In this document: positions 1 through 64,000 of the stretch, in pieces
Layout of the letters: each line of letters begins with the position of its first letter
How positions within the stretch are numbered: the first letter of the stretch is position 1
DNA from: Escherichia phage EPIMRB01
Sequence record: PQ657784
Length of the DNA: 64,000 nucleotides
Reading direction: 5' to 3' (one strand)
Translations under genes and position numbers: made by a program
The notes under the pieces: generated by a model
What the model saw: the letters and a program-made list of their open reading frames with translations, nothing else
Told to the model about the DNA's origin: nothing
Database searches by the model: none

Positions 1-2178
1 TTAGGCCGCAAGGGCCTTCATAGTTTTAGCGATTTGGGAGACTTCATCATCGCTTAAAGAGCTGCGATAACCGATGAAGTCGGAAACAATACGGAATTTC
101 TTGGTAAACTCAGCAACCATTTTATCACTGTTTTTTGAAGCATTATTTGATAATACATCAAAAAGATTAGTTACTGTCCAGATGTCATGACCGATGGTAT
201 CTTTTCCACCATTAAAATATACACCACGCAGTGAACTAACTATATTAGCGAGTCGTGTATATTCTTCAGAAACTTCATCGGTACTGAAGTACTTCATCAT
301 AAAATCTAGTTCAGGATGCTTGATAATTTTATCAATATATCGTTGAGCTGAACTTGAATAACCTACATACTTATCATAATCTACATCATCAAAAGCATCT
401 ACATATAAATCACGCAAAGCTTCAAAAATACATTGGCACTGACCAAGCTCTTTTACCTTTTTCTGCAAAAGCGGACGAATAACATAAAATTCATTAATGC
501 CAATAAGATTAGCCATACGAATCAAAATATTCATAGATGGATGACAAAGCGATGTAGTACCATCCATAGAGAAAATATCAGAACGATGCATGTACGCTAC
601 ATAACCAGTAATTTCATCTGCTTCTGATGTAAGTGTAAATAGTTCCTCTTTTTCCCATCGCCCATCTTTAATTTCAAACTTAAATGCTGTAGCAGCTTTA
701 GGACGAGGAGCTTTACTTTTAACTACCTTTGGAATATAGCTTTTAACTAAAGCTTCAATTTCTGACAAATAATGAATGTTAACTTCATCACTTTCAAACA
801 TTGCCATAATATCAGGTAGTAAATCAATCTGCGATTCTACTTCCGGATTAATAAACAGAAGACGCTCATTGTGATGAATATTTAAAGTGTTATTAAATTC
901 ACTATCATCTAACGCGTGTGCTAATCCACGGACAATATTAACACGATTTTTAATATTATCAATAACGATATTAATTTTTGTTGTATTAATACCAAACAGA
1001 CGATAACTTGATGCAACGGCTGAAGTTTCATGGCTTTGCTTAATGCGTTTCAGTCGAGGGTCAAGATTTACTTCATACACAACTCCTGCATTGCATAACT
1101 TACTGTCAGGTTCAAACATGCTCTGCATCTTCTTATATGACAGATTTTTAGTCGTGAATTTGACTGAATTACTAATCATATAATCTCGAGCAGAATAGCC
1201 CATTTTCATTAACTCGCGATACGTATGGCGAGGAGATGTAGATTCTTTAAATCGTTTTACATCTTCATTAAATGCTTTCTCACTGAGTTCTTTAACTCGT
1301 TCAATAATATTTTTACGAGTACGATCATCCAATGAAAGAGCTTCACGTGATGGAGCAATATCAAGTGAACCCATTGGAAACTTAATGTAATTCACTTCAT
1401 TGCGAATGCTTAGCCAGTTACGGTCTCTAATAACACCATCGATAGGATAAACGATACCACCGTAGATAGCATATAATCCACCACGATCTGGCCAGTATCT
1501 TTCTGGATTTACACCGTAATAATCATCAAAATCCGGAAAATAATCAATTTCGCGGTCAAGACCATTAATGATAGCTAAATCTTTGAATGGTCGCATGATA
1601 TAAGAAACTTCATAAGCAAAGTTTCTAAAGTCTTTTTCTTCAACTGGAACTACGATTTCAATACCAGTTTTATCATCTGGACCCATTTCTTTCACGAATG
1701 TAGGTTTAATTTGTGGACCATCGCCATCCATGTAAGCTACATAACCACGAATTTCACCTTTATGATACGAAGTAATACTAAATGTATCAGTATAACTAAA
1801 CGGAGATTTAGAACCTAAACCAAATCCGCCAATGAAATCGTTAGATTCGGCTTTAGATGAACTGAAATATGAATTATACAAACCAGGAGAATTATCATCA
1901 CCTTGAATATCAAAATCACTCATACCCGGACCAAAATCTCGGCAAACAAATCGTGGATCTAAACGTCCAGGAACTTGAATGATAAATTTTTCAGGATTTC
2001 CATTGAGAGCATGGGCATCAATCATGTTGGTAATCAATTCACGGACTACTGCGCGAATCTTGTTTGTGTACAAATCAGATGATAGAATTTTAAATACTTT
2101 AGGAGATGCTGTGATGCTAAATGCTTTTGATTTAGAACCATTACCAAGAATTGTTTCTTTTTCAGTGGTGATAATCAT
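1..2178 (-). CDS. rIIA: rIIA protein
   Basis: 725-aa ORF, same length as T4 rIIA; N-terminal ATPase-like region; followed by rIIA.1 and gene 39 as in T4; stop codon at positions 1-3. Confidence 0.92.
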
Positions 2179-2188
2179 AATTTCCTCA

Positions 2189-2392
2189 TTAATTCATATT
2201 ACGCTTAATAACTTCAGCAACTTCTAGTAGTTCGTCTTTAGTTGCGGTGTCGGATTGAATTTTATCTCTAATATCTTTAAAGCGGTTTTTAAATTCTTCG
2301 GCTTCTCCCATATCGAAAAAGCGTTGAATGATTCTATATTCTCGATGAACTGCTTTATCAAAAAGTTCTAAATTTACTTTATATGATTTCAT
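2189..2392 (-). CDS. rIIA.1-like small protein
   Basis: 67-aa ORF directly upstream of rIIA with GAGGA SD; position matches T4 rIIA.1. Confidence 0.6.
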
Positions 2393-2417
2393 TCCAATAT
2401 CCTCATTTGCCCAATTA

Positions 2418-2447
2418 ATTATACCACATCCTTGTGGTAAAGTAAAC
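2418..2447 (-). promoter_or_regulatory. T4-type early promoter (GTTTAC-N18-TATAAT) upstream of rIIA.1
   Basis: minus strand reads GTTTAC TTTACCACAAGGATGTGG TATAAT; 32-nt core identical to the copy at 47253-47284. Confidence 0.55.
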
Positions 2448-4264
2448 TACTGGCTCATCCATTCTTTACGAAGGTCAGCATTATCTCCCATGAGCATTTC
2501 AAAAAGCTCTTTCCAGTTCTCAGGAAGTTTAACAACATCATATACTGGGTTTTGAATCATCTCACGATATTCAGATTTTTCCAAAGAGCCAAGTCCCTTA
2601 ATATAACGGATGCTATGTTTAGGTAGAGCATCTTTGGCACTCTCATATTCAGCGACTGTATAAAACCATTCTTGTTTTTTACCGACCTGAGCGATGATTA
2701 CAGGAGTTTTGACAAAGCGAATTCTTCCTTGTTCAAACAGTTCTGGCCAATTACTAAAAAATCCGAGCAGAGAAGGATAAATGCTTCCTAAACCATCATG
2801 GTCAGCATCGGTCATAATAGCAATATTATGATAATTCAAGTTTTCAGCTTTTTCACCAAGAACTAATCCAGTGATTGCGCAAATATCAAATAGTTCTTTG
2901 TTTTTAAGCATATCAGCATATGACATACCCCAACTGTTGAGAACTTTACCACGCAATGGATAACCACCATGAAGTTCTTTATCACGAACATCAATAAGAT
3001 ATCCGATAGCAGAATCACCCTCGGTTAAGAACAATGTAGTATCAGCATCTTTACCACAAAGATTCGCTTTAATATGTTTATGAACCTTAGCTTTAGAAGC
3101 CTTTTTAGCTGCTTTAGTTTCTGCTGCTTTTTCTGCTGCCAATTTACGAGCTAATGCTGCTTCAATAATTGGCATCAAAATTGCTTCATTATTTAGAATA
3201 GCACGTGAAATCTTTTTAGCATCAAGCTGAATATGACTACGGATTTCACCAAATGGAGAAGTCAAACGCTCTTTAGTTTGAGAATCAAATCGCATGTTTT
3301 TCATATCACGGACAAACATAACGATAGTCAAACATTCTTTAACACGTGCTTTAGTTACATCAATTTTGAATTTACGTTTGATTTGTGGAATAAGGTCTTC
3401 ACAAATATCATCCATAACACAATCAATGTGATGACCACCATTCTTAGTGTGAATGTTATTCACATAAGTTAATTGACGAAAACCATCCGGTGAACGACCA
3501 ACCGCAATAGAACAATTTTCTTGTTCTTGAACAATAGCATGTTCATCATACTGCCGTGCATATTTCTTAAAATTGCCCTGAACCTTTTTACCATTAAAGG
3601 TAAATTGAATATCAGGATAAACAACAGCAAGTGTCTGGAGACGATCTAGTGTAATGTCAAGATAAACTTGGGACAGCTCATTAGTTTCAAATGACATAAA
3701 ATCTGGAATGAAAGTAACACGAGTTCCTTTCCATTTTCCAGGAATAGTTTCCCAGGATTTATTTTCCATGCCATTTGAACAACGAACTACAATATTATTT
3801 TGACCATCGCCAGTTTCACCGACAAACATCACAGAAAAAATGTTAGTTAAACTAGAACCAACACCATTCATACCACCGGTGACACGTTCTTTATCATCAC
3901 CAAAGTTACCACCTGCTTTTGGAATAGTCCATGCAGCAACAGGACCAGGAATTTCTTCACCGGTAGGTGTTTTAACCATTGCCTGTGGAATACCGCGACC
4001 GTTATCTTCAACTGTTACCTGATTATTTTTAATGGTAACATTAATTTTATTTGCGAATTTAAACTTAGTACGAATACCTTCATCGACTGAGTTATCGATA
4101 ATTTCATCAATAAGCTTAACAAGACCAGGTACATACTGAACACTTTCCCATTTACCAAACAGAAAGCGCTCATGCATTTCATTAGCAGAAGAGCCAATGT
4201 ACATGCCACTACGCTTTTTGATATGTTCAATATCGCTCAGAATTTTAATTTCATTCTTAATCAT
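2447..4264 (-). CDS. 39: DNA topoisomerase II large subunit gp39, uninterrupted (gp39+gp60 equivalent)
   Basis: 605 aa from the first ATG; GHKL ATPase N-terminus and Toprim-like DxD region; single continuous frame. Confidence 0.9.
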   Translation of the reverse strand: MIKNEIKILSDIEHIKKRSGMYIGSSANEMHERFLFGKWESVQYVPGLVKLIDEIIDNSVDEGIRTKFKFANKINVTIKNNQVTVEDNGRGIPQAMVKTPTGEEIPGPVAAWTIPKAGGNFGDDKERVTGGMNGVGSSLTNIFSVMFVGETGDGQNNIVVRCSNGMENKSWETIPGKWKGTRVTFIPDFMSFETNELSQVYLDITLDRLQTLAVVYPDIQFTFNGKKVQGNFKKYARQYDEHAIVQEQENCSIAVGRSPDGFRQLTYVNNIHTKNGGHHIDCVMDDICEDLIPQIKRKFKIDVTKARVKECLTIVMFVRDMKNMRFDSQTKERLTSPFGEIRSHIQLDAKKISRAILNNEAILMPIIEAALARKLAAEKAAETKAAKKASKAKVHKHIKANLCGKDADTTLFLTEGDSAIGYLIDVRDKELHGGYPLRGKVLNSWGMSYADMLKNKELFDICAITGLVLGEKAENLNYHNIAIMTDADHDGLGSIYPSLLGFFSNWPELFEQGRIRFVKTPVIIAQVGKKQEWFYTVAEYESAKDALPKHSIRYIKGLGSLEKSEYREMIQNPVYDVVKLPENWKELFEMLMGDNADLRKEWMSQ

Positions 4265-4316
4265 CACTTATCCTCGTTTGGTTTCGGGAATATTATACTC
4301 CGGCATTCATAAAGCT

Positions 4317-4334
4317 AAAGGCCCGAAGGCCTTT
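4317..4334 (-). terminator. UUCG-tetraloop hairpin
   Basis: AAAGGCC-UUCG-GGCCUUU overlapping lipoprotein stop. Confidence 0.4.
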
Positions 4335-4603
4335 TATTTAAAACGAATAGTTGAATCCTTAAAGAACAGCCCAGAACATACTGTTCCTTCTACTTTCTGC
4401 CCGGTAGGTCCAACAGCACGAAATCCAGTATGTTGGAAATCATTTTCAGAGCAACCGAACCAGTTATATCCAGTGATTTCAATATTCGTAAAACCACTTG
4501 ATGATAAAATTTTAGTTGCATTATCAGCATCAGTACATCCTACTAAAGATACTGCTAATACTAATGCTGCGATAGAACGATTAACATATTTCATAATTTT
4601 CAC
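4334..4603 (-). CDS. small lipoprotein (signal peptide with LVGC lipobox)
   Basis: 89-aa ORF; N-terminal hydrophobic segment ending LVGC. Confidence 0.55.
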   Translation of the reverse strand: MKIMKYVNRSIAALVLAVSLVGCTDADNATKILSSSGFTNIEITGYNWFGCSENDFQHTGFRAVGPTGQKVEGTVCSGLFFKDSTIRFK

Positions 4604-4974
4604 TTAAATTTAATGGCTTGAAGAAGACTAATAATTCTCAAACGGCTTCTTTCATCTTTAACTGTAAAAGAAAGAGGGTCGCCAGATTTCATAGTAATAG
4701 TGCATTCAAAATCAAAATCTTCTGTGACTTCTTCGAAGAAGTCAAATTCTTCATCATAAATTAGAACACTACTTTGCAGACTGTGAAGAGTTTTTCCAGC
4801 ATTTCTGCTAACTGCTGTACTAATCATTGTAACATTATGACCTTTCATATCTTCAACGATAAATTCACTAGTCAATATTACAGCATTAATAGAACTATTC
4901 CTATTACTAGCAGAAAGTAGAAATTTCTTTTCTTCGCCTTCGCGAATACGATACTTCTTACCAATTTTAAACAT
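4600..4974 (-). CDS. hypothetical protein
   Basis: 124-aa ORF; stop-start overlap with neighbours. Confidence 0.5.
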   Translation of the reverse strand: MFKIGKKYRIREGEEKKFLLSASNRNSSINAVILTSEFIVEDMKGHNVTMISTAVSRNAGKTLHSLQSSVLIYDEEFDFFEEVTEDFDFECTITMKSGDPLSFTVKDERSRLRIISLLQAIKFK

Positions 4975-4976
4975 AA

Positions 4977-5153
4977 TTACCCTTTAAGTAAGTCGTAAAA
5001 TCCACCATTCACATGCTTAGGAGCAGAAGGCCGACGAGTAGACAAACGATGACATTTAGGACAAACATCATTTTCTCGTTCAGAAATCTTTTTAATTTTT
5101 TCATATTCATGCCCGCAATCTTCGGATTGGCATTTATAATCATACATTGGCAT
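4977..5153 (-). CDS. small zinc-ribbon protein (two CxxC pairs)
   Basis: 58-aa ORF read by hand, MPMYDYKCQSEDCGHEYEK...CPKCH; AAGGA SD 7 nt upstream; below track length cutoff. Confidence 0.4.
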   Translation of the reverse strand: MPMYDYKCQSEDCGHEYEKIKKISERENDVCPKCHRLSTRRPSAPKHVNGGFYDLLKG

Positions 5154-5207
5154 AATTATTCCTTAAAATGTGCTTTCAGCATCTGATACAAAGACCATGC
5201 CTGTTCA

Positions 5208-5582
5208 TTATTTTTCAATAGTAACTTTCATGACCGGGAATTCTGTGAAATCTTCTATTTGTTCTTGCTCTTTCTCTTCCTGCTCTTGCTCTTCGGCTGC
5301 CTGGTATGGATTTTCCACTTCATCAAAGAACGCAGCTTCGCTCGCTGAAAGCCAGATAAAATCTTCATCCAAAATATCTTTACCAGAAGATAACGCCAAT
5401 TTTCCACTAGATGTCACAAGTTTAGTAGGACGACCAAGATAGTCAATATCTGTAACTCTAAAAGGTTCCATACCTAAACGTCGTGCATAAATTCCGTTTT
5501 CAGTATGATATTTAATAAATTTTTCTTGAGCTTGTTTATTTTTAAATTGATACCATTTATTAACTTCAAATTTAATAGCCAT
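5208..5582 (-). CDS. hypothetical protein with acidic C-terminal tail
   Basis: 124-aa ORF. Confidence 0.5.
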
Positions 5583-5797
5583 TAATAAATTTCCTTCCAG
5601 TAAGTTGTTCCATCTTCAGTAATTTCACGAAATACACCATAAATTGGTTGTTTATCACCGACTTTCTCATACACATAAACCGAAGTCAAGTGAGTAAACT
5701 TAACGATATGTTCCTTTTGAACCACTACCAAATCTGGATCAAATAATACATCTTCAAATTCGTCATTAGTGCAATTCTGAACAATTTTACGTTTCAT
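5582..5797 (-). CDS. hypothetical small protein (size and position compatible with cef)
   Basis: 71-aa ORF overlapping neighbour stop; synteny only. Confidence 0.4.
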
Positions 5798-5810
5798 TAC
5801 AATTTCCTCA

Positions 5811-6080
5811 TTAATTAAACAGTGGAGCGATACGTTTCAGAAGAGTAGCAGCACCTTTGGCGAATTTTACATCATGAAAAACAGTTTCTTCTTCCGTTAC
5901 AACACGAGCTTTAATGTTTTCACAATCCCAATTTTTACGAACAATCTTCAAAAGCTGCAGTAAATCTTTACATTCAGCAATATCGATAACACATCCACGA
6001 GAATCTTCCATTATCGCACGATAACCGTAAGCCATACCATAATCGTTGAAAGATTGCTCGATGATAATTAAGTTTTCCAT
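5811..6080 (-). CDS. hypothetical protein
   Basis: ATG at 6080 preceded by GGAGAATAAA leader shared with other cassette genes; track start at 6092 is TTG. Confidence 0.5.
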   Translation of the reverse strand: MENLIIIEQSFNDYGMAYGYRAIMEDSRGCVIDIAECKDLLQLLKIVRKNWDCENIKARVVTEEETVFHDVKFAKGAATLLKRIAPLFN

Positions 6081-6177
6081 TTTATTCTCCAAGTTATTTT
6101 CTGTATCAGTAGTTGATATTGATATAGTACCATAATCAACTACTGATGTATATAGTTTTATGAAAAAATTTTAAACT

Positions 6178-6675
6178 TTATGCATAGCGAGCTTTGCTAT
6201 AGTGTTTAATCCAACTTTCAGGAATGACTTTGTATGTTCCTAAAAATACCGCGTTGTACAGCTTAACACCGTCTTCTACCCACTGATCGGTAATGTATGC
6301 ACACATAGCACGAGTACGATGTTTTTGAACAACCCCTTCCTCATCTTCAGTAAATTCGAATTCATAAGGAGCAACGAACTTGATAGCTTGACCGAGTTTC
6401 CACTTAAAGTCTACACCTACATGCGAAGTATCAATCGTTTCAATTCCTTTAGCGGGAACAGCTTTCAAAAACGCAGGCTCAAGAAATTTCCATCGAACAT
6501 AACCAAACTGAGGTTTAGACATTCCATCTTTAGGAATGATACGCACTTTTACTTCAGAATCTTCATCTTTAACACCATGTTTAAGCTGAATGCTTACGAC
6601 TTCAACCAATTTTCCTGCTGCTTTAGAACGGGATTTATCAGATACACGAGCAATTTCACCGATATTAATATTCAT
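6178..6675 (-). CDS. MotB-like protein
   Basis: 165-aa ORF in the cef-motB-dexA interval; C-terminal motif TDQWVEDGVKLYNAV shared with next ORF. Confidence 0.5.
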   Translation of the reverse strand: MNINIGEIARVSDKSRSKAAGKLVEVVSIQLKHGVKDEDSEVKVRIIPKDGMSKPQFGYVRWKFLEPAFLKAVPAKGIETIDTSHVGVDFKWKLGQAIKFVAPYEFEFTEDEEGVVQKHRTRAMCAYITDQWVEDGVKLYNAVFLGTYKVIPESWIKHYSKARYA

Positions 6676-6748
6676 AATTATCTCTCACTTGTTAAAAAGA
6701 TTTTATACTCCGCAGGACCATTATACTCTGGTCCCAAGAGTTTGTAAA

Positions 6749-7249
6749 CTAGCTTACACGAACATTAATCACTGCGCTGCGAGGAACTACAGAGTACTCT
6801 CCAGCATGAACTACATTAAGAAGTTCAACGCCATCTTCAATCCACTGGTCAGTTACCCAACCGCCAATCGGATTCGCGAATGGACGACGAATATAAACTG
6901 CCTTACACAACAAATCAGTCGGGTCTTCAATTTTTTCAACTGGTGTTACATACATAGAAACTAAATCCATATCAATATGGGATTTTTCTTGTTCTTCTTT
7001 TTCAATTTCTGTCAATAAATTGAAATCTTCTTCATAGATGATGAATGATGATACCCTTCCATAATAGTTTCTAATTTCCATGTACACTGTACCAATGAGA
7101 ATTCCGCTATTAACACTAATAATAGTAAAAGGATATCCGCCAGTTGTACCAAGAAGTTCCCAAAACTTGCTATCAGTCGTATTCGACATTGTCCGGAAAT
7201 CAATTTCAGATGGTTTTTTCATTTGATACGTAGTATTAATTTTAATCAT
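6749..7249 (-). CDS. MotB-like paralog
   Basis: 166-aa ORF; C-terminal TDQWIEDGVELLNVV motif homologous to 6178-6675. Confidence 0.5.
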   Translation of the reverse strand: MIKINTTYQMKKPSEIDFRTMSNTTDSKFWELLGTTGGYPFTIISVNSGILIGTVYMEIRNYYGRVSSFIIYEEDFNLLTEIEKEEQEKSHIDMDLVSMYVTPVEKIEDPTDLLCKAVYIRRPFANPIGGWVTDQWIEDGVELLNVVHAGEYSVVPRSAVINVRVS

Positions 7250-7258
7250 AATTTTCCT

Positions 7259-7771
7259 TTAATCTAAGGTAATAAAGCCTTTTAATTCGGCATGCGATTT
7301 GCGAAACATTACTTGATGCCCACCAATGATAACTTGATCATCTGGCACTTCATAAATCGCAATGTACATTCCACGATCTTTTAAGTCTTCACGCTCTTCT
7401 CGAGTAAACCATCTCATTATATCATATTCACTAGCGAAAGCAAAATGATATAATGCAATAAACCACAATGGAATATAATTTTCAATTCGTGAATAATCTT
7501 TATTCCATTTAGTTTTAATAGCATCATTAGCATTTTCAACTAATAACTTATCATCGTGTGGAATAGGAATACTTTCATGGCTTTCATAATTATCGCTATG
7601 ATGATGAAATGACGATGAATTAATACCGCAAAATTTTAGCCAAGTTCGAGTTTTTATAGAATCAAATCCACGATAAGGAGTTGATTGAACGCATAACTCT
7701 TGCCTAATTTTCACTATACCACTATCATCATTTAATGCGCTAAACGATGATTCAACACGATAAATTTTCAT
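7259..7771 (-). CDS. hypothetical protein
   Basis: 170 aa from ATG at 7771 (GAGGA SD); track start 7810 lies inside the upstream promoter. Confidence 0.5.
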   Translation of the reverse strand: MKIYRVESSFSALNDDSGIVKIRQELCVQSTPYRGFDSIKTRTWLKFCGINSSSFHHHSDNYESHESIPIPHDDKLLVENANDAIKTKWNKDYSRIENYIPLWFIALYHFAFASEYDIMRWFTREEREDLKDRGMYIAIYEVPDDQVIIGGHQVMFRKSHAELKGFITLD

Positions 7772-7798
7772 TTTATTATCCTCAGTAGCTATGGTGTT

Positions 7799-7828
7799 AT
7801 AATACCACAACTAACCGAGGAAGTAAAC
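7799..7828 (-). promoter_or_regulatory. early promoter
   Basis: GTTTAC-N18-TATTAT on minus strand. Confidence 0.5.
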
Positions 7829-7834
7829 AACTTT

Positions 7835-8518
7835 TTATCGTTTAGTTGGAAGAGATAGAGGATCGCATTCTTCCTCTGATGGAGCATCTTCAAGACCCAT
7901 AGCATAGCGCAAAGCATACTTCATCATCAGGATGTCTTTCGCACAGTCATGAATAGAATCATGTGCAACGAATCCATCTAAAGTTCCCTTTGGAAGAGGA
8001 CATGTGGTCATATCACGAACAAGTAGAAGTGCTTCAATTCTGGTACGAATATCACGCTGATTCCAGAATTTACACGGTTCTAACTTAAATGTATCAAGCT
8101 CATTCTCGGAAACGCCATTAAGACGTTGAATATCGCGAATGAGATCGACTAAAATTGGAAAATCAAACGACATTCCACGGCACCAACCTTGAGATTTCCA
8201 AGGATCGATGTTATGTGCATTGATGTAATCATTAAATTTTGCAATACCATCGATAGTGCTTACATCTTCATCTGATGGTGCAATATTTTTTCTAGCTTCA
8301 GGAGATTGATTCTTCCACCATTCGATAGTGCTTTTAGTAAAAAGACGATGTCCTTTTTGGCTTTTTAAATCAAATTTGATTTTAATGCCACGTGAAACTA
8401 ATTCATCAAATGTTTCAACGACTTCTGGATTAGGGTCAAAAGCAATTACAGCCAAATCAATAACAGCTGCTTTTTCACCGCTTCCCATCGTTTCAAAATC
8501 TATAATAAAATCAAACAT
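7835..8518 (-). CDS. dexA: exonuclease A (3'-5' DnaQ-like)
   Basis: 227 aa, same length as T4 DexA; DFETMG exonuclease motif at N-terminus. Confidence 0.9.
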   Translation of the reverse strand: MFDFIIDFETMGSGEKAAVIDLAVIAFDPNPEVVETFDELVSRGIKIKFDLKSQKGHRLFTKSTIEWWKNQSPEARKNIAPSDEDVSTIDGIAKFNDYINAHNIDPWKSQGWCRGMSFDFPILVDLIRDIQRLNGVSENELDTFKLEPCKFWNQRDIRTRIEALLLVRDMTTCPLPKGTLDGFVAHDSIHDCAKDILMMKYALRYAMGLEDAPSEEECDPLSLPTKR

Positions 8519-8760
8519 TAAACTTTCCTCGCTAAATCGCGAATTTGACCTACAGTATAATCTTGGATATAAACTTTATTAATGGGCTCATCAATAAATT
8601 TTGCCATAGATTCAATATCTTTTTGCATCTCTTCAAGACTGTATACTATCTTTGAAGCTTTTTCACGAATAGTTACATTTTCAGGTCCTGGATTTTCTTC
8701 AATGACAGCTTTAACATTTGCCATAAGAGATTTAAACTGATACCAACTTAATTCAATCAT
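8518..8760 (-). CDS. hypothetical protein (dexA.1 position)
   Basis: 80-aa ORF. Confidence 0.5.
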   Translation of the reverse strand: MIELSWYQFKSLMANVKAVIEENPGPENVTIREKASKIVYSLEEMQKDIESMAKFIDEPINKVYIQDYTVGQIRDLARKV

Positions 8761-9013
8761 TAATAATCGCCTTATAAAGATGGCTAATTTCGCCTAAAAC
8801 ATAATCACTGATTGTAACAGTTTTCACTTCACCACAAAAGAATTCTAACGCAATTAAATCTCGTTCAATTTCTTCTAATTGAAGCATTAACTTGCCAGAT
8901 TCAATTTTTACATTTCTACGATTTTTACTATAAGCTATTTCATAAATTTCGCTCACTTTATCTTGAAGCAGATAAAACTGATCTTTAGTTATTTCCACGA
9001 ATAGCTTCCTCAA
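8753..9013 (-). CDS. hypothetical protein (dexA.2 position)
   Basis: 86-aa ORF. Confidence 0.5.
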   Translation of the reverse strand: MRKLFVEITKDQFYLLQDKVSEIYEIAYSKNRRNVKIESGKLMLQLEEIERDLIALEFFCGEVKTVTISDYVLGEISHLYKAIIND

Positions 9014-9245
9014 ATTTAATTAGTAATTTACAGACACTTTCATCTAGTGTAATTACCGTATCTGTATTACTGTGATATGATTGTTTTTCAATTCGTTTAA
9101 TTGCTAATATAGTATCACTTATAAGATAAAGCTTATGAAGGAGCTCAGCTCCTGTTACCATAACATTAAGATTATCTTGCTTATTAGTATGCTTCCTTAT
9201 ACCATCTATTAGACGATTTAAATATTTTGAATTGATGTTAATCAT
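8985..9245 (-). CDS. hypothetical protein
   Basis: 86-aa ORF. Confidence 0.45.
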   Translation of the reverse strand: MININSKYLNRLIDGIRKHTNKQDNLNVMVTGAELLHKLYLISDTILAIKRIEKQSYHSNTDTVITLDESVCKLLIKFEEAIRGNN

Positions 9246-9251
9246 ATATCC

Positions 9252-10571
9252 TCACACATAAAATACGTCATAACGACCACGGGTAACACCAACATAAAGA
9301 AGTTGTTGAGCCAATTCAGCATCTGCATAATGAATACAAGGCGTATAAATGAAAGCACGGTCTACAGACATACCCTGAGCTTTATGGAATGTTGATGCAG
9401 GAAGTGCTTTCACTTTACTAAACTGTGATTTAGCATCCCAAAAATCACTCCACGGGGCTTTTCCGCCTTTGTTCCAATTTTTATAAGTTTCTGCCGTTTT
9501 ACCTAAAAATAGGTTAAACTTATACAATTCTTCATCAGATGAAATTATTTTAATCTTTTCACGATAATATTCATCATCGCCGTAAGTTTCTACTGTTAAA
9601 TCCCAATGACGAATTAAGTATTCTCCAGAAACACCACGAGCTTTAACAAAGGTTGATGTATACTCTGCTTCTATAATACGAACTAATTGTCCGTTATTAA
9701 AAATAATTTCTGACACAGGCTTTCCATCAATTTTATATGTTTTAATTAATGGTTCCTGCATTACAATAATTTCACCGACAATAAAATCTTTATCAGTTTC
9801 AAAAATCTTTTTACGAATAATGCTATTTAACTTATCAACAGATTTATTCGTAAATGCCATTACGCGATTTTCAAACAAATCATCTAGTGATTTGACGATT
9901 GAAAAATAATTTACCATAAAATCGCGTAAAGCGGTATCACCAGTAAATCCACGTACTCCATGCCCGTCAACAACTTTATCATAAATCCACTTACCGTTAC
10001 GAACATCAGTAGCTACATCAATAATAGGAGCATTACTGCGTTTAACTTCAGTAAGTTCACACTGATAAAAATCTTTGTGTGTAAAGAATGGACTGATATA
10101 AGCAGTATTTTCTCCTGGGTCAACAGGTCTAATTTGCTTATTATCGCCTATTCCAATTATAGTACACCACGGTGGGATAGTTGAAAGCAAAATTTTGAAG
10201 AGCTTTCTATCATACATTGACACTTCGTCGCAGATTAATACCCTGCATTTAGCTAAATCTGGTACTTCTTTTTGTTCAAAAAGAACGTTTTCTTCATACG
10301 TAACTGGGTTAATTTTAAGAATACTGTGAATAGTACTCGCTTCTTTCCCCGACAGTTTTGAAAGAATCTTTTTAGCTGCATGAGTAGGAGCTGCTAAAAT
10401 AATACCAGTTTCACCCGTAGATATTAAAGCTTCAATGATGAATTTTGTAAGAGTAGTCTTACCAGTACCAGCAGGTCCATTAATAGTTACATGATGTTTC
10501 TTTTCTTTAATAGCCCTCATAACGATGTTAAAGGCATTTTTCTGGCCTTCTGTCAAATCATCAAATGTCAT
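9252..10571 (-). CDS. dda: Dda DNA helicase (SF1)
   Basis: 439 aa as in T4 Dda; Walker A GPAGTGKT. Confidence 0.95.
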   Translation of the reverse strand: MTFDDLTEGQKNAFNIVMRAIKEKKHHVTINGPAGTGKTTLTKFIIEALISTGETGIILAAPTHAAKKILSKLSGKEASTIHSILKINPVTYEENVLFEQKEVPDLAKCRVLICDEVSMYDRKLFKILLSTIPPWCTIIGIGDNKQIRPVDPGENTAYISPFFTHKDFYQCELTEVKRSNAPIIDVATDVRNGKWIYDKVVDGHGVRGFTGDTALRDFMVNYFSIVKSLDDLFENRVMAFTNKSVDKLNSIIRKKIFETDKDFIVGEIIVMQEPLIKTYKIDGKPVSEIIFNNGQLVRIIEAEYTSTFVKARGVSGEYLIRHWDLTVETYGDDEYYREKIKIISSDEELYKFNLFLGKTAETYKNWNKGGKAPWSDFWDAKSQFSKVKALPASTFHKAQGMSVDRAFIYTPCIHYADAELAQQLLYVGVTRGRYDVFYV

Positions 10572-10879
10572 CGGAAAGTCCCTGCAATTGGAATACTAAC
10601 AATACGCCCAGTATCTAGAATTCGTTGATATAATCTTTGTGTATCTACATCAGGCTTAACATGTTTAACTTCTATTTTATTAAACCAAAACTTGCGTGGA
10701 GTCTCAACTAGTCTTGGAATTCCCATACCTAAAGCTAGTTTATATTGGTCTTTGAGAGTAGTAAAAACTCTATCAGCAATCTCTCTTTCAAAAAATACAG
10801 CAGGACGATGTTCATCAAGTGGAACTGGCGCAGTAAATCCATCTTTGTCTCGGTAAACTATCGCATATACATAAACCAT
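10568..10879 (-). CDS. hypothetical protein (dda.1 position)
   Basis: 103-aa ORF, ATGA overlap with dda. Confidence 0.55.
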   Translation of the reverse strand: MVYVYAIVYRDKDGFTAPVPLDEHRPAVFFEREIADRVFTTLKDQYKLALGMGIPRLVETPRKFWFNKIEVKHVKPDVDTQRLYQRILDTGRIVSIPIAGTFR

Positions 10880-10880
10880 A

Positions 10881-11627
10881 TTATCCTCGGATAAGTTTAA
10901 AAATTGAACAATTTAGCGGGTATCCTCTTTTCAGTTTAAGTTTATCAATAAAAGACAAGTTTTGATACCGCTCTACACCTTGAATAATTTTATCACACAT
11001 ATCATATTGCATTTCTGCTTCTGACAACTTTTTCACAATTTTCCAATCCGAGCCTTTAAGAAGAACGTTCAGTTTAACAACTTCAGCGCCTTCTGCTATG
11101 CGAGAACCATCAATACGAGCTTTAAGTGCTATAATCCTTAGCTTAATATCAGAGGTCTGTTTTGATTTAGAAAGCTTAGAAATGTGTTCAATTCGATTTT
11201 CACGCTTTTTCTGTATAGCTTTAATTTGATTATAAGTCTTTTTGATTTTAGCCCATTTCTTTTCATCTAAATTTAGTTTATGAACTTTTTTCGCAGATGA
11301 ACGACCAATTCGCAAAGCAAATAAATCCCGTTTTTCAATCAACTCTTCTAAAGTATAATCAGAACGAAATGTATTATACTTTTTCTTTACTGCAATAACA
11401 TTCCCTTTAATGTATCCAATGTTATTATCAAAACGTTCTAATGATAATTTCTCTCCTTCAATACGATTATCAAAAGGTTCTCCTGAGTAAGCGCAAACTT
11501 TCTGATCTAAAATGTTCTTAATGTAATTGAAGTCTAAGTTAAAATCTTTAGAACGTCTTTTAGCAGATGCCTGAGTGTGCTCTAAACGACGTTTAATTTT
11601 ACGAATTTGATTATTAGACAGTTTCAT
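10881..11627 (-). CDS. srd: Srd-like protein (basic, lysine-rich)
   Basis: 248-aa ORF between dda.1 and modA; size and position match T4 srd; no motif check possible. Confidence 0.5.
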   Translation of the reverse strand: MKLSNNQIRKIKRRLEHTQASAKRRSKDFNLDFNYIKNILDQKVCAYSGEPFDNRIEGEKLSLERFDNNIGYIKGNVIAVKKKYNTFRSDYTLEELIEKRDLFALRIGRSSAKKVHKLNLDEKKWAKIKKTYNQIKAIQKKRENRIEHISKLSKSKQTSDIKLRIIALKARIDGSRIAEGAEVVKLNVLLKGSDWKIVKKLSEAEMQYDMCDKIIQGVERYQNLSFIDKLKLKRGYPLNCSIFKLIRG

Positions 11628-11662
11628 ATTTTTCTCACATCTTACGGACGATTGACTACTAT

Positions 11663-11692
11663 ACTATAACATTTTTACCTTGGCTTGTAAAC
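11663..11692 (-). promoter_or_regulatory. early promoter upstream of srd
   Basis: GTTTAC-N18-TATAGT on minus strand. Confidence 0.5.
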
Positions 11693-11703
11693 AATTTTAT
11701 GAA

Positions 11704-11731
11704 AAATGCTTCAAAAATTTCATGGTATAAT
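11704..11731 (+). promoter_or_regulatory. middle-promoter-like motif on plus strand
   Basis: plus strand AAATGCTTCA, 12-nt spacer, TATAAT; would read antisense into modA. Confidence 0.3.
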
Positions 11732-11748
11732 GAATCTAAGTCCTTCCA

Positions 11749-12351
11749 TTATAGATTAAATCCTTCAAAATCAAGAGTATAGATAGTGTATGTTGAATAC
11801 TTTTTATACTCATATCTATCTGCAATTCTAAATACACTTCCAGCTGGTATCATTACTTCTTGTTCATCTGAAACTAATTCCATATTACGATAACGATGGC
11901 TATCCGGAAACTTAAAGTTTGGATTGTATTCTTTACAGCGTAGAGCTTTTATGGCATACTCCTGGAAATTGAATACCATAGGAGCTTTGAATTCAAAAAT
12001 AACCTGTGTGTTATACTCTAAACCGGAAGCAAAATGTAGAGCTATATTTTTATCATATGAAGCTGATACGACTTTATCAAATGTAATAATATCAATTCCT
12101 TGATTTAATACTTGCTTAGTCTCAGCTGGAACACCTCTCCAAAGAGGTTTATCGTTTGGAACCAAACGAGATTTGATTATTTCATTTAACCAAGTATGGT
12201 CATCTGGCTTATTAGTAATACAATGAATTAAAAGTTCAATTTCAGATAAATTAAACCCTTCAGAAAGTAATTCTTCACGAATAGAAGCACGCACCGATGC
12301 ATCCATTGATTTTATTTTAAAATCTTTTAGTTGCATTACTGAGTATTTCAT
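11749..12351 (-). CDS. modA: ADP-ribosyltransferase ModA
   Basis: 200 aa as T4 ModA; R / S-x-S / E-x-E ART motifs (WRG, SAS, EQE). Confidence 0.8.
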   Translation of the reverse strand: MKYSVMQLKDFKIKSMDASVRASIREELLSEGFNLSEIELLIHCITNKPDDHTWLNEIIKSRLVPNDKPLWRGVPAETKQVLNQGIDIITFDKVVSASYDKNIALHFASGLEYNTQVIFEFKAPMVFNFQEYAIKALRCKEYNPNFKFPDSHRYRNMELVSDEQEVMIPAGSVFRIADRYEYKKYSTYTIYTLDFEGFNL

Positions 12352-12971
12352 TCAACTACCTCAATATCATAAACTTTAAATGTTCCAAACGAATCGTGTA
12401 ATTTTTCTTTTGAAATAGAAGTTATTTTATACTTTCCAATTGGAATCATCCATTCTTGTTCATGTACAATCATCATTAAGTTATCAGTACGCTCTGAATC
12501 TAATCCATCAGTATCTTCATATGTATACTTAAACTCAGTATTAGGAGAAGAAAGTATAATATCGCTGATATGGTCAGAATAATTAAAAGCTTTATCAGTT
12601 TTTAAACGAAGTATTGTTTCAGTGAAATATTCAGCATAAGAAAAAGAACATGCTGTATGCAAACTAGTAGTAAATGAATCTACCCTGTTCGTTGAAAACA
12701 CTTCTCCAACTTGTAAATCTTTAATGAGTTCTTTTGTCGATTTTGATATACCACGATATAATTGATAAGGCGATTTAGTTAAATGCTTTTTAATGATTTT
12801 ATTCAACTGTCTGTGAAGAGCTTCATTCTTTTTGGCTTCCATACATTGCCAAAGAATTGATTGTTCAAAATCAGTAAACTTTTCACAAACCTTTTTATAC
12901 ATATCATGTTGAAAATCAACGCTTTCAGCTTTTATAGATAACTGTTCAACATCTGCAAGATTAATAATCAT
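12348..12971 (-). CDS. modB: ADP-ribosyltransferase ModB
   Basis: 207 aa as T4 ModB; YRG, STN, EQEW motifs; GGAGG SD. Confidence 0.8.
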   Translation of the reverse strand: MIINLADVEQLSIKAESVDFQHDMYKKVCEKFTDFEQSILWQCMEAKKNEALHRQLNKIIKKHLTKSPYQLYRGISKSTKELIKDLQVGEVFSTNRVDSFTTSLHTACSFSYAEYFTETILRLKTDKAFNYSDHISDIILSSPNTEFKYTYEDTDGLDSERTDNLMMIVHEQEWMIPIGKYKITSISKEKLHDSFGTFKVYDIEVVE

Positions 12972-12997
12972 GATAGCCTCCGTATACTTCAGAAGCT

Positions 12998-13027
12998 ATC
13001 ATATCATCGTTAGAAAGGAAAGTAAAC
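12998..13027 (-). promoter_or_regulatory. early promoter upstream of modB
   Basis: GTTTAC-N18-TATGAT on minus strand. Confidence 0.45.
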
Positions 13028-13038
13028 AACTTTTTGAA

Positions 13039-13221
13039 TTATTTTGCCCAGGGAGCCCAAGGCGGAGGGTCAAGATGGTATGAAGCTAGTTCTTCTAGAA
13101 GAGCATCTGGGGCTTCAATTCCATAATTCTGTAATACTATACGGTATTCTTTCTTATAATCACTAGAATCATTCTGGATATTCGTAGAATGATTATCTTC
13201 TAACATCTCAAATAAATCCAT
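13039..13221 (-). CDS. hypothetical protein
   Basis: 60-aa ORF. Confidence 0.4.
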   Translation of the reverse strand: MDLFEMLEDNHSTNIQNDSSDYKKEYRIVLQNYGIEAPDALLEELASYHLDPPPWAPWAK

Positions 13222-13229
13222 ACTAATTC

Positions 13230-13700
13230 CTAGCGATAAAAACCAAATTGACGATTAGCTTCAATAATCTTTCTTTCTTCTTCTGACATTCTCCAGCGTA
13301 GTCCAACATCAAAATGAGCCCAGACCATCTTAACAAATGCATTTATATCTTTAATATCTTCAATAATGAATGTTTTACTTTTAGAAGGTTGACTAACTAA
13401 TTTAACTTTATCGTCTTCAAACAGGTCAAAAAGACCATATTCATGAGCTCTTTTATAGCCTTTAATAGTTAAAGCTTCAGAAGAAGAAAACGGTGAATCA
13501 GTCTTCTGCAAAATATCTTCAGTATGCTTTATAATTAGAATAACATTTTCTGGATATTTTCTTTCTTTTATATCTTTAATTAAAAGATCCGGATTTTCTG
13601 CTAAAGGAATAATTAATGAGCACTTTTTATCAAGTGTATTTACTGATTTACCTTCTTTGGACATAAATTCTATTGAATAATGTTTTGCTACTTCAATCAT
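13230..13700 (-). CDS. hypothetical protein
   Basis: 156-aa ORF. Confidence 0.5.
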
Positions 13701-13857
13701 GTGATTTCCTTTTGCCTACTAATGGACCGTCAGGAATTTTATTTTCCTGAATGTATTTTTCATTTTCTTCCATCATTTTACTGCCAATTTTAAGAAGCAA
13801 ATCCAAGGCTTCATTTGCTTTAGCCTTTGCCTCTTCTAACGTCATATCTTTGGTCAT
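13693..13857 (-). CDS. hypothetical small protein
   Basis: 54-aa ORF read by hand; ATGA overlap with both neighbours. Confidence 0.35.
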
Positions 13858-14057
13858 GATTTATCACCATAGATGTCTCTCATCAATTTAAGCGCTGAGC
13901 GTTCTAATTTCTTTTCTTTCTCAGCACTAATCATTGATTTCATCCATTCTTCTGATTCGTTTTGCATTTCTTTATTTGCCTGTTCAACCCAACCATCGTC
14001 AATGTACATTGAGTTTGGTCTACTGAACCATTCAAGCATTTTCTTCAGAACTTTCAT
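13854..14057 (-). CDS. hypothetical protein
   Basis: 67-aa ORF. Confidence 0.45.
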
Positions 14058-14529
14058 CTGTTTTACCTAAAACAACAGTAGGAGCATCATCAAATTCATG
14101 AATTTTTAGCAAATTTGGATGTAAACTATTCCATACAGAAGAAATAAAGTATGATAAAGCATCTTCACTCACAATTATAAATTTATTTCCTTTATCTATT
14201 TTCCAGCTATATACTGAATCATACGAATAGAAAGATAAAGGTTTATCATTATATTGTTCTGCGCTAACATTAATGTATTCGGATTTAGTAAATGCTTCAA
14301 TTGCTCTAAACGGAATATTTGGTACAGTTTCAATAATTCCGATCTTTTTAAGTTTTATTTCAGCATCTTCTGGAACTGGCATTGAAACAAAATTTTCTAC
14401 GAGATACATTGGGTCACAATAACCCTTATCAATCATTACTGCTACGGTAATTGGAACGTCTTTAGCAAACGACATACTATTACTGCTAATATACATTTCA
14501 AACAAAATCGCTTCCATAATTTTCCTCAA
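14032..14529 (-). CDS. hypothetical protein
   Basis: 165-aa ORF. Confidence 0.5.
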
Positions 14530-14867
14530 TCACAAGATGTAGATGAACAGCCAGAATCACAAGAACTTCCACATGAATCACCTGCCCATACATGAACAGG
14601 AACATTAGTATCATATGAATCATAACTAGACTGTGTATTCTGTGCATTAGATGATGTAGTAGGTGTTGACCAGCGCCAAGGATTTTTATAATATTCCTGG
14701 GCTTCTTCATAAGTCATAGTAACTGCTTCTACTGTTCCATCTCCCATATAAACATATTCAACTACAGTTAAAGGGAGGTAGTCATTTGAAATAGGAACTA
14801 CACCTTCTCCGGGAGTTGTAGAGAAAAAATCCGTAAAGAAACTTTTAAACCAATTAAAGATAAACAT
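14526..14867 (-). CDS. hypothetical protein with Cys/Ser-rich C-terminal tail
   Basis: 113-aa ORF ending [18 protein letters not shown]. Confidence 0.45.
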
Positions 14868-15073
14868 TACAAAAAGCCTCTTTTGAATTCGACCTGCTTC
14901 TCACCATAATCATATCGAATCTCTGCGTTAAATTCAACAGACCCATCTGCGTGCATCATAAATGAATGCACAACAACTTCTGTAGACCAGGGTTGCAATT
15001 CATATTTCTTCATTACATGCCGTGAAATGATAATATCTAAATCTTCATTTGGTTTAATCCAACGATTTAACAT
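14867..15073 (-). CDS. hypothetical protein
   Basis: 68-aa ORF. Confidence 0.45.
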   Translation of the reverse strand: MLNRWIKPNEDLDIIISRHVMKKYELQPWSTEVVVHSFMMHADGSVEFNAEIRYDYGEKQVEFKRGFL

Positions 15074-15142
15074 AGTGCTCTCCTCTATAAGATAATTCTA
15101 TTATACCATACTCATTTTGATATGTAAACCATTTAAATGAAA

Positions 15143-15164
15143 AAGGACTCCCGAAGGAGTCCTT
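15143..15164 (-). terminator. rho-independent terminator downstream of soc
   Basis: 9-bp GC stem with UUCG loop followed by UUUUUCAUUU. Confidence 0.6.
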
Positions 15165-15168
15165 GAAT

Positions 15169-15414
15169 TTATTCACCAGTTACTTTCCACAAATCTTCGT
15201 TTGCAGTAATCCATTCAGTACGTTGATTTTCTTCATATACTGTAGAATATGCTGCTTTTTCTGAAGGGAATATCTGGTAATGAGCGCCAGAAATTTTATG
15301 AACGTCAGAATAAAGAGGGAAAGCTACAGAAATTTCCTTTCCTTCAATTTTCTTATTTCCATCTAATTTTTGCTCAAATGTTTTAATATTAACATAACCG
15401 CGAGTACTAGCCAT
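15169..15414 (-). CDS. soc: small outer capsid protein Soc
   Basis: 81 codons; MASTRGYVNIKTFEQ start as in T4 Soc; TATAAATA late promoter 31 nt upstream. Confidence 0.9.
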   Translation of the reverse strand: MASTRGYVNIKTFEQKLDGNKKIEGKEISVAFPLYSDVHKISGAHYQIFPSEKAAYSTVYEENQRTEWITANEDLWKVTGE

Positions 15415-15444
15415 GTAATTCTCCTTTTATTTAAATTACATGAC

Positions 15445-15452
15445 TATTTATA
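15445..15452 (-). promoter_or_regulatory. late promoter TATAAATA upstream of soc
   Basis: exact TATAAATA on minus strand 31 nt before soc ATG. Confidence 0.6.
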
Positions 15453-15482
15453 ATAAATTCTCGCGGCTTTTAAGACGAGCTG

Positions 15483-16001
15483 TTAATAACCTCGGTCCTG
15501 ACGAGCAAAGTTCTCGGCATTTTTCAGATAATAAAGTTTAAAGATTTCTTCTGCTGTAAGACCAAGACCCTGGAACATATTCAGAACGAAATGAAGAATA
15601 TCAATCATTTCAAATTTAATTTCTAACTGGTCTTGTGGAGACAAATCAGTAATCAGAGTTTCACGACGTTCACCATGCTGCGACTTCCAAGGTTTCCATA
15701 CAGCAGATGCGTCTTTTTCACCATTACTCATACCACCAAGAGAAGTCAGAAGTTCACGGAATTCATCGTCAATATAATCTTTCTGATTACGCAACCAATC
15801 AACAACTTCACCGGCAGTAGCCAAGTCATCAGGATGACGATTATATTCAGGTTTATCTTTAGCTAAACGAATCTGCAGAGATTTCTGCATGTCAAGCATT
15901 ACCTGCAGCGGGTCTTTTTCATCACCGAGAATATCCCAATATTCATTTTGAGCTTTATCAGCGCCTTCAATCAGTTGTGAACATTCGTTAAAGTAAGCCA
16001 T
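15483..16001 (-). CDS. 56: dCTP pyrophosphatase gp56 (MazG-like)
   Basis: 172 aa from ATG at 16001 with AAAGGA SD; size matches T4 gp56; track ORF is N-terminally extended. Confidence 0.8.
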   Translation of the reverse strand: MAYFNECSQLIEGADKAQNEYWDILGDEKDPLQVMLDMQKSLQIRLAKDKPEYNRHPDDLATAGEVVDWLRNQKDYIDDEFRELLTSLGGMSNGEKDASAVWKPWKSQHGERRETLITDLSPQDQLEIKFEMIDILHFVLNMFQGLGLTAEEIFKLYYLKNAENFARQDRGY

Positions 16002-16074
16002 TATTTTTCCTTTCAATTCATGGGTTAGTAGATTAATTATACAATAAATATATAAAGCAATAAGGAGGATATAT

Positions 16075-16275
16075 ATGGTACAAAAATTAATGGCACTTGT
16101 TAATGCCATAAAAGGTAATAAAAAACGTATAGCTTTTACTATTTCTGCTATGGTAGGAATTTTACTCTGGAACTTTATTTTATCACCAATTGCAATTGCG
16201 CATGGTGTTAATATTCCAGTAGTTACTCTTGATACATTCGTAGATCTAGCATTTGCTTTAGTTGGGTTAATTTAA
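16075..16275 (+). CDS. hypothetical small hydrophobic protein
   Basis: 66-aa plus-strand ORF with AAGGAGG SD 6 nt before ATG; sits in the 56-61 intergenic gap; stop overlaps gene 61 stop convergently. Confidence 0.4.
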   Translation: MVQKLMALVNAIKGNKKRIAFTISAMVGILLWNFILSPIAIAHGVNIPVVTLDTFVDLAFALVGLI

Positions 16276-17300
16276 ATCTTGGCATATTTAGATAGCCGCA
16301 TTTTAGCCATCAACCCCTGGGCAATATTATTTTTCATATATTCCATAATTTGTTCAGGGGTTGCACCTTCCTTTCTAATCATATCATTGACATCTTTTGA
16401 TTTCCAGGGAGATTTATCCCAAAACATAACCCTTTCTCCTGCATCAACTAATTTAGTCATTCGTTTGATAGTGTCAGGGTGACGAGGTTCATTATCTAAA
16501 ACCCACACTCGTCTATCTTTAAATGGAACAACTTCTAGGTCTAATTGACCACCCGTAATAGCTATACCATTTTCAATAAAAAGTGAATCTATAGGTCCTT
16601 CTAGAACATATACATCACCATCTTTAACTCGTTCGACTCCATAGATTTTTGTTGCTTCAGGATAAGCTTTGATGGTGATATATTTTTGGGGAGCATCTTT
16701 CTTTAATGCACGTCCTTGAAAAGACTCAGCTTTTCCATTAGCATTATAAATTGGAATAACAAGACGAGGCTCAGGTATTTCCTTTTTGTATGTTCCCGGT
16801 GCTATGCTATTAACTAATTTAGGCCATTCAGTTGTAAACCAAAGATATTTCCATTTATCCTTTGGAATACAACGAGCTTTTACATATTTTATAATTGCAT
16901 GGTCTTCCGCCAGTTTATCTAATCTAACGCATGACGGAAGAGATTTAATTATTTTCTTCTCAGGTTGTTTAGAAAGTTCTTTAGGTTTTTCTACTGGACG
17001 ACTTTTACCTTTTTCTTTTCTTATTTCAAAGATATACTCACGATATAAATCAGGTTCAAACTCCTTTAAATATATTCCGATTGGTGCATGATAGTTACAG
17101 TTATAACAATGAATATTTCCTTCATTATTATCACCATAATACCATCCACGAGCTTTATTCTGGTCGGTTTTTGAATCTCCACAAACAGGGCATCTAAACC
17201 GTAATTTAAAAGTTGAACTATTATTTACTTGTGTGAATTTAGGTAAATGAGCTAATGCACGATACGCAAACTCATTATCAATCCAAGGTATTGATGACAT
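16272..17300 (-). CDS. 61: DNA primase gp61
   Basis: 342 aa as T4 gp61; N-terminal Cys4 zinc ribbon (CPVCGD...CYNC) and Toprim region. Confidence 0.95.
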   Translation of the reverse strand: MSSIPWIDNEFAYRALAHLPKFTQVNNSSTFKLRFRCPVCGDSKTDQNKARGWYYGDNNEGNIHCYNCNYHAPIGIYLKEFEPDLYREYIFEIRKEKGKSRPVEKPKELSKQPEKKIIKSLPSCVRLDKLAEDHAIIKYVKARCIPKDKWKYLWFTTEWPKLVNSIAPGTYKKEIPEPRLVIPIYNANGKAESFQGRALKKDAPQKYITIKAYPEATKIYGVERVKDGDVYVLEGPIDSLFIENGIAITGGQLDLEVVPFKDRRVWVLDNEPRHPDTIKRMTKLVDAGERVMFWDKSPWKSKDVNDMIRKEGATPEQIMEYMKNNIAQGLMAKMRLSKYAKI

Positions 17301-17302
17301 TT

Positions 17303-17467
17303 TTACTCTTCTTTTTCTTTAGATTCCTCTTTTTTCTTTTTAGGAATCTGTTCAGGACCTTTATTTACTACAGCACCTGATGTTGTTCCAGTAGAGATAT
17401 TTTCAGGATTACCACCTGAATCTCCAGCAACCATATCTTCTTTAATAAATTCTTTATATGTTTTCAT
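17303..17467 (-). CDS. hypothetical small protein with internal-protein-like N-terminus
   Basis: 54-aa ORF read by hand, MKTYKEFIKEDMVAGDSGG...KKKKEESKEKEE; ATGA overlap with 61.1-like stop. Confidence 0.4.
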   Translation of the reverse strand: MKTYKEFIKEDMVAGDSGGNPENISTGTTSGAVVNKGPEQIPKKKKEESKEKEE

Positions 17468-17513
17468 ATTAACCTCTATTCATAAAAGCATTAAAAATTT
17501 GGTCATCAATAGA
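17465..17513. repeat. 49-bp direct repeat, copy 1 (3' end of 61.1-like gene)
   Basis: 48/49 identical to 17823-17871; covers last 14 codons, stop, SD and ATG of next gene. Confidence 0.8.
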
Positions 17514-17825
17514 TGGCACAGTAATATTTTCTGCATCATTTAGCAAATCATTAATTTCATCGGATAGCATAACACATGTACCTTTATTTCCTGTAATTGT
17601 TACTGCGCAATTACGAACGTTTTCTTTATTAAATTTTAGGTTAATATTTTCGTAATGAAAATCCTTTAATGCTGAATATATTTTTAAAATAAAATTGTCT
17701 TTTACTACAATAAACCCAACCTCACTATTAAAACGTGGTTCATGGAAACTGTAATAAACCTTTTCATCTATAAAATCGTATGAAATTTTTTCCATTTTTA
17801 AATATGAAAATTCAGAACTATACAT
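17469..17825 (-). CDS. hypothetical protein (61.1 position)
   Basis: 118-aa ORF; C-terminal 14 aa identical to next ORF. Confidence 0.5.
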   Translation of the reverse strand: MYSSEFSYLKMEKISYDFIDEKVYYSFHEPRFNSEVGFIVVKDNFILKIYSALKDFHYENINLKFNKENVRNCAVTITGNKGTCVMLSDEINDLLNDAENITVPSIDDQIFNAFMNRG

Positions 17826-17871
17826 ATTAACCTTTATTCATAAAAGCATTAAAAATTTGGTCATCAATAGA
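17823..17871. repeat. 49-bp direct repeat, copy 2 (3' end of 61.2-like gene)
   Basis: see copy 1. Confidence 0.8.
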
Positions 17872-18453
17872 AACATTTACTTTAGACTGTTTTTCTGATG
17901 GTAATTCATATCCACATATTACAATTTTGTGATCAATATCAAAATACACAGAAGCAATATGATTAATGATGTTTTCAGTAAAGTCTAAATCAACATCAAT
18001 ATCTTTTTGACCACAGCCCAAAGGATAAATAATGCGAGTAATTCGATTATCTTTAACAAATATTCCACCGACATACTCTGTGCTGCGTTTAAAGTCTACA
18101 CGCCGACGAAATGAAAAATATTCAGGCTCTCTATGAGCTCGGCTCATAGGACACAACGAGTAACTAGAATAAGAGATGTCAAATCCTACACCTTCGATAT
18201 GAGCCAAAGTGTTATGATTAAACCAATTATAATCGTACGCCAAATCCATTAGATTATAATATGTAAAAGGCACCGGATTAACATCATTAGTCACAAGCAT
18301 GTAATTAGCAACTGCTATAATTTCATTGTTTTTAACGAATACAAACCGTGATTGATGCGAATGACCTGGACCCGCGTTTTCACGATTAATGATATAACAC
18401 TGGGCACCTTTATATTTGTATGTATCTCTGCACTTGTGCATTTGATAGAGCAT
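17827..18453 (-). CDS. hypothetical protein (61.2 position)
   Basis: 208-aa ORF; ends ...SIDDQIFNAFMNKG. Confidence 0.5.
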   Translation of the reverse strand: MLYQMHKCRDTYKYKGAQCYIINRENAGPGHSHQSRFVFVKNNEIIAVANYMLVTNDVNPVPFTYYNLMDLAYDYNWFNHNTLAHIEGVGFDISYSSYSLCPMSRAHREPEYFSFRRRVDFKRSTEYVGGIFVKDNRITRIIYPLGCGQKDIDVDLDFTENIINHIASVYFDIDHKIVICGYELPSEKQSKVNVSIDDQIFNAFMNKG

Positions 18454-18746
18454 TATTCACCTACCACTTCAGCGATGATATTTTTATTATTAAAGTTTTT
18501 ATCACAATACAGAACGTAATTGTATTGCATTACACCACCAGACTTAAGTTGTTTTTGCACTTCAGCTTTCATTTCAGGACGATCGCGCTCAACGATATTC
18601 ATAATATCCGCTTCAATTTGAGTTTCAACCTCAGTCTGATCAGCAGTCATAGACCATTCGCACAAATCTTTATCATAACCTGCCATAGCAGGCTGAGCAG
18701 CACAAGAAGCCAAAGTAAAAATTGTAGCAAAAATAAATTTTTTCAT
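18453..18746 (-). CDS. sp: spackle periplasmic protein
   Basis: 97 aa with signal peptide; position between 61.x and dmd as in T4. Confidence 0.8.
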   Translation of the reverse strand: MKKFIFATIFTLASCAAQPAMAGYDKDLCEWSMTADQTEVETQIEADIMNIVERDRPEMKAEVQKQLKSGGVMQYNYVLYCDKNFNNKNIIAEVVGE

Positions 18747-18806
18747 GATAATCTCCTCAGTAGTTTATGTTTATATAGTATCTCAATTTCCAACAAAAGT
18801 AAACAG

Positions 18807-19106
18807 CTATTTTAAAACTTCTGCATAATCACATGTTACAAACTGTTTCTCTAGCTTGACGATTTTACGAAAGTATCTTTTGCATTGGCGAATCTGCCGC
18901 TTCGTGGGGCGAACAGCAAACTTAATAAATTCCACTCGACCAAATGGAGGACTTTCTTCTGCTGGAATATCTAGCACCAATTCCCACGTATCTGCAATAA
19001 GTGCTTTGAATTGCGTATTTTTCCTGACGTTATACGGTGTAGGTTTAAATAAAACAATATGCATATTATCCTCGGCAATCCACTTCACATACTTTCTTGT
19101 CATCAA
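18807..19106 (-). CDS. hypothetical protein (61.4 position, adjacent to dmd)
   Basis: 99-aa basic ORF. Confidence 0.5.
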   Translation of the reverse strand: MMTRKYVKWIAEDNMHIVLFKPTPYNVRKNTQFKALIADTWELVLDIPAEESPPFGRVEFIKFAVRPTKRQIRQCKRYFRKIVKLEKQFVTCDYAEVLK

Positions 19107-19248
19107 TGAAAGCTTTAACTAATGCTTTATTAACTTCAGCATATTGAGTAGTAGCCCATTGAACGTCATCTTTCATCATTGTGGTTTCTTTAGTAAACAT
19201 GCTTTCATTCTTAAACCACCCCATAAAAACTACCTTTACCAATTCCAT
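19066..19248 (-). CDS. dmd: Dmd antitoxin
   Basis: 60 aa, MELVKVVFMGWFKNE...; size and position match T4 Dmd; GAGGAG SD. Confidence 0.85.
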   Translation of the reverse strand: MELVKVVFMGWFKNESMFTKETTMMKDDVQWATTQYAEVNKALVKAFIDDKKVCEVDCRG

Positions 19249-19277
19249 AACAATCTCCTCATTTAACCAACAAGACT

Positions 19278-19307
19278 ACTATACCATAGTCTCGTCAGCT
19301 TGTAAAC
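19278..19307 (-). promoter_or_regulatory. early promoter upstream of dmd
   Basis: GTTTAC-N18-TATAGT, -35 overlaps gene 41 stop. Confidence 0.55.
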
Positions 19308-20734
19308 TAAAATTTTAATTCATTCGCCAAAGCATCTAACTGAGCTCGAGTGGATTCATTTCTTTGATAGCGATTCTGTTCAGCCTGAATCTGTTGTGAA
19401 CCTGCTACTTCACTCACTTCAGTTGGAGTAGAATCTTGTTCAATTTCTACCCATTTTTGATTTCCTTTTTGAACACCCATCAAAAACTTATTCCACCTAT
19501 TCTTATCACCATATCGTGATTTGATTTGCTTAATGAGTTGCTGTTCAGCAGCTGCTAGCTCCTCGGTTTCAATGACCGCAAGCATAAAATCAGCGGTTGC
19601 TGGAAGACCAGCAGATTCTGCAATATCGCTCATGTTAACATCGGAAGAGTCCCAAGCTTGTTTACCAACCTGTGCTGCAGTCCAAAGAACAGTTTCGGTT
19701 TCAACAGCCAGAGCACGCAATTCCTCTGCGATAGCTTTAACAGTTGTGTAACTATTTTCTGAGTAAACTCTAATGCGGCAAGATTTACAAATACCTAGAT
19801 AGTCGACAATAATGATTGTTGGAACAAAATTCTTCTTGAGCTTTAATTCATTTAAAAGTGATCGAAATGTATTAGCGTCTGCTCCACCAGTAGGATATTG
19901 CTTAACGATTAAACGACCAAGGGTAGATTTCTCACGCCATTTTTCCATTTTTCCTTTATACTCAGCGTAAGAAATATGTCCATCATCAATATCGTCAAGA
20001 GAAACATCGAGCATGTTAGCATCAATACGTTTAGCACAGACTTCTTCTGCCATTTCCATGGAGATATAAAGAACGTTATGACCAAGCTGCAAATAATCTG
20101 CTGCCAATGAACACAGACCTAATGACTTCCCAACGTTAACGCCAGCCATTAAAACGTTCAGTGTTCCAGTCTCAGCTCCACCTTTCGTAATTTTGTTTAG
20201 AATTCTGAGTTTAAATGGAACCTTACGAGCTTTATTCATATAAGATAGCCAACGCGCTTCATAGTCATCCATCCAATCATGACCAACGTAGCTATCAAAT
20301 GAAATTGATAATGCTTGGCGCATGATGTCAGGAATAGCACCTACATCTGGCATTTTCTTATTTCGTTTTTCCGGAGGAAGCTCAGCATTAGTTTGAATTT
20401 CGATTATTTTAGACGTAGCATTAAACATCGCCCTTTGCTGAACATATTTTTCTGTTTCTTTTACTAACCAGCTGTGGTCTTCTGGAGAATCAGCCAGTTT
20501 TGAAATAAGTGTTTTTACACCAGAATATTCTGTTTCAGTAAATGAACTATTTTCTAATGCAACATTTAACGCATTAATAGATGGAACGCTATGATACTCA
20601 TTAACATGAGATTTAATTAATTTGAATGTATTTTTAGCTGGACCACTTTCAAAATATTCTGAATCCATATATGGCCAAACTTTTGAAAAATAAGCTTGAT
20701 CAAATATGAGATGAGAAAGAATAATTTCTACCAC
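19307..20734 (-). CDS. 41: replicative DNA helicase gp41 (DnaB-like)
   Basis: 475 aa as T4 gp41; Walker A GAGVNVGKS. Confidence 0.95.
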   Translation of the reverse strand: MVEIILSHLIFDQAYFSKVWPYMDSEYFESGPAKNTFKLIKSHVNEYHSVPSINALNVALENSSFTETEYSGVKTLISKLADSPEDHSWLVKETEKYVQQRAMFNATSKIIEIQTNAELPPEKRNKKMPDVGAIPDIMRQALSISFDSYVGHDWMDDYEARWLSYMNKARKVPFKLRILNKITKGGAETGTLNVLMAGVNVGKSLGLCSLAADYLQLGHNVLYISMEMAEEVCAKRIDANMLDVSLDDIDDGHISYAEYKGKMEKWREKSTLGRLIVKQYPTGGADANTFRSLLNELKLKKNFVPTIIIVDYLGICKSCRIRVYSENSYTTVKAIAEELRALAVETETVLWTAAQVGKQAWDSSDVNMSDIAESAGLPATADFMLAVIETEELAAAEQQLIKQIKSRYGDKNRWNKFLMGVQKGNQKWVEIEQDSTPTEVSEVAGSQQIQAEQNRYQRNESTRAQLDALANELKF

Positions 20735-20743
20735 ACTTACTCC

Positions 20744-21100
20744 TTAAAAGAATTTAAATTTTTTCTTTGACCTTTTATTAAATGCATCTTGTAGTTGCAT
20801 TGTAATACATTTTTCTACATGAGGAGCTAACTCAGCTTTTCTTTCTTGGTCAAGAACAGCAAAGTCCATTACGACTTTTCCATCAACCCAATCTAATTTT
20901 GTCACATACACAATGTGTGTAGAACCATCTTCTAGTTTAATGACAATCTCCTGGATAACATTTTCCATAGCAGATTTAATTATCTTAAGAGACTCATTAA
21001 AAAGACGTTCTTTTCTTTCTTTTTCCCCCTCCGAAGAGGGGGATTCATCGATAATTTCTAAATCTAAATCATCTTTATTCATTAAATTCTTCCATATCAC
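20744..21100 (-). CDS. 40: gp40-like protein
   Basis: 118-aa ORF between 41 and uvsX; synteny. Confidence 0.55.
   Translation of the reverse strand: MIWKNLMNKDDLDLEIIDESPSSEGEKERKERLFNESLKIIKSAMENVIQEIVIKLEDGSTHIVYVTKLDWVDGKVVMDFAVLDQERKAELAPHVEKCITMQLQDAFNKRSKKKFKFF
21025..21042 (-). other. stable GC hairpin inside gene 40 coding sequence
   Basis: CCCCCUC-UUCG-GAGGGGG within codons about 20-26 of gp40; no U-tract downstream on the coding strand. Confidence 0.4.
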
Positions 21101-22256
21101 TTAACTGTTCGAGGTCAGTTTCTAAATCAGCAGCTGATTTACTTTTACTTTCTGGAGATTTAAATTTTTCAACCTTTGAGTTAATCAATTCATCAACTTC
21201 AGCTTCAACAATTTCATTACTATCAATAGCACCTAACTGATAAGCACGTTTAATAGCATCTCGGAATGGTTGATGCTTAAATAAAGGACCCCAGAATGTA
21301 GTGCAGTTAGTATCTTTTGCACGCCAAGATTTTTCTTCGCGAATCATCTCGCCGGTTTCTTCGTCAAGAAATTCACGAGCATACCAACCATTCTTAGGTT
21401 TTACTACAAATCCTAATTCTAGAGCCATATCTAACAATCCAGAATAAGGATCGATACCACCGTCAAATTTAACATCAATAAAGAATTTACTTTTTTCTTT
21501 AACGGTACGAGATTTTTCTACATTTAGAACAAATTGATACCCCTGAAGATCAGAACCATCTTTAATCTGGCGTTTACCGATAATGAATACGGTATCAGCC
21601 GAATACATTACGCCTGTACCACCTGTCATCACGGTTTTACTAAACATTTCAATTGTTTCAATTGTATGGTTAACCGCAACACATGGAATATTTTTAATGC
21701 TAAAGTAAGGAGTAACAATACGGAATAATGACTTCAGTGATTTAGCACGAGTCATATCTGCCACAGATTTTTCATTCAAGGCATCTTCAGTTTCTTTCTT
21801 AGAAGCCATATTACCGATTGAGTCGATGAATACAATAACTTTTTCACCGCGCTCAATAGCTTCAAGCTGATTCACCATATCAATTTTCAGCTGTTCAACT
21901 GACTGGATTGGCGTATGAATTACTCGTTCCGGGTCAACTCCCATGGATCGCAAATAAGCTGGAGTAATACCAAATTCGCTATCATAGAATAGACAAACCG
22001 CGTCAGGATATTTGTTCAAATACGCCGCAACCATAGTCAAAGACATATTTGATTTAAAGTGTTTAGAAGGCCCTGCGAAAATAGTTAAACCAGACTGCAT
22101 ACCACCATCAATCGCACCAGAAATAGCAATATTAAGCATTGGAATTTTTGTACGAATTACATCCTTTTCATTAAAGAATTTAGATGTAGTCAGTTCAGCA
22201 GTCATTTTAGAAGTGGAAGCTTTAATCAAACGGGATTTTAAATCTGCAATAGACAT
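21075..22256 (-). CDS. uvsX: UvsX recombinase (RecA-like)
   Basis: 393 aa; MSIADLKSRLIKASTSK start; RecA-fold motifs. Confidence 0.95.
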   Translation of the reverse strand: MSIADLKSRLIKASTSKMTAELTTSKFFNEKDVIRTKIPMLNIAISGAIDGGMQSGLTIFAGPSKHFKSNMSLTMVAAYLNKYPDAVCLFYDSEFGITPAYLRSMGVDPERVIHTPIQSVEQLKIDMVNQLEAIERGEKVIVFIDSIGNMASKKETEDALNEKSVADMTRAKSLKSLFRIVTPYFSIKNIPCVAVNHTIETIEMFSKTVMTGGTGVMYSADTVFIIGKRQIKDGSDLQGYQFVLNVEKSRTVKEKSKFFIDVKFDGGIDPYSGLLDMALELGFVVKPKNGWYAREFLDEETGEMIREEKSWRAKDTNCTTFWGPLFKHQPFRDAIKRAYQLGAIDSNEIVEAEVDELINSKVEKFKSPESKSKSAADLETDLEQLSDMEEFNE

Positions 22257-22333
22257 TCATTTTTTCCATAGGCATCATTATATTTTCCTCACTGGTTAAA
22301 GATAGAGTAATTATAACACAATAAATTTAGGCA

Positions 22334-23182
22334 TTAATCAACTGCTATTGGATGAATAGCATTAAACTTATGAAATGCTTCTGATTTTTCTTTACGAGAA
22401 ACACACATGCGAAGAACCTTTAATGGCTCGTCTTCTTCACCCAACGATTTTCGTTTTTCAATATTAGAAGTTTTCCAACGAGCTTGCTCTGGAAACTCTC
22501 TATTGATTTGCTCAAGCGCTCTATTATGTTTAGAATTACTACGAATTGAACTGCACCCGCCAGGAGCTTGTGCTTTTCCAGATACAACCAGATATTTGAA
22601 CAAGGCCAAATGCGGATAACCTTGATTAATTAAATTGAGAAATGCATACATATCTTCACATAAATCAATTTTTCCATACCCAATTTGTTCTGTCGTAAGT
22701 TTTCCGAGGTCATACCATGTATTCGTGAATCCATATGAATTTTCACGATAATTACCCCAAGATGAAGTAATTTTAAAAATAGGTAGACGAGCATGGCCAT
22801 GATAATACCCACAATCCATGGCATCCTCAACATATTGAATCAATTCATAGAACTGTTCACGGGTTAATTGATTGACTTTATCTACACAACGACGGTCATC
22901 TCTTTTTCGCATTGAACTCATACGAATAGTAGTATCATCGTCAATCATCCAGATTCGTTGACCTGTATACATATCAGTAATTGCTTTACGAGTACCGGCA
23001 ATTCCGTTTACATCATCAGGAATAGTTATAATTTTAGCTCTAGACCCATAGGCATCATAATAAGCTTTTTCTTCGTGTTCACGTACTACAATATGTGGTT
23101 CATAATCAGTCGGAAACATATCAAGGACAGAAACTGCCCCTACACGTTGATAGCTTGGAATTACGAATTGAATCATTTCCAC
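22334..23182 (-). CDS. putative beta-glucosyl-HMC-alpha-glucosyltransferase
   Basis: 282-aa ORF in the uvsX-42 slot where T4 has the 351-aa beta-gt; no resemblance to T4 beta-gt; assignment by T2/T6 synteny from memory. Confidence 0.5.
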   Translation of the reverse strand: MEMIQFVIPSYQRVGAVSVLDMFPTDYEPHIVVREHEEKAYYDAYGSRAKIITIPDDVNGIAGTRKAITDMYTGQRIWMIDDDTTIRMSSMRKRDDRRCVDKVNQLTREQFYELIQYVEDAMDCGYYHGHARLPIFKITSSWGNYRENSYGFTNTWYDLGKLTTEQIGYGKIDLCEDMYAFLNLINQGYPHLALFKYLVVSGKAQAPGGCSSIRSNSKHNRALEQINREFPEQARWKTSNIEKRKSLGEEDEPLKVLRMCVSRKEKSEAFHKFNAIHPIAVD

Positions 23183-23913
23183 TCACCTTTATAGTCTTTT
23201 TTCACAATATGAGTTTCGCCAGTATTCCACCAATGATCAACCAAGTAAAAATGACGAGAATATACATGAAGACTTCCAACATTCCATATAATAGAACCTG
23301 CTTTATACTGACGAGTTGAATCGCCTGCATTCAAATCAGATACTAATTTATCTAATACGTATTTTTGCCATGCATAATCATTACGGAATCCGAAGACCAC
23401 GTCATTTGAGCGCATGCTTACTACTGCATTGACTTTCTTATCACGAATCAGGTACTGTACTGTATTAGTACACATGAAATCTGACATACCATCTTTATTG
23501 TAGTCAAATTGCATGGATGGACGAGTATAAATCATGATACCACGCCGAGAATCAGGATTTTGACCAAGTTCAGCTAAACACATATCATACTGGGCATAGT
23601 TATCTTCTGACCAGATGGCCCAACCATAATTCGAGTTAATTTCGCCCTTAGAAGATGCTACCTGCTGCCAAATCTTCGGTGTTTCACCCGGAATATCTTT
23701 AACAAACAAACTTTTAGATTTATACCATTCAAGTTCACGTTGAATGTATTCATCATTAAGAGCGCCAAAAATAAACGGTTCATCTGCTACAAATGATGCA
23801 CCAATAATTTCAATAGTTTTAACACCAGTTTTATCAACTACGAAATCTTTTTCTTTTAATGCAAGCCCCAAATGAAGACGGATTTCTTCAACTGTCATAG
23901 AGTCACTAATCAT
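23173..23913 (-). CDS. 42: dCMP hydroxymethylase gp42
   Basis: 246 aa as T4 gp42; thymidylate-synthase-like fold. Confidence 0.95.
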   Translation of the reverse strand: MISDSMTVEEIRLHLGLALKEKDFVVDKTGVKTIEIIGASFVADEPFIFGALNDEYIQRELEWYKSKSLFVKDIPGETPKIWQQVASSKGEINSNYGWAIWSEDNYAQYDMCLAELGQNPDSRRGIMIYTRPSMQFDYNKDGMSDFMCTNTVQYLIRDKKVNAVVSMRSNDVVFGFRNDYAWQKYVLDKLVSDLNAGDSTRQYKAGSIIWNVGSLHVYSRHFYLVDHWWNTGETHIVKKDYKGEWK

Positions 23914-23920
23914 TTAAACC

Positions 23921-24070
23921 TCAATTGATACATTCATATTTAACTTGTAACAGTAATAAACCCCAACCTAAAATAATAGTTGGAATCATAAGAGGAACCG
24001 TTACGCTATAGTATATACTTATTATAATCATCAAGATTAAAAGCAACACTGCTATAATTTTGCTTTTCAT
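23921..24070 (-). CDS. imm.1-like small membrane protein
   Basis: 49-aa hydrophobic ORF read by hand; ATGA overlap with imm stop. Confidence 0.45.
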   Translation of the reverse strand: MKSKIIAVLLLILMIIISIYYSVTVPLMIPTIILGWGLLLLQVKYECIN

Positions 24071-24318
24071 TCCTTCTCTCTGATGATAATTACTTGATTT
24101 GGCTGTGCAGACTTTTTGGTTTCACCCGCAATTGACCAAATAAATGTAATAAACCAACCAATAATTGACCAGTTAAACAGTAAAGACGTGAAAAAGATTC
24201 CTACTGTCGATTTTGACCCACGCATCAAGGCGATGAACCATGGAAGCATGTATATAATAATAGCCAACACGCCTGAAACTAAAACCATAAAAATTGAACC
24301 TGCTACTAAAGTTTCCAT
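24067..24318 (-). CDS. imm: superinfection immunity protein Imm
   Basis: 83 aa, two TM segments; size and position as T4 Imm. Confidence 0.85.
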   Translation of the reverse strand: METLVAGSIFMVLVSGVLAIIIYMLPWFIALMRGSKSTVGIFFTSLLFNWSIIGWFITFIWSIAGETKKSAQPNQVIIIREKE

Positions 24319-24325
24319 GTTTTCC

Positions 24326-24706
24326 TCACTTAGTCAAATTTTTTACACATGAATTATAAGAATTCACTACATACTCCATTGGAGCATTTTTACCAGTACG
24401 CCATTGGTAATTATTAGCCCAATTTGCCCAAAGTTCAGCGCAGTAGTTTTCAATTTTTTCTTCGCGTGTAATTACATCCGAATTACGATATGCTTGAGCA
24501 GATTCATCTGGACGAATAGCTTCGTCAAAATTCGCCTGCATTTGTTCTACTGTCTGTTTTGGAGCTTCTTTATAACACTTGACGTTAGGATTATAAAATT
24601 TGCTTGAACAGTTTACAATTTTTCCTACATCAGACTGATTTACTACCGGTCCTTGAGCTACACAACCAGTAAGACCTAATGCAATAACCAAAATAGCAAT
24701 TTTCAT
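24326..24706 (-). CDS. lipoprotein (LTGC lipobox)
   Basis: 126-aa ORF with signal peptide and lipobox, Cys-containing mature part; lies between imm and gene 43. Confidence 0.55.
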   Translation of the reverse strand: MKIAILVIALGLTGCVAQGPVVNQSDVGKIVNCSSKFYNPNVKCYKEAPKQTVEQMQANFDEAIRPDESAQAYRNSDVITREEKIENYCAELWANWANNYQWRTGKNAPMEYVVNSYNSCVKNLTK

Positions 24707-24716
24707 AATAATTTCC

Positions 24717-24953
24717 TCAAATACAAGTAGTAATTACTCCAGTAGTGCTTACACAGGTATTACCTAATTGAACACCCAGCGTTCCATTAGTATTCATATG
24801 AAGATTATCACCAATTTTTGTTGATACTTTACCATTCATGTGAATAACAGTATTAGATTCAATCACATTCTGAGTGTCATTTTCAATATCAATAAATGGA
24901 ACAGCTGCTAATGCAACTAAACACACTGCTAAGCAACCATAAACAATTTTCAT
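24717..24953 (-). CDS. small secreted/membrane protein
   Basis: 78 aa from ATG at 24953 behind the GGAGAATAAA leader; signal-peptide-like N-terminus; track ORF extension runs through the promoter. Confidence 0.5.
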   Translation of the reverse strand: MKIVYGCLAVCLVALAAVPFIDIENDTQNVIESNTVIHMNGKVSTKIGDNLHMNTNGTLGVQLGNTCVSTTGVITTCI

Positions 24954-24997
24954 TTTATTCTCCAAATCCGTATCAGTTGATAGTTGTATAGTACCAT
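24947..24997. repeat. 51-bp promoter-leader cassette repeat, copy 1
   Basis: identical to 51632-51682; includes -10, leader, SD, ATG and second codon. Confidence 0.8.
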
Positions 24998-25017
24998 GGA
25001 AGAACAGGGATGTAAAC
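24988..25017 (-). promoter_or_regulatory. early promoter of cassette type (GTTTAC-N18-TACTAT)
   Basis: followed by leader CAACTATCAACTGATACGGATTTGGAGAATAAA ATG. Confidence 0.55.
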
Positions 25018-25100
25018 AGTTTTGTGAAAAAATTTTTAATGAATTTACAGGATCTAGAATCATCTATTTTTCCTAAGTATAGATTTATATTACTTGTATG

Positions 25101-25122
25101 AAAAAGGGACCCGGAGGTCCCT
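25101..25122 (-). terminator. rho-independent terminator downstream of gene 43
   Basis: AGGGACC-UCCG-GGUCCCU then UUUUUC. Confidence 0.6.
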
Positions 25123-25134
25123 AGATTTATTCTA

Positions 25135-27831
25135 TCAGCCAAACAGGAAGTCTAACGAAGCTTTTTCTTCATAGTCCATACCAGCCGATTCACACATGCC
25201 TGCAAGCGGTTTAACAAACGATTTTTGGAACAAAGTTGAGTAGTCAATCCAAGACAGTACGTCAGAACGAATTTCTTTTGGAAGTTCTGTACCCGATGGC
25301 CAAGCAATGCATTTGTCACCAAATGGATTTCCTTCACGCAATGGAAGAACCATTACTTTATTTCCATCCAAAATTGGAGCTACACCCAGACCACTAACAG
25401 CTCGACGATAAGTTAGCACACCACGAATATGGAACGGACATTTAAATCCTGGCCAACCTTTATCATCATATTTCGCTATATCGTTCGCAGTTTTTACTTC
25501 AGCAATAACTTTATAGTCAAGTTGACGATATTCTTTCTCGAAGTTCTTGTAATATTCTTGGACAGACTCTTCACCTTCCTGAAGAATACGACGAATACTT
25601 TCTTCGAGAGCTTCTTGCACTGCTTTTGGTGTTGAACTCTGCTGAGTTTCCATACCCATGATTTTTAGATGCGGTTCAGCAAATCGTTTATCTTCCATAT
25701 CATAAACGTTCAGAGCATAACGCTTTTTCGCTTTCCAAAATCCACCAACGCCCTTTGAACCAAGTGGAGGGCAAGAAATAGCTTCACGGTCCATATGCAT
25801 CAGATGCTCGCGGTTATTCATATAATCACATAACTCACGATATGCAACATCAATCATAGGTTCCATCTTTTTCTTACCGAACTGATTCATGAATTCAACT
25901 AAATCGTTCTGCTCTTTGAATCGGTCAAGACCAACTTTTTCAATAACTTTATCTACACAAACATATACCGAATCAGTATCACCTGCTGCAATGAAATCTT
26001 CATCGTTAGTTCCGCATACTTTATTCAGATATTCATTAATTTTACGAGCAATCCACTGAATACCAACTTGGCCGAAAATTGTGATAGCAGTAGCATTTCG
26101 CAAATCATAGTAACGGAAATGAATATTACCAAGAGCACCATAAAGACTGTTAATAAGAATTTTACGGTTCAGTTGATTTGTGTTAGCAAGTGTAGCTGCT
26201 TTTTCACATTCTTCAATCAGACTATTGAGAACGGATTCGGTGTAATTCGATAGTTCATTTAAGAAATCATCACTGAACTTAACATATCGTTCAACTTCAG
26301 GTTTAGTTGAACAAGACCCTGCGCCTTTCATAATAATCTTTTTAATAGCTTCGGCATTCATTTCTTCAGCGAACATTTTCTTTTTCCAGTCTTTACGCTG
26401 GAAAAATACTTTAGCGATTTCCTTTGGAATGATACCTTCTTGATGCTTATCATACATCCATCCATTCGGAGAACAAGAATATTCATCACTCGGTTTAGGA
26501 GCTGTTCCTGCGATATATTCATGAATTGGATGAACTTTAAACTGACCACGAATAGTCTCAGGACTAATGTTAACCTGACGAATAATGCTCGGATACAGAG
26601 ACGTCAAGTCAAAACTCATAATATATCGACGAGCAATTGGTTTAGGTTCAAACACAAATGCACCCGGAAAACTCTGTTTAACGTGCGAACCTTGTTGAGG
26701 AATAACCTTATGTTCACCTTTCAATGAGTTAAAAATAATAGCATCCCAGGTTTTAATAGGACTCATTACACCAGAAAAAGGCATTTTAGCGTAATAAGAC
26801 ATACTTAAAACTAGATCGATAAACCCGCGAATTTTATCAATTGCTTGAACTGATTCTACGTCAATGATGTTATAACTAATGTATCGTTGATGATTAGTCT
26901 CACGAAGTTTATTAATAGGACCGTCGTATGGTAATTTACCTTTTTTGGTTTCATGTTGAGCAACTGATTCCAAAGAGAATGACGGCAAATTAGTAAAAGC
27001 AAATTTCTTGTACAAATCTAAATAATCAAGAATAGATACACCATCAATAGAATAAATTTCTTTGCTGCCGTACATGTTTTGAATTAGTTTAGATTTTACT
27101 CGACCAATTGGAGAGAAGCGTTTCATACTACGTTCACCGAGAACCATTTTAACGCGATTCATGATATACGGAACGTCAAATCCCTCAATATTCCAACCAG
27201 TAAAAATAGCAGGTCGTTTCTGTTCCCAGAGATTGATATATTCCATGAGCATATCACGCTCATTATCGAATGGCATATAAATTACTCGGTCAAGAATTTC
27301 TTGAGGAACTTCATCACCACCTTCACAGTCAAGCTTAGCAGCTAACTTTGCATCCCATTTTGATACTGAACCATACATTGAATTCAAAAGGTCGAAAACA
27401 TAAAAACGATCATCAATTGAATCGTAATGAGTGATAGCATCAATTTCATATTCAGCTTTCATTGGGTCAGGAAATTTATCACCAGTAACCTCAATGTCAC
27501 AGTTAGCTACACGAACAAATTTTCGGTCATAAACAATTTCTGAACCATATGTATCACTGATATAAGCGAGTTTAAAATCGTTCATACCGAGAGCTTCGAG
27601 ACCGATGTCTTCCATTCGTTTCATCCAATCTCGAGCATCTTTCATTGATGGAAATTTTTGAGGAGCGCAATTTTTACCATAAATGTCTTTGTACTTTGAC
27701 TCTTCCTTACAATGCCTAAACATAGTCGGAAGATATTCTACTTCACGAGTACGTTCCTTTCCGTTTTCATCAATATAACGTTCAACAATGTTATTTCCGA
27801 CTGTTTCAATAGAGATATAAAATTCTTTCAT
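25135..27831 (-). CDS. 43: DNA polymerase gp43 (family B)
   Basis: 898 aa as T4 gp43; exonuclease and polymerase motifs; operator hairpin upstream. Confidence 0.97.
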   Translation of the reverse strand: MKEFYISIETVGNNIVERYIDENGKERTREVEYLPTMFRHCKEESKYKDIYGKNCAPQKFPSMKDARDWMKRMEDIGLEALGMNDFKLAYISDTYGSEIVYDRKFVRVANCDIEVTGDKFPDPMKAEYEIDAITHYDSIDDRFYVFDLLNSMYGSVSKWDAKLAAKLDCEGGDEVPQEILDRVIYMPFDNERDMLMEYINLWEQKRPAIFTGWNIEGFDVPYIMNRVKMVLGERSMKRFSPIGRVKSKLIQNMYGSKEIYSIDGVSILDYLDLYKKFAFTNLPSFSLESVAQHETKKGKLPYDGPINKLRETNHQRYISYNIIDVESVQAIDKIRGFIDLVLSMSYYAKMPFSGVMSPIKTWDAIIFNSLKGEHKVIPQQGSHVKQSFPGAFVFEPKPIARRYIMSFDLTSLYPSIIRQVNISPETIRGQFKVHPIHEYIAGTAPKPSDEYSCSPNGWMYDKHQEGIIPKEIAKVFFQRKDWKKKMFAEEMNAEAIKKIIMKGAGSCSTKPEVERYVKFSDDFLNELSNYTESVLNSLIEECEKAATLANTNQLNRKILINSLYGALGNIHFRYYDLRNATAITIFGQVGIQWIARKINEYLNKVCGTNDEDFIAAGDTDSVYVCVDKVIEKVGLDRFKEQNDLVEFMNQFGKKKMEPMIDVAYRELCDYMNNREHLMHMDREAISCPPLGSKGVGGFWKAKKRYALNVYDMEDKRFAEPHLKIMGMETQQSSTPKAVQEALEESIRRILQEGEESVQEYYKNFEKEYRQLDYKVIAEVKTANDIAKYDDKGWPGFKCPFHIRGVLTYRRAVSGLGVAPILDGNKVMVLPLREGNPFGDKCIAWPSGTELPKEIRSDVLSWIDYSTLFQKSFVKPLAGMCESAGMDYEEKASLDFLFG

Positions 27832-27834
27832 AGA

Positions 27835-27867
27835 TATTCCTTAGTTTATAGCCCGAGTTATTAGGCT
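27835..27867 (-). promoter_or_regulatory. gene 43 translational operator hairpin plus RBS
   Basis: minus strand AGCCU-AAUAACUC-GGGCU (5-bp stem, 8-nt loop) then AAGGAA SD and ATG; loop matches the classic T4 gp43 operator loop. Confidence 0.75.
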
Positions 27868-27889
27868 CTTGATATATTATACTCCAAAT

Positions 27890-27908
27890 AAGGGGCCGGA
27901 AGCCCCTT
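27890..27908 (-). terminator. terminator-like hairpin downstream of ORF 27914-28150
   Basis: AAGGGGC-UUCCG-GCCCCUU then AUUUGG. Confidence 0.5.
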
Positions 27909-27913
27909 TGCTT

Positions 27914-28150
27914 TTAAATTTCTATTGTATGACGCGATATAACGGACTTGCCATCTTTATTTGTGGTTTTGATAATCGCATGAAATGCGCGTTGGCGTGG
28001 GTAAACTAATCGTTGGAATTCTTTTTGGAATTCTATTTGTTTATCTTCAGGGAGGTCAAAAACCAGTTGGGTAGAAGACAGACCATATGTTTGTTTTAGA
28101 TTTTCGAATATTAGAAAAGCTTCGGTAAACTGAATCTCTGATTGTGTCAT
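27914..28150 (-). CDS. hypothetical protein between regA and gene 43
   Basis: 78 aa from ATG at 28150 with AAGG SD overlapping regA stop; terminator hairpin just downstream. Confidence 0.45.
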   Translation of the reverse strand: MTQSEIQFTEAFLIFENLKQTYGLSSTQLVFDLPEDKQIEFQKEFQRLVYPRQRAFHAIIKTTNKDGKSVISRHTIEI

Positions 28151-28160
28151 ATAATTTACC

Positions 28161-28529
28161 TTAATTACCAATCGTATATTTAGGAACGAGTTTCCATTCA
28201 TGTTTTTGTTTAAAAGAAATAACTCGGAAGTTATTAGTTAAATCTTTCATAAAAGTTCTTTGACCAGGAACGATTTCAATCAGTCCCCAATCTTCTAATA
28301 GCCATGCAATCGAATCACGACGAACTTCATCTTCTTCTGTCATTTCAACTTGGCGACCATCCATACGAAGCATTTCTTTAAAATGAACGATATAGTATAG
28401 TCCTTTTTTCTGAAGAATATGACAGGACTGATACAGAACTTTATCTTTATTATTAGCAATTCCCATACGAGTCAAAGTTTCTTTTACTTTCAGAAAATCT
28501 TCAGGTTTTTTAAGAGTAATTTCAATCAT
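28161..28529 (-). CDS. regA: translational repressor RegA
   Basis: 122 aa as T4 RegA, MIEITLKKPEDFLKV... Confidence 0.9.
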   Translation of the reverse strand: MIEITLKKPEDFLKVKETLTRMGIANNKDKVLYQSCHILQKKGLYYIVHFKEMLRMDGRQVEMTEEDEVRRDSIAWLLEDWGLIEIVPGQRTFMKDLTNNFRVISFKQKHEWKLVPKYTIGN

Positions 28530-28530
28530 T

Positions 28531-29094
28531 TTACCATTCCAATGCTAGTTTTTTGAGTTGTTTCTGTTCTTTTACGTTCTTAGTCACTTCTTTCAAAAAA
28601 TCATCCGTGACTAAACCTTTTAGTTCTTTTAATACTAAAGGTAGTTTTCCATTTTTAGTAAGAATTGATTTATAGTTAATTGCATCATTTGTATTAACTT
28701 GATACCGCTTAGCAAGTAACTTAATAATCAATACTTCGGTGGAATCTTCAACTAGTTTTGCCCATTTACCATATCTTTTACCACGAGGAACTGCAGCCAT
28801 TAGATAATTAAAATGAGCTTCATCACTTAATCCAGAACCGATTAAATTCATAGCATATACAGCTGGCATGCACTCTGGAAATTGTGATAATGCATTTTCA
28901 ACCATGAATTTTGAATAATCTTTTTGAGCAATAGAGCATTTAGTTTTATTATTAATAGCTCCAATTATTTCAAAAAATTCATTTTCAGCTTTTTCTTTAA
29001 AAGTATCAGCAGCAGATTGGACAGCTGTCCAATCTTTTGAATACCAAGCAACTTGATGCTCGTTTAATTGAATATCATCTTCAAATAAGCTCAT
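28531..29094 (-). CDS. 62: clamp loader small subunit gp62
   Basis: 187 aa from ATG at 29094 ([13 protein letters not shown]). Confidence 0.9.
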
Positions 29095-29095
29095 A

Positions 29096-30055
29096 TCACT
29101 TCCACTGCATTTCACATGCTAATTGAATGAAAAGATAAGCTAAATGTAATTCAGTGTTAGCTGCAATACCATGATACTGATTATTTTCGCCGACAATTTC
29201 GTACATACGAATAATACTCTGTGGAGTTACACGTGAATAGATTTCTTCGGCAAGTTTACCCACGAACCACGAATAATCGGCTGCATATTTTGGTGCTAAA
29301 GCTCTGAGTTGTTTAACATCTTTATTTTTGAGAGACTCAAGAACATCATCAATAGCACCACGATCGTTAGTAACCAGTGATAAAATACCAGCATCCAAAA
29401 CACCTTTAGATGAATAACTATCGAGCTCGCCAATAGTTTTACGAAAATCAGGAAAATTCTTTTTAACCAAAGCTGCTACAACTTTCATATCAGCTATAGC
29501 AATACCTTCATGTTTACAGATTTCAGTCAATCGACGAATCATCTGCTTCATCATTTCAATTTTATCTTCATCGGTCGGTTGACCGAACGTAATAACTCGG
29601 CAGCGTGACTGAAGTGGTTTAATAATACCATCAATATTGTTAGCAGTAATAATAATACTACAGTTTGAACTATAAGCTTCCATAAAGGAACGAAGATGTC
29701 GCTGAGACTCTGCTAATCCTGAACGGTCAAATTCATCAATAACGATTACTTTTTGACGACCATCAAATGAAGCTGCACTCGCAAAATTAGTTAAAGGACC
29801 ACGAACGAAATCAATTTTACAATCTGATCCATTCACAAACATCATGTCAGCATTTACATCATGGCACAATGCTTTTGCCACAGTTGTTTTACCTGTTCCT
29901 GGAGAAGGAGAATGAAGAATAATATGTGGAATCTTACCTTTACTTGTAATAGATTTAAAGGTTTCTTTATCAAAGGCGGGAAGAATACATTCATCGATAG
30001 TAGATGGACGATATTTCTGTTCAAGAATGTGTTCTTTTTCATTTACGGTAATCAT
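29096..30055 (-). CDS. 44: clamp loader large subunit gp44 (AAA+)
   Basis: 319 aa from MITVNEKEH; Walker A SPGTGKTT. Confidence 0.95.
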
Positions 30056-30089
30056 AATTTCCTCATTCAAGTTTTAGTGTAAATTATAA

Positions 30090-30103
30090 AGGGCCGAAGC
30101 CCT
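30090..30103 (-). terminator. UUCG hairpin between genes 45 and 44
   Basis: AGGGC-UUCG-GCCCU then UUUAUAAUUU. Confidence 0.4.
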
Positions 30104-30106
30104 CTA

Positions 30107-30793
30107 TTAAAAATCGTGGGTAGAATCAGCTTCAAGAGCTACTACATAATTCGCGTGTTCACCTTCAAATTTAGCAGCACCTTGTTTACCTTTTGCCCAG
30201 AGCAGAAGTTTATAATTTCCTGGTTGCATTTTCATATTTGCCATATTGATAATGAAATTAAATGTATTTTCACCATCATAATCACCAAGAGTCAAAGAAT
30301 ATTTAACACGGGTCAGAGCAGAATCTTCTACTTTATTAAAACCGTTAATTACGATTTTACCTTCTTTTACCGTGATAGCAATTGTATCAATCTGCAGACC
30401 ACGAGATACACGCAACAGTTGTTGAAGGTCTTCAGCTTTAATTTCAGTAACAACAGATGCTACCGGGAATGGAATTGGTTTATTAGGAGCAACTACTGTA
30501 CTCGGATCGGCTGCTGGCCAAAAAATTGTTGAGCGGGCATCAGCAATTTTAATATTTCCATCTTCTGACTGAGAAATTTCTGCATCATCATTAACTAAAG
30601 ACAGAATACCGAGAAAACCGTTCAAATCGTAAATTGCTACATCAAAATCAATAACGTCAGAAATATTTGCTTCCGCATAAGTTGTACCATTAACTGCGCG
30701 AGTCATAATAAATTGACCGGATTTAAGCATAATACCAGAGTTAATAGTAGCGAAATTTTTCAGCAGAGCAGTAGTATCTTTAGACAGTTTCAT
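30107..30793 (-). CDS. 45: sliding clamp gp45
   Basis: 228 aa as T4 gp45. Confidence 0.95.
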   Translation of the reverse strand: MKLSKDTTALLKNFATINSGIMLKSGQFIMTRAVNGTTYAEANISDVIDFDVAIYDLNGFLGILSLVNDDAEISQSEDGNIKIADARSTIFWPAADPSTVVAPNKPIPFPVASVVTEIKAEDLQQLLRVSRGLQIDTIAITVKEGKIVINGFNKVEDSALTRVKYSLTLGDYDGENTFNFIINMANMKMQPGNYKLLLWAKGKQGAAKFEGEHANYVVALEADSTHDF

Positions 30794-30822
30794 GTAATTT
30801 CCTTCAATTCAAATGAGATTTA

Positions 30823-30847
30823 ATTTTATAACTAATTTAATAAAGCA
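30823..30847 (-). promoter_or_regulatory. MotA-dependent middle promoter upstream of gene 45
   Basis: minus strand TGCTTTA, 12-nt spacer, TAAAAT. Confidence 0.45.
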
Positions 30848-30848
30848 A

Positions 30849-31238
30849 TTAACGATTAAAATCAGCCGCAATTGTTTCCGCAACAATTTGAGCAGCAACA
30901 ATTAGACGTTCATCTGCATTACCACAATAATCATCTTCAAGGCGTTCACCACATGAAGTCATAATAAATTTAGCACCAGCATTTAGAGATTCTGTCGTAT
31001 GTTTGCGCATTAGTTCAATCCATTTATTACTTACTTCACGATCGATAGCTTCATAATATGCATGACGAGCAGGTGCAGATTTAATTTTGTTCTGAATAAT
31101 TTCCATTGCGTTATCAGAAAGAGACAAAACCCATGCTCGACGAATTTTATTTTGGTTTTGCGGATTTGAGTCAGAACGCACGTGTTTTGGCTGAATATCT
31201 TTTACATCAACAGTATAATTCACAGTAATTTTAGTCAT
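30849..31238 (-). CDS. rpbA: RNA polymerase binding protein RpbA
   Basis: 129 aa; position between 45 and 46. Confidence 0.75.
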
Positions 31239-31247
31239 AATACACCT

Positions 31248-31436
31248 TTAGTCATAATAATCAGTAACAGTCCAAGCTTCATTTCTATTGGACATTATTT
31301 TTGTATATTCTGCTTTAAATGCATTCCTAAGCATAGATTCAGTAACTATATGCTCTTCATTAGAAAAATTATTTCTCAGAATATATCGTTTTATTTCAGG
31401 AAAAGTTAATAAATGCTGTCCAGTTGAATATTCCAT
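31248..31436 (-). CDS. hypothetical protein (45.2 position)
   Basis: 62-aa ORF. Confidence 0.45.
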   Translation of the reverse strand: MEYSTGQHLLTFPEIKRYILRNNFSNEEHIVTESMLRNAFKAEYTKIMSNRNEAWTVTDYYD

Positions 31437-31491
31437 GTTTTTCCTCCATAGAGATTATACTCTAATAAATTAAAGCATAATCTCTTATAAA

Positions 31492-33174
31492 TTAAACCAT
31501 TACAGTAAATCGACCAACTTTCTTCATTTGAAGATGCTGACCGTATGCTTGCGGGTCATGGTCTCTATGCGAAATAACAAAAACATTAGTATTTTTTAAA
31601 CTATCTAAAATAGTTGAAATAGCTTTTACACCTTCAACGTCGGTCGCTGAATCAAAAACTTCATCAAGAATTAGTGTGTTTATTTTAACACCTGAAACTT
31701 TTTCAGCAATATCACGCCAAGTAAATAAAAGAGCAATATCAATTCGCGCTTTTTCACCTTGACTGAATGAAGCATAACTAAAATCTTCACGACCACGGGA
31801 TTTAATTGTCTCATTAAATTCTTCATCTAATGTAAACACATAATCCGCTTCCATTATTTTAAGATAATGGTTAATCTGCTTATTAAATAATGGAATGTAC
31901 TTTTTAATAATAGCACCTTTAATACCAGAATCTTTGAGCATATCAGTCAAAATTCCTCGGTGGTATTTTTCCATTACTAAATTAGTTTTTGTCTTAACAA
32001 TTTTATCAAGTTCTTCTTGAAGCAGTGCTATTTCATCAGCATGGTCAATAAACTCAGAAGATGCTTTTTCTATAGCTGCTTTAACTTTTTTAGCTTTATC
32101 TACCGTCGTAATTAGAGATTGCTTTTTATTGCGAATATCATTTGCCAACGACTGCTGGGTTTTAATATTATCTCGGTATTCATCAACAAGAACTTTTAAA
32201 TTATCACGGTGTGTTGAAAGCTGTTCAAACGAATGCGTGCATTCAGAAACTTTATCTTTAATTTTAGAAACAACTTTATCACCGGAACTCAATTGTGACA
32301 AACAGGTTGGACATAATCCACCTTCGTGATACATATTAATGACTTTATTATACGAGTCAATTTTTGATTTAATTAAAACTGCTTCTTGACCGATTTTATT
32401 AAATGCATCAGTCGGGTCTTCGTCTAAAACAATATTAACTAATCTTTCATTAGCTTCTTCTATTTCCGATTTTAGCGTTCTAGCTTCTTTTGCCAAATCA
32501 TCATACATATTTTGCAGACGAGTAAGATTGTCACCCGTTAATTTTTTCTGGCGTTCAACGTTATCATTATATATTTTAATTTGTTGGATAATACTATCTT
32601 TTTTAACATCAAGCACTTGGTTTTGTGAATTTAATTCACGTATTAGTGCTTTATTAAGCTTATCCATTTCAGCTAATGTTCCTACCTCAAGCAGGTCTTC
32701 CACAAGCTTTCTTCGTGCAGGGGTCGACAAACCCATGAAAGGGGTATACCCTGCTGTACCAAGGACAACAATCTGCTTGAAACTGGCATATGACATTCCG
32801 ATAAGCTGTTCAAATTCTGCTTGGAAATCTTTACTGCTGGCAGATTCATTAAGACGTGTACCGTTAACGGTGATTTCGAAAACGTTTGGTTTTTGTCCTC
32901 TTTTGATATAGTACTTTTTCTCATCATATTCCATCCACAGTTCAACTAAAAGTTCTTTCTTATTTGTGCTGTTTATTAATTGACCTTTCTTTACATCACG
33001 AAATGGTTTGCCAAAAAGCCCAAATGTGATGGCTTCTAACATAGTAGACTTACCACCGCCATTTCGGCCAGTAATAAGAGTTTTTTGAACCTTATCTAAT
33101 TGAATGTCAATAGGATTTCCACCTACTGACATTATATTTTGATACCTAACTCGGTTTAGTTTAAAATTCTTCAC
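31492..33174 (-). CDS. 46: recombination endonuclease subunit gp46 (SbcC/Rad50-like)
   Basis: 560 aa as T4 gp46; Walker A GRNGGGKST, coiled-coil with CPTC zinc hook. Confidence 0.95.
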   Translation of the reverse strand: MKNFKLNRVRYQNIMSVGGNPIDIQLDKVQKTLITGRNGGGKSTMLEAITFGLFGKPFRDVKKGQLINSTNKKELLVELWMEYDEKKYYIKRGQKPNVFEITVNGTRLNESASSKDFQAEFEQLIGMSYASFKQIVVLGTAGYTPFMGLSTPARRKLVEDLLEVGTLAEMDKLNKALIRELNSQNQVLDVKKDSIIQQIKIYNDNVERQKKLTGDNLTRLQNMYDDLAKEARTLKSEIEEANERLVNIVLDEDPTDAFNKIGQEAVLIKSKIDSYNKVINMYHEGGLCPTCLSQLSSGDKVVSKIKDKVSECTHSFEQLSTHRDNLKVLVDEYRDNIKTQQSLANDIRNKKQSLITTVDKAKKVKAAIEKASSEFIDHADEIALLQEELDKIVKTKTNLVMEKYHRGILTDMLKDSGIKGAIIKKYIPLFNKQINHYLKIMEADYVFTLDEEFNETIKSRGREDFSYASFSQGEKARIDIALLFTWRDIAEKVSGVKINTLILDEVFDSATDVEGVKAISTILDSLKNTNVFVISHRDHDPQAYGQHLQMKKVGRFTVMV

Positions 33175-33386
33175 AAAAGATTCCTTTTAATGTATCTTTT
33201 AGACCATTCTATCATATCATCATAATCTAAAAAGTATTCATCAAATTCAGCCATGCAAACAACACCTTGTGCTGCTTTTGATGTGATATAAATTATTCCA
33301 ACATATCTAGAATCTTCTTCGGTGTAATCAATATTTGCTATGAATTCATCATTAATGTCAAATGTCGAAAACTTCACAGTATGCAT
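33171..33386 (-). CDS. hypothetical protein (46.1 position)
   Basis: ORF overlapping 46.2; start uncertain (ATG at 33386 or 33434), no clear SD. Confidence 0.35.
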   Translation of the reverse strand: MHTVKFSTFDINDEFIANIDYTEEDSRYVGIIYITSKAAQGVVCMAEFDEYFLDYDDMIEWSKRYIKRNLL

Positions 33387-33621
33387 CCTTAATACAAGAT
33401 ACAGCCATATCTTGTAATGATTTAGGTGTGTCATTATCTAAAATGTTGAAGTTAAAAGATACAGCCCAGTCAGTGCAGACTGTAACCTTTTTAATACAAT
33501 TATCTTCAACCTCTAACGGTTCAAACCAATATTCAATAATTTCTTTATGCCCAATATCATCTTTTACTTCGCATTCAAAATGCTGACTCATCATAACATT
33601 TTTAAATTCATCAAAAGTCAT
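33358..33621 (-). CDS. hypothetical protein (46.2 position)
   Basis: 87-aa ORF, ATGA overlap with gp47 stop. Confidence 0.5.
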   Translation of the reverse strand: MTFDEFKNVMMSQHFECEVKDDIGHKEIIEYWFEPLEVEDNCIKKVTVCTDWAVSFNFNILDNDTPKSLQDMAVSCIKDAYCEVFDI

Positions 33622-34637
33622 TGTGTTGCCTCTACATATAGCTGGTTTGCATATTGAATAAGTGCTTCACGGTCAGAATCAGTGATGTCTGGAATTGCAT
33701 TAATGTATTCTTCCATCAACGTCTGAAGAGATTGAACTTCAACTTCTTCACTTTCATCTGACTCGACAGAGTTATCAATTTTTGACACAACTCGTAATGA
33801 ATGCACAACTTTTTCTAGTTCAGATTCGAACTTCGTCAGATTTTTGTCTACTTCAGTTACTATAACACGTACTGATAGATTTGTAAAATCTTTATAGTCA
33901 ATTTTTCCTTTAAATGGATAATGAATTCTACGATGCCAGGTAGTATTGTTTGGAATAAATTCCATTCGTTCTGTTTCTGTATCAAACATCCAGAACCCGC
34001 GAGGGTCATTCTCGTCACCTGCAGTTAGTGTCCATGGTGTCCCAATATATCTGACGTTAGCAGCCTCAGAGATAGTATGGAAGTGACCAGACCACACTTC
34101 TTTATAAGTCTTAAGGAAATCAGGTTCAAGACCGTGAGATTTCATTCCTTTATAAAAATAAAATCCGTTCAGTTCCCAGTGACCAACGCAAAAAGAAGCA
34201 GATGAAGTTTTGATGTGTTCAAGAATTTCACCAGTATTTTCTTCACACATCCAAGGAATTAAATCAATTAAACATCCGTCAAAATCTACTGTAGTAGGCT
34301 TATCATACACTTTAACATTAGGATATTTAGCCAAAAGCTCAGTAGAGGCATTTGGAGTTAAAGTATTTTTAAAGTGCATATCATGGTTTCCTACAACAGT
34401 ATGTAGGGTAATACCAGCATCATCAAGCATTTGAACTATTTCACGAGCAAACTCCATAGTTTTATGCGTGATTGCTTTTCGCACATCAAAAATATCGCCG
34501 TATTGAATCCAGGTAGTAATTCCATTTTTCTTAGAATATTCTATTGCTTGTTTAATTCCATCCAACTGAATGGATTGAACCCACTCATCGTCGGCTTTAA
34601 CACCTAAATGCCAATCACCTAAATTTAAAATTTTCAT
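33618..34637 (-). CDS. 47: recombination nuclease subunit gp47 (SbcD/Mre11-like)
   Basis: 339 aa as T4 gp47; phosphoesterase motifs (GDWH, GNHD). Confidence 0.95.
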   Translation of the reverse strand: MKILNLGDWHLGVKADDEWVQSIQLDGIKQAIEYSKKNGITTWIQYGDIFDVRKAITHKTMEFAREIVQMLDDAGITLHTVVGNHDMHFKNTLTPNASTELLAKYPNVKVYDKPTTVDFDGCLIDLIPWMCEENTGEILEHIKTSSASFCVGHWELNGFYFYKGMKSHGLEPDFLKTYKEVWSGHFHTISEAANVRYIGTPWTLTAGDENDPRGFWMFDTETERMEFIPNNTTWHRRIHYPFKGKIDYKDFTNLSVRVIVTEVDKNLTKFESELEKVVHSLRVVSKIDNSVESDESEEVEVQSLQTLMEEYINAIPDITDSDREALIQYANQLYVEATQ

Positions 34638-34774
34638 ATATCAAGAACCGTCATTGAAATGCAAAATAAAATTATTGAAATAAACCCATCTGGTGTGCTA
34701 AAGAACCCAATCCAACATGCTCTAGTGAATAGATAAAATGCAAGAAAAAGTATCACATATCCAAGAAATATCAT
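34634..34774 (-). CDS. hypothetical small membrane peptide
   Basis: 46-aa hydrophobic ORF read by hand; GGAG SD; overlaps gp47 start. Confidence 0.35.
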   Translation of the reverse strand: MIFLGYVILFLAFYLFTRACWIGFFSTPDGFISIILFCISMTVLDI

Positions 34775-34797
34775 TATATCAAACTCCGTATAAAGCT

Positions 34798-34815
34798 AAA
34801 GGGCCGAAGCCCTTT
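34798..34815 (-). terminator. UUCG hairpin overlapping alpha-gt stop
   Basis: AAAGGGC-UUCG-GCCCUUU; flank shared with the hairpin at 4317. Confidence 0.4.
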
Positions 34816-36016
34816 ATTTTGTAATAATGTCAAACTGTTCTTTAAAGCAGAAGCTTGAATCTTGATGCTGATACAAAAATTCATATGCTTTTTCTCGCTC
34901 ACGGTCATAAAGAGTTCGATCAGATGACAGTTCTTTAATACGTTCAAATGTTGATTCCATGTCATTTTCATCAAACCAAATGATACCGCTATCATGCGAG
35001 GTCAAAGGAGTATTATCAACACGGAATTTTAAATTTTCGCCAGTAGATTTCCAAAATACCGGAATTGTTCCACATGCACCAAGCTCGAGATGAGTATATT
35101 CTAAAGAACGTTGTAGATATTTTTTGTCCAACTTACTCAGCTGATAACCAAATCCGGATTTACTCATACGTTCAAGCATTTCGCTATTTACATAACGGTC
35201 AAGAATTTGCGTTGGCAAATTAGGAGCAATTTTAATTTGGTCTACTTGATGAAGACGATAATACTCGTATGGAATTCCTTTTTCTTTAATAGGAATGAAC
35301 GCTGGAGAACGTTCCAGACCTTCCATAATAGTACTTAGTCCTGCAGGTTTAAGATGTTTTTCATGAAAATCAAACATCTGATAAAAACCTTTCCATGTAG
35401 TCGTACGACCAATCCAACGGTTGATATTCATGTTAATTTCAGAAACATCTTTCCAGTAGGTTGACCGAACCTTCGCAATATCCATAGGAGGCTGAAAGTT
35501 ATATACTGTCGGTGCTTCTTCAATATCATCAAACAGAGAAACTGTTTCAGGATACCATTCTTTCATCAGAACTTTATTAAAATCACCATTATCAGAATGG
35601 CTAAAAATAACATCAGCTCGACGAACAGTTTCTTCTAATCCCAAATTTCGGCGCAAAGAAAGAGAAGAATGGTCATGTTGATAAACTACAACACGAACAG
35701 AAGGTTTAATGTTATCAATAATTTTTTTATAGTTATTAATAGTGTCTTCTTCAACCGAAGTAGCAGGAACTGAATTGATAATTAGAATATCACAATCATT
35801 TACCAGCTTAAGTGTTTTATCATATTCTTTTGCCAATAAAACCGGAATTGAAAATGATTTATAATCATGCGCGCAATTACGAGTAAATGATTTATCTTTA
35901 GCATAAACCAAAGTTACTTCATGACCATTTTTAATAAACCAATCACGTTGCTCGAGTGAGAATTTTGTTACACCACAACCTTCAAGACCTCGAGCCATAA
36001 AAATACATACTTTCAT
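34814..36016 (-). CDS. a-gt: alpha-glucosyltransferase
   Basis: 400 aa as T4 alpha-gt; position after gene 47. Confidence 0.85.
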   Translation of the reverse strand: MKVCIFMARGLEGCGVTKFSLEQRDWFIKNGHEVTLVYAKDKSFTRNCAHDYKSFSIPVLLAKEYDKTLKLVNDCDILIINSVPATSVEEDTINNYKKIIDNIKPSVRVVVYQHDHSSLSLRRNLGLEETVRRADVIFSHSDNGDFNKVLMKEWYPETVSLFDDIEEAPTVYNFQPPMDIAKVRSTYWKDVSEINMNINRWIGRTTTWKGFYQMFDFHEKHLKPAGLSTIMEGLERSPAFIPIKEKGIPYEYYRLHQVDQIKIAPNLPTQILDRYVNSEMLERMSKSGFGYQLSKLDKKYLQRSLEYTHLELGACGTIPVFWKSTGENLKFRVDNTPLTSHDSGIIWFDENDMESTFERIKELSSDRTLYDREREKAYEFLYQHQDSSFCFKEQFDIITK

Positions 36017-36067
36017 TTAATATCCTCTTTGTTTTGGTTTATTTTACCAAAAATTTATAAAGCAATA

Positions 36068-36085
36068 TAGGAGCCGAAGCTCCTA
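36068..36085 (-). terminator. UUCG hairpin upstream of alpha-gt
   Basis: UAGGAGC-UUCG-GCUCCUA. Confidence 0.4.
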
Positions 36086-36259
36086 TCCACATAATACGCC
36101 ATACAGAGGCTCATTAGAACTTTTAAATTTTATGCGCTTATATTTTATAGTTCCTTCTGCTTTAGCTTTATCATGAGACTCTTTAAAGCGTCTCATCATT
36201 TCCTCTTTAGAGGAACGAATTTTATTATAATCTATTTCAGAAGTCTGGGTGTTCATCTT

Positions 36260-36466
36260 TCATAACTGCCACCATTTTTTGACTTGATAAGAATCAACCC
36301 ACACTTTCATATTAGGGTCTGCTCTTACAATAGGAGGATTAACTTCTTTAATTGAACTATCATGGTATTCTTTTTCAGAAATTTTCACACAAAGATGACC
36401 ATTCAAAGATTCAGTAAATCCTGCATTAATTTTAAGACGCTTGAATTTTACGTGTGTAAGCATCAA
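36260..36466 (-). CDS. hypothetical protein
   Basis: 68-aa ORF. Confidence 0.4.
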   Translation of the reverse strand: MMLTHVKFKRLKINAGFTESLNGHLCVKISEKEYHDSSIKEVNPPIVRADPNMKVWVDSYQVKKWWQL

Positions 36467-36749
36467 TCATATCCTCAATTTGCGATCTAGTAGTCTTCCA
36501 AAGAATACTGATGAGTTCATCGTTATATGGCTGTTTTAGAATATCCCGACTTTTCTTGATAGCATATTCGTATTGAGCAAAATTATTGTTTTCAGCTGCA
36601 ATCTGAGCGTGCTTATAAAGACGATTCAGTTCGCGTTTGTTTTTAGACAATAACTTATTTGCTTTTCTTTCTGCTTCAAGACGGTTCTTTTCTTCAATAG
36701 AAGAAATAAGCTTTTCCACTTCATCATTAATTTCGGGTTTATCAGTCAT
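36432..36749 (-). CDS. hypothetical protein
   Basis: 105-aa ORF. Confidence 0.45.
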   Translation of the reverse strand: MTDKPEINDEVEKLISSIEEKNRLEAERKANKLLSKNKRELNRLYKHAQIAAENNNFAQYEYAIKKSRDILKQPYNDELISILWKTTRSQIEDMIDAYTRKIQAS

Positions 36750-36750
36750 A

Positions 36751-36969
36751 TTATTTCTCTAATATAAAATAAAAATCATCATCTGTTAAATGATACCTGT
36801 AATTTAATTCTACACCATTAGATTTAAAAGCGGTATCATACGGATTTTCTGGATCAATATCAATGTCAAGAGCTAAAACTTCCCTGAGATACATTTTAAG
36901 TAAATAGGGAATAGCTTCAACTTCAGGTATTTCTTCCAAGAATCCGGAGAGGTTAATCGTTAGCCTCAT
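36751..36969 (-). CDS. hypothetical protein
   Basis: 72-aa ORF. Confidence 0.45.
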
Positions 36970-37510
36970 ATAAAAAATCCAAACTAGGAGAATCGTCTAC
37001 AACACTTTTCTTTTCAGCCCCCGGTGTTCTATAGGTTGATTCTTCGTAATGCGTCATTTTATCATAGATGTCTTGAATAAAAGTTTCATCTACTAACGCA
37101 ACCATATCGTCGTCACGGCTGTCATAGACATTGTGAACGAAGTAACTATATTTCTTTGCAACTTCCTTACGTTCTTTTTTAATACGCTGGACGAATGCAT
37201 TAAAACAAGCTTGAGTTATATACGCATGTGGGTTTTTATATTTCGTTTCATCAAAATTGTGAAGCCCCTTAATAGAAGCTTCTATACCATCTGCAATCAT
37301 TTCTTGTTTCCAAGACTGGGTGTATCCTGAAAAGTTGAAACGTTTAGATAAGCCTTCTGCAATAAGCATAATGGCTAATCCGATAGTATCATTCTGACGA
37401 ACTACTTTATTTGGGTCTTTATTATTTGCTAATTCTGTTTTCCAATCAATAATAGCTTGTAAAAGCTCTTTATTGTTTACGTAATTATATTTAGGCTTAG
37501 TTTCTGACAT
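36953..37510 (-). CDS. 55: late sigma factor gp55
   Basis: 185 aa from ATG at 37510 ([20 protein letters not shown]) with GAGGTG SD. Confidence 0.9.
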
Positions 37511-37588
37511 TTTCACCTCTTAGCTCAATTCATAGATCTATTATATCATAATATTTGAAGATCTATCTTAAAGCATAGAGGATATCAG

Positions 37589-37858
37589 TTATCTAAGTAA
37601 ACAGTATGCTTGGAATACTTTTTCCATCATCTTTTTAAATTCATGAATATCTATATAATGACTAGTTAGATCAGCATGATATAAAAAGTCTAAAAACTTT
37701 TCATGTGTACTAACATATTCACTTTCATTTAATTCAGAAACATGGCTTTCCCAATATCCAACACCAGTCTTATTTGGGAAAAATGAAATTTTCATGTATT
37801 GGTCAACATAGAAAATGCCATAATTTTCAATAGTAATAGAAATATTAATAAATTTCAT
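37589..37858 (-). CDS. hypothetical protein
   Basis: 89-aa ORF. Confidence 0.45.
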   Translation of the reverse strand: MKFINISITIENYGIFYVDQYMKISFFPNKTGVGYWESHVSELNESEYVSTHEKFLDFLYHADLTSHYIDIHEFKKMMEKVFQAYCLLR

Positions 37859-38070
37859 ACATTCATCAACTTAGCCGCTTCAAGAGCTGCATCTAGTGAA
37901 TCAAATTGGTCAACGTATTCAATCAATTCGCCATAATTGGCATATAACCACCATTGGCTAAATTCATACTCAAGGATGAATCCGTTTCCTTCAATTTGAG
38001 TTAAACCAATGCCATTTGTATTTACTTCATATCCAGCAAGACGCAAATCGTTAATAAGAGCTTCGTTCAT
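37855..38070 (-). CDS. hypothetical protein
   Basis: 71-aa ORF. Confidence 0.45.
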   Translation of the reverse strand: MNEALINDLRLAGYEVNTNGIGLTQIEGNGFILEYEFSQWWLYANYGELIEYVDQFDSLDAALEAAKLMNV

Positions 38071-38072
38071 AA

Positions 38073-38399
38073 TTATACCTTAGTAATTTTCAGGTCTGCA
38101 AATTTTTTCTTGCGTTGATTTTTCATGCGACGAATAGTTTTATCGGAAATTTCATGCTTTTGATAAGCTTTAGATTCTACACCAAAAGCTTTAACATCAA
38201 ATTCTGACAAGATATATTGAACCAACAATTCACGGACAGTATTGCGTCCAATCTTCTGATCATTCTGTTTCATCGTCTGATGAAGCTCTTTTTCCCATTT
38301 ATCCAAAATTTGAGGAGTTACAATATCGCCTTTTTCTAGCAAAGAAACTACTTTATCATATGCGTAAGAATTAATGACGTTTTTAATTTGAATAGTCAT
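38073..38399 (-). CDS. hypothetical protein
   Basis: 108-aa ORF. Confidence 0.5.
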   Translation of the reverse strand: MTIQIKNVINSYAYDKVVSLLEKGDIVTPQILDKWEKELHQTMKQNDQKIGRNTVRELLVQYILSEFDVKAFGVESKAYQKHEISDKTIRRMKNQRKKKFADLKITKV

Positions 38400-38437
38400 A
38401 CATTATCCTCAATTACGTTAAAATTTTATTATCCAAA

Positions 38438-38453
38438 AAGGGCCGAAGCCCTT
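38438..38453 (-). terminator. terminator-like UUCG hairpin
   Basis: AAGGGC-UUCG-GCCCUU then U-rich tract. Confidence 0.5.
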
Positions 38454-38652
38454 AGCTAAACTTTTTGGCACCCTTCCAGCCTTCATACATCATTGCGGCT
38501 GATATTAATATTGCTCCTGAGCAACTTGAATATTTGTGATTCCAAAACCAGTTTAGAAAAACTTCATCATCAATACCTTGGGCTATCATATTTTCAAAGA
38601 ACTGACGACGAGATTCGGCAATTCGTTGTGATAATTTAGATTCAGGATTCAT
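38452..38652 (-). CDS. hypothetical protein
   Basis: 66-aa ORF. Confidence 0.45.
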   Translation of the reverse strand: MNPESKLSQRIAESRRQFFENMIAQGIDDEVFLNWFWNHKYSSCSGAILISAAMMYEGWKGAKKFS

Positions 38653-38784
38653 TTAAATTTTCCAGTTACCGTTTTCATCAATAAATTTAATCCAGTCATT
38701 TACTGACCACTTAGTTGTATCACCTTTTGGAGTAACATTTAAAGTGTATAACCCCTGCTTAAAAAGCATTCGTTTGATATTCAT
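38653..38784 (-). CDS. hypothetical small protein
   Basis: 43 aa from ATG at 38784 with GAGGA SD; track ORF start overlaps upstream gene. Confidence 0.35.
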   Translation of the reverse strand: MNIKRMLFKQGLYTLNVTPKGDTTKWSVNDWIKFIDENGNWKI

Positions 38785-38791
38785 AATTTCC

Positions 38792-39085
38792 TCAGCTATA
38801 ACGATAACACTCGTTTGATTTACGTTTAGCAACTCGTTGAGAAGTATTATAATCAAAATCATCGTCAATGTAAACTGATTTTTTCAACTTTCTTACTTCA
38901 CCACGTAATTGGCGATTTAGCTCATCTTTAACTTCTGAATCAATACCTTTCATTCTACGCCATTTATCTGAGCGAAAAATGTTTTCAACCATATCTTTAT
39001 GACTTACCCCATCAGGAGCTTTACGCTTTCCGAAATAGTCATAATCACGCACTTTTAAGTCTTTACGACGATACGTTTTACCCAT
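38792..39085 (-). CDS. hypothetical basic protein
   Basis: 97 aa from ATG at 39085 with AAGGA SD. Confidence 0.4.
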   Translation of the reverse strand: MGKTYRRKDLKVRDYDYFGKRKAPDGVSHKDMVENIFRSDKWRRMKGIDSEVKDELNRQLRGEVRKLKKSVYIDDDFDYNTSQRVAKRKSNECYRYS

Positions 39086-39260
39086 GGAGTTTAATTTCCT
39101 TAGCAACTGAACTAAATACAGCACGATCACAAATCATCTGTTTATGTAACTTGAGTATAAGATAATAAACTTCAAAACCGTTTACATAAGTAACACGAAC
39201 AACATTACCATTAATAAAATAATATTGTCCCTTTTTAATCTCTTTATCAACCACAACCAT
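39078..39260 (-). CDS. hypothetical protein
   Basis: 60-aa ORF downstream of an early promoter. Confidence 0.4.
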   Translation of the reverse strand: MVVVDKEIKKGQYYFINGNVVRVTYVNGFEVYYLILKLHKQMICDRAVFSSVAKEIKLHG

Positions 39261-39290
39261 ATCAAATCCTCAAAGGCAATTCATATGTTA

Positions 39291-39320
39291 ATAATACCAC
39301 AGTTTGAACTTGTTGTAAAC
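39291..39320 (-). promoter_or_regulatory. early promoter
   Basis: GTTTAC-N18-TATTAT just downstream of nrdH terminator hairpin. Confidence 0.5.
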
Positions 39321-39400
39321 AACTTTGTGAAATTATTTTAGGGAATGATAAGAAGGGAACGATAGCTTAGAATGGTAATATACAGAATGTGAGAAAGAAA

Positions 39401-39413
39401 GGCCCAGAGGGCC
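39401..39413 (-). terminator. terminator-like hairpin downstream of nrdH
   Basis: GGGCC-CUC-UGGGCC-type GC palindrome then UUUCUUUCUC. Confidence 0.45.
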
Positions 39414-39417
39414 CGTC

Positions 39418-39741
39418 TTAGTCTTCTATGATATCTCTATCATATCCAAGTGAAATGAGAGTTTCTTTGAAGTGTTTAATGTTCTTTTGTCTAGAATCAT
39501 TAATGAAAATGACTGGATAACGAATGTTAAGAGATGTGAATCCAGCGCGTTTAGCAAGAGATACAATCAGTGGACGATCATACTCAATCTTACCATTATT
39601 TGTAAGAACTTTATAGAAAGTAAAAGGAGCATTGAGCTCCTTTAGAAGTTTTGTAACTGATTGACATCCAGGACAACGACCTACTTCATCTGGAATTCCA
39701 TAGACTTCAATCTTATTCTTTAAGTTCGAGTTTTGTTCCAC
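39418..39741 (-). CDS. nrdH: NrdH-like glutaredoxin
   Basis: CPGC redox motif in glutaredoxin-like context; probable GTG start at 39741 with AAGGA SD (track start at 39870 overlaps the upstream ORF by about 150 nt). Confidence 0.55.
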   Translation of the reverse strand: MEQNSNLKNKIEVYGIPDEVGRCPGCQSVTKLLKELNAPFTFYKVLTNNGKIEYDRPLIVSLAKRAGFTSLNIRYPVIFINDSRQKNIKHFKETLISLGYDRDIIED

Positions 39742-40024
39742 GAGAAATAATTCCTTGGTAAGCCCAATAAGGAGGATTAACAGAATCCTCACCAGAGTTT
39801 TCTTCAGGAAAATAAACCTGGATAACGAAGCCGGATTCATCAAAGGTGAAATAAGTAGTAGGCAGTTCACCTAACAAATCGGCACGAGCGTTGATTTCTT
39901 CGAGGTCTTGTTCACGTCCAGCCCAGAAGCTTGGGTTCAGACTACATTCATAGAAATAATAGTCATTACCGAACATATCAAAACCATTCCAACTCTCTAC
40001 TACATACCGCTCAAAACTAATCAT
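39713..40024 (-). CDS. hypothetical protein
   Basis: 103-aa ORF. Confidence 0.45.
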   Translation of the reverse strand: MISFERYVVESWNGFDMFGNDYYFYECSLNPSFWAGREQDLEEINARADLLGELPTTYFTFDESGFVIQVYFPEENSGEDSVNPPYWAYQGIISRGTKLELKE

Positions 40025-40026
40025 AA

Positions 40027-40242
40027 TTAAGCCTTTTTATCAAGAACCGCATTCAGCTTGTTAGTAATTTTATCCAGACGCTCATTGAACTCACTAGAAG
40101 ATAAGCCCTTTTCTGGAGAAATTAAACTAATCACGAAAAATATAGCAATAAAAGGAATAAGGAAAATAGCTCCAACTGCCATAAACAGAAAGAATGTTAC
40201 AGTTGTAAGAAAATCAGCTAAACCTTTACGAAATTTATACAT
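40027..40242 (-). CDS. hypothetical membrane protein
   Basis: 71-aa ORF with one long hydrophobic segment. Confidence 0.45.
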   Translation of the reverse strand: MYKFRKGLADFLTTVTFFLFMAVGAIFLIPFIAIFFVISLISPEKGLSSSEFNERLDKITNKLNAVLDKKA

Positions 40243-40366
40243 TTACCTTTACCTTTACCTTTAATTGATTAACCAAGCATTGATAAGCACTAAACTATAT
40301 TGCGAATAAAATTCTGGACCAAAATGAAAAATCATATCATTTATAGTATCCATAATGTAATTCAAT

Positions 40367-40837
40367 TTAATCATGTGTCCACACCCCATCGGTATTTGAC
40401 CAAAGTCGCTGATTATCTGATCCTCGCCACAGCTTTTTAGTCGGAAGATTTTTCTCATACTTCCCATCAATAATAACATCAACATATTTAAGCATTTCTA
40501 GTTGTTTAATATCTTCAAACTTATATCCTGTCCACAACCAAATGCTTTTATTGGGATAAAGATTTTTTACTGTTTGAACGATGCAATGAATAACATCTCG
40601 GTTATCAGGATAGAGAGGGTCACCTCCGGTTATAGTCAATCCTTCTATATAATCATTATTCAAACATTCAATCAATTGTTCTAGCGTTTCACCAGTGAAT
40701 GGAATACCATTTCTAGCATTCCATGTTGATTTATTATAACACCCTTCACATTTATGCAAACAACCTGTAACGAAAAGAACGACCCTGCAACCAGGGCCAT
40801 TCACAAAATCACAAGGATAAAATCTATCATAATTCAT
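40367..40837 (-). CDS. nrdG: anaerobic ribonucleotide reductase activating protein NrdG (radical SAM)
   Basis: 156 aa as T4 NrdG; CLHKCEGC radical-SAM cysteine cluster. Confidence 0.9.
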   Translation of the reverse strand: MNYDRFYPCDFVNGPGCRVVLFVTGCLHKCEGCYNKSTWNARNGIPFTGETLEQLIECLNNDYIEGLTITGGDPLYPDNRDVIHCIVQTVKNLYPNKSIWLWTGYKFEDIKQLEMLKYVDVIIDGKYEKNLPTKKLWRGSDNQRLWSNTDGVWTHD

Positions 40838-42651
40838 TGATGCTTAACCCTATGCATGATTTCTTTATTTTTACCGAGATTAAATCCGCGTTCGTTCGGA
40901 TTTCCCAAATAACCACATGTTCTTCTTATTGTGTTCATCTTTTTAGGATCAGTTTCTCCACAAATAGAACAAACAAATCCGTTTTCAGTAGGAGTCATTT
41001 CATGGGTACTTCCACATGTAAAACATTTATCTACTGGCATATTAACACCAAAATAATCTAAATGTTGTGCAGCATAATCCCATACGGCCTCAAGACCCTT
41101 TAAGTTATTTTTCATATCAGGAAGTTCAACATAAGAAATGTGGCCGCCTGTCGCAATGAAATGATATGGTGCTTCGCGAGAAATCTTTTCAAACGGAGTA
41201 ATATTTTCTTCTACTGAAACATGGAAACTGTTAGTGTACCAACCTTTATCGGTAACATCCTTTACACTTCCATATTTTTCGGTATCAAGTTTACAGAAGC
41301 GATAACAAAGGTTTTCAGCAGGAGTAGAATACAAACTAAAAGCAAACCCAGTTCTTTCAGTCCACTGTTTAAGACGAGCATTCATTTTAGTTAAAATTTC
41401 CTGTCCAATATCACGACCGACAAGAATATTCAATTCGTGAATACCAATGTATCCTAGAGACACTGAACTTCTGCCATTTTTAAATAACTCAATTATATCG
41501 TCATCAGGTTTAAGACGAACCCCGAATGCACCTTCTTGGTAAAGAATAGGAGCAACAGTCGCTTTAACTCCTTTTAAGGAACTAATTCTACACATCAAAG
41601 CTTCAAAACATAAATCCATTCGCTCATTGAACAATTCAACAAATTTCTGTTCATTGAATTGTGTTCCAATATAAGAATCTAACGCGATACGAGGAAGATT
41701 CAGTGTTACAACACCGAGATTATTACGTCCATCAAGAATTTCATTGCCAGTCGAATCTTTCCATACGCTCAAGAAACTACGACAACCCATTGGAGAAACA
41801 GGAATAGATGAGCCGGTGATAGCTTTATTGTTCTTAGCCGAAATGATGTCAGGATACATTCTTTTGCTTGCGCACTCTAGAGCAAGCTGTTTAATATCAT
41901 AGTTCGGATCGTCTTTATAAAGATTAACACCTTCTTCAACGAACATAACAAGTTTAGGGAAAATAGGAGTTATCCCATCACGACCAAGACCTTTAATACG
42001 ATTTTTCAGAATTGCTTTCTGAATCATTCGTTCAGTCCAGTCAGTTCCCGTACCAAATGTAATTGTTACAAAAGGCGTTTGTCCGTTTGAACTAAAGAGA
42101 GTATTTACTTCATATTCATAAGCTTGGAATGCATCGTATACATCTTTTTCTGTTTTAGATTGAGCATAATTCAACGCATCAGCGATTTGCCATTTTTCTG
42201 CATCCTCAATATGTTTTGCATAGGTGCGTTTAACATAAGGAGAAAGTACTTTATCTACATTAGCAAAAGTCGTTCCGCCGTATTGATGGGAAGCAACCTG
42301 TGCAGTAATTTGTGCCATAATTGCAGTAGCAACTCCAATTGATTTAGGAGTTTCAATCTGTGCATTACCTAGCTTAAATCCGTTCTCAAGCATTCCTTTT
42401 AAATCTACTAAACAACAATTAGTAAATGGAAGAGCAGGGGAATAATCAATATCATGGAAATGAATAATTCCGCTTTCATGCGCTTTCATAATAAAAGACG
42501 GGACCATATTTTTGGCAATGTGTTTAGACACAATACCAGCCATAAGGTCCCGTTGAGTTGGAAAAACACGAGAATCTTTATTAGCATTCTCGTTTAAAAG
42601 GTCTTTATTAGTTTTATGAATCAATCCTTCAATTTCTTTTTCAATTGTCAT
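40834..42651 (-). CDS. nrdD: anaerobic ribonucleoside-triphosphate reductase NrdD, intron-less
   Basis: 605 aa continuous ORF; C-terminal glycyl-radical and Cys4 zinc region. Confidence 0.95.
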   Translation of the reverse strand: MTIEKEIEGLIHKTNKDLLNENANKDSRVFPTQRDLMAGIVSKHIAKNMVPSFIMKAHESGIIHFHDIDYSPALPFTNCCLVDLKGMLENGFKLGNAQIETPKSIGVATAIMAQITAQVASHQYGGTTFANVDKVLSPYVKRTYAKHIEDAEKWQIADALNYAQSKTEKDVYDAFQAYEYEVNTLFSSNGQTPFVTITFGTGTDWTERMIQKAILKNRIKGLGRDGITPIFPKLVMFVEEGVNLYKDDPNYDIKQLALECASKRMYPDIISAKNNKAITGSSIPVSPMGCRSFLSVWKDSTGNEILDGRNNLGVVTLNLPRIALDSYIGTQFNEQKFVELFNERMDLCFEALMCRISSLKGVKATVAPILYQEGAFGVRLKPDDDIIELFKNGRSSVSLGYIGIHELNILVGRDIGQEILTKMNARLKQWTERTGFAFSLYSTPAENLCYRFCKLDTEKYGSVKDVTDKGWYTNSFHVSVEENITPFEKISREAPYHFIATGGHISYVELPDMKNNLKGLEAVWDYAAQHLDYFGVNMPVDKCFTCGSTHEMTPTENGFVCSICGETDPKKMNTIRRTCGYLGNPNERGFNLGKNKEIMHRVKHQ

Positions 42652-43121
42652 TTTAAACTCTTTCTAAGCTGCTTCTTAAATGAAGCTATTAACTGTGTTT
42701 TTGTGTCAGATTCATTATATTCAAATCCTCTTTGAAGCATCTCAGCCATCATTTCCTCTTTTCCTAAACGAGAAAATTCCTTTGATTTATCTCCAACAAA
42801 GTTAGGGTGAATATTATTTTGGGTGTAATCGGATTTTAAATAAGTAAGTAAATTTTCTAACCATTCAAGATAATCAACGCCTTGTCCTTTTAAGCCAGAA
42901 CGATTAAATTTATGTTTCATTTGACCTTCTGCAGCATTGCAGAGATTACAGAGCAATCCACGTACCTTTCCAGCTTTCGGTCCATTTAATTCATGGTCAT
43001 GGTCAAGATGATTAGCTTGAACATCAGGATTTAATTCTCGTTGGCAAATTAAGCATTTACCGTTTTGTGCATTATAAAATTTTTGTTTTTCTTCTTTGTA
43101 TAATTTGCCAGTCAATAACAT
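42648..43121 (-). CDS. 49: endonuclease VII gp49 (Holliday junction resolvase)
   Basis: 157 aa as T4 endo VII; CxxC zinc motif and H-N-H-like core. Confidence 0.9.
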   Translation of the reverse strand: MLLTGKLYKEEKQKFYNAQNGKCLICQRELNPDVQANHLDHDHELNGPKAGKVRGLLCNLCNAAEGQMKHKFNRSGLKGQGVDYLEWLENLLTYLKSDYTQNNIHPNFVGDKSKEFSRLGKEEMMAEMLQRGFEYNESDTKTQLIASFKKQLRKSLK

Positions 43122-43170
43122 AATAAAACCCTTACCTTAAATAGATAAGGGTATTTATTATTTTCAAGTA

Positions 43171-43617
43171 TTAAAACGCTCGGTCAGAAAAAGAAATTTG
43201 AGTTTCAAGCCATTCAATATATTCTGCCGCGGCTTGCATCAAATTTCCTTCATAACCATCGTTATTTTCTTGTGCAGCTAATTTAGCTAATGCATATGAA
43301 ATGCGTTCACCTTGAAAAGCGGCTTTAGGTTTATGAATAGCTTGATCAACTCGTTCTACGACTTCTTCAATTTCGCCATTTTCTACTGATTCAGTATTCC
43401 ACAAGCACCAATACGAAATTGGCTTATCGTAGATGTTAATAATCTTTCCATCAGAAAGTTCAATTTCAATAATTCCAGTATCAGGTTCTATATCATCTTC
43501 ACATTCTTTTGCAAGTTCACGAACTTTAAAGACAGTACCTGCACTAAGTTCCGGCCAGTAATTACATAGCCCTGTATCAACACGATTAATTCTAAACCAC
43601 TTATCTACTGTAATCAT
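43171..43617 (-). CDS. pin: Pin-like protein
   Basis: 148 aa from ATG at 43617 with GGAG SD; immediately after gene 49 as T4 pin; synteny only. Confidence 0.4.
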   Translation of the reverse strand: MITVDKWFRINRVDTGLCNYWPELSAGTVFKVRELAKECEDDIEPDTGIIEIELSDGKIINIYDKPISYWCLWNTESVENGEIEEVVERVDQAIHKPKAAFQGERISYALAKLAAQENNDGYEGNLMQAAAEYIEWLETQISFSDRAF

Positions 43618-43657
43618 GTCCCATCTCCATATCAATTAAGTCATTTATCGTTGGTTC

Positions 43658-43687
43658 ATTATATACTGTTTCTTCATCAGTGTAAAC
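43658..43687 (-). promoter_or_regulatory. early promoter upstream of pin-like gene
   Basis: GTTTAC-N18-TATAAT. Confidence 0.55.
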
Positions 43688-43740
43688 CGGTTCTTCCAGC
43701 TCTGGCTCTACAGTTTCCCATCTAGCCGCCCACCAGGGTT

Positions 43741-44061
43741 TTATAGCGTAATCCATTCTCGTACTGTCTGAGTTACTACACGTTCATGGGGCTCGACTAG
43801 TTCAACAGTCGGAACTGCATAATACCAGTCAGAATGATAAGAACCTGACCGAGATTCATTTACAGCCACATGTACATTATGTTTTGGACTAAAGTAAACA
43901 CACTGACGATATTGACATTTACCATCTTGCACCCAGTCTTCTATTTCGACAGGTTTAAGATAATCGGAAAAATCGAAATCATAGTTTTCCGAAAATGCAT
44001 CATGGTCTTCAATGATTTCGCTCAGAACTGCATCAACATCTAATTTATTTTCAATAGTCAT
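43741..44061 (-). CDS. hypothetical protein
   Basis: 106-aa ORF. Confidence 0.45.
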   Translation of the reverse strand: MTIENKLDVDAVLSEIIEDHDAFSENYDFDFSDYLKPVEIEDWVQDGKCQYRQCVYFSPKHNVHVAVNESRSGSYHSDWYYAVPTVELVEPHERVVTQTVREWITL

Positions 44062-44071
44062 TTTTCACCAA

Positions 44072-44281
44072 TTAATTTCGCAATTTATTAAGTTCTTCAT
44101 CATCAATCCAGGATTCTAGTCCTGATGGCAGGGCACATTCAATTTCCCAAAGAAGTTCTTCAATTTTATGAAGACGATCTAATTCTTCAGCTGGAATAGT
44201 AACCATTGATGGAGTTCTTGATACACTAATATCGTAAATCATATTTACCCCAGTTTGACCATGCAATCGCCGTATTTCCAC
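44072..44281 (-). CDS. hypothetical protein
   Basis: 69-aa ORF. Confidence 0.45.
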   Translation of the reverse strand: MEIRRLHGQTGVNMIYDISVSRTPSMVTIPAEELDRLHKIEELLWEIECALPSGLESWIDDEELNKLRN

Positions 44282-44460
44282 TTAGAAATAGACTTTTCAC
44301 CATTAGAATAATAAACTTCGAGTTTAGCACGATTATTTTTAATTTGAATAACCTTGGCTGTCATCAAAGTTCCATATCCATAGTAAACTGCAACTTCATC
44401 ACCTACATATACCGCGCTTCCGCGATAATCATGGATATAATCAGTTCCTTCGAGCATCAT
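44245..44460 (-). CDS. hypothetical protein
   Basis: 71-aa ORF. Confidence 0.45.
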   Translation of the reverse strand: MMLEGTDYIHDYRGSAVYVGDEVAVYYGYGTLMTAKVIQIKNNRAKLEVYYSNGEKSISKWKYGDCMVKLG

Positions 44461-44720
44461 TTAAAGTATTCCCGCAATTGGTCAAATCCACCAATATGAC
44501 TTCCATCAGGAGCAAATATCTGAGGCATTGTCAAGCCGATTTGAGTATCACGACCTAGTTTAGTCAGAAGCTCAGCGATTTTCTCATCATCAAAAACACC
44601 TTTTTCCGGCATAATGTTGATAAATTCAAACGGCTGTTTCTTCACAGTCAAAAGACGTTTTGCATTATCGCAATACACACATTTATGGATGTTGCTATCA
44701 TAACCATATACTTTAAACAT
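44457..44720 (-). CDS. nrdC: thioredoxin/glutaredoxin NrdC
   Basis: 87 aa, MFKVYGYDSNIHKCVYCDNAKRLL as T4 NrdC; CVYC active site. Confidence 0.9.
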   Translation of the reverse strand: MFKVYGYDSNIHKCVYCDNAKRLLTVKKQPFEFINIMPEKGVFDDEKIAELLTKLGRDTQIGLTMPQIFAPDGSHIGGFDQLREYFK

Positions 44721-44721
44721 A

Positions 44722-44964
44722 TTATTCCTTAATTCCTAGTACTTGTTTAAAAGTCTCGTCGTAATCAAGACTTTGACCCGTTTGTTCTTTATGTTTGTAT
44801 ATAATATCACTTACTTCTGATAGCATATTTTTATATGAACGAGTTAAAGCTGATTTAAGCACGCTGTATCTATCAGGAAATTTACCATGTTCATTATAAT
44901 AAGCTATTGCTAATTCACGGACTGCCTTTTCGGCAGTCTCCATATATTCTTTACGCTTTGTCAT
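44722..44964 (-). CDS. hypothetical protein
   Basis: 80 aa from ATG at 44964. Confidence 0.4.
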
Positions 44965-45247
44965 TTTCTTCTCGGTCAAATCGGTGTTTACAATGGCGAC
45001 ATTTATAACGAAGATTACTAGTATGCCAATGGACCAATTGCACCTGTTCAGTTCCACATTCAGGGCAATTAGGAACGTTTTTAGAAGCACGTTCGCGACG
45101 TTCAACCATAGCCATAATGGCATCCCAAGCCGGAGGTTTAAAATCTAAATCGTCAGTAACTAGCAGTCCTTTATCAAACCCAGCGCATGGAGTCCATTCA
45201 GGAAAATCTGAAGCTTCAGCAATATCTTCTAATAAACGCTTTTTCAT
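44951..45247 (-). CDS. hypothetical zinc-finger protein
   Basis: 98-aa ORF with CPECG...CRHCKHR. Confidence 0.45.
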
Positions 45248-46170
45248 TTTAGTACCTCAATAGCATTACGTAAACCATTTGCTTTGGCGGTTAAAGTCTT
45301 AATAACTTTAGTATGCTCTTCAATCTGTTTTTCAACTTCAATCAAACGGGCACTGAGATATTCGCGTTCTTCTTTCATAGTATCATTCCCATGATTGTGC
45401 TTTGGTGTAGGTTTAAATTTACTAGGGTCCTTTAACTTAATAACAACTTTAGTTTCAAACAGTGAAAGACCATAATTCGTATTATCATCAAAGGATTCAA
45501 CTACGTCCATTTTAGACAATAACGTACGAAGATTATAAGTCAAAGAACGAATCGTTTTATTATGTTTATTAGCTTCACATGGTTTCATATATGGAAGATT
45601 TTTATATATTTCATGTGGAGCACAAACAATAATTGACAATTCAAATGGTCCATTCTGTGATGATGGAATGAATTTAGCCGTAACCCAATCTTTTACATTT
45701 ACATTAATAGTACGGTCATCGCCATGACAAAACAGTCTACGAGAATGCTTAAAAAGCATATTCACATTATTATTGAATTCATGTGAAAACTCACTAGCAA
45801 ATTTTTCTTTACTATTTTTAGAAAACCATTCTTCTAAATAAGTTCTTTTCACGTCATTAATAATATTAAATGTAACAACACTAGCATTTGATACATTAGT
45901 CTCAATGTAGTTTGGATACATAAATTTTTTAACATTATTAACAGCTATCACAGAAGATAGTAATCGGGAACGTTTGAACCACTCTAGCAAAGAACCAAGA
46001 GAATGTGAATACGCATTTTGTGTATCTTTACAAATATGGTTTTCCCATCCAATATAGTCTAAAAAATCACGAAGAATATTATTGATTACTGCTCTATGTC
46101 CTATCTGATAATTACGATGTTTAGTAATAAGACTGTCAAAATAATCAATATAATGTTTACGAGTTTTCAT
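45244..46170 (-). CDS. hypothetical protein with C-terminal coiled coil (paralog A)
   Basis: 308-aa ORF; predicted C-terminal heptad-rich helix. Confidence 0.55.
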   Translation of the reverse strand: MKTRKHYIDYFDSLITKHRNYQIGHRAVINNILRDFLDYIGWENHICKDTQNAYSHSLGSLLEWFKRSRLLSSVIAVNNVKKFMYPNYIETNVSNASVVTFNIINDVKRTYLEEWFSKNSKEKFASEFSHEFNNNVNMLFKHSRRLFCHGDDRTINVNVKDWVTAKFIPSSQNGPFELSIIVCAPHEIYKNLPYMKPCEANKHNKTIRSLTYNLRTLLSKMDVVESFDDNTNYGLSLFETKVVIKLKDPSKFKPTPKHNHGNDTMKEEREYLSARLIEVEKQIEEHTKVIKTLTAKANGLRNAIEVLK

Positions 46171-46222
46171 GTTCTTCTCACTTGGTTAATGATTTATACT
46201 CCGAGCCATCCTTGGCTTTAAA

Positions 46223-47224
46223 TTACTTAATTAGCTGTAAAGCTTGTTCAAGACGATCCAGACGATTAACAGATTCTTCCCAAATCCTTTTAGCCTTCTC
46301 ATATTCTTTCTGCGCTTTATTAGAAATTTCTAGAACTTCTTTATAAGCTTTTTCTAGTGCAATAACTTCTGGACGAATTTCTATCGGTTCAGGCGAATCG
46401 TCAAGACATTCCATTAGTTCTTCAAGGGTAGTTTCTTCTTTAGGAGTATTCACAATTTCATCACATTTTTGTTGGTAAATTTCTTTATCAGTCGGTGAGT
46501 ACGTACGTTTCACTTCACGGAGGCTAATTATAATTTTATATCCTTCCCAACCACACATATTTTTGAAAGGATATGTATGAATACTTTTTACGGTTTCCAT
46601 ACAGCCCAAAGCCGCCTCTAATTGATAAGTTATAGTGCTAGCAATTGAGAAAAATTTATTAATATTCTTTTGGTTAGCGTTTGGTGTAAAAAATCCATAA
46701 TTCACAAAAATAGCTACTTTATTTTTATCAAGCTCATATTCTTTTACGATAATCATATCAGAAGCCAAAGGATGAATTTGACGATAATTGCCATAACATA
46801 ATTTAGAAGCTGATTTTAGAATTTGTCCTTTGAAAAGTCTGAAATTACTAATCCAACGACGAGTAAAAATATTCTCAGGGTCTTCTTTATTATTAAGATG
46901 ATAAGAATTAACATCACCGAACCAATTATATCCTACTACATCTTTAGTTCGTTTAATTTCTTTCCCAAATTTACCAAGAATATCTCTGTTAACTAAGTAT
47001 GAAAGAAGACGAGACCCTTTAAAGGTTTTCTTAATGTCATCTTTATCTGTACGACTAGAAATTTCACGAACTTCGTGAATAAATCTGCTGGAAGAAACAA
47101 TGCTTACATCAATATTATTGAGCCATTGATTGATAATAGAAAGAACACTATTCTGACTAGACTTAGGTTTAACTTTATCATCAATAACACTGTTGAATGA
47201 TTTGATATATTCGTTACGAGTCAT
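46223..47224 (-). CDS. hypothetical protein with C-terminal coiled coil (paralog B)
   Basis: 333 aa from ATG at 47224 with GAGGAG SD; track start 47254 lies inside the promoter -10 element; motif QILKSASKL shared with C. Confidence 0.55.
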   Translation of the reverse strand: MTRNEYIKSFNSVIDDKVKPKSSQNSVLSIINQWLNNIDVSIVSSSRFIHEVREISSRTDKDDIKKTFKGSRLLSYLVNRDILGKFGKEIKRTKDVVGYNWFGDVNSYHLNNKEDPENIFTRRWISNFRLFKGQILKSASKLCYGNYRQIHPLASDMIIVKEYELDKNKVAIFVNYGFFTPNANQKNINKFFSIASTITYQLEAALGCMETVKSIHTYPFKNMCGWEGYKIIISLREVKRTYSPTDKEIYQQKCDEIVNTPKEETTLEELMECLDDSPEPIEIRPEVIALEKAYKEVLEISNKAQKEYEKAKRIWEESVNRLDRLEQALQLIK

Positions 47225-47252
47225 ATTAATCTCCTCAGTAGAAAGTAAGAAC

Positions 47253-47282
47253 ATTATACCACATCCTTGTGGTAAAGTAAAC
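47253..47282 (-). promoter_or_regulatory. early promoter upstream of paralog B
   Basis: GTTTAC TTTACCACAAGGATGTGG TATAAT, identical to the rIIA.1 promoter. Confidence 0.55.
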
Positions 47283-48310
47283 TAGTTCAGTGCATTTAGT
47301 GCATTGTTCAGTTTAGAACGTTGCTTCGTGAGATTTTTGACTTTTTCTTGAGCTTTTTCTAGCATCTTTTCAGCTTCTAGCACTTCATTAGTTGCTTTAA
47401 CGAGTTCATCATCTACTGCCTTGATAGACTTCTCAATCGCATCTGCATGCCATTTTTCAACAGGTTTAAGACTCGGATTTTCAATAGGAAGAAAATTCAC
47501 TTTATTGAATTTCCATGCATCCTTATTACCTGAACTATACATCCAAAATTTAGGATCGTTTGATGAATAATTGGATAAATTTAAATTTAAGTTATCTTGC
47601 ACTTCCTGCTTTTTCTCTTGTGTGACTTCGTCCTTTCTCAAAAAATCGTATTTAAATGAAACGATCATATCAAGTTCATATGTTGTTGTGTCTAATTTAA
47701 ATCGTTCAAAACGAGGTAAAATCTTAGACTGAACAGCGGCAACAACATCCATATACTTAAATGCTTCTGTCAACTGCGATTTAAGGCATTCGCAAATTGA
47801 AAGAGAATTTTTTGTATTAGGTTTAAAGCTAATTCGTGCAGTTCTATTATTTTCTTTTAATGGTCTTACTTCCATCTGAAGAGTATAACCATCAAATTTC
47901 AGATTCTTTAAGTTAATATCAGAACCTTTTAATCGACTCGCAGTTGATAAAATTTGCTTTAATTGTCTACGGAACAGAGCAATAAATCTCCATTCAATAC
48001 GATAATGATTTGGATTGAAGAATCCAGATGATAAATCGACCTTACTTTGACCAACGCCTTGAACAAATAGAGGATTTTTATAATCAATAGTTTTACAGAA
48101 ATCGGTGAGCTGCTCACGGGCCGTCATTTGTGTAATATACCCTGCTTTACTAAAATTACGCACCCATTCACTGCTATTCGTATACTTAAAGTGATGAATA
48201 ACACGATTAACTTTATCAGGGTCTAAATTATTTTCACACAAAAATGTCATAACATCACGAGTATAGCTGGCATTACGAACCATATCTTCAATTTGAGAAC
48301 GAGTTTTCAT
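47282..48310 (-). CDS. hypothetical protein with C-terminal coiled coil (paralog C)
   Basis: 342-aa ORF; motif RQLKQILSTASRL. Confidence 0.55.
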   Translation of the reverse strand: MKTRSQIEDMVRNASYTRDVMTFLCENNLDPDKVNRVIHHFKYTNSSEWVRNFSKAGYITQMTAREQLTDFCKTIDYKNPLFVQGVGQSKVDLSSGFFNPNHYRIEWRFIALFRRQLKQILSTASRLKGSDINLKNLKFDGYTLQMEVRPLKENNRTARISFKPNTKNSLSICECLKSQLTEAFKYMDVVAAVQSKILPRFERFKLDTTTYELDMIVSFKYDFLRKDEVTQEKKQEVQDNLNLNLSNYSSNDPKFWMYSSGNKDAWKFNKVNFLPIENPSLKPVEKWHADAIEKSIKAVDDELVKATNEVLEAEKMLEKAQEKVKNLTKQRSKLNNALNALN

Positions 48311-48318
48311 GGTATTCC

Positions 48319-49206
48319 TTAAGATTTAAGTAAATCAACGATTTTAATTAACTTTTCACGCTCAGATTTAGCTTTACTACTCAATCCAGATAGTCTGAAA
48401 ATTTCATCGTCATATTGTTGAATAGAAATATTCAGCTCTTCAATTTGCTTATTAAAATAATCAATTTGTTCAGAATGTTTTTCGTTACTACGACCTGGTG
48501 CAGGTTTTGTAGGCAATTTAGTTGAACTGGATTCATCCGGGCGATAAATTAAAATACAACTTGAACCAATCGGACATTTAGCACCAGATGAATATTCTAA
48601 TGTTCCGGCTTCTTTTAAAACTTCAAAAGCTAAACAGAGATGATGCCCCATATTAACATAATCTGTAGAGCGAGCTCTGACGTAATAATCATCGCCGCGA
48701 ATACTAAATTTAAAGCATTTAAGGTCTTCTGTATTATTGGTCTTAAAAATCATTTGTTTATCTAGACCTTTAGCTAATCGAGCGCCTAATGCTAATAATC
48801 GTCGTTGATTTTCCCACAAATCTGCGATCATTTGATCGAATGATAATTTTGGCATTAGTCGACCATAAAGGTCATATCCTTTATTATAATTACGAAGGAT
48901 TTCACTCGCGTTAATACGAGACAATGCTCCAATTTTATTAAGGGCTTTCATAATGCGATTAGATAAACCCATTCCAGACCAGTTTGTTCGCTGCAAATGT
49001 TTTTCTAATCCAAATCCAATATCAACTTTAAACTTATCTAAAATTTCTGCATGAACATCTCTGTCAATAACATTCAAATCCAAAGTTGGGTTAAATCTAT
49101 GAAAAAATTTATCTGGCTCTCCACGACGAAGTACAGTCCATTCATTCAATTTTTTATTAACTAAAGATTTAATTACTGCATTGACATTATTAATTGCTAC
49201 TGACAT
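48319..49206 (-). CDS. hypothetical protein with C-terminal coiled coil (paralog D)
   Basis: 295 aa from ATG at 49206 with GAGGA SD. Confidence 0.5.
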   Translation of the reverse strand: MSVAINNVNAVIKSLVNKKLNEWTVLRRGEPDKFFHRFNPTLDLNVIDRDVHAEILDKFKVDIGFGLEKHLQRTNWSGMGLSNRIMKALNKIGALSRINASEILRNYNKGYDLYGRLMPKLSFDQMIADLWENQRRLLALGARLAKGLDKQMIFKTNNTEDLKCFKFSIRGDDYYVRARSTDYVNMGHHLCLAFEVLKEAGTLEYSSGAKCPIGSSCILIYRPDESSSTKLPTKPAPGRSNEKHSEQIDYFNKQIEELNISIQQYDDEIFRLSGLSSKAKSEREKLIKIVDLLKS

Positions 49207-49217
49207 ATTTTCCTCAC

Positions 49218-49622
49218 TCAATTTTCAATTTTACTAAATACGCAGAATATGATGGAAAAGACTATATAAGCACCGCACACAGATTGAACTAATACCATTC
49301 CAAAGAACCAGACAATATTATCAAACAGTGTCTGTTTTACGTCGAAAGGACGTAAACTTACAGTAATATTATCACCTTTTTCTATTGAAGAATACATCTC
49401 TGGAGAAATATATTCACTAAATCTATAACCGTCTTTGAGTTCATATACGGCAATAAACGATAAACTAGACCCCTTTCCTTGAGTTCCTGTAAGGGTATTA
49501 ACTATAGTAACATCATAATCTTTATAATGCATATAATCATTAATAGCATAATAACCATATGCAATTACTATACATAAACAACATATCAATAAATTCAATC
49601 TTTTAATTATCAACTGTTTCAT
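49218..49622 (-). CDS. hypothetical membrane protein
   Basis: 134-aa ORF with N- and C-terminal TM segments. Confidence 0.5.
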   Translation of the reverse strand: MKQLIIKRLNLLICCLCIVIAYGYYAINDYMHYKDYDVTIVNTLTGTQGKGSSLSFIAVYELKDGYRFSEYISPEMYSSIEKGDNITVSLRPFDVKQTLFDNIVWFFGMVLVQSVCGAYIVFSIIFCVFSKIEN

Positions 49623-49677
49623 AATAATCTCAATTAAAAGGGCTTAGAACCATTATACCATCCTTGGTATAAAGCGG

Positions 49678-50205
49678 TTATGCGAGTACCGTCTTTAACC
49701 GTTCTTCAAATTTCCGAAGAGTGTTCTGGCGTTCAGCTCTTTGCTTTTTGTAAGTTTCAATACGCTCTGAAATGAGAGTGTATCGTTCATTTACTGATTC
49801 TTTCATAAAATCAGGAATTTCACGAGAAGCTTTAATTTCATCAAATTTATCAATAACAGCTTGCTCTTCAGCAATTAAGTTATCATACATCAAAATATCT
49901 TTCTTGATGAACTCAATATCTTCTTGAGTTACACGAGATAATTTAGATGCTTTATCCTTTTTGTACTGTTCGTTAGTATCACGAGACCAGTGTAATGTAC
50001 GATTTTTATTCGTATTCTTATAAATTTCTACAATACCAATCTCATCAATAATAACGATCCAATTCCAACGGGATTTGTAAATTTGTCCTCCATCAACCGC
50101 GATTTCACCACCGATTGAGACATCATTAAAGAACTTGCTTTGAGCTTCAGATTTAAATTTACCATCATTGTAGTTTACTAAGTTGAAAATATCTTTAGCA
50201 TTCAT
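49678..50205 (-). CDS. hypothetical protein
   Basis: 175 aa from ATG at 50205 with GGAGG SD behind cassette promoter. Confidence 0.5.
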   Translation of the reverse strand: MNAKDIFNLVNYNDGKFKSEAQSKFFNDVSIGGEIAVDGGQIYKSRWNWIVIIDEIGIVEIYKNTNKNRTLHWSRDTNEQYKKDKASKLSRVTQEDIEFIKKDILMYDNLIAEEQAVIDKFDEIKASREIPDFMKESVNERYTLISERIETYKKQRAERQNTLRKFEERLKTVLA

Positions 50206-50233
50206 TTTCTGTTCCTCCGTAGTTGATAGTTGT

Positions 50234-50263
50234 ATAGTATCACAGAGGAACAGTCTTGTAAAC
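50234..50263 (-). promoter_or_regulatory. early promoter of cassette type
   Basis: GTTTAC-N18-TACTAT then ACAACTATCAACT leader and GGAGG SD. Confidence 0.55.
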
Positions 50264-50265
50264 AA

Positions 50266-50580
50266 CTAAAAGAAACTTCTTTCACAATTTTTTCCACTGA
50301 ACCACGCGCTCACTGCTTTCTTAGTCTCAGGAGCAGTGTTATCCATAAACCATTCAAAGGCAGCCTTTTTATGATTCTGGAGGGCTTCTCGGGCTTTAAT
50401 CTGCTCACGGTCTATTAACACTAACATATGAGCCTTTCTTGTCACCAAGGGCTTCTTATGATTTTTTGAATACTCCCAATCATTTGTCCATCGCATCGTT
50501 GTTGCGAACTGAAATACTGCTTCTTTAATTTTAGTTTCGTAAATTTCACGAGCCTTTGAGTATAACATCATTACCTCCAT
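50266..50580 (-). CDS. hypothetical protein
   Basis: 104-aa ORF. Confidence 0.45.
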   Translation of the reverse strand: MEVMMLYSKAREIYETKIKEAVFQFATTMRWTNDWEYSKNHKKPLVTRKAHMLVLIDREQIKAREALQNHKKAAFEWFMDNTAPETKKAVSAWFSGKNCERSFF

Positions 50581-50669
50581 TTACCAGTTTAATTCTAGTC
50601 ATCTTTTTGATGGCAGTCCATATAATCTATTTCTGAACTGCCTTTTTATCTTAGAAGGCCTCTTATGAA

Positions 50670-51638
50670 TTATTTCAGAAGAGTAACCTCAGCGATTTCT
50701 TCCCAACCGTTTTTGTCGGTCATAATAAAGTCAGCAAGATAAAGAGCAGTACGCAGTGAAACATTGCGTAAACGATTAACATTGACTTTCATCCATGATA
50801 ATGCTTTATAAGTTTCTTCATCAGAAAGACCGCGCTTTTGCATCATGTCAGTTGAAAGAATAACATCTTCAACCCTGACCATAATTTCTTCATTAGTGTG
50901 AACACCTAAATCTAAATAAACTGAGCGGGACACTAATGCTTGTAAATGTGGAGCAAGTTTAGTACCACGGTCTAATTCGCGGTCAATGTCAACGTTTGTG
51001 ATAAAAACAATCGTTCCTTTAAATTCAAACTCACGCTCAATGCCTTTTTCTTCTAAGTAAGAAGATGCAGTGCTCCAGCAGACTTTACGGGTCTCTCCAG
51101 TGTCCAGAGCAGCTTTCAGAAGATTAAGAATGTCCATATCAGAGAAAACATCCACATCATCAATCAAAAGGACAGAATTCTCTTCACGATTATTCCAAAG
51201 CTGCTCATAAAGACCAATACCAGAGATTTTACCGTTAATGCTTTTATACTCAATGTATCCAATATCATTTGCTTTATTTAAAGCTTTATCTAAAGAATAC
51301 GTTTTACCAATACCTGCTGCACCAGAGATAATTAATGAACGAATGTTTCCGTTAATAATACCATTCGTCATCATTCCCATAACATTAAATCTTTTATTAA
51401 TGCGGGTTTTCATATCTTCATATGATTCTTTAACTTCTTCAACTTTTACACCGTCATATGAAATGTCTGATTTGTAAACCCAAACACCGCGACGTTTACC
51501 GTCAATTTCAACAAAAACTTTACCATCTCCTTGTGCATCTACCGGAGCATTATCAGGGAACCACTCACCTAAGAGTTCAAAAGTTCCAGAGATTTCTTTG
51601 CCAAAGTAGATACCCTTATTGATAGTTACAGTTTTCAT
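50670..51638 (-). CDS. predicted AAA+ / P-loop ATPase
   Basis: 322 aa from ATG at 51638; Walker A SGAAGIGKT and Walker B VLLIDDVD; own early promoter and cassette leader. Confidence 0.6.
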   Translation of the reverse strand: MKTVTINKGIYFGKEISGTFELLGEWFPDNAPVDAQGDGKVFVEIDGKRRGVWVYKSDISYDGVKVEEVKESYEDMKTRINKRFNVMGMMTNGIINGNIRSLIISGAAGIGKTYSLDKALNKANDIGYIEYKSINGKISGIGLYEQLWNNREENSVLLIDDVDVFSDMDILNLLKAALDTGETRKVCWSTASSYLEEKGIEREFEFKGTIVFITNVDIDRELDRGTKLAPHLQALVSRSVYLDLGVHTNEEIMVRVEDVILSTDMMQKRGLSDEETYKALSWMKVNVNRLRNVSLRTALYLADFIMTDKNGWEEIAEVTLLK

Positions 51639-51682
51639 TTTATTCTCCAAATCCGTATCAGTTGATAGTTGTATAGTACCAT
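51632..51682. repeat. 51-bp promoter-leader cassette repeat, copy 2
   Basis: identical to 24947-24997. Confidence 0.8.
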
Positions 51683-51702
51683 AAAGCTTTATGCTTGTAA
51701 AC
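51673..51702 (-). promoter_or_regulatory. early promoter of cassette type upstream of ATPase gene
   Basis: GTTTAC-N18-TACTAT; leader identical over 51 nt to copy at 24947-24997. Confidence 0.55.
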
Positions 51703-51732
51703 CGTTCTGTGAAAAATTTTTGAAATAAAAAA

Positions 51733-51752
51733 AGGGAGCCCGAAGGCTCCCT
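51733..51752 (-). terminator. rho-independent terminator downstream of NTase gene
   Basis: AGGGAGCC-UUCG-GGCUCCCU then UUUUUUUAUUUC. Confidence 0.6.
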
Positions 51753-51753
51753 A

Positions 51754-52767
51754 TCATTTATAATAACTTCGGTGGTTTTCAAGATAGACCTTCTCAAGGA
51801 AGTCATCCCAGAAACTCATATCTACTTTTTGCTGCATACCGTTCTTAGAAGCTTCAGTAGATGCTGCTTCTACTTGATCTACCACATCTTCCAAAAACTC
51901 TTGAACTATTTTAAATGGATGTTTACCCAACTTCACGTCGAGAATAAATGGAGCATCTTGGAGTGGATAAACCAAGTCGCCAGTTTTGTAAATTTCCAAT
52001 AGTTGGAGTCCACCACGACAAGCATGACTTAGTGCTTTCCAATCAATACCTTCATTAGCTTCGGCTTTACGAGCACGTTCACCATATTCAGCATCTAATT
52101 TGTTCAGTGACTGCTTAAGCTCAATAAGAGAAAGCGTTGTCTGATATTTACGACCCAGCACTGTATAGAACGTTTGTGGACCTGTTTTCTCATGATTATG
52201 GAACACCCATTCACAGAATTCGTTTTCTGGAAGACGATGCTTAATATCTTCAATTTTAGTGCGACGTTGTCCTTGTGTTCCATCTTCTCGGTAGACATTC
52301 CGTTGATCAGGAATTTGATTAATTACTTTCAACACATCACGTAATGCAGCTAGACGAGAACCTTTAACACCATATTTAGAGGCTTGCTTGCGGACATATC
52401 CTAAATAGGATTTCATGTTAGTCGTATAAAAACGAGAACGGTTGTCTTGAATAAACTTCCACACATCAGGCAAATCAGATTTAACCACTAGTTCAGGTGG
52501 AGTGTGAAGCATATCCAATGCTACAGTTTCACCATCTGCTGCTAATTTAAAGAAATACTTAAGACTATACAATTCGTGGTCAATATCATCTTTAGTGTTT
52601 TTAGATGATGTGTTGTTGGTATTTTTACTCATGTGCTCTTTGACATTTCCGATAAGAATATCGCGAGCAGGAGGAACAAAGATTTCTTTAAAATCTACAT
52701 CAGATTCTGGGGTAGAAGTTCCATAAAGATGACTACCGAAATAGCTTTTCATTACTGTTTTCATCAT
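51754..52767 (-). CDS. predicted Pol-beta-superfamily nucleotidyltransferase-fold protein
   Basis: 337-aa ORF; N-terminal GS-x9-DVD motif (GSHLYGTSTPESDVD) plus downstream acidic residue (ALDMLH); terminator hairpin right after stop. Confidence 0.55.
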   Translation of the reverse strand: MMKTVMKSYFGSHLYGTSTPESDVDFKEIFVPPARDILIGNVKEHMSKNTNNTSSKNTKDDIDHELYSLKYFFKLAADGETVALDMLHTPPELVVKSDLPDVWKFIQDNRSRFYTTNMKSYLGYVRKQASKYGVKGSRLAALRDVLKVINQIPDQRNVYREDGTQGQRRTKIEDIKHRLPENEFCEWVFHNHEKTGPQTFYTVLGRKYQTTLSLIELKQSLNKLDAEYGERARKAEANEGIDWKALSHACRGGLQLLEIYKTGDLVYPLQDAPFILDVKLGKHPFKIVQEFLEDVVDQVEAASTEASKNGMQQKVDMSFWDDFLEKVYLENHRSYYK

Positions 52768-53225
52768 TCAGCCTTATATTCAATAACAGGACATACTTTA
52801 GCTTTACGAGCTTTTAAAAATTCAACGATAATCGATTTCTTGGGTTGAATAGGAGGTAAACCTTTATTTTTCCTATCAATGTTTTCTACGTGTAAAGCAT
52901 AATCCTTTTTCCATTTATAATCTTTATATTTTTCACGCAAATGTACAGGAATAACAAATGAACCAATAATAAGTAAAACAACCAAAAGCGCAAGTATAAA
53001 TGCTGATGGAAGCAAAGTCCATAAACTACCGAAAATAAGCCATCGTTGTAGGCTTTCTGCACAAATAATTGTTAGCCCTACAAGTATAGCACATCCAAAA
53101 ATAGAAACGAAAAATGTAGGAATGACAATAGACCAAAAATATGCGCATAATGTCTTAGGTCGTTGCCATTCATCGTTAAACAATTTGAATAATTTATAGT
53201 GCCAAGAGTTTTCATTAATAATCAT
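52764..53225 (-). CDS. hypothetical membrane protein
   Basis: 153-aa ORF with several TM segments. Confidence 0.5.
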   Translation of the reverse strand: MIINENSWHYKLFKLFNDEWQRPKTLCAYFWSIVIPTFFVSIFGCAILVGLTIICAESLQRWLIFGSLWTLLPSAFILALLVVLLIIGSFVIPVHLREKYKDYKWKKDYALHVENIDRKNKGLPPIQPKKSIIVEFLKARKAKVCPVIEYKAE

Positions 53226-53227
53226 AA

Positions 53228-53749
53228 TTATCCTTTCATTGAAGGCGTAACGGTTGTTAAATACTTAATCATAGCTTCAGCTTCTGATTTTGATAATGAA
53301 ATTTCTTCACCGTTTTGACGAATAGAAATAAAATCCGGATGACGGTCACCACCAGCTTTTAAAACACACATATAAGTATCAGTTTCGCCTTCAATATTTG
53401 AAATGATTGAAGCAGTTCCGCATGAATGTGGTTTTTGATAAATCAATACAGCTTTTCTTCCACCGTTTGACTGTTCATAGGCTTTTAATACATCAAGCAA
53501 ATCAGTTCTTTTATCAATAGCTAAAATGTTATTTTCATCTTCAATGTTAAATCCTTCGGATACTTCATAAAGCGTTACCCATAAATCACCGATGTCAATA
53601 ACAGCATTTACTTTTCCACGGCTTTCAAGAGTATGACAAATTTTCTTGATTTCGTCATAACTCATTTTAATAATATCATCTCCTTGACTAAGAAAGATGT
53701 CATTTTTAAATTCAACACGAATTAAACCACTTCCACTTGAAATAAACAT
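53228..53749 (-). CDS. hypothetical protein (paralog pair member)
   Basis: 173-aa ORF; C-terminus EAEAMIKYLTTVTPSM resembles next ORF. Confidence 0.5.
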   Translation of the reverse strand: MFISSGSGLIRVEFKNDIFLSQGDDIIKMSYDEIKKICHTLESRGKVNAVIDIGDLWVTLYEVSEGFNIEDENNILAIDKRTDLLDVLKAYEQSNGGRKAVLIYQKPHSCGTASIISNIEGETDTYMCVLKAGGDRHPDFISIRQNGEEISLSKSEAEAMIKYLTTVTPSMKG

Positions 53750-53755
53750 ATTTCC

Positions 53756-54310
53756 TCACTTTGAAATCATAGTTGGAATGACAGAATCAAGATAAGTCTT
53801 TAGCGCAATAGCTTCGTCTTTGGTAAATGTAATGATATGTGATCGAAAATCATCAATTTGACGAATAGATACTACATCTCCCTCTTCATAGCATTTTGAC
53901 ACATTTAAAATAGTTTCATCATTCTGATCGCAAGCGTTAGTAATAATAGCATTGCAATTTTTGAGCCATTTTAAACTATGTTTTCTTTCATTAGAATAAT
54001 AAAAATATTTAATCTTAGCTATAAAACTATCCCAATGGATAACTGATAAACACATTGACTCGCTTTTAATATTAAATCCTGGGCATGAAGAATAAAAATG
54101 AATTTTATGCTCATCATTAATGCTTACAATTTTATCAGTGTAAGCATATTCAATTTGAGTTAAACGAACAATTTCACTAGGTGTAAAATACAGCATATCG
54201 TCTTCTTGCGTCAAACGATACATATTATTTACTTTTTCTATAGCCAATTCACCAAAAAGTGGACTAACTTCTAATACTAATCGTTTCATATTAATCCTTT
54301 TTATTGGCAC
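53756..54310 (-). CDS. hypothetical protein (paralog pair member)
   Basis: 184-aa ORF; C-terminus DEAIALKTYLDSVIPTM. Confidence 0.5.
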   Translation of the reverse strand: MPIKRINMKRLVLEVSPLFGELAIEKVNNMYRLTQEDDMLYFTPSEIVRLTQIEYAYTDKIVSINDEHKIHFYSSCPGFNIKSESMCLSVIHWDSFIAKIKYFYYSNERKHSLKWLKNCNAIITNACDQNDETILNVSKCYEEGDVVSIRQIDDFRSHIITFTKDEAIALKTYLDSVIPTMISK

Positions 54311-54569
54311 GAATTTGTTCTAAAATTTTAGAGTATTCCTTTGTATCAGATTTACGTACAATCGATACACTATACGGCATACTATCGGTGTCTTTTATAA
54401 AGCGTTCCAAATGACATTCTAATAAAATTTCTGGATTATAAATCGTGTACATCAAATTACCTGTTGCTCCACGATATTGACAGATTTCTACTGATTGAAC
54501 ACCATTCCATAATTTTGTTAAGACCAAATCACCTACTTCTAATTTAGGAAAGCCCATGTTATTCACCAA
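54291..54569 (-). CDS. hypothetical protein
   Basis: 92-aa ORF. Confidence 0.45.
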   Translation of the reverse strand: MVNNMGFPKLEVGDLVLTKLWNGVQSVEICQYRGATGNLMYTIYNPEILLECHLERFIKDTDSMPYSVSIVRKSDTKEYSKILEQIRANKKD

Positions 54570-54744
54570 TTAAAGTTTCAATATAAGAATCAAGATTTAC
54601 TTTAGCTTCTTCCATAAGAGTTTTGTATTTAATCTTGTTGGCATGTCCGGAGAAAGCTGATTCATCAATAATTGTTGATGTATGAACAGCTTTACTATAC
54701 GTCTCAATTAATTCTCTTAATTTAAAAGCCTGCTCACTTGTCAT
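54559..54744 (-). CDS. hypothetical protein
   Basis: 61-aa ORF. Confidence 0.4.
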   Translation of the reverse strand: MTSEQAFKLRELIETYSKAVHTSTIIDESAFSGHANKIKYKTLMEEAKVNLDSYIETLIGE

Positions 54745-54876
54745 TACATACTCCTCTGAATCATATCAATAATGTTGTTCACCAAATTATAAGTAAACAT
54801 TGGGTAATTATATTGAATCATCACATACACAACAAACAAAACTTTCATTCTCTTCTCCTTGGCAGTTGACAAGATT

Positions 54877-54906
54877 ACTATACCATAACCTTGCCAACTT
54901 GTAAAC
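54877..54906 (-). promoter_or_regulatory. early promoter
   Basis: GTTTAC-N18-TATAGT. Confidence 0.5.
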
Positions 54907-54908
54907 CA

Positions 54909-55082
54909 TTAAATGACGTTTTCGATAAAATTCTGAAGCTTTGTATGAGCATCAACCATGATTTTCATTTCTTCCTTTGCGAAAGCTGTGCCTCTTTCAC
55001 GAGAAGAACATTCATAGTCAGAAACTGCATTAGCATATTCTTCAATTAGCTTCATTAAAAACATCTGCTTTTCAGTTTTCAT
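54909..55082 (-). CDS. hypothetical small protein
   Basis: 57-aa ORF read by hand with AGGTGG SD. Confidence 0.3.
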   Translation of the reverse strand: MKTEKQMFLMKLIEEYANAVSDYECSSRERGTAFAKEEMKIMVDAHTKLQNFIENVI

Positions 55083-55266
55083 TATTCCACCTAATCATTT
55101 CAAGATATTGAACTAACTTAGCTTTGGATTTATCCAAATCCTTTTTAGCTGTTTCTATACCGTCGTATGAATATCCTTCACAATGCTCAACTGCTAATTG
55201 ATATGAATCTATTTCAACATCACGTGCTAATTTAATGATTTTTTCAAACTGTTCGTGTGTTAGCAT
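55072..55266 (-). CDS. hypothetical protein
   Basis: 64-aa ORF. Confidence 0.4.
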   Translation of the reverse strand: MLTHEQFEKIIKLARDVEIDSYQLAVEHCEGYSYDGIETAKKDLDKSKAKLVQYLEMIRWNNEN

Positions 55267-55268
55267 AC

Positions 55269-55472
55269 TTAAACTCTCGTATTATGATCGATAATTTCAT
55301 CAAGAAACATATCTAACGCTTCTAAAGCATTATCAACTTTAGTTTCAAAGTCTTTAATGCCTTTATTCGAAATACCCGATGAATACCAAGCAAAGTCAAT
55401 CAGCTCTTCATCTGCTTTACGAATTGAAGCCACTAATTCCTTGATTTTATCTGCTTGCTCTATACTAATCAT
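55269..55472 (-). CDS. hypothetical protein
   Basis: 67 aa from ATG at 55472. Confidence 0.4.
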   Translation of the reverse strand: MISIEQADKIKELVASIRKADEELIDFAWYSSGISNKGIKDFETKVDNALEALDMFLDEIIDHNTRV

Positions 55473-55660
55473 TATTCTACCACATATGACAGAGAGAATA
55501 TTGCACACGCCATGTGAGTTGCAACTTCATCACACATATTATAACGTTTCTTAAGAAGTTCTACAAGTTCTTCACTAGTAACTTCATCCATGTCGACGAA
55601 AAAATCACCATTAATGATGACGTAGATATTTCCTTCTTGATTGAGTGCTTCAATTTTCAT
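55472..55660 (-). CDS. hypothetical protein
   Basis: 62 aa from ATG at 55660 behind cassette promoter and GAGGAG SD. Confidence 0.45.
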
Positions 55661-55688
55661 GATGTTCTCCTCTTTATCCGATAGTTGT

Positions 55689-55718
55689 ATAGTATCACAG
55701 CTCAAACGGAAAGTAAAC
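55689..55718 (-). promoter_or_regulatory. early promoter of cassette type
   Basis: GTTTAC-N18-TACTAT then ACAACTATC leader. Confidence 0.55.
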
Positions 55719-55733
55719 CGGTAAAATGAAAAA

Positions 55734-55751
55734 AGTCTCCCGAAGGAGACT
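55734..55751 (-). terminator. rho-independent terminator downstream of rI.-1
   Basis: AGUCUCC-UUCG-GGAGACU then UUUUUUCAUUUU. Confidence 0.6.
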
Positions 55752-55755
55752 AATG

Positions 55756-56142
55756 TTATTCGAGGGAAAGAAGATATTTACTCTGGTAAAACATTCCAGT
55801 AATATCATCTATCGTGCTTTGAATGGCTGGAGGCATTTCTTTATAAATGCTGTTAGATTGGTCTAGTATGCGATCAATCATTTTAATTGTGTCGGTAGGA
55901 AGTTTACTGGCATCTGGAATTGAAGGCGTGTATTTTCTACCAGAATACCCCAAATATTGTTCACCAAATTTATCAATCAAATCTGGCAATTCGGAGAAAA
56001 TAAAATCGTATGCTTTGTGTCTAGCATAACTTTTAGTTTCAAAATGTGCAGAATGAAAATAAGCTTGTGCAGCCATTAATAAACCTAAGTATTCATCTGC
56101 CTTTGAAGGTTTTCCACTTTGTGAAAAGTCGCTGAATTTCAT
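55756..56142 (-). CDS. rI.-1-like protein
   Basis: 128-aa ORF immediately upstream of rI; synteny. Confidence 0.5.
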
Positions 56143-56432
56143 TCAGTCTCCAATTTAATGTTCATAATTCTAGCGTATGATTGTGCCATCTCCGCGCCTC
56201 GTTCTATACATTCAAAATCAGAAGAGCACGGGTCATTTTTATAGGTCGTTCTCATAAAACTATAGAACTGTTCAGATGATTCTACGCTTTTATTTTCAAA
56301 AAGCATATAAACATGTCTAATACCAGATTCCATAAATTTATCAAAATGAGGATCGACATTCGCTTCAATCGATGGTGATAAAGCAAATGACAATCCTAGC
56401 ATGGCAAATAGTGCCGTTGCTTTTAAGGCCAT
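56139..56432 (-). CDS. rI: lysis inhibition regulator RI
   Basis: 97 aa, MALKATALFAMLGLSFALSPSIEA signal-anchor as T4 RI. Confidence 0.9.
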   Translation of the reverse strand: MALKATALFAMLGLSFALSPSIEANVDPHFDKFMESGIRHVYMLFENKSVESSEQFYSFMRTTYKNDPCSSDFECIERGAEMAQSYARIMNIKLETE

Positions 56433-56444
56433 AAAGGCCTCCTA

Positions 56445-56657
56445 TCATTTTTGTCCTGTATTTACTTTATGCCGATGCACGGCCTTAACTTTATCAAGGT
56501 ATTTTTCAAAATTTCGCAATCTAGTATAGTCTGCCGGAGATTGGTTGAGTGATACTTCTCGACGCAAAGCTGAAATGATATTTCCAACTTCCCTACGAAT
56601 TTCATCTAATTGAAGCACAGTAAGATTGCGAAGTTGCTTTTCAGTTAATTGTAGCAT
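56445..56657 (-). CDS. hypothetical protein (rI.1 position)
   Basis: 70-aa ORF. Confidence 0.45.
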
Positions 56658-56699
56658 ATATACCCCTTTAGTTAGATAAACCTATTTATAACTTTTGCA

Positions 56700-57281
56700 C
56701 TAACCGAGCTTTTTAGTTAATTCGTTCCAGTGTTTTCTACACAAAGAAACATAAATTTCATCACCAATACAGATTTGATTACCTTCTTTAACTGGTGTTC
56801 CATCTTCCATTAATCGAGCTGTCATAATCGCTTTTTTGCCGCAATGACAAACTGCCTTTAGTTCAATAAGTTTATCTGCAATCGCTAAAAGTTCTTTAGA
56901 ACCTTCAAACAATTTTCCAGCGAAATCAGTCCTTAATCCATAAGCCATAACAGGAACATTATATGTATCAACAATTCGACTTAATTGATGCACCTGTTCA
57001 GTTTTTAAAAACTGAGCTTCATCTACAAATACGCAATGAATATCTTTTTGTGCTTCAGCCCATTTATAGAACTCGAAAATATCCATATCATCTGTAATAA
57101 TATTCGCTTCCTGCTTAATTCCAATGCGAGAAACAACTTCACAGACAGAATCGCGAGTATCAATAGCAGGCTTAAGAACTAATACACCCATTCCACGTTC
57201 TTTATAATTATGTGCAGCAGTCAAAAGAGAAGCAGATTTTCCAGCATTCATTGCTGCATAAGTAAAAATTAAACTCGCCAT
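56700..57281 (-). CDS. tk: thymidine kinase
   Basis: 193 aa as T4 Tk; P-loop AMNAGKS. Confidence 0.95.
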   Translation of the reverse strand: MASLIFTYAAMNAGKSASLLTAAHNYKERGMGVLVLKPAIDTRDSVCEVVSRIGIKQEANIITDDMDIFEFYKWAEAQKDIHCVFVDEAQFLKTEQVHQLSRIVDTYNVPVMAYGLRTDFAGKLFEGSKELLAIADKLIELKAVCHCGKKAIMTARLMEDGTPVKEGNQICIGDEIYVSLCRKHWNELTKKLG

Positions 57282-57290
57282 ATCACCTTC

Positions 57291-57476
57291 TTAAAGCGTA
57301 TTCACATAAGCTATTAATTCATTTTCTTTCTTATCAAACCGATCAGCAAATTCTTCCTGCTGTTCGGGAGATAGCGGGCCGTATTCATCATAAAAGGTGT
57401 TTGCTTCTGTATGCTCATCTAGAAGTTCATGGATAAGCTCAAACAATTTATCTTTTTGTTCTTTACTCAGACTCAT
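57291..57476 (-). CDS. hypothetical protein
   Basis: 61-aa ORF. Confidence 0.45.
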   Translation of the reverse strand: MSLSKEQKDKLFELIHELLDEHTEANTFYDEYGPLSPEQQEEFADRFDKKENELIAYVNTL

Positions 57477-57646
57477 ATATTAATTTCCAGGAGTTTTAAA
57501 ATAATTCGCTTTTGCTTAAATATTTCCATAGTTAAATGATCAGTATCTTTTTGACCAATTCCAATGGCAAAACCTTTATTAGCAGCGAGTTCAATTAAAT
57601 TATCAAGCTCACGTAACACTTCGTATTGTAACTCAAAACTATTCAT
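57473..57646 (-). CDS. hypothetical small protein
   Basis: 57-aa ORF read by hand; ATGA overlaps at both ends. Confidence 0.35.
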   Translation of the reverse strand: MNSFELQYEVLRELDNLIELAANKGFAIGIGQKDTDHLTMEIFKQKRIILKLLEINI

Positions 57647-57870
57647 TTTGGTTTACCTTCTTTAACGAAATCTGGATAAGGATAAAATCCCGAATAAAAT
57701 CCTTCACCTTTATGATTGATACATCCTTTATTAGAACAATAGCACCAATAATCGAAATCACAAGTCATTTCATCGTTGCATAAAGCAAAAACAACCGGCC
57801 ACTTACACTTTTCACAGTGGGCATTTTTAAGAATACTAGTTTGGCTCATAACCATGTAACCTTTAAGCAA
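57643..57870 (-). CDS. hypothetical Cys-rich protein
   Basis: 75-aa ORF with about nine Cys. Confidence 0.45.
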   Translation of the reverse strand: MLKGYMVMSQTSILKNAHCEKCKWPVVFALCNDEMTCDFDYWCYCSNKGCINHKGEGFYSGFYPYPDFVKEGKPK

Positions 57871-58058
57871 TATTCTTCTACATGTTGTTTACGACCTTTC
57901 TTATCAATAAAGGTATATTCAACGAATGTTCCAATGTAGTCTTTATCTACATCATGTGGACTATTAATTGGGCATTTAGTACGGCAAATGCGTTCCCATT
58001 GACGAATAATTACTGCTTTGTTTTTAGGATCAAACGGATGTGGGTAATGTACTTTCAT
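57846..58058 (-). CDS. hypothetical protein
   Basis: 70-aa ORF. Confidence 0.4.
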   Translation of the reverse strand: MKVHYPHPFDPKNKAVIIRQWERICRTKCPINSPHDVDKDYIGTFVEYTFIDKKGRKQHVEEYCLKVTWL

Positions 58059-58509
58059 AATCCACCACTATTAAATCAATATCAGGAGTAAACATGTCGA
58101 TTAATTTAGAAACCTTATCCCAATCGCCGCCAGCAATACCACAACCTATACGCGGAATGTAAATTACCGGTTTAAACAAAAGGGTTTCTGCCTGTAGATT
58201 TAATTCTATCATGCAGTTTACTAAAGCACCATAATCAAGATTAGGACCTGGTTCGTATTGCGTATACAAGTTATAACATATGCCAAACCCATTAGGTTTA
58301 TGTTTAAAAACAATAGACATATCACCGAGTTTTTCACGCGAACCATATTCAGTTGTGGTCTTATCTATTTCTAAAATTTTGGGATAGGCTCTTGCTAATT
58401 GACCAGCTACACCACTGCCCATTGTATGAAAACAGTTACACCCGTGCGCAATAATATTACCTTCAAGAAAGAGGGCGACAATATCGCCCTTGATATATTT
58501 TACAATCAT
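58030..58509 (-). CDS. macro domain protein (ADP-ribose binding/processing)
   Basis: 159-aa ORF with macro-domain-like motifs (HGCNC, MGSGVAGQLA). Confidence 0.65.
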   Translation of the reverse strand: MIVKYIKGDIVALFLEGNIIAHGCNCFHTMGSGVAGQLARAYPKILEIDKTTTEYGSREKLGDMSIVFKHKPNGFGICYNLYTQYEPGPNLDYGALVNCMIELNLQAETLLFKPVIYIPRIGCGIAGGDWDKVSKLIDMFTPDIDLIVVDYESTLPTSV

Positions 58510-58853
58510 CTAGTACTCAATCCTCGATTATAAGAATCTACTAAACGGTCAACCATTGAATGACAAGCGGCTTTATCTTTTTCCTCCGCAACTGAACATT
58601 CTAGGGTATTCCACTTTTTAGCATATCGTTTTAATAATGTATCGTTTTTGTATCTGCTTGATTTATCTCTTTCTCCGTCTTTATATGCATATATTAATTT
58701 CTGCGCAAATTCAGCTTGGCATGCTTTATTTTTCCCACAATAATCTGCCGCAGTGCGGTTCACATACTCCCTAATTTCAGTATATGATGTATCTGCTGAC
58801 GCATAAGCAGAAAATGAAATTAATCCTATACATAAAACCAAAATTTTAGTCAT
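58506..58853 (-). CDS. hypothetical secreted protein
   Basis: 115-aa ORF with signal peptide. Confidence 0.5.
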   Translation of the reverse strand: MTKILVLCIGLISFSAYASADTSYTEIREYVNRTAADYCGKNKACQAEFAQKLIYAYKDGERDKSSRYKNDTLLKRYAKKWNTLECSVAEEKDKAACHSMVDRLVDSYNRGLSTR

Positions 58854-59391
58854 TTACTATTTCCAAAAGTTTATTATTTTTAAGGTAATTAGCCTTTTCT
58901 AGGACTTCAGAAGCATATTTAGAACCTGCTTTAACATTCCATCCCGAATTATAAGAGGATATTGCTTTTCTTATATCGCCCTTATGTATATTTAACCAAT
59001 AAGAAAGTTCAATGTACGCCCAGGAAGCTGAATTGGATCGTTTATTCAACATTCTTTTTATTTCAGCATCGGTCATATTATAACCAAGTTCCTTAACTCT
59101 CGCTCGCATAGTAGGCAAATAATTTTGGAACATTCCGTAAGCATGATGTTTTGGTTTAGATTTTAAATTAACTCCGCCAGAGCTTTCTTGCCATAAAATA
59201 GCAGCCATTATATGACCTAATCCGCTCTTGTGGATATTTTTGTGTGTTTTATATTTTCCATCCTTAGAAAATTGTTCCCCGAATTGATACGCGTAACGCA
59301 TGTTATCGAGTTGGACATTACTGAAAGTATGCTCGGAGCTATGTGCCATCATTGAAATGGCCAATAGACCAGCGAGTAGTGCTTTTCTCAT
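58846..59391 (-). CDS. secreted lytic-transglycosylase-like protein
   Basis: 181-aa ORF with signal peptide and WQESSGG motif. Confidence 0.5.
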   Translation of the reverse strand: MRKALLAGLLAISMMAHSSEHTFSNVQLDNMRYAYQFGEQFSKDGKYKTHKNIHKSGLGHIMAAILWQESSGGVNLKSKPKHHAYGMFQNYLPTMRARVKELGYNMTDAEIKRMLNKRSNSASWAYIELSYWLNIHKGDIRKAISSYNSGWNVKAGSKYASEVLEKANYLKNNKLLEIVND

Positions 59392-59398
59392 GTTTACC

Positions 59399-59860
59399 TC
59401 ATTGAGTTTTAATTACTGCTTTAGAAGCCTTTCCTGGTAAACGACGACTGTTGATAATTGCCATCCTACATTGAAGTGACGGGTCTTTGAACTTCTCATT
59501 AGGTTTACAAACTGTAAATCCAAGCCAAAGATTTCCATCTGTAATTTCTAAACGTCCAGGACGATATTCAACTCCATCAATAAAATCCTCATCAATGTCA
59601 GGACGCGGAGGCATACTCAGGAATTCATTAACTTCTAAAACATGGTCTTTTATTTTATGGAATAATTCAAAAACATATGTCTCATCAATCTCCCGTTGAA
59701 TTGCACGATCAAGAAGATGTTGAGAATATTTTAGATGAAACGATGAGACCCCTGCTGCTTTTGATGCCTCACGAATCTCATTGTTAATTTGACGAAACTC
59801 CGACTCAAAGTGACGACGAAGCTTATTTCGACGGATAAAAACTTCTGTATTGATAGTCAT
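59399..59860 (-). CDS. regB: endoribonuclease RegB
   Basis: 153 aa as T4 RegB; consensus early promoter upstream. Confidence 0.9.
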   Translation of the reverse strand: MTINTEVFIRRNKLRRHFESEFRQINNEIREASKAAGVSSFHLKYSQHLLDRAIQREIDETYVFELFHKIKDHVLEVNEFLSMPPRPDIDEDFIDGVEYRPGRLEITDGNLWLGFTVCKPNEKFKDPSLQCRMAIINSRRLPGKASKAVIKTQ

Positions 59861-59887
59861 GTTATTCTCCTCTTAACTGATAGAAAA

Positions 59888-59917
59888 ATTATACCACAGT
59901 CAAGAGGAAAAGTAAAC
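59888..59917 (-). promoter_or_regulatory. early promoter upstream of regB
   Basis: GTTTAC-N18-TATAAT. Confidence 0.55.
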
Positions 59918-59919
59918 AG

Positions 59920-60240
59920 TTATTCTTTAAATCTAGTCAATTTATTCATAGACTTTGAAACTTCTGCACGAACCTCATGTAGATTTTTGAGCTGTTCAAG
60001 ACGCTGCGTATAGTAAGCAATTTCATCTTCTTCGAGACAGTCCTGTGAATCTTCTTTAAGATAACGTGCATAGTCCTGAAAAGCGTTACGAACTACTTCC
60101 TGGAAATCATCAAGACTTTGAATTTTCTTAGGAGCAGCAGATACACGACGAGGGGCAGTATAATACTCATAACCAAACCCTGCGCTTAATTGAGCCATTA
60201 GTATTTTTCCTCTGGTTGGAACACTGCACGACAAGCCCAC
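59920..60240 (-). CDS. hypothetical protein
   Basis: 106-aa ORF (92 aa from internal Met). Confidence 0.45.
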
Positions 60241-60500
60241 ATACTGGCTTCTTTGAGTTTCGTTTTAGCAATAGTTAACTGATCGAGGCTTTCAGCATAA
60301 TTCTTCGCGAGTTCATCGTCTTCACAGCTATCAAATGCTTCCCAAAATTCATCGTATAAAGCATCAAAGATAAGTCCTAAACGAACTTCAGCGTCTTTGA
60401 TAGCATTCACTTTACCGATTTTCTCTTCGGTATGCGGCTTATAACCCTTAATATCTTCAATCATATTTGACTTCCTCACCAGTACATAAATCATATTCAA
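60198..60500 (-). CDS. hypothetical protein
   Basis: 100-aa ORF. Confidence 0.4.
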
Positions 60501-60678
60501 CTAAACGAATAGGTTCATGAATGCCATATCCCTGAACAGAAATTTCTGTCGTAGGATAAATTCCATCAATATCACCCATATTCCAGGCTTCATTAAATTG
60601 CTGTTCGCCTGAATTACTAAACCACTCGGCGAAAGCATTTAGCACATCTTCAGAACCTTCAATAATTATCTTTGCCAT
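60457..60678 (-). CDS. hypothetical acidic protein
   Basis: 73-aa ORF. Confidence 0.45.
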   Translation of the reverse strand: MAKIIIEGSEDVLNAFAEWFSNSGEQQFNEAWNMGDIDGIYPTTEISVQGYGIHEPIRLVEYDLCTGEEVKYD

Positions 60679-61040
60679 TACAAACTCTCGGTGAAGGTAC
60701 GAGCGATAACGTCGCGCTGCTGTTCCGGAGTCAGAGAGTTAAAGCGAACTGCATAACCTGATACACGGATGGTCAGCTGCGGATATTTTTCCGGATGCTT
60801 AACTGCATCTTCCAGAGTTTCACGACGCAGAACGTTAACGTTCAGGTGTTGACCACCTTCAATTTTAACTGTAGGTTGTGTTTCAATTTCAATTTCACGG
60901 GCATGCAAACCGTAGAAAATTTCCGGGTCTACAAAAGAGTCCTCTTTAAAGGTTTTAGAGACAATAATTCGTGCTTGAATACCATCTTCAAAATAAATAG
61001 TACCTTTATGTGTGCCTTCAAGAATTTGATATGCTTTCAT
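60678..61040 (-). CDS. autonomous glycyl radical cofactor (GrcA/YfiD-like)
   Basis: 120-aa ORF with glycyl-radical motif RVSGYAVRF near C-terminus. Confidence 0.8.
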
Positions 61041-61047
61041 ATAAACC

Positions 61048-61377
61048 TCAATTAGAAAATAAATTTATCCAAGATTGTTCTTTAATTAAAAATGGCTCAG
61101 AATCATATGCCATTAAACTTTGGGTGATTAGTCCTTTAAAAGGTCCATCAATAAATTCCATGGTAAAATATGGAATTTTATTCATTAACTGTGCGTTAGG
61201 AGCAGTGCACAAAACTCTGCATCCTTTGAATACACCCTTTTGTAATTTGTATTGCTTGGGATAAAATTCGCTCAAAATGTTATTATTTGCTAAAATTTCA
61301 AAATGATTCACCAATTTATTTTTAATAGTTTTTGGTGAAAAATAAAGATATTCGAAAAGCTGTGTGTCTGTCATCAT
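61048..61377 (-). CDS. hypothetical protein
   Basis: 109-aa ORF. Confidence 0.45.
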
Positions 61378-61973
61378 TGCATTCCAATCACAAAAAATTG
61401 AGGACGAACTGTTTCACCTGTTTCAGCATTATAGCTTCGACAACAGTGTTGTACCGTTTTAATATGGATATTGTAAATCTTATCCATATCAGGAGCTTTA
61501 ATAGGTTCGTCAATTATGTACAAGATACGAGAAAGCGATAACCCACGGAATTTATGACCTTCATTACCGATAAAACTACGGACAGAATCAGTAAATAAAC
61601 GGAATCGAATATCATCGCTAGAATAACGAGAAAATTCTTTTTCAATGTTGCCAGCAGAAATTTTAGCGTAAGCTGAAGTATTAGAAAGAACAATAACTGT
61701 TCCGCCATCATACAGCCAATTAGCGGCAAAGTTAGTCACAGCAATTGATTTACCGGATTGACGTCCACCATCTATACGAAGTGTGCAGTACTGTTTGAGC
61801 ACATCTTCCATTGGTGGAAGATAATCATTCTTACAGAGTTCTTCTACTCTAGCATCAGAATGGTGTGTAAAAGCATTCATCAGGGATAGATACGGGCCAG
61901 TTAAAAATGTTCTCATATTTTCTCTCTTAATTTTTGGGCCATTCCATGGCACATGAGTTGTCCATTCCTGCAT
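61374..61973 (-). CDS. hypothetical P-loop protein
   Basis: 199-aa ORF with GGRQSGKS Walker-A-like motif. Confidence 0.45.
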   Translation of the reverse strand: MQEWTTHVPWNGPKIKRENMRTFLTGPYLSLMNAFTHHSDARVEELCKNDYLPPMEDVLKQYCTLRIDGGRQSGKSIAVTNFAANWLYDGGTVIVLSNTSAYAKISAGNIEKEFSRYSSDDIRFRLFTDSVRSFIGNEGHKFRGLSLSRILYIIDEPIKAPDMDKIYNIHIKTVQHCCRSYNAETGETVRPQFFVIGMQ

Positions 61974-62051
61974 TACCCATTACCGCACTCAGGCTCGACC
62001 TTATCACAGGTTGGCGGGAATACCTCAAATGAGGTCCAGGTTGTTCCCATA

Positions 62052-62525
62052 TTATTTGAACGATTTAACGTACTGAATAGAACCTTTACTATTTACAAAG
62101 GCAATTTTACCATTTTTATTATACATTGTAGCAGTACGTTGATAGCCATAAGTTTGTTTACCAGATTGATAACCAACTAATGCAAAATTATCTTCACCCA
62201 TTTTATTCTGTTTAGCGCGAATGCGTTCATGACCATGTGCCATAAGAACCTTAGCATCACCAGTTGCAATGGATCGACGAGTTTTTTCATCTTCAACTGT
62301 ATTAACAAAGTCGTCAAATGAATCAAATTTAGCATGAGATTTATTATACAATTTTCCATCTACTGCATAATTATATCCCTGTACATCCATCTCAACTTCT
62401 GTACCATCATCCAATACAGCAGTAATTTTCTGTCCTTTTTTAAATTTCAAAAGATCAGTAAAAGATTCAGCAATAATTTGAGAATTAATAGCTGCTTCAG
62501 TGATAAATTCTTGATATGTTTTCAT
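62052..62525 (-). CDS. internal protein with capsid targeting sequence
   Basis: 157 aa; MKTYQEFITEA...IIAE N-terminus matches the T4 IP targeting sequence and protease site; early promoter upstream. Confidence 0.65.
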   Translation of the reverse strand: MKTYQEFITEAAINSQIIAESFTDLLKFKKGQKITAVLDDGTEVEMDVQGYNYAVDGKLYNKSHAKFDSFDDFVNTVEDEKTRRSIATGDAKVLMAHGHERIRAKQNKMGEDNFALVGYQSGKQTYGYQRTATMYNKNGKIAFVNSKGSIQYVKSFK

Positions 62526-62579
62526 GTGTTTCCTTTAAATATTTTAATTAGTAATTTGTCTCTTCAAGCAACTGTGAAT

Positions 62580-62609
62580 ATACTATCACAATTCTAGGAG
62601 AAAGTAAAC
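62580..62609 (-). promoter_or_regulatory. early promoter upstream of internal protein gene
   Basis: GTTTAC-N18-TAGTAT, weaker -10. Confidence 0.4.
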
Positions 62610-62613
62610 AACT

Positions 62614-63582
<969 letters not shown>

Positions 63583-63601
<19 letters not shown>

Positions 63602-63981
63602 TCAGTGATAAAGTTATTTAAATTTTGAGTATATTTCTTTTCATCAAAAATCTTTTGTTGTCTGCGTAGCCGCCATGGCATTTCAATGAACGTGTACCAT
63701 ATCCCAGATAATATTGCTGCTGTAAAAATATTAACAAGTATGGTTAAAAGAATCCAATCTCCTATTCTGTCCATTGGATTTTTTATAAAAAAGTAAAATA
63801 CGAATGATGTCACAGGAAGACTAATAATATACCACAGAATCATAATCTTATCTGTGAACCAATCAGCGTTCGTTAACTTAGCGCGACCATTATAAATACA
63901 CACGAATTTATCATCTGTTGCAGTAGATGGCTTAACTGGTTGATATCCCATTCTAAACTCCCTAATCAACAAATTTTTCAT
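63583..63981 (-). CDS. hypothetical membrane protein
   Basis: 132-aa ORF with TM segments. Confidence 0.45.
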
Positions 63982-64000
63982 ATCTTCGGAACAGCCATTC

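Follow-up and report, generated by a model that had tools for sequence, protein, structure and literature searches.

Four consecutive genes on the minus strand of Escherichia phage EPIMRB01 (PQ657784) raise the question of whether they are copies of one ancestral gene, and what such copies would do for the phage. The stretch that we analyzed (64,000 nucleotides, hereafter the window) comes from a Tequatrovirus; its DNA is 100% identical to Escherichia phage AUBRB02 and 97% identical to phage PP01, whose own annotation lists nrdC.3-nrdC.6. The tandem array described in the initial annotation is indeed present: four open reading frames, A, B (46223-47254), C and D (48319-49221), follow one another within the early region from nrdC to mobD, where early promoters precede them, and are orthologs of T4 nrdC.3, nrdC.4, nrdC.5 and nrdC.6, respectively (89-96% amino acid identity, Table 1). 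Gene B starts at the ATG at 47224, with GAGGAG ahead of it; the ATG at the upper end of the reading frame (47254) was rejected because it lies within a promoter's -10 box. For gene D, the homologs point to the ATG at 49206 as start. The T4 reference nrdC.6 carries a frameshift and hence lacks the C-terminal helix, so that this helix, or the whole gene, must be dispensable at least in a laboratory strain.

The promoter upstream of gene B is, as first proposed, a copy of the rIIA.1 early promoter: the same sequence occurs at 2418-2447 (minus strand), between gene 39 and rIIA.1, and identity is exact over 32 nt. The early-promoter pattern was observed eight times in the window versus 0.19 expected, and early-type promoter-like sites also occur upstream of nrdC.8 and nrdC.10. 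Genes B and A would be transcribed early from the duplicated promoter, while D and C would be read from the promoter-like site upstream of nrdC.8.

Table 1. Positions of the four genes, their shared elements and the early promoter in the window
Feature	Position	Strand	Detail
Gene A, nrdC.3 ortholog, 308 aa	45244..46170	-	95.5% identity to T4 NrdC.3; PHROG 1435
Gene B, nrdC.4 ortholog, 333 aa	46223..47224	-	89.5% identity to T4 NrdC.4; PHROG 1435
Gene C, nrdC.5 ortholog, 342 aa, DUF7235	47282..48310	-	96.2% identity to T4 NrdC.5
Gene D, nrdC.6 ortholog, 295 aa	48319..49206	-	95.8% identity to T4 NrdC.6 over 259 aa
T4-type early promoter upstream of nrdC.4, GTTTACTTTACCACAAGGATGTGGTATAAT	47253-47282	-	GTTTAC, 18 nt, TATAAT with upstream TG
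Central helical motif of A, SEFSHEFNNNVNMLFKHSRRLF, residues about 126-147	45730..45795	-	aligned to B motif in A-B profile alignment
Central motif of B, RRWISNFRLFKGQILKSASKL, residues 122-142	46799..46861	-	model helices 119-130, 132-142
Central motif of C, RIEWRFIALFRRQLKQILSTASRL, residues 104-127	47930..48001	-	motif present
Central motif of D, DLWENQRRLLALGARLAKGL, residues 129-148	48763..48822	-	model helices 123-132, 134-144
C-terminal heptad helix of A, residues 260-308, end LRNAIEVLK	45247..45393	-	heptad test p < 0.001
C-terminal helix of B, residues 285-333, end LEQALQLIK	46226..46372	-	heptad test p 0.011
C-terminal heptad helix of C, residues 294-342, end LNNALNALN	47285..47431	-	heptad test p < 0.001
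C-terminal helical hairpin of D, residues 247-295, end LIKIVDLLKS	48322..48468	-	heptad test p < 0.001

Protein family databases divide the four into three separate groups. Gene C matches Pfam DUF7235 (PF23882) over its full length (425.7 bits, E 1.6e-127), above the gathering threshold of 30 bits, applied to the whole-protein score, that defines membership. Gene A scores 15.6 bits, below that threshold, in a match confined to its C-terminal helix and the C-terminal end of the domain, and genes B and D have no match to DUF7235; judged by these profile scores, A, B and D are remote relatives of the family and not members. Genes A and B are full-length profile matches to PHROG 1435 (E 5.6e-100 and 2.6e-163, respectively), and homologs of B contain PF26897; C and D match neither. 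Gene D is the only one of the four to match PHROG 2257 (E 3.6e-150), and its homologs carry PF26899. None of the four matched PADLOC, NCBIfam or PDB sequences.

Profile comparison reaches across these groups with decreasing certainty. The paralogy of A and B is firm at this level (hhalign 97.5%, E 5e-12), and the B profile finds the cluster representative of gene A at E 1.4e-6 in a search of 1.84e9 proteins. That C is paralogous to A and B is probable to strong, the B-C comparison giving 89.7% (E 1.8e-6) and a merged nrdC.3 and nrdC.4 profile matching nrdC.5 at 93.7% (E 1.9e-7), where controls with neighboring proteins gave E values of at least 0.04. Compared directly with A, B or C, D yields probabilities below 4% (E 0.02-0.09), which together with the separate Pfam and PHROG assignments would suit an array of three paralogs (nrdC.3, nrdC.4 and nrdC.5) beside an unrelated nrdC.6 that had converged on their size, helix-rich composition and C-terminal coiled coil. 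The connection to D passes through family X, a gene that phages of Mosugukvirus and Kanagawavirus carry in single copy at this locus and that such a convergence would likewise have to treat as unrelated. Family X matches D at 96.7% (E 4.7e-10), C at 82-89% and the merged A, B and C profile at 93.5% (E 2e-7), and a merged D and X profile matches that of A, B and C at 89.4%. An HMM built from family X alone ranks D, C, A and B ahead of every other open reading frame in the window (145 in all), with other coiled-coil proteins (gp46, nrdC.8) at E values of at least 0.28. When the C-terminal helix is removed, A-B remains at 97.6%, B-C at 66%, D-X at 75%, ABC-X at 79.5% and DX-ABC at 52%; the C-X cores alone drop to 3%, indicating that this one link is carried largely by the helix, a point in favor of convergence. 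The observed scores of 46-74 are nevertheless far above those of column-shuffled profiles (13-16, maximum 23).

The best-aligned blocks among A-D are the central motif and the C-terminal heptad helix, and both had been singled out in the initial annotation. The motifs that it quoted for B, C and D were all found, and the A-B alignment supplies an equivalent in A. In the DX-ABC alignment the motif is the highest-confidence block and is in register; in D it is nearly invariant across the nrdC.6 family (invariant columns N133-A145), the nrdC.4 family likewise has invariant columns and strongly conserved motifs, and residues 121-140 of gene C are among its three most conserved 20-residue blocks across genera (0.40, with 0.44 for 281-300 and 321-340). 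The predicted coiled coil was also borne out, in that heptad periodicity of hydrophobic residues at a/d positions exceeds that of shuffles over the last 49 residues of each protein (p <= 0.011), with an a/d hydrophobic fraction of 0.93 in gene C; no such periodicity was detected by the same test in the neighboring nrdC.8 (p 0.26).

AlphaFold2 models are available for B (pLDDT 81.6) and D (pLDDT 78). The terminal helix of B is modeled as a single helix of 48 residues and that of D as a hairpin (helices 242-271 and 277-294) that is conserved across genera, and the two models have the same order of secondary-structure elements. They suggest a common scaffold: the N-terminal part is helical, a conserved helix pair corresponds to the central motif, a beta-beta-alpha-beta-beta sandwich follows, and a heptad helix closing with L-x-x-A-L-x-x-L-K forms the C terminus. 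The N-terminal part and the sandwich surfaces would be the fast-diverging regions. Foldseek searches of BFVD returned eight neighbors common to both models (E 1e-8 to 1e-3), all of them T4-like phage proteins, with modest TM-scores (0.3-0.5) and large rmsd. The three shared targets that were mapped to genomes all lie within the nrdC-nrdC.11 region: PM2_092 and a gene of IME523 directly adjoin nrdC.2, and Acj61p121 is about 2.5 kb from nrdC, adjoining its partner p120, which is matched by the B model only. Another shared match, fHe-Yen9-01 gp111, adjoins a homolog of nrdC.10. The lists also hold a point for convergence, as nrdC.3 is absent from that of D and nrdC.6 from that of B. Given the common order of elements, the motif in register, the shared structural neighbors and the shared locus, in addition to the X-based comparisons, we consider an unrelated nrdC.6 unlikely. 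Relationship of D to the others, as the most distant member, is supported by family X, merged profiles and predicted structures, and descent of all four, with much divergence, from one ancestral gene is supported with a certainty that declines from A and B through C to D. It had been anticipated that the family would fall apart if each gene proved orthologous to an unrelated T4 gene; orthology to T4 genes does hold for each, but the T4 genes in question are themselves mutually related, with similarity that extends beyond the coiled coil.

A separate assignment of the models, to tail terminator or tail completion proteins with an alpha/beta sandwich like that of lambda gpU, was rejected. Z never reaches 8 at identities of 3-14%, and RNA polymerase alpha/Rpb11-like and nitroreductase folds score equally; furthermore, A-D are early genes outside the late structural module, and have extra N-terminal helices and a coiled coil.

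The copy-number comparison proposed at the outset gave one to four copies per locus in different T4-like genera. The family is found between nrdC.2 and nrdC.8 or nrdC.10 in the window, at loci L002-L015, and in Acj61, fHe-Yen9-01, PM2 and Kanagawavirus. In other Tevenvirinae the order is nrdC.8-D-C-B-nrdC.2, and gene A was absent from the non-Tequatrovirus loci examined; it is an additional copy, akin to nrdC.4, that is confined to Tequatrovirus. A single ancestral gene beside nrdC.2 and nrdC in T4-like phages would have been duplicated in tandem to give the present one to four copies, depending on genus. Between genera, identity is 42-51% for B and D and 22-28% for C, versus 68-87% for neighboring genes. 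Pairwise gene-wide dN/dS of the four is 0.08-0.30, which is 2-10 times that of the neighbors and far below 1; the genes have diverged rapidly under relaxed constraint. Of the diversifying selection originally suggested, the fast divergence is borne out, whereas positive selection is not shown; with gene-wide values below 0.3, an arms race is not demonstrated.

Raised dN/dS might also be expected if the copies other than nrdC.5 were decaying duplicates with no selected function, harmless filler of a 'hyperplastic region'. Frameshifted, fused and internally duplicated variants do exist (T4 nrdC.6, P0224, P0064), and the genes are described as non-essential and the region as lost during laboratory evolution. 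The same dN/dS values, however, amount to purifying selection on all four genes. All nine contigs sampled from Tevenvirinae other than Tequatrovirus (L006-L015) carry intact orthologs of B, C and D, at identities of only 22-51%, and in 463 of 728 matching phage records a single place accounts for 80% or more of the 5.3-kb query. With the motif conservation described above, this leaves decay very unlikely.

To our knowledge, few phage answers to sirtuin (Dsr1) immunity have been described, and nrdC.5 is among them. According to Srikant, Guegler and Laub 2022 (eLife, PMC9391042), T4 nrdC.5 alone on a plasmid overcomes Dsr1, restoring plating of a T4 deletion clone on Dsr1-carrying E. coli; Dsr1 senses the major capsid protein via a TPR sensor (PMC12803255). 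Gene C, at 96% identity and with a full-length DUF7235, is the ortholog of this protein; A, B and D share its architecture and locus as remote homologs, but belong to other Pfam/PHROG families, and among the four, activity against Dsr1 or any other defense system is known for NrdC.5 only. In the literature searched, nrdC.3, nrdC.4 and nrdC.6 are mentioned only in a genome note, with no function given. Because nrdC.5 disarms Dsr1 and the others are its paralogs, these three become candidate immune inhibitors, and a family of early immune-sensor inhibitors is, by analogy, the likely function. The anti-defense role first suggested for the array thus holds for nrdC.5 and extends to its paralogs by inference.

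We hypothesize that each paralog would bind and silence its own host immune protein before the late structural proteins appear, with variable surfaces setting the target and the C-terminal helix driving oligomerization; for nrdC.5, the target would be the SIR2 NADase Dsr1, which the major capsid protein activates through the TPR sensor. Since the mechanism of nrdC.5 is unpublished, direct binding rests on analogy, and a possible working model is DSAD1 of phage SPbeta, which opposes another SIR2 NADase (DSR2) whose C-terminal sensor recognizes a late structural protein, and which reportedly acts by binding the sensor domain. That structural protein is the tail tube protein, according to the abstracts of PMC10973363, PMC11087589 and related papers. 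DSAD1 and NrdC.5 differ in phage lineage, host and target protein, and the likeness is one of functional analogy only. Taken as a whole, a one-ancestor tandem family engaged in early counter-defense, each paralog silencing a different host immune protein, is in our judgment probably correct.

Alternatively, the proteins may assemble through their similar C-terminal helices into a hetero-oligomeric early complex that acts jointly on one host process (for example shut-off, or the metabolism of nucleotides or NAD+). The helix and its L-x-x-A-L-x-x-L-K ending are among the best-conserved parts both between paralogs and across genera, the genes are adjacent and, judging from the promoter-like sites, probably co-transcribed, and the long solitary helix of the B monomer model implies need for a partner. 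A joint complex is difficult to reconcile with the activity of nrdC.5 on its own, with the one, two or three copies found in many genera, or with the helix-less nrdC.6 of the T4 reference; moreover, nrdC.3 exists as two alleles about 60% identical, with no matching changes in the other paralogs. We therefore regard it as improbable. It is also tempting to speculate that nrdC.3-6 form an expandable 'sensor-blocker' platform of T4-like phages, whose central domain, resembling a tail-terminator fold, would be an early mimic of small globular virion proteins, plugging the TPR-type sensors with which Dsr1/Avs-like immune proteins normally wrap around capsid, connector or tail-terminator proteins. 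Such a decoy would be multimerized by its coiled coil, and tuning of each paralog to a different sensor clade would explain both the one to four copies and the extreme divergence; we give this more specific version little credence.

Accessory anti-defense genes in the variable regions of T4 are well established, and the nrdC.3-6 family adds no new principle. Its interest is that three currently separate Pfam/PHROG families are joined, and that nrdC.3, nrdC.4 and nrdC.6 become three concrete candidates for counter-defense in the most thoroughly studied phage. Truncations and domain swaps can be planned around the division between a conserved scaffold, formed by the central helix pair and the C-terminal helix, and the variable surfaces; the one-to-four-copy series at the same locus lets the inhibitor repertoire of a phage be set against the defense repertoire of its host. 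Early genes of variable regions that the phage can do without also include the dmd-tifA-adfA 'anti-TA island', pin, 49.2 and nrdC.1, each countering one host defense; in the passages covered here no kinship is reported among dmd, tifA, adfA, pin, 49.2 and nrdC.1, whereas nrdC.3-6 would be four adjacent copies, each of about 300 aa, of a single ancestral gene. The array directly adjoins two of these genes, 49.2 and nrdC.1, whose products are published inhibitors of OLD and Septu, respectively.

Four consecutive ORFs of 300-343 aa appear on the minus strand in the ORF listing of the region, and the DNA that contains them (45000-50300) matches Escherichia phage AUBRB02 at 100% identity and phage PP01 at 97%. 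In PP01 they are annotated nrdC.3, nrdC.4, nrdC.5 and nrdC.6 (here A, B, C and D); their order of transcription is D, C, B, A, and their protein identities to the T4 reference are 95.5, 89.5, 96.2 and 95.8%, respectively. Since an ATG at 47254 falls within the -10 box of a promoter, the start of nrdC.4 was corrected to 47224, which is preceded by GAGGAG; that of nrdC.6 was corrected to the ATG at 49206. A and B fall in PF26897 / PHROG 1435, D falls in PF26899 / PHROG 2257, and C is a DUF7235 member orthologous to a counter-defence gene that has been characterised. No paper that we found joins these three groups, and neither do the Pfam and PHROG databases.

Coordinates in the window of the array, its neighbours and associated elements
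Feature	Position	Strand	Remark
pin	43171-43617		just downstream of array
49.2	43741-44061		just downstream of array
nrdC.1	44722-44964		just downstream of array
nrdC.2	44951-45247		adjoins nrdC.3
nrdC.3 (A)	45244-46170	minus
nrdC.4 (B)	46223-47224	minus	corrected start
nrdC.5 (C)	47282-48310	minus
nrdC.6 (D)	48319-49206	minus	corrected start
nrdC.10	50670-51806		real start about 51638
Early promoter copy	2418-2447	minus	between gene 39 and rIIA.1
Early promoter copy	47253-47282	minus	32-nt exact copy of 2418-2447
Third promoter	59888-59917
Hairpin and T-run	51733-51752	minus	upstream of nrdC.10

The initial annotation had described four diverged paralogs built on a common plan, with a conserved central motif and a C-terminal coiled coil, and this architecture was borne out by a heptad test, by structural models of B and D and by profile alignment. 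Heptad a/d hydrophobic periodicity in the last 49 residues of A, B, C and D exceeds that of shuffled sequences (p <= 0.011). The AlphaFold2 models of B and D (pLDDT 81.6 and 78) each run from helices at the N-terminus through a helix pair and a beta-beta-alpha-beta-beta unit to terminal helices; the motifs quoted originally were located at residues 122-142 of B, 104-127 of C and 129-148 of D, and equal the modelled helix pair (119-142 in B, 123-144 in D). The neighbouring nrdC.8, which also has a helix-rich end, was rejected as a fifth member on finding neither profile similarity nor heptad periodicity above shuffles (p 0.26).

Pairwise BLASTP gave hints for A-B (E 2e-4) and A-C (E 0.007) only and nothing for D against A, B or C, signals too weak alone, and profiles were therefore built; word-indexed protein searches with B, C and D returned orthologues only. 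The proposed paralogy of A and B was confirmed by profile alignment: judged by sequence they are certain paralogues, with PHROG 1435 in common and an hhalign probability of 97.5% over their full length (E 5e-12), or 97.6% without the C-terminal helix. An exhaustive HMMER search of 1.84e9 cluster representatives with the B profile gave seven matches, including nrdC.3 at E 1.4e-6 and neither nrdC.5 nor nrdC.6; the family is very small and restricted to T4-like phages. C aligns with B at 89.7% (E 1.8e-6) and with the merged A+B profile at 93.7% (E 1.9e-7), values that become 66-73% when the C-terminal helix is removed, and we rate it a probable to strong paralogue of A and B. Sequence searches of PDB, NCBIfam and PADLOC returned spurious coiled-coil or designed-repeat matches only.

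Direct hhalign comparison of D with A, B and C gave no signal (probability below 4%); the link came from outside the window. In Foldseek searches of BFVD, the D and B models reach the same uncharacterised proteins of T4-like phages (IME523, PM2, fHyAci03, Acj9, Acj61, Cronus, fHe-Yen9-01 and PS2; E 1e-8 to 5e-2), and genome position was determined for four of these common targets. Directly upstream of nrdC.2, at the position of nrdC.3, PM2 has a single-copy gene (PM2_092) and so do the Kanagawavirus phages (IME523, PEi20 and relatives); in Acj61 the adjacent genes p120 and p121 lie near nrdC, and both models match p121 but only that of B matches p120; and the one fHe-Yen9-01 target adjoins its nrdC.10 homologue. 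At the sequence level PM2_092 and the Kanagawavirus proteins are members of a single family, X, with tblastn E values of 1e-13 to 2e-15. The X profile gave 96.7% (E 4.7e-10) against D and 82-89% against C, the latter link leaning on the terminal helix. Merged profiles gave 93.5% for A+B+C against X (E 2.4e-7) and 89.4% for D+X against A+B+C (E 2.1e-6), or 79.5% (E 1.5e-5) and 52% (E 1.4e-4), respectively, with the C-terminal helix removed. The top-confidence blocks of the alignment of D+X with A+B+C are the motif block and the extreme C-terminus, R-x-K-L-x-x-A-L-x-x-L-K. Column-shuffled profiles scored 13-16 (maximum 23) against 46-74 observed, and nrdC.7, nrdC.8, nrdC.9 and nrdC.10 as neighbour controls gave E values of at least 0.04. 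When the 145 six-frame ORFs of the window were ranked with an HMM built from X only, the first four places went to D (2e-8), C (2.6e-5), A and B, in front of the coiled-coil protein gp46 at 0.28; none of the other ORFs is a further family member. Given the X links, the merged profiles and these controls, we take A, B, C and D as one superfamily, in which the membership of D is very probable from profiles and models combined. Acj61p120, Acj61p121 and fHe-Yen9-01 gp111 were rejected as sequence-level relatives, with no significant profile similarity to any family (best, gp111 against C, E 0.002), and would be relatives at the level of modelled structure only. What this analysis adds is the superfamily link, the finding of single-copy relatives in other genera and, as a result, a prediction for three uncharacterised T4 genes.

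Copy number at the locus ranges from one (PM2, Kanagawavirus, fHe-Yen9-01) through two (Acj61) to four. The gene order is nrdC.8-D-C-B-nrdC.2 in the nine sampled non-Tequatrovirus Tevenvirinae contigs (L006-L015), and in Tequatrovirus A is inserted between B and nrdC.2. Against other genera B is 42-51% identical, D 41-50% and C no more than 22-28%, compared with 68-87% for nrdC, gene 49, nrdC.8 and nrdC.10. The extreme C-terminal helix is among the best-kept parts of B and D and, more weakly, of C; a second conserved block lies at residues 81-160 of D (including the central motif), 121-140 of C and 61-80 of B (upstream of the motif), and variation is greatest in the beta-sandwich region of B and D and at the N-terminus of C and of D (in D, the first 80 residues). 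Diversifying selection, as originally suggested, was not upheld: positive selection is not seen in gene-wide dN/dS. Pairwise values of 0.14-0.30 for A, about 0.2 for B, 0.15 for C and 0.08-0.16 for D, against 0.00-0.09 for nrdC, nrdC.1, nrdC.8, nrdC.10 and gene 49 and up to 0.15-0.28 for nrdC.9, nrdC.7 and pin, indicate purifying selection that is relaxed relative to the best-conserved neighbours. Within Tequatrovirus, A occurs as two alleles, about 60% identical, with almost identical N-terminal 60 residues and a diverged middle, a pattern that suggests mosaic replacement. Comparison of the window with four sampled loci (L002, L003, L005, L008) likewise found sharply diverged alleles of nrdC.2 (64-67% amino acid identity) and nrdC.3 (about 60%), with dS about 1, between flanking genes that are 97-100% identical; the two swap independently from phage to phage, a pattern resembling the exchange of mosaic cassettes.

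The genes immediately downstream of the array include pin, whose product is a Lon inhibitor, 49.2 and nrdC.1. In published work, 49.2 is an OLD inhibitor in T6 (PMC13096335) and nrdC.1 a Septu inhibitor in T4 (HIDEN-SEQ preprint); with these neighbours, the array belongs to an extended run of counter-defence genes, an island around the thioredoxin gene nrdC. An eLife paper, which calls nrdC.5 an early gene, reports that a T4 clone without nrdC.5 did not plate on ECOR17 or on MG1655 with ECOR17 dsr1, and that nrdC.5 expressed alone restored plating (PMC9391042). Dsr1 is a SIR2 NADase; according to a 2026 preprint, the trigger of its TPR sensor domain, which Avs7 also has, is the phage major capsid protein (PMC12803255). 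Anti-Dsr1 activity, the sole demonstrated function in the array, belongs to nrdC.5 only; almost nothing was found on nrdC.3, nrdC.4 and nrdC.6 in the literature searched, and their activity is a prediction. The explanation that we favour is a family of early-made inhibitors, each of which would directly bind one host immune protein, with the conserved scaffold and an oligomerising terminal helix staying fixed and variable surfaces setting the target. That T4 variable regions carry accessory anti-defence genes is a principle already established.

T4-type early promoters precede the array genes, and the initial annotation was correct in giving nrdC.4 a copy of the rIIA.1 early promoter. The two identical 32-nt promoters are in direct orientation, 44.8 kb apart, and in each the -35 and -10 boxes flank an 18-nt hairpin, TACCACAAGGATGTGGTA; the third promoter has the GTTTACTTT...TGTGGTATAAT frame in common with them. 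The repeat was rejected as a deletion hot spot: across such a distance, deletion would presumably be non-viable, because in other T4-type genomes the genes for DNA polymerase and the clamp loader lie within the interval.

The T4 reference nrdC.6 (9067-9894 of sampled locus L025; NC_000866 52066-52893) is annotated at 275 aa; its frame leaves the window protein after ...NKQIEEL and ends in IFLFNNMMMKFSDYLD, so that the conserved C-terminal coiled-coil helix is missing, through either a laboratory-strain frameshift or a sequencing error. A 299-aa chimera in a public assembly (P0224) joins nrdC.5 residues 146-274 to the equivalent of A residues 134-308, taken from the later half of an nrdC.3 allele with 57% identity to A; by its sequence the fusion amounts to a deletion with nrdC.4 removed, and the join falls at a short NKVN / NNVN microhomology, out of register between the paralogues. 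In the nrdC.6 homologue of Shigella phage Sf25 (P0064, 378 aa), about 83 residues (equivalent to D 181-263) are duplicated internally in tandem, which could be real or an assembly artefact. Acj61 p076 and p077 (9028-11322 of locus L016), a 372-aa tandem paralogue pair annotated 'putative copy', have no relation to the nrdC.3-6 family when profiles are compared. In the three non-Tequatrovirus loci with ORFs listed (L006, L010 and L014, about 6840-7160), a conserved 71-aa ORF separates the homologues of nrdC.6 and nrdC.5; the window lacks this ORF, its two genes being separated by 8 bp. Further upstream, nrdC.10 encodes a P-loop AAA-type ATPase whose matches to the STAND NTPase models nSTAND3 and nSTAND_NTPase5 are weak and below threshold; it is conserved (71-79% identity) across five further Tevenvirinae contigs of the sample and Tegunavirus fHe-Yen9-01, and PM2 and PEi20 also have it in their annotation. 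It is preceded by a perfect 8-bp GC-rich hairpin, AGGGAGCC-CGAA-GGCTCCCT, followed by a T-run, that looks like an intrinsic terminator between nrdC.11 and nrdC.10.

What the first reader, a model, noticed from the sequence alone, without database searches (positions are those of the whole stretch)
58030..58509. Macro domain protein encoded in the same early region as two ADP-ribosyltransferases
The 159-aa protein has a macro-domain signature. The window also encodes ModA and ModB (11749-12971). A phage macro domain could reverse or read ADP-ribosylation, including marks placed by host defence ADP-ribosyltransferases such as DarT.
Basis: partly seen in the sequence, partly recalled or inferred. 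Interest (0 to 1): 0.4.

Follow-up and report, generated by a model that had tools for sequence, protein, structure and literature searches.

The report
Phage macrodomain that counters DarT toxin

Summary
The ORF at 58030-58509 (- strand, 159 aa) exists and is a genuine macro domain: Pfam Macro is above its cut-off, the AlphaFold model has pLDDT 92.7, and the best fold matches are TARG1, Poa1p, BT1257, DarG and SCO6735. The window is a Tequatrovirus, 100% identical to phage AUBRB02 over the 1.4 kb compared. The gene lies between vs and tk.3, the position of T4 tk.4. A 2025 preprint renamed T4 tk.4 adfM because deleting it sensitises T4 to DarTG2.

- This copy is only 57-58% identical to T4 Tk.4, although the flanking genes are 96-100% identical. 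It is a swapped allele, and the commoner of the two among sequenced phages (318 records against 224). T2, T4 and T6 all carry the other allele, so this one is untested.
- The family has an invariant Gln where DarG, TARG1 and PhiKZ AdfM have the catalytic Lys. SCO6735, a proven thymidine-ADP-ribose DNA hydrolase, also has Gln there.

ModA and ModB are present but lie 45 kb away, and their distribution among phages is much narrower, so no functional link is supported. Interest is low to moderate.

The parts
58030..58509 (-). Macro-domain gene (159 aa). It is the positional ortholog of T4 tk.4/adfM and belongs to the 'window-type' allele.
   Evidence: ORF. Pfam Macro 34.4 bits against a cut-off of 22. 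AF2 pLDDT 92.7. Fold matches to TARG1, Poa1p, BT1257, DarG and SCO6735. 58% identity to T4 Tk.4, E=5e-70. Same position between vs and tk.3 as in T4.
58059..58471 (-). Divergent cassette, the body of the macro gene. It is about 60% identical to T4 at the DNA level and is embedded in flanks that are about 95-100% identical.
   Evidence: DNA alignment A1. Per-gene protein identity to T4: regB 100, vs.1 100, vs 99, tk.4 57, tk.3 96, tk 99.
58472..58490 (-). GC-rich hairpin (8-bp stem, 3-nt loop, about -12.6 kcal/mol) in codons 7-13 of the macro gene, at the left edge of the divergent cassette. It is followed by a T-rich tract and was flagged as terminator-like.
   Evidence: The stem is identical in T4, G3G7 and a Dhakavirus, and absent in Klebsiella phage Marfa. 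Function unknown.
58506..58853 (-). vs (valyl-tRNA synthetase modifier), the upstream gene. Its stop codon overlaps the macro gene's start codon (ATGA), which suggests co-transcription and translational coupling.
   Evidence: The vs-macro gene pair is conserved in Tequatrovirus, Dhakavirus and Marfavirus.
57846..58058 (-). tk.3 homolog (DUF7202, 70 aa), the downstream gene. It overlaps the macro gene's 3' end by 29 nt because of a 13-nt deletion relative to T4.
   Evidence: Pfam DUF7202 E=8e-39; alignment A1.
59888..59916 (-). Sigma-70-like promoter match (TTTACT-17-TATAAT with an extended TG) upstream of regB. It is a candidate early promoter for the regB-vs.1-vs-macro transcription unit. This is an inference only.
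   Evidence: It is a consensus match only, and the number of such sites in the region does not exceed the shuffled controls.
11749..12971 (-). modA (11749-12351) and modB (12348-12971) ADP-ribosyltransferase genes. They are named in the finding but no link to the macro gene was shown.
   Evidence: 99% and 97% identical to T4 ModA and ModB; PHROG 832; 45.7 kb from the macro gene.

Best explanation
The gene encodes a stand-alone macrodomain of the TARG1/DarG/SCO6735 ('ALC1-like') clade. It most likely acts as an orphan antitoxin. When the host DarT2 toxin ADP-ribosylates thymidines in single-stranded phage DNA, the enzyme binds the ADP-ribose in its cleft and hydrolyses the N-glycosidic bond, which restores replicable DNA. 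That makes it an anti-DarTG2 counter-defence, i.e. an allele of T4 tk.4/adfM. Catalysis would follow the SCO6735-type route, in which an invariant Gln (Q84) positions the distal ribose for attack by an activated water, rather than the Lys-based chemistry of DarG and TARG1. Shown here: the fold, the clade, positional orthology to tk.4, and conservation of the key residues. Taken from the literature: the T4 ortholog is needed for DarTG2 resistance, and a Gln-type macrodomain cleaves dT-ADPr. Inferred: this particular allele has the same substrate and role, and it is expressed early together with regB and vs.
For: (1) Macro domain: Pfam above cut-off and a confident model.
(2) Clade: the best Foldseek hits are TARG1 (2e-10), Poa1p, BT1257, DarG 5m31/5m3i (about 1e-8 to 1e-7) and SCO6735 (1e-7). 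The best PDB sequence hits are BT1257 (1e-10), Poa1p and DarG (1.2e-5). The only PADLOC hit is DarG (3.4e-7), and the top NCBIfam hit is antitoxin_DarG.
(3) Orthology: the gene has the same slot and the same ATGA overlap with vs as T4 tk.4, at 58% identity and E=5e-70.
(4) T4 tk.4 knockout is sensitive to DarTG2.
(5) Residues: 15 columns are invariant across 46 homologs down to 39% identity, including H22, N25, Q84 and the two Gly-rich loops (G31/G33 and G122/G124). hhalign (98.9% probability) puts N25 opposite DarG N22 and Q84 opposite DarG K80.
(6) SCO6735 has Q85 at that site, cleaves dT-ADPr on ssDNA, is dead as Q85A, and protects against DarT (PMC9411070). SCO6735 H24, N27, Q85 and the loop PRIGCGLAGGxW correspond to the window's H22, N25, Q84 and PRIGCGIAGGDW.
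(7) A non-orthologous phage macrodomain, PhiKZ gp104, removes DarT2 marks in vitro (PMC13309987).
Against: - The experimentally tested T4 allele is only 57-58% identical to this one. Identity is 33% over residues 50-79 and 21% over residues 132-155.
- T2, T4 and T6 all carry the other allele, so no phenotype exists for this one.
- T4 Tk.4 has only genetic evidence, with no biochemistry, and it comes from a preprint.
- The window protein lacks the SCO6735 lysines K34 and K89 that position DNA (it has S32 and a shorter loop), and its net charge is -5.
- The ALC1 macrodomain also has Gln at this site and is, from general knowledge, a non-catalytic reader.
- Similarity to Poa1p is as strong as similarity to DarG.
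Confidence: 0.7

Rival explanations
1. This allele has a different target from the T4 allele. It could be a different DarT2 variant, ADP-ribose on another base or on RNA (for example mRNA ADP-ribosylation by CmdT-like toxins), or stoichiometric inhibition of the toxin by binding. The cassette exchange would then reflect specificity switching in an arms race.
For: - Two deeply diverged alleles (57% identity) sit in near-identical flanks.
- The window allele is closer (70%) to a Dhakavirus allele than to T4's.
- Divergence is concentrated away from the catalytic motifs.
- Loop 2 differs: GCGIAGG here against GAGIGKG in T4.
- Catalytically dead SCO6735 also inhibits DarT through interaction.
- T-even phages are reported to stack several anti-DarT factors with allele-specific activity (PMC11825919).
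Against: All invariant active-site residues are shared by both alleles. There is no experimental hint of a second substrate. Allelic mosaicism is common in T-even accessory genes, and the adjacent tk.2 slot is also swapped.
Confidence: 0.15
2. It is a housekeeping small-molecule ADP-ribose enzyme, such as a Poa1p-like ADP-ribose-1''-phosphate phosphatase or an O-acetyl-ADP-ribose deacetylase. This is what the RefSeq label 'phosphatase' and the JGI label 'O-acetyl-ADP-ribose deacetylase' imply.
For: - Poa1p is among the best sequence matches (2e-9) and fold matches.
- The motif H-x-C-N-C is shared with Poa1p (IHSCNC).
- T4 annotates tk.4 as 'phosphatase; A1pp motif'.
- Iyer et al. argue that many phage macro domains may act on soluble ADPr derivatives (PMC9503650).
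Against: The only phenotype known for the ortholog is sensitivity to DarTG2. From general knowledge, no source of Appr1p is known in T4-infected E. coli. In vitro Appr1p or OAADPr activity is widespread among macrodomains and would not exclude the DNA role.
Confidence: 0.08
3. It erases or tunes the phage's own protein ADP-ribosylation by Alt, ModA and ModB. This is the association highlighted by the first reader.
For: ModA and ModB are present in the same genome. From general knowledge, writer-eraser pairs are common. At least one macrodomain (MavL) is arginine-specific (PMC10951314, listed).
Against: - The genes are 45.7 kb apart with no shared operon.
- The macro family is in 2768 phage records including Pseudomonas (184), Vibrio (139) and Acinetobacter (93). 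ModB homologs are in 1010 records, almost all enterobacterial T-even-like.
- From general knowledge, the Mod and Alt enzymes make Arg-linked ADPr, while the characterised substrates of this clade are Glu/Asp esters and thymidine.
- tk.4 was not a fitness hit in T4 without DarTG2.
Confidence: 0.04
4. It is a non-catalytic ADP-ribose reader or sponge, like the ALC1 macrodomain.
For: The catalytic Lys of DarG and TARG1 is replaced by Gln, as in ALC1.
Against: SCO6735 is active with Gln at that position. ALC1 also differs at N25 (D), G124 (A) and G128 (F), whereas the window protein keeps the SCO6735 states. A stoichiometric sponge is an unlikely way to repair DNA adducts.
Confidence: 0.03

Closest known systems
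T4 Tk.4 = AdfM (anti-DarT factor Macrodomain), bioRxiv 10.1101/2025.11.20.689424
   Same: Same genomic slot (vs | macro | tk.3) with the same ATGA overlap with vs. Similar length (159 against 155 aa). 58% identity, E=5e-70. All family-invariant residues are shared, including H22, N25 and Q84.
   Different: It is a deeply diverged allele: 57% identity against 96-100% for the neighbouring genes. Loop 2 is GCGIAGG instead of GAGIGKG. A 13-nt deletion gives a different C-terminal tail that overlaps tk.3. It has not been tested experimentally, and T2, T4 and T6 all carry the T4-type allele.
Streptomyces coelicolor SCO6735 (PDB 5e3b) and its close homolog BT1257 (2afc/2fg1): orphan Gln-type macrodomains. 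SCO6735 cleaves dT-ADPr on ssDNA (PMC9411070).
   Same: Stand-alone macrodomain. Gln at the DarG-K80/TARG1-K84 position. H, N and the PRIGCG(L/I)AGGxW loop are conserved. BT1257 is the best PDB sequence match (1e-10).
   Different: About 25% identity. It lacks the longer mobile loop and the DNA-positioning lysines K34 and K89. It is phage-encoded rather than a bacterial SOS-type gene.
DarG antitoxin of DarTG2 (Taq 5m31/5m3e, Mtb 5m3i)
   Same: Same fold and clade (Foldseek about 1e-8 to 1e-7; hhalign 98.9% probability). The N22 equivalent is conserved. The presumed substrate is the same.
   Different: No catalytic Lys (Q84). No C-terminal DarT-binding domain. No adjacent darT. The NCBIfam DarG score is 28 bits against a cut-off of 250.
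PhiKZ gp104, also named AdfM (PMC13309987)
   Same: A phage-encoded stand-alone macrodomain that neutralises DarT2, with de-ADP-ribosylation of T-ADPr DNA shown in vitro.
   Different: Not orthologous. gp104 is a true DarG-clade, Lys-type protein (E=9e-25 to Mtb DarG, FPTK motif). It aligns with the window protein over only 31 aa at E=1e-3. The shared name hides two independent recruitments.
Human TARG1/OARD1 and yeast Poa1p
   Same: Top structural matches. TARG1 also removes dT-ADPr from DNA (PMC8501950, listed).
   Different: The TARG1 K84/D125 dyad is replaced by Q84/A126. Poa1p is a small-molecule phosphatase.

Membership tests
Macro domain (Pfam PF01661) | Profile score above the curated gathering threshold | tested here: met
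   34.4 bits against 22, E=2.4e-8, profile positions 2-117 of 118
Macro domain (Pfam PF01661) | Alpha/beta/alpha macro fold | tested here: met
   AF2 pLDDT 92.7, pTM 0.88. 174 PDB matches with E<=1e-3, and the top 50 are macrodomains or designs built on them.
Macro domain (Pfam PF01661) | Gly-rich ADP-ribose/phosphate-binding loops | tested here: met
   M30-G31-S-G33-V-A35 and P119-x-I-G122-C-G124-I-A-G-G are invariant or nearly invariant in 46 homologs
TARG1/DarG/SCO6735 ('ALC1-like') macrodomain clade | Closest sequence and structure relatives are members of this clade rather than MacroD-type, PARG-type or viral Mac1-type proteins | tested here: met
   Foldseek ranks 1-19 are TARG1, Poa1p, BT1257, DarG and SCO6735, with SARS-CoV-2 Mac1 appearing only from rank 25. 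phmmer gives the same set.
T4 Tk.4 / AdfM | Positional orthology (between vs and tk.3, start overlapping the vs stop) and significant full-length similarity | tested here: met
   58% identity over 155 aa, E=5e-70, identical flanks
T4 Tk.4 / AdfM | Protects the phage from DarTG2 | not testable with these tools
   Shown only for the T4 allele. The window allele is 57% identical and untested.
SCO6735-type (Gln-type) dT-ADPr DNA hydrolase | Gln at the position of DarG K80 / TARG1 K84, plus the H24 and N27 equivalents | tested here: met
   Q84, H22 and N25 are invariant in the family and align to SCO6735 Q85, H24 and N27
SCO6735-type (Gln-type) dT-ADPr DNA hydrolase | Extended mobile loop and the DNA-positioning lysines K34 and K89 | tested here: not met
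   S32 lies at the K34 position. The loop after Q84 is about 5-6 residues shorter and has no Lys.
SCO6735-type (Gln-type) dT-ADPr DNA hydrolase | Hydrolysis of thymidine-linked ADP-ribose on ssDNA | not testable with these tools
   Needs an enzyme assay
DarG (type II antitoxin, NCBIfam NF048014) | Equivalog score cut-off and two-domain architecture (macrodomain plus C-terminal DarT-binding domain) | tested here: not met
   28.1 bits against a cut-off of 250. The match covers model positions 2-142 of 338 only, and the protein is 159 aa. PADLOC DarG 3-144 of 329.
DarG (type II antitoxin, NCBIfam NF048014) | Catalytic lysine (Taq K80) | tested here: not met
   Q84 aligns to K80
DarG (type II antitoxin, NCBIfam NF048014) | Adjacent darT toxin gene | tested here: not met
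   The neighbours are vs and tk.3
PhiKZ-type AdfM (gp104) | DarG-clade sequence with the FPTK catalytic-Lys motif | tested here: not met
   BLASTP aligns only 31 aa at E=1e-3. The window has NLYTQ where gp104 has MFPTK.
TARG1 | K84/D125 catalytic dyad | tested here: not met
   Q84 and A126 lie at those positions.
Poa1p (ADP-ribose-1''-phosphate phosphatase) | Residues probed in Poa1p structures (H23, S30, F152) and phosphatase activity | tested here: inconclusive
   The H23 equivalent (H22) is present within the shared H-x-C-N-C motif. The other residues were not reliably aligned, and activity is not testable here.

The most novel reading that the evidence does not exclude
Two deeply diverged adfM alleles (57% identical) circulate as a ~410-bp cassette within otherwise near-identical T4-like genomes. 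The window carries the commoner, untested allele. The most novel reading is that these are specificity variants maintained by an arms race, each tuned to different DarT2 toxins or to different ADP-ribosylated nucleic-acid targets. The conserved hairpin at the cassette edge would then act as a recombination or expression signal.
Probability: 0.15. Interest if true: 0.5.

Novelty: new member of a known kind. Interest (0 to 1): 0.25.

Why it matters
DarTG systems are widespread anti-phage toxin-antitoxin defences. Knowing which phage genes neutralise them helps predict host range, for example in phage therapy. This gene belongs to a family present in about 5% of sequenced phage genomes. The useful additions here are modest.
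- The allele that has been tested (T4, and also T2 and T6) is not the commonest one in sequenced T4-like phages.
- The T4-type 'AdfM' is a Gln-type enzyme like SCO6735, not a Lys-type DarG-like enzyme as PhiKZ 'AdfM' is. Two mechanistically different macrodomains therefore share one name.
- The suggested link with the phage's own ModA/ModB enzymes has no support.

Tried and rejected
- Pfam and NCBIfam on the putative ModA and ModB gave no hits. Their identity was settled by PHROGs and direct comparison with T4.
It was rerun without it.
- The phmmer pairwise alignment to BT1257 misplaces the Gln motif because of a loop-length difference. Profile-profile alignment and a multi-sequence MAFFT alignment resolved it.
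- The idea that loss of the catalytic Lys makes the protein inactive, or a mere reader, was considered and rejected after reading the SCO6735 work.
- The promoter and terminator scan gave no enrichment of promoter-like sites over shuffled controls, so the expression timing is inferred rather than shown.
- A literature search for 'AdfM' returned mostly noise. No biochemistry on T4 Tk.4 was found.
- T2 and T6 were checked in the hope that they carry the window allele, which would have given indirect phenotype data. They carry the T4 allele.
- adfN (T4 gene 30.3) was not looked for in the window.

Full report
**1. Observation**

The ORF 58030-58509 on the - strand encodes 159 aa, exactly as reported. 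It matches Pfam Macro (PF01661) at E=2.4e-8 and 34.4 bits, above the gathering score of 22, over almost the whole profile. It also matches PHROG 335 at E=1.7e-71. An AlphaFold2 model built on 46 homologs is confident, with mean pLDDT 92.7 and pTM 0.88; only the last four residues are disordered. Its best PDB fold matches are all macrodomains. tblastn finds relatives in 2768 of 50,697 phage records. The macro-domain observation is therefore confirmed.

However, they lie 45.7 kb from the macro gene.

**2. Where we are**

Window 57600-59000 is 100% identical to Escherichia phage AUBRB02 and 95-99% identical to about 150 other Tequatrovirus records. The local gene order on the - strand is regB (59399-59860), vs.1 (SLT domain), vs (58506-58853), the macro gene, a DUF7202 gene (tk.3, 57846-58058) and so on to tk (56700-57281). 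This matches T4, where the gene between vs and tk.3 is tk.4, annotated 'phosphatase; A1pp motif'. The macro gene's ATG overlaps the vs stop codon (ATGA). The vs-macro pair is conserved in Tequatrovirus, Dhakavirus and Marfavirus.

**3. What is known about the ortholog**

A November 2025 preprint (10.1101/2025.11.20.689424) used transposon sequencing in T4 and found tk.4 as the single gene needed specifically on a DarTG2 host. A clean deletion sensitised T4 to DarTG2, and the gene was renamed adfM. The evidence is genetic, and enzymatic removal of ADP-ribose was inferred.

Independently, PhiKZ gp104 was also named AdfM. That protein was shown in vitro to remove DarT2-placed ADP-ribose from thymidine in ssDNA (PMC13309987).

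Earlier work had noted that T4 lacking adfA and adfN stays resistant to DarTG2, and predicted a further factor (PMC11825919).

**4. Which kind of macrodomain**

By sequence, the best solved relatives are BT1257 (1e-10), Poa1p (2e-9), SCO6735, Mtb DarG (1.2e-5) and TARG1 (7e-3). By fold they are TARG1, Poa1p, BT1257, DarG and SCO6735. PADLOC and NCBIfam both report DarG as the top hit, but far below family thresholds and covering only the macro half of the model.

PhiKZ gp104, by contrast, is a true DarG-clade protein (9e-25 to Mtb DarG). It is barely alignable to the window protein (31 aa at E=1e-3). The two proteins called 'AdfM' are therefore independent recruitments.

**5.

In 46 homologs down to 39% identity, the invariant residues are G8, H22, G23, N25, C26, G33, A35, G62, N80, Y82, Q84, P119, G122, G124 and W130. 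Profile-profile alignment to DarG (98.9% probability) and a multi-sequence alignment place N25 opposite DarG N22. They place Q84 opposite the catalytic lysine of DarG (K80), TARG1 (K84) and PhiKZ AdfM (K78).

At first sight this is a missing catalytic residue. However, SCO6735 carries Gln85 at exactly this site. It efficiently cleaves dT-ADPr on ssDNA, loses all activity as Q85A or Q85E, and protects Streptomyces from DarT; a water-activated mechanism was proposed for it (PMC9411070).

I recovered the SCO6735 sequence through its close homolog BT1257. The window protein shares H22/H24, N25/N27, Q84/Q85 and the loop PRIGCGIAGGDW/PRIGCGLAGGTW with it. It lacks the DNA-positioning lysines K34 and K89 and the longer mobile loop. 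The TARG1 dyad partner D125 is Ala here.

The protein therefore fails membership of DarG proper. It has no Lys, no C-terminal domain and no adjacent darT. It fits a Gln-type enzyme of the same clade and plausibly works on the same substrate.

**6. A divergent allele**

Protein identity to T4 is 100% for regB, 100% for vs.1, 99% for vs, 96% for tk.3 and 99% for tk, but only 57% for the macro protein. At the DNA level, identity collapses about 38 nt into the gene and recovers at the tk.3 start codon.

The window allele is more like that of a Dhakavirus (70%), whose other genes are only 45-70% identical to the window's. This points to cassette exchange rather than local drift.

Among sequenced phages, 318 records carry the window-type allele at >=90% identity, against 224 for the T4 type. 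T2, T4 and T6 all carry the T4 type.

Divergence is lowest around the catalytic motifs and highest elsewhere:

| Residues | Identity to T4 Tk.4 |
|---|---|
| 1-49 | 86% |
| 80-100 | 71% |
| 50-79 | 33% |
| 132-155 | 21% |

A 13-nt deletion relative to T4 makes the last eight codons overlap tk.3. These residues are the low-confidence tail of the model.

**7. The link to ModA and ModB**

Nothing supports a functional link. There is no proximity. ModB homologs occur in 1010 records, essentially all enterobacterial T-even-like phages. The macro family occurs in 2768 records, including Pseudomonas (184), Vibrio (139), Acinetobacter (93) and Felix-O1-like phages.

From general knowledge, the Alt and Mod enzymes modify arginine, which is not a known substrate of this clade. 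Macro domains are also common in myoviruses in general (41% according to PMC9503650).

**8. Verdict**

It has already been demonstrated genetically for the T4 ortholog and biochemically for analogous enzymes. What is left open is whether this commoner, 57%-identical allele has the same specificity, and how a Gln-type active site without the SCO6735 lysines handles DNA.

I put about 0.7 on 'dT-ADPr DNA glycohydrolase acting as an anti-DarTG2 orphan antitoxin'. Interest is low to moderate.

Noticed in passing
window 58059-58471: The body of the macro gene is a swapped allele. It is 57% identical to T4 Tk.4 at the protein level, while the neighbouring genes are 96-100% identical. It is closer (70%) to a Dhakavirus allele. 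The window-type allele is in 318 phage records and the T4-type in 224.
   Followed up: partly
window 58472-58490 (- strand): A GC-rich hairpin (AGGGCGATATTGTCGCCCT, about -12.6 kcal/mol) followed by a T-rich tract lies within codons 7-13 of the macro gene, exactly at the edge of the divergent cassette. The stem is identical in T4 and in a Dhakavirus and absent in Klebsiella phage Marfa. It was flagged as terminator-like on both strands. Its role is unknown.
   Followed up: partly
window 57643-57870 (- strand): The slot downstream of tk.3 holds a 75-aa 'Phage zinc binding domain' protein (PF23895, E=2.7e-29). The sequence there does not align with T4's tk.2 region, so this is a second swapped cassette right next to the first.
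   Followed up: no
window 17827-18453 (- strand): A 208-aa homolog of T4 gp61.2 (AdfA, a reported anti-DarT1 factor) is 95% identical to the T4 protein. It keeps the same Asn-His at positions 164-165 as T4. The window therefore carries a second anti-DarT gene.
   Followed up: partly
window 58030-58058: A 13-nt deletion relative to T4 shifts the macro gene's stop codon, so its last 8 codons (ESTLPTSV) are read from inside tk.3 in another frame. These residues have pLDDT below 50.
   Followed up: partly
L008 (phage T6, AP018814) 5132-5599: The T6 copy of Tk.4 reads TMKAGVAG where T4, T2 and the window read TMGSGVAG. This replaces the nearly invariant G31 of the first phosphate-binding loop with Lys. 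It could be a functional variant, a defect or a sequencing issue.
   Followed up: no
literature: Two non-orthologous phage macrodomains have both been named AdfM: T4 Tk.4 (Gln-type, BT1257/SCO6735-like) and PhiKZ gp104 (Lys-type, DarG-like).
   Followed up: yes
window 58846-59391 (- strand): The vs.1 homolog has an SLT lytic-transglycosylase domain (Pfam E=1.4e-5) and a hydrophobic N-terminus that looks like a signal sequence. It is annotated only as hypothetical in T4 and AUBRB02.
   Followed up: no

Follow-up and report, generated by a model that had tools for sequence, protein, structure and literature searches.

The e-to-vs.8 cassette site of Escherichia phage EPIMRB01 carries ip4, a T2-type gene for a predicted head-packaged protein

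The gene directly downstream of the lysozyme gene e in Escherichia phage EPIMRB01 is ip4, the long-known T2-type internal protein gene of T-even phages. Sequence comparison makes this identification near-certain, and with the same near-certainty alignment places ip4 in the standard internal protein (IP) cassette site, behind a leader of the T4 ipIII/ipII type. In this study, the window denotes the whole stretch of 64,000 nucleotides that was analysed. The explanation that we prefer is that ip4 is a cassette gene whose product would be packaged in the head, injected with the DNA and most likely directed against restriction, and that denV is absent because of the cassette present. We hold this account, taken as a whole, to be slightly better than an even bet. 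Nothing in this arrangement is new: ip4 behind this leader and without denV is the standard T2-type configuration of well over a hundred sequenced phages.

The 157-residue product of the gene was examined by profile and sequence searches. Residues 1-157 aligned with the 158-position profile of Pfam DUF7412 (PF24183), a full-length match (E=5.7e-96) whose 319.4 bits exceed the cut-off of 27. A second match, with E=6e-102, was to PHROG 3155, named 'internal virion protein'. The protein was 100% identical to that of phages T2, RB18, RB33 and others, and 99.4% identical to the 'putative Ip4 internal head protein' of wV7, from which one residue differs (T76A). The best match of the structural model of Ip4 in BFVD was UniProt Q38388, 'Ip4 [Enterobacteria phage K3]', with 99% identity. 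The Ip4 of K3 and T2 is the same protein, equal in length and likewise encoded immediately after e, and nothing notable differs. The GenBank labels 'ip4' and 'ipIV' are used in the records of T2 and Yersinia phage PST; the entry of Escherichia phage AUBRB02 (OY979771.1) names the protein merely 'hypothetical protein'. AUBRB02 is 100% identical to the window over positions 59300-64000 (4.7 kb), a region in which many Tequatrovirus genomes show 95-98% identity.

Ip4 is encoded in 470 phage records, 290 of them with at least 99% identity and 306 with at least 95%. The DUF7412 family is nevertheless small, comprising 14 clusters at 90% identity, each with PF24183. Full-length relatives from phages of Klebsiella, Salmonella and Serratia are 61-71% conserved. 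A profile search of 1.84 billion representative proteins (50% identity) returned seven proteins at E<=0.001, four of them full-length, and no cellular relative at this threshold. Three new distant full-length relatives begin with or contain leaders that resemble a capsid targeting sequence (CTS), namely MNFEQFLNES, MNFKDFLNES and VTFKEIYNS. In the family alignment, residues 26-135 were strongly conserved and the linker of residues 11-25 was variable.

At the nucleotide level, ip4 differed from the T2 gene by 9 synonymous and 0 non-synonymous substitutions, and from the wV7 gene by 8 and 1, respectively. These counts indicate that Ip4 is under purifying selection, and it is therefore not hypervariable. 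An earlier sequence-only reading had taken the gene for a novel variant among hypervariable internal proteins. Its novelty is contradicted by the identity to T2 Ip4 and by the 290 nearly identical records, and its hypervariability, as far as Ip4 is concerned, by the substitution counts against T2. What varies is which cassettes fill the site, not the sequence of each internal protein; the term hypervariable fits the locus and not Ip4.

The genes of the region are all encoded on the minus strand, in the order e, ip4, vs.8, vs.7, vs.6, an ORF at the vs.5 position, vs.4, vs.3 and regB. The coordinates of the main features are collected in Table 1.

Table 1. Features of the ip4 region, in window coordinates
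Feature	Position	Strand	Basis and details
e (T4-type lysozyme), upstream neighbour	62614..63108	-	Pfam Phage_lysozyme; endolysin in AUBRB02, wV7 and T4
Conserved 88-bp IP leader, e to ip4; left boundary of the variable cassette	62526..62613	-	Alignment with T4 and T2
T4-early-type promoter in the IP leader	-35 GTTTAC 62604-62609; -10 TAGTAT 62580-62585	-	18-nt spacer
Inverted repeat flanking the -10 element	62570-62577 / 62586-62593	-	
ip4 ribosome-binding site (RBS), AAAGGAAA	62529-62536	-	
ip4, predicted precursor of internal head protein Ip4 (DUF7412)	62052..62525	-	157 aa + stop; ORF, Pfam and PHROG matches
Capsid targeting sequence MKTYQEFITE, codons 1-10	62496..62525	-	Predicted gp21 cut after Glu10 (between I-T-E and A)
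Linker, codons 11-20, with second candidate gp21 site at Glu20 (between I-A-E and S)	62466..62495	-	Family alignment, hhalign
Right cassette boundary, GGGAACAACCTGGACCTCA	62030..62048	-	3 nt past the ip4 stop in the window; alignment
vs.8 homologue (P-loop protein), downstream neighbour	61374..61973	-	PHROG 1488; 84% to T4 Vs.8 over 183 aa
regB, far end of the interval	59399..59860	-	Pfam REGB_T4, E=8e-69

We compared the leader between e and ip4 with those of T4 and T2. It was nearly identical to the T4 e-ipIII and T2 e-ip4 leaders and similar to the T4 ipIII-ipII leader. Its elements follow in the order promoter, inverted repeat around the -10 element, spacer, RBS and the ten CTS codons. The promoter was called by alignment to the T4 leaders and by the PeSL consensus of PST and T4, TTTACW-N17-TAYWAT; both hexamers fit this consensus, and the spacer is one nucleotide longer. 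A generic sigma-70 scan, whose hits did not outnumber those expected from shuffled sequence, failed to list the T4-type early promoter before ip4. No canonical late promoter (TATAAATA) was present in the ip4 leader, in which the early-type promoter alone was recognisable. It has been proposed that PeSL elements mediate the shuffling of cassettes, a notion that originated with the IP locus (PMC4122927). At the opposite end, GGGAACAACCTGGACCTCA starts 1-3 nt past the stop codon of ip4 in the window, T2 and wV7, and past that of denV in T4. Judged from these alignments, the stretch from e to vs.8 is a cassette site with fixed boundaries and variable gene content.

Next to the right boundary, the vs.8 homologue probably starts at the ATG at 61916, as in the AUBRB02 annotation; its T4-type N-terminal extension is broken by deletions of 6 nt and 1 nt. 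The homologue (61374..62028) contains the P-loop motifs GGRQSGKS and ILYIIDEP and has a weak match to a terminase-ATPase PHROG. The gene is also fragmented in the record of a T2 escape mutant. Beside the cassette boundary, the 5' region of vs.8 seems to be in decay. Two further genes of the interval carry recognisable domains. The vs.6 homologue (60678..61040, minus strand) has a glycyl-radical domain of the GrcA/YfiD type (autonomous glycyl radical cofactor), which the T4 annotation also gives. The vs.4 homologue (60198..60500, minus strand), three genes downstream of ip4, has a Pfam match, with E=1.2e-19, to the Acb2/Tad1 hairpin domain, which is named after the anti-defence proteins Acb2 and Tad1.

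The gene content of the cassette site was then compared across phages. T4 carries ipIII-ipII-denV at this position, and phages of the wV7 type carry denV-ip4, the two genes being adjacent in 165 records. In T2 and in the window, ip4 stands alone; about 140 records are of this type, an estimate by subtraction of the 165 denV-ip4 records from the 306 with Ip4 at 95% identity or more. Other combinations occur outside Escherichia phages. Salmonella phage NP4 has ip4 with another CTS protein. Klebsiella phage vB_KpnM_FRZ284 has three tandem CTS genes downstream of e (L009, 2001..3632), which encode an Ip4 homologue (69%), an IPIII homologue (87% to T4) and a 101-residue protein whose similarity is confined to the leader. 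Since both are present in FRZ284, Ip4 and IPIII are products of separate genes and not of alleles.

The sequence-only reading had counted a single IP-type gene where T4 has ipIII and ipII, and had found no denV between regB and e. Both observations were borne out. One CTS gene lies between e and vs.8, and tblastn found no denV in the interval. The ORFs between ip4 and regB were the usual vs.3-vs.8 set, denV being replaced by nothing there, and a Pfam search of the interval ORFs gave no DenV-type match. T4 DenV and wV7 DenV were searched by tblastn against the window and the remainder of AUBRB02, less about 127 bases at the start of the record, with best E-values of 5.7 and 9.9, respectively. 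As no match fell below 5.7, denV is absent from essentially the whole genome.

DenV is endonuclease V of T4, a pyrimidine-dimer DNA glycosylase, whose gene lies in this cassette site in T4 and wV7-type phages and is absent from the window. T2 lacks the v (denV) function, and its sensitivity to UV exceeds that of T4. In agreement with this classical difference, a denV+ip4 query matched the T2 record MH751506.1 at one place, over the ip4 half only. These results show that a missing denV is a frequent natural state in Tequatrovirus, including T2, and that the locus is an ordinary T2-type configuration; the T2-type cassette, with ip4 alone, explains the lack of denV. Without a pyrimidine-dimer glycosylase, the phage should resemble T2 in its UV sensitivity. 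The higher UV sensitivity that is predicted in this way is relevant to the environmental stability of phage preparations.

As an alternative to cassette exchange, a wV7-type ancestor with the order e-denV-ip4 could have lost denV through a simple internal deletion. Over the region, the window shares 97% identity with wV7, the main difference being the 403-bp denV block, and by eye the 18-nt spacer of the e-ip4 leader resembles the fused ends of denV. However, a denV remnant in this spacer was rejected: 16-18% of shuffled sequences aligned as well, so that the likeness is not significant. Moreover, the e-ipIII leader of T4, which has never adjoined denV, matches the whole 88-bp e-ip4 leader together with its spacer. 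The final codons of denV in wV7 pass into sequence that belongs to the ipII leader in T4 (AAAAATATTTACATTTAAAGG), and this suggests that denV was spliced into an IP leader in that lineage. We consider a simple deletion rather improbable, and cassette exchange is the more likely origin.

Packaging of Ip4 would depend on its N-terminal leader. The first ten residues, MKTYQEFITE, are identical at 9/10 positions to the leader MKTYQEFIAE of T4 IPII and IPIII, and residues 8-10, I-T-E, form the I-x-E motif of the prohead protease. The capsid targeting sequence that had been claimed from the sequence alone was therefore confirmed. In the family alignment, the commonest residue at the ten CTS columns was present in 82% of members on average. 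We scanned all ATG-started ORFs of at least 40 aa in the window and the rest of the AUBRB02 record, less about 127 bases at the record start. Only two N-termini reached 6/10 matches or more, those of ip4 and of a 54-residue gene 61.1 homologue; the leader of Ip4 is thus not a chance match.

A second cleavage site may follow the first. Glu20 is present in at least 90% of the Ip4 family, with I, L or M at the P3 position, and both Glu10 and Glu20 lie within hydrophobic-x-Glu motifs. The hhalign alignment puts Glu20 of Ip4 opposite the T-I-T-E site of IPI, which is followed by A, and mature IPI (PDB 2JUB) starts at residue 20, a precedent for a cut that deep. Because of this pairing and this precedent, a second gp21 cut at Glu20 is plausible by analogy with IPI. 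The predicted mature Ip4 would have 147 or 137 residues, depending on the site, with a mass of 15.5-16.5 kDa and a pI of 9.1-9.3, and would be basic like IPI, IPII and IPIII.

From what is known of T4 head assembly, the leader would direct the Ip4 precursor to the scaffolding core of the prohead. Cleavage by the protease gp21 would then remove the leader after Glu10 and possibly ten more residues at Glu20. The basic mature protein (pI about 9.2) would stay in the head and enter the cell with the DNA. The AUBRB02 annotation contains a prohead core protease, a scaffolding protein and gp68, all outside the window. Neither an experiment on the packaging of Ip4 nor a proteomic record of it was found in the searchable literature.

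The relationship between Ip4 and the known internal proteins of T4 was examined. By tblastn, the match of Ip4 to IPIII was limited to residues 1-13 (E=0.07), in keeping with the earlier expectation that the protein is not close to T4 IPIII. The match to IPII, 33% over 79 residues, was driven by the leader. The hhalign comparisons with IPIII and IPII were weak, with probabilities of 63% and 88%, respectively. Ip4 shares with IPIII and IPII the locus, the promoter, RBS and CTS of the leader region, the expected route of packaging and processing, and a basic mature form, but shows no convincing similarity to them past the leader. At the sequence level, Ip4 is not a homologue of IPII or IPIII by its mature part. 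IPI of T4, the inhibitor of GmrSD-CT596 whose structure is PDB 2JUB, can be likened to Ip4 in having a CTS-type leader that is cut about 20 residues in. The profile alignment of IPI and Ip4 was weak and covered residues 1-49 (probability 60%). In contrast to ip4, the IPI gene lies elsewhere, near gene 57B, and the mature part of IPI is half the size of that of Ip4.

The IPI gene of AUBRB02 lies outside the window (L004, 6745..7032) and is of the T4 type, with MKTFKEFTSTTTPVSTITE followed by A. As this gene is also present, the known head-cargo set of AUBRB02 is IPI and Ip4, without IPII or IPIII.

We next considered what Ip4 would do after injection. It has been reported that Ip1, Ip2 and Ip3 each inhibit one specific variant of the type IV restriction enzyme GmrSD, IPIII and IPII (ip3 and ip2) being the inhibitors of GmrSD-ECOR17 and GmrSD-ECOR21 (PMC12373910). 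Bas37_0260, a CTS-bearing protein encoded at the ipI locus of phage Bas37, inhibits McrBC (bioRxiv 10.1101/2025.11.20.689424). The suggestion of the sequence-only reading that the protein may act on a different host nuclease fits these roles by analogy. Previous work also screened ip4-10 against a panel of GmrSD variants and saw no reproducible inhibition (PMC12373910, Supplementary Fig. 9). In the same study, T2, which carries an identical Ip4, was restricted by both GmrSD-ECOR17 and GmrSD-ECOR21. These two enzymes are therefore excluded as targets of Ip4, and its targets differ from those of IPII and IPIII.

By analogy with these proteins, Ip4 would neutralise a host defence directed at incoming glucosyl-hmC DNA, and its probable target would be a type IV restriction enzyme other than those blocked by Ip1, Ip2 and Ip3. 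The window itself contains the annotated hmC pathway genes for dCMP hydroxymethylase and alpha-glucosyltransferase. We give the anti-defence reading, which rests on this analogy, roughly an even chance. A more specific form of it is that Ip4 is an injected inhibitor of a defence common to Escherichia, Klebsiella, Salmonella and Serratia, most likely of the type IV class beyond the GmrSD variants tested. A broad target of this kind would explain both the 61-71% conservation across phage genera and the distant relatives with CTS-like leaders, given that Ip1, Ip2 and Ip3 are narrowly distributed. We advance this specific form tentatively, at somewhat less than an even chance.

The basic character of mature Ip4, which it shares with the other internal proteins, is also what would be expected of a general core protein that condenses or neutralises DNA in the head or assists its exit, with no specific host target. 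Strong conservation within Tequatrovirus and across genera fits such a housekeeping role better than an arms race, and the GmrSD screen gave no target. Against this, ip4 is dispensable at the level of the family, as T4 is without ip4 and has ipIII and ipII instead. All internal proteins with a known function are specific inhibitors of restriction, and accessory genes for host range are typically present or absent as cassettes (PMC4122927). We consider a general core protein unlikely.

Another possibility is that Ip4 is an injected effector, perhaps an enzyme, that acts on a host function or on a further defence system, one that detects DNA or proteins as they enter, and not on type IV restriction. 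Packaged T4 proteins such as Alt are enzymes, and two alt genes are annotated in the genome. The negative GmrSD screen would also fit. The AlphaFold2 model of Ip4, which is of moderate confidence (pLDDT 72, pTM 0.64), shows one long helix at the N-terminus together with beta strands and three short helices. Many invariant polar and aromatic residues, among them H64, H99, E111, D112, K58, K62, R101 and several Tyr, lie in conserved loops, where model confidence is low; such residues could mark an active or binding site. However, no enzyme family was matched in searches of Pfam, NCBIfam or PDB sequences: Pfam gave DUF7412 alone and NCBIfam gave nothing. Foldseek of the model against the PDB returned nothing at E<=0.001, and the BFVD search, with Ip4 of K3 as its sole match, provided no informative structural neighbour. 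In addition, the family has only seven representatives at E<=0.001, and all four that are full-length have a CTS-like leader, in three of them at the very start. An effector of this kind is likewise of low probability, and an inhibitor of restriction remains the reading that we prefer. A PDB sequence match of Ip4 to a designed Kelch-type protein was dismissed as a repeat-driven artefact.

Ip4 is among the commonest head-packaged proteins predicted for therapeutic T4-like coliphages. Its target, if identified, would add a matched pair to the arms race between type IV restriction enzymes and internal proteins and would help the prediction of host range.

Other observations were made in the genome. 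The gene 61.1 homologue (17303..17467, minus strand; 54 aa) lies directly upstream of the primase gene 61 in the direction of transcription. Its product starts with MKTYKEFIKE, which agrees at 8/10 positions with the IP capsid targeting sequence and contains an I-K-E cleavage motif, and continues with a tail rich in Gly, Lys and Glu. It matches PHROG 1823 and has no Pfam match. From these sequence features, the product may be a short peptide that is packaged.

Between gene 42 and uvsX, the window encodes a 280-residue glycosyltransferase of the TAGT family (22334..23176, minus strand; Pfam PF20691, E=1.6e-9). T4 has its 351-residue beta-glucosyltransferase at this position. This suggests that glucosylation of the hmC DNA is T2-like rather than T4-like.

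Finally, the window spans the end and the start of the linear AUBRB02 record. It starts at record position 130758 and falls into two parts, 1..36114 and 36115..64000, with an offset of about 127 bases. Because the window crosses the end of the record with this offset, the AUBRB02 assembly appears to be circularly permuted or terminally redundant.
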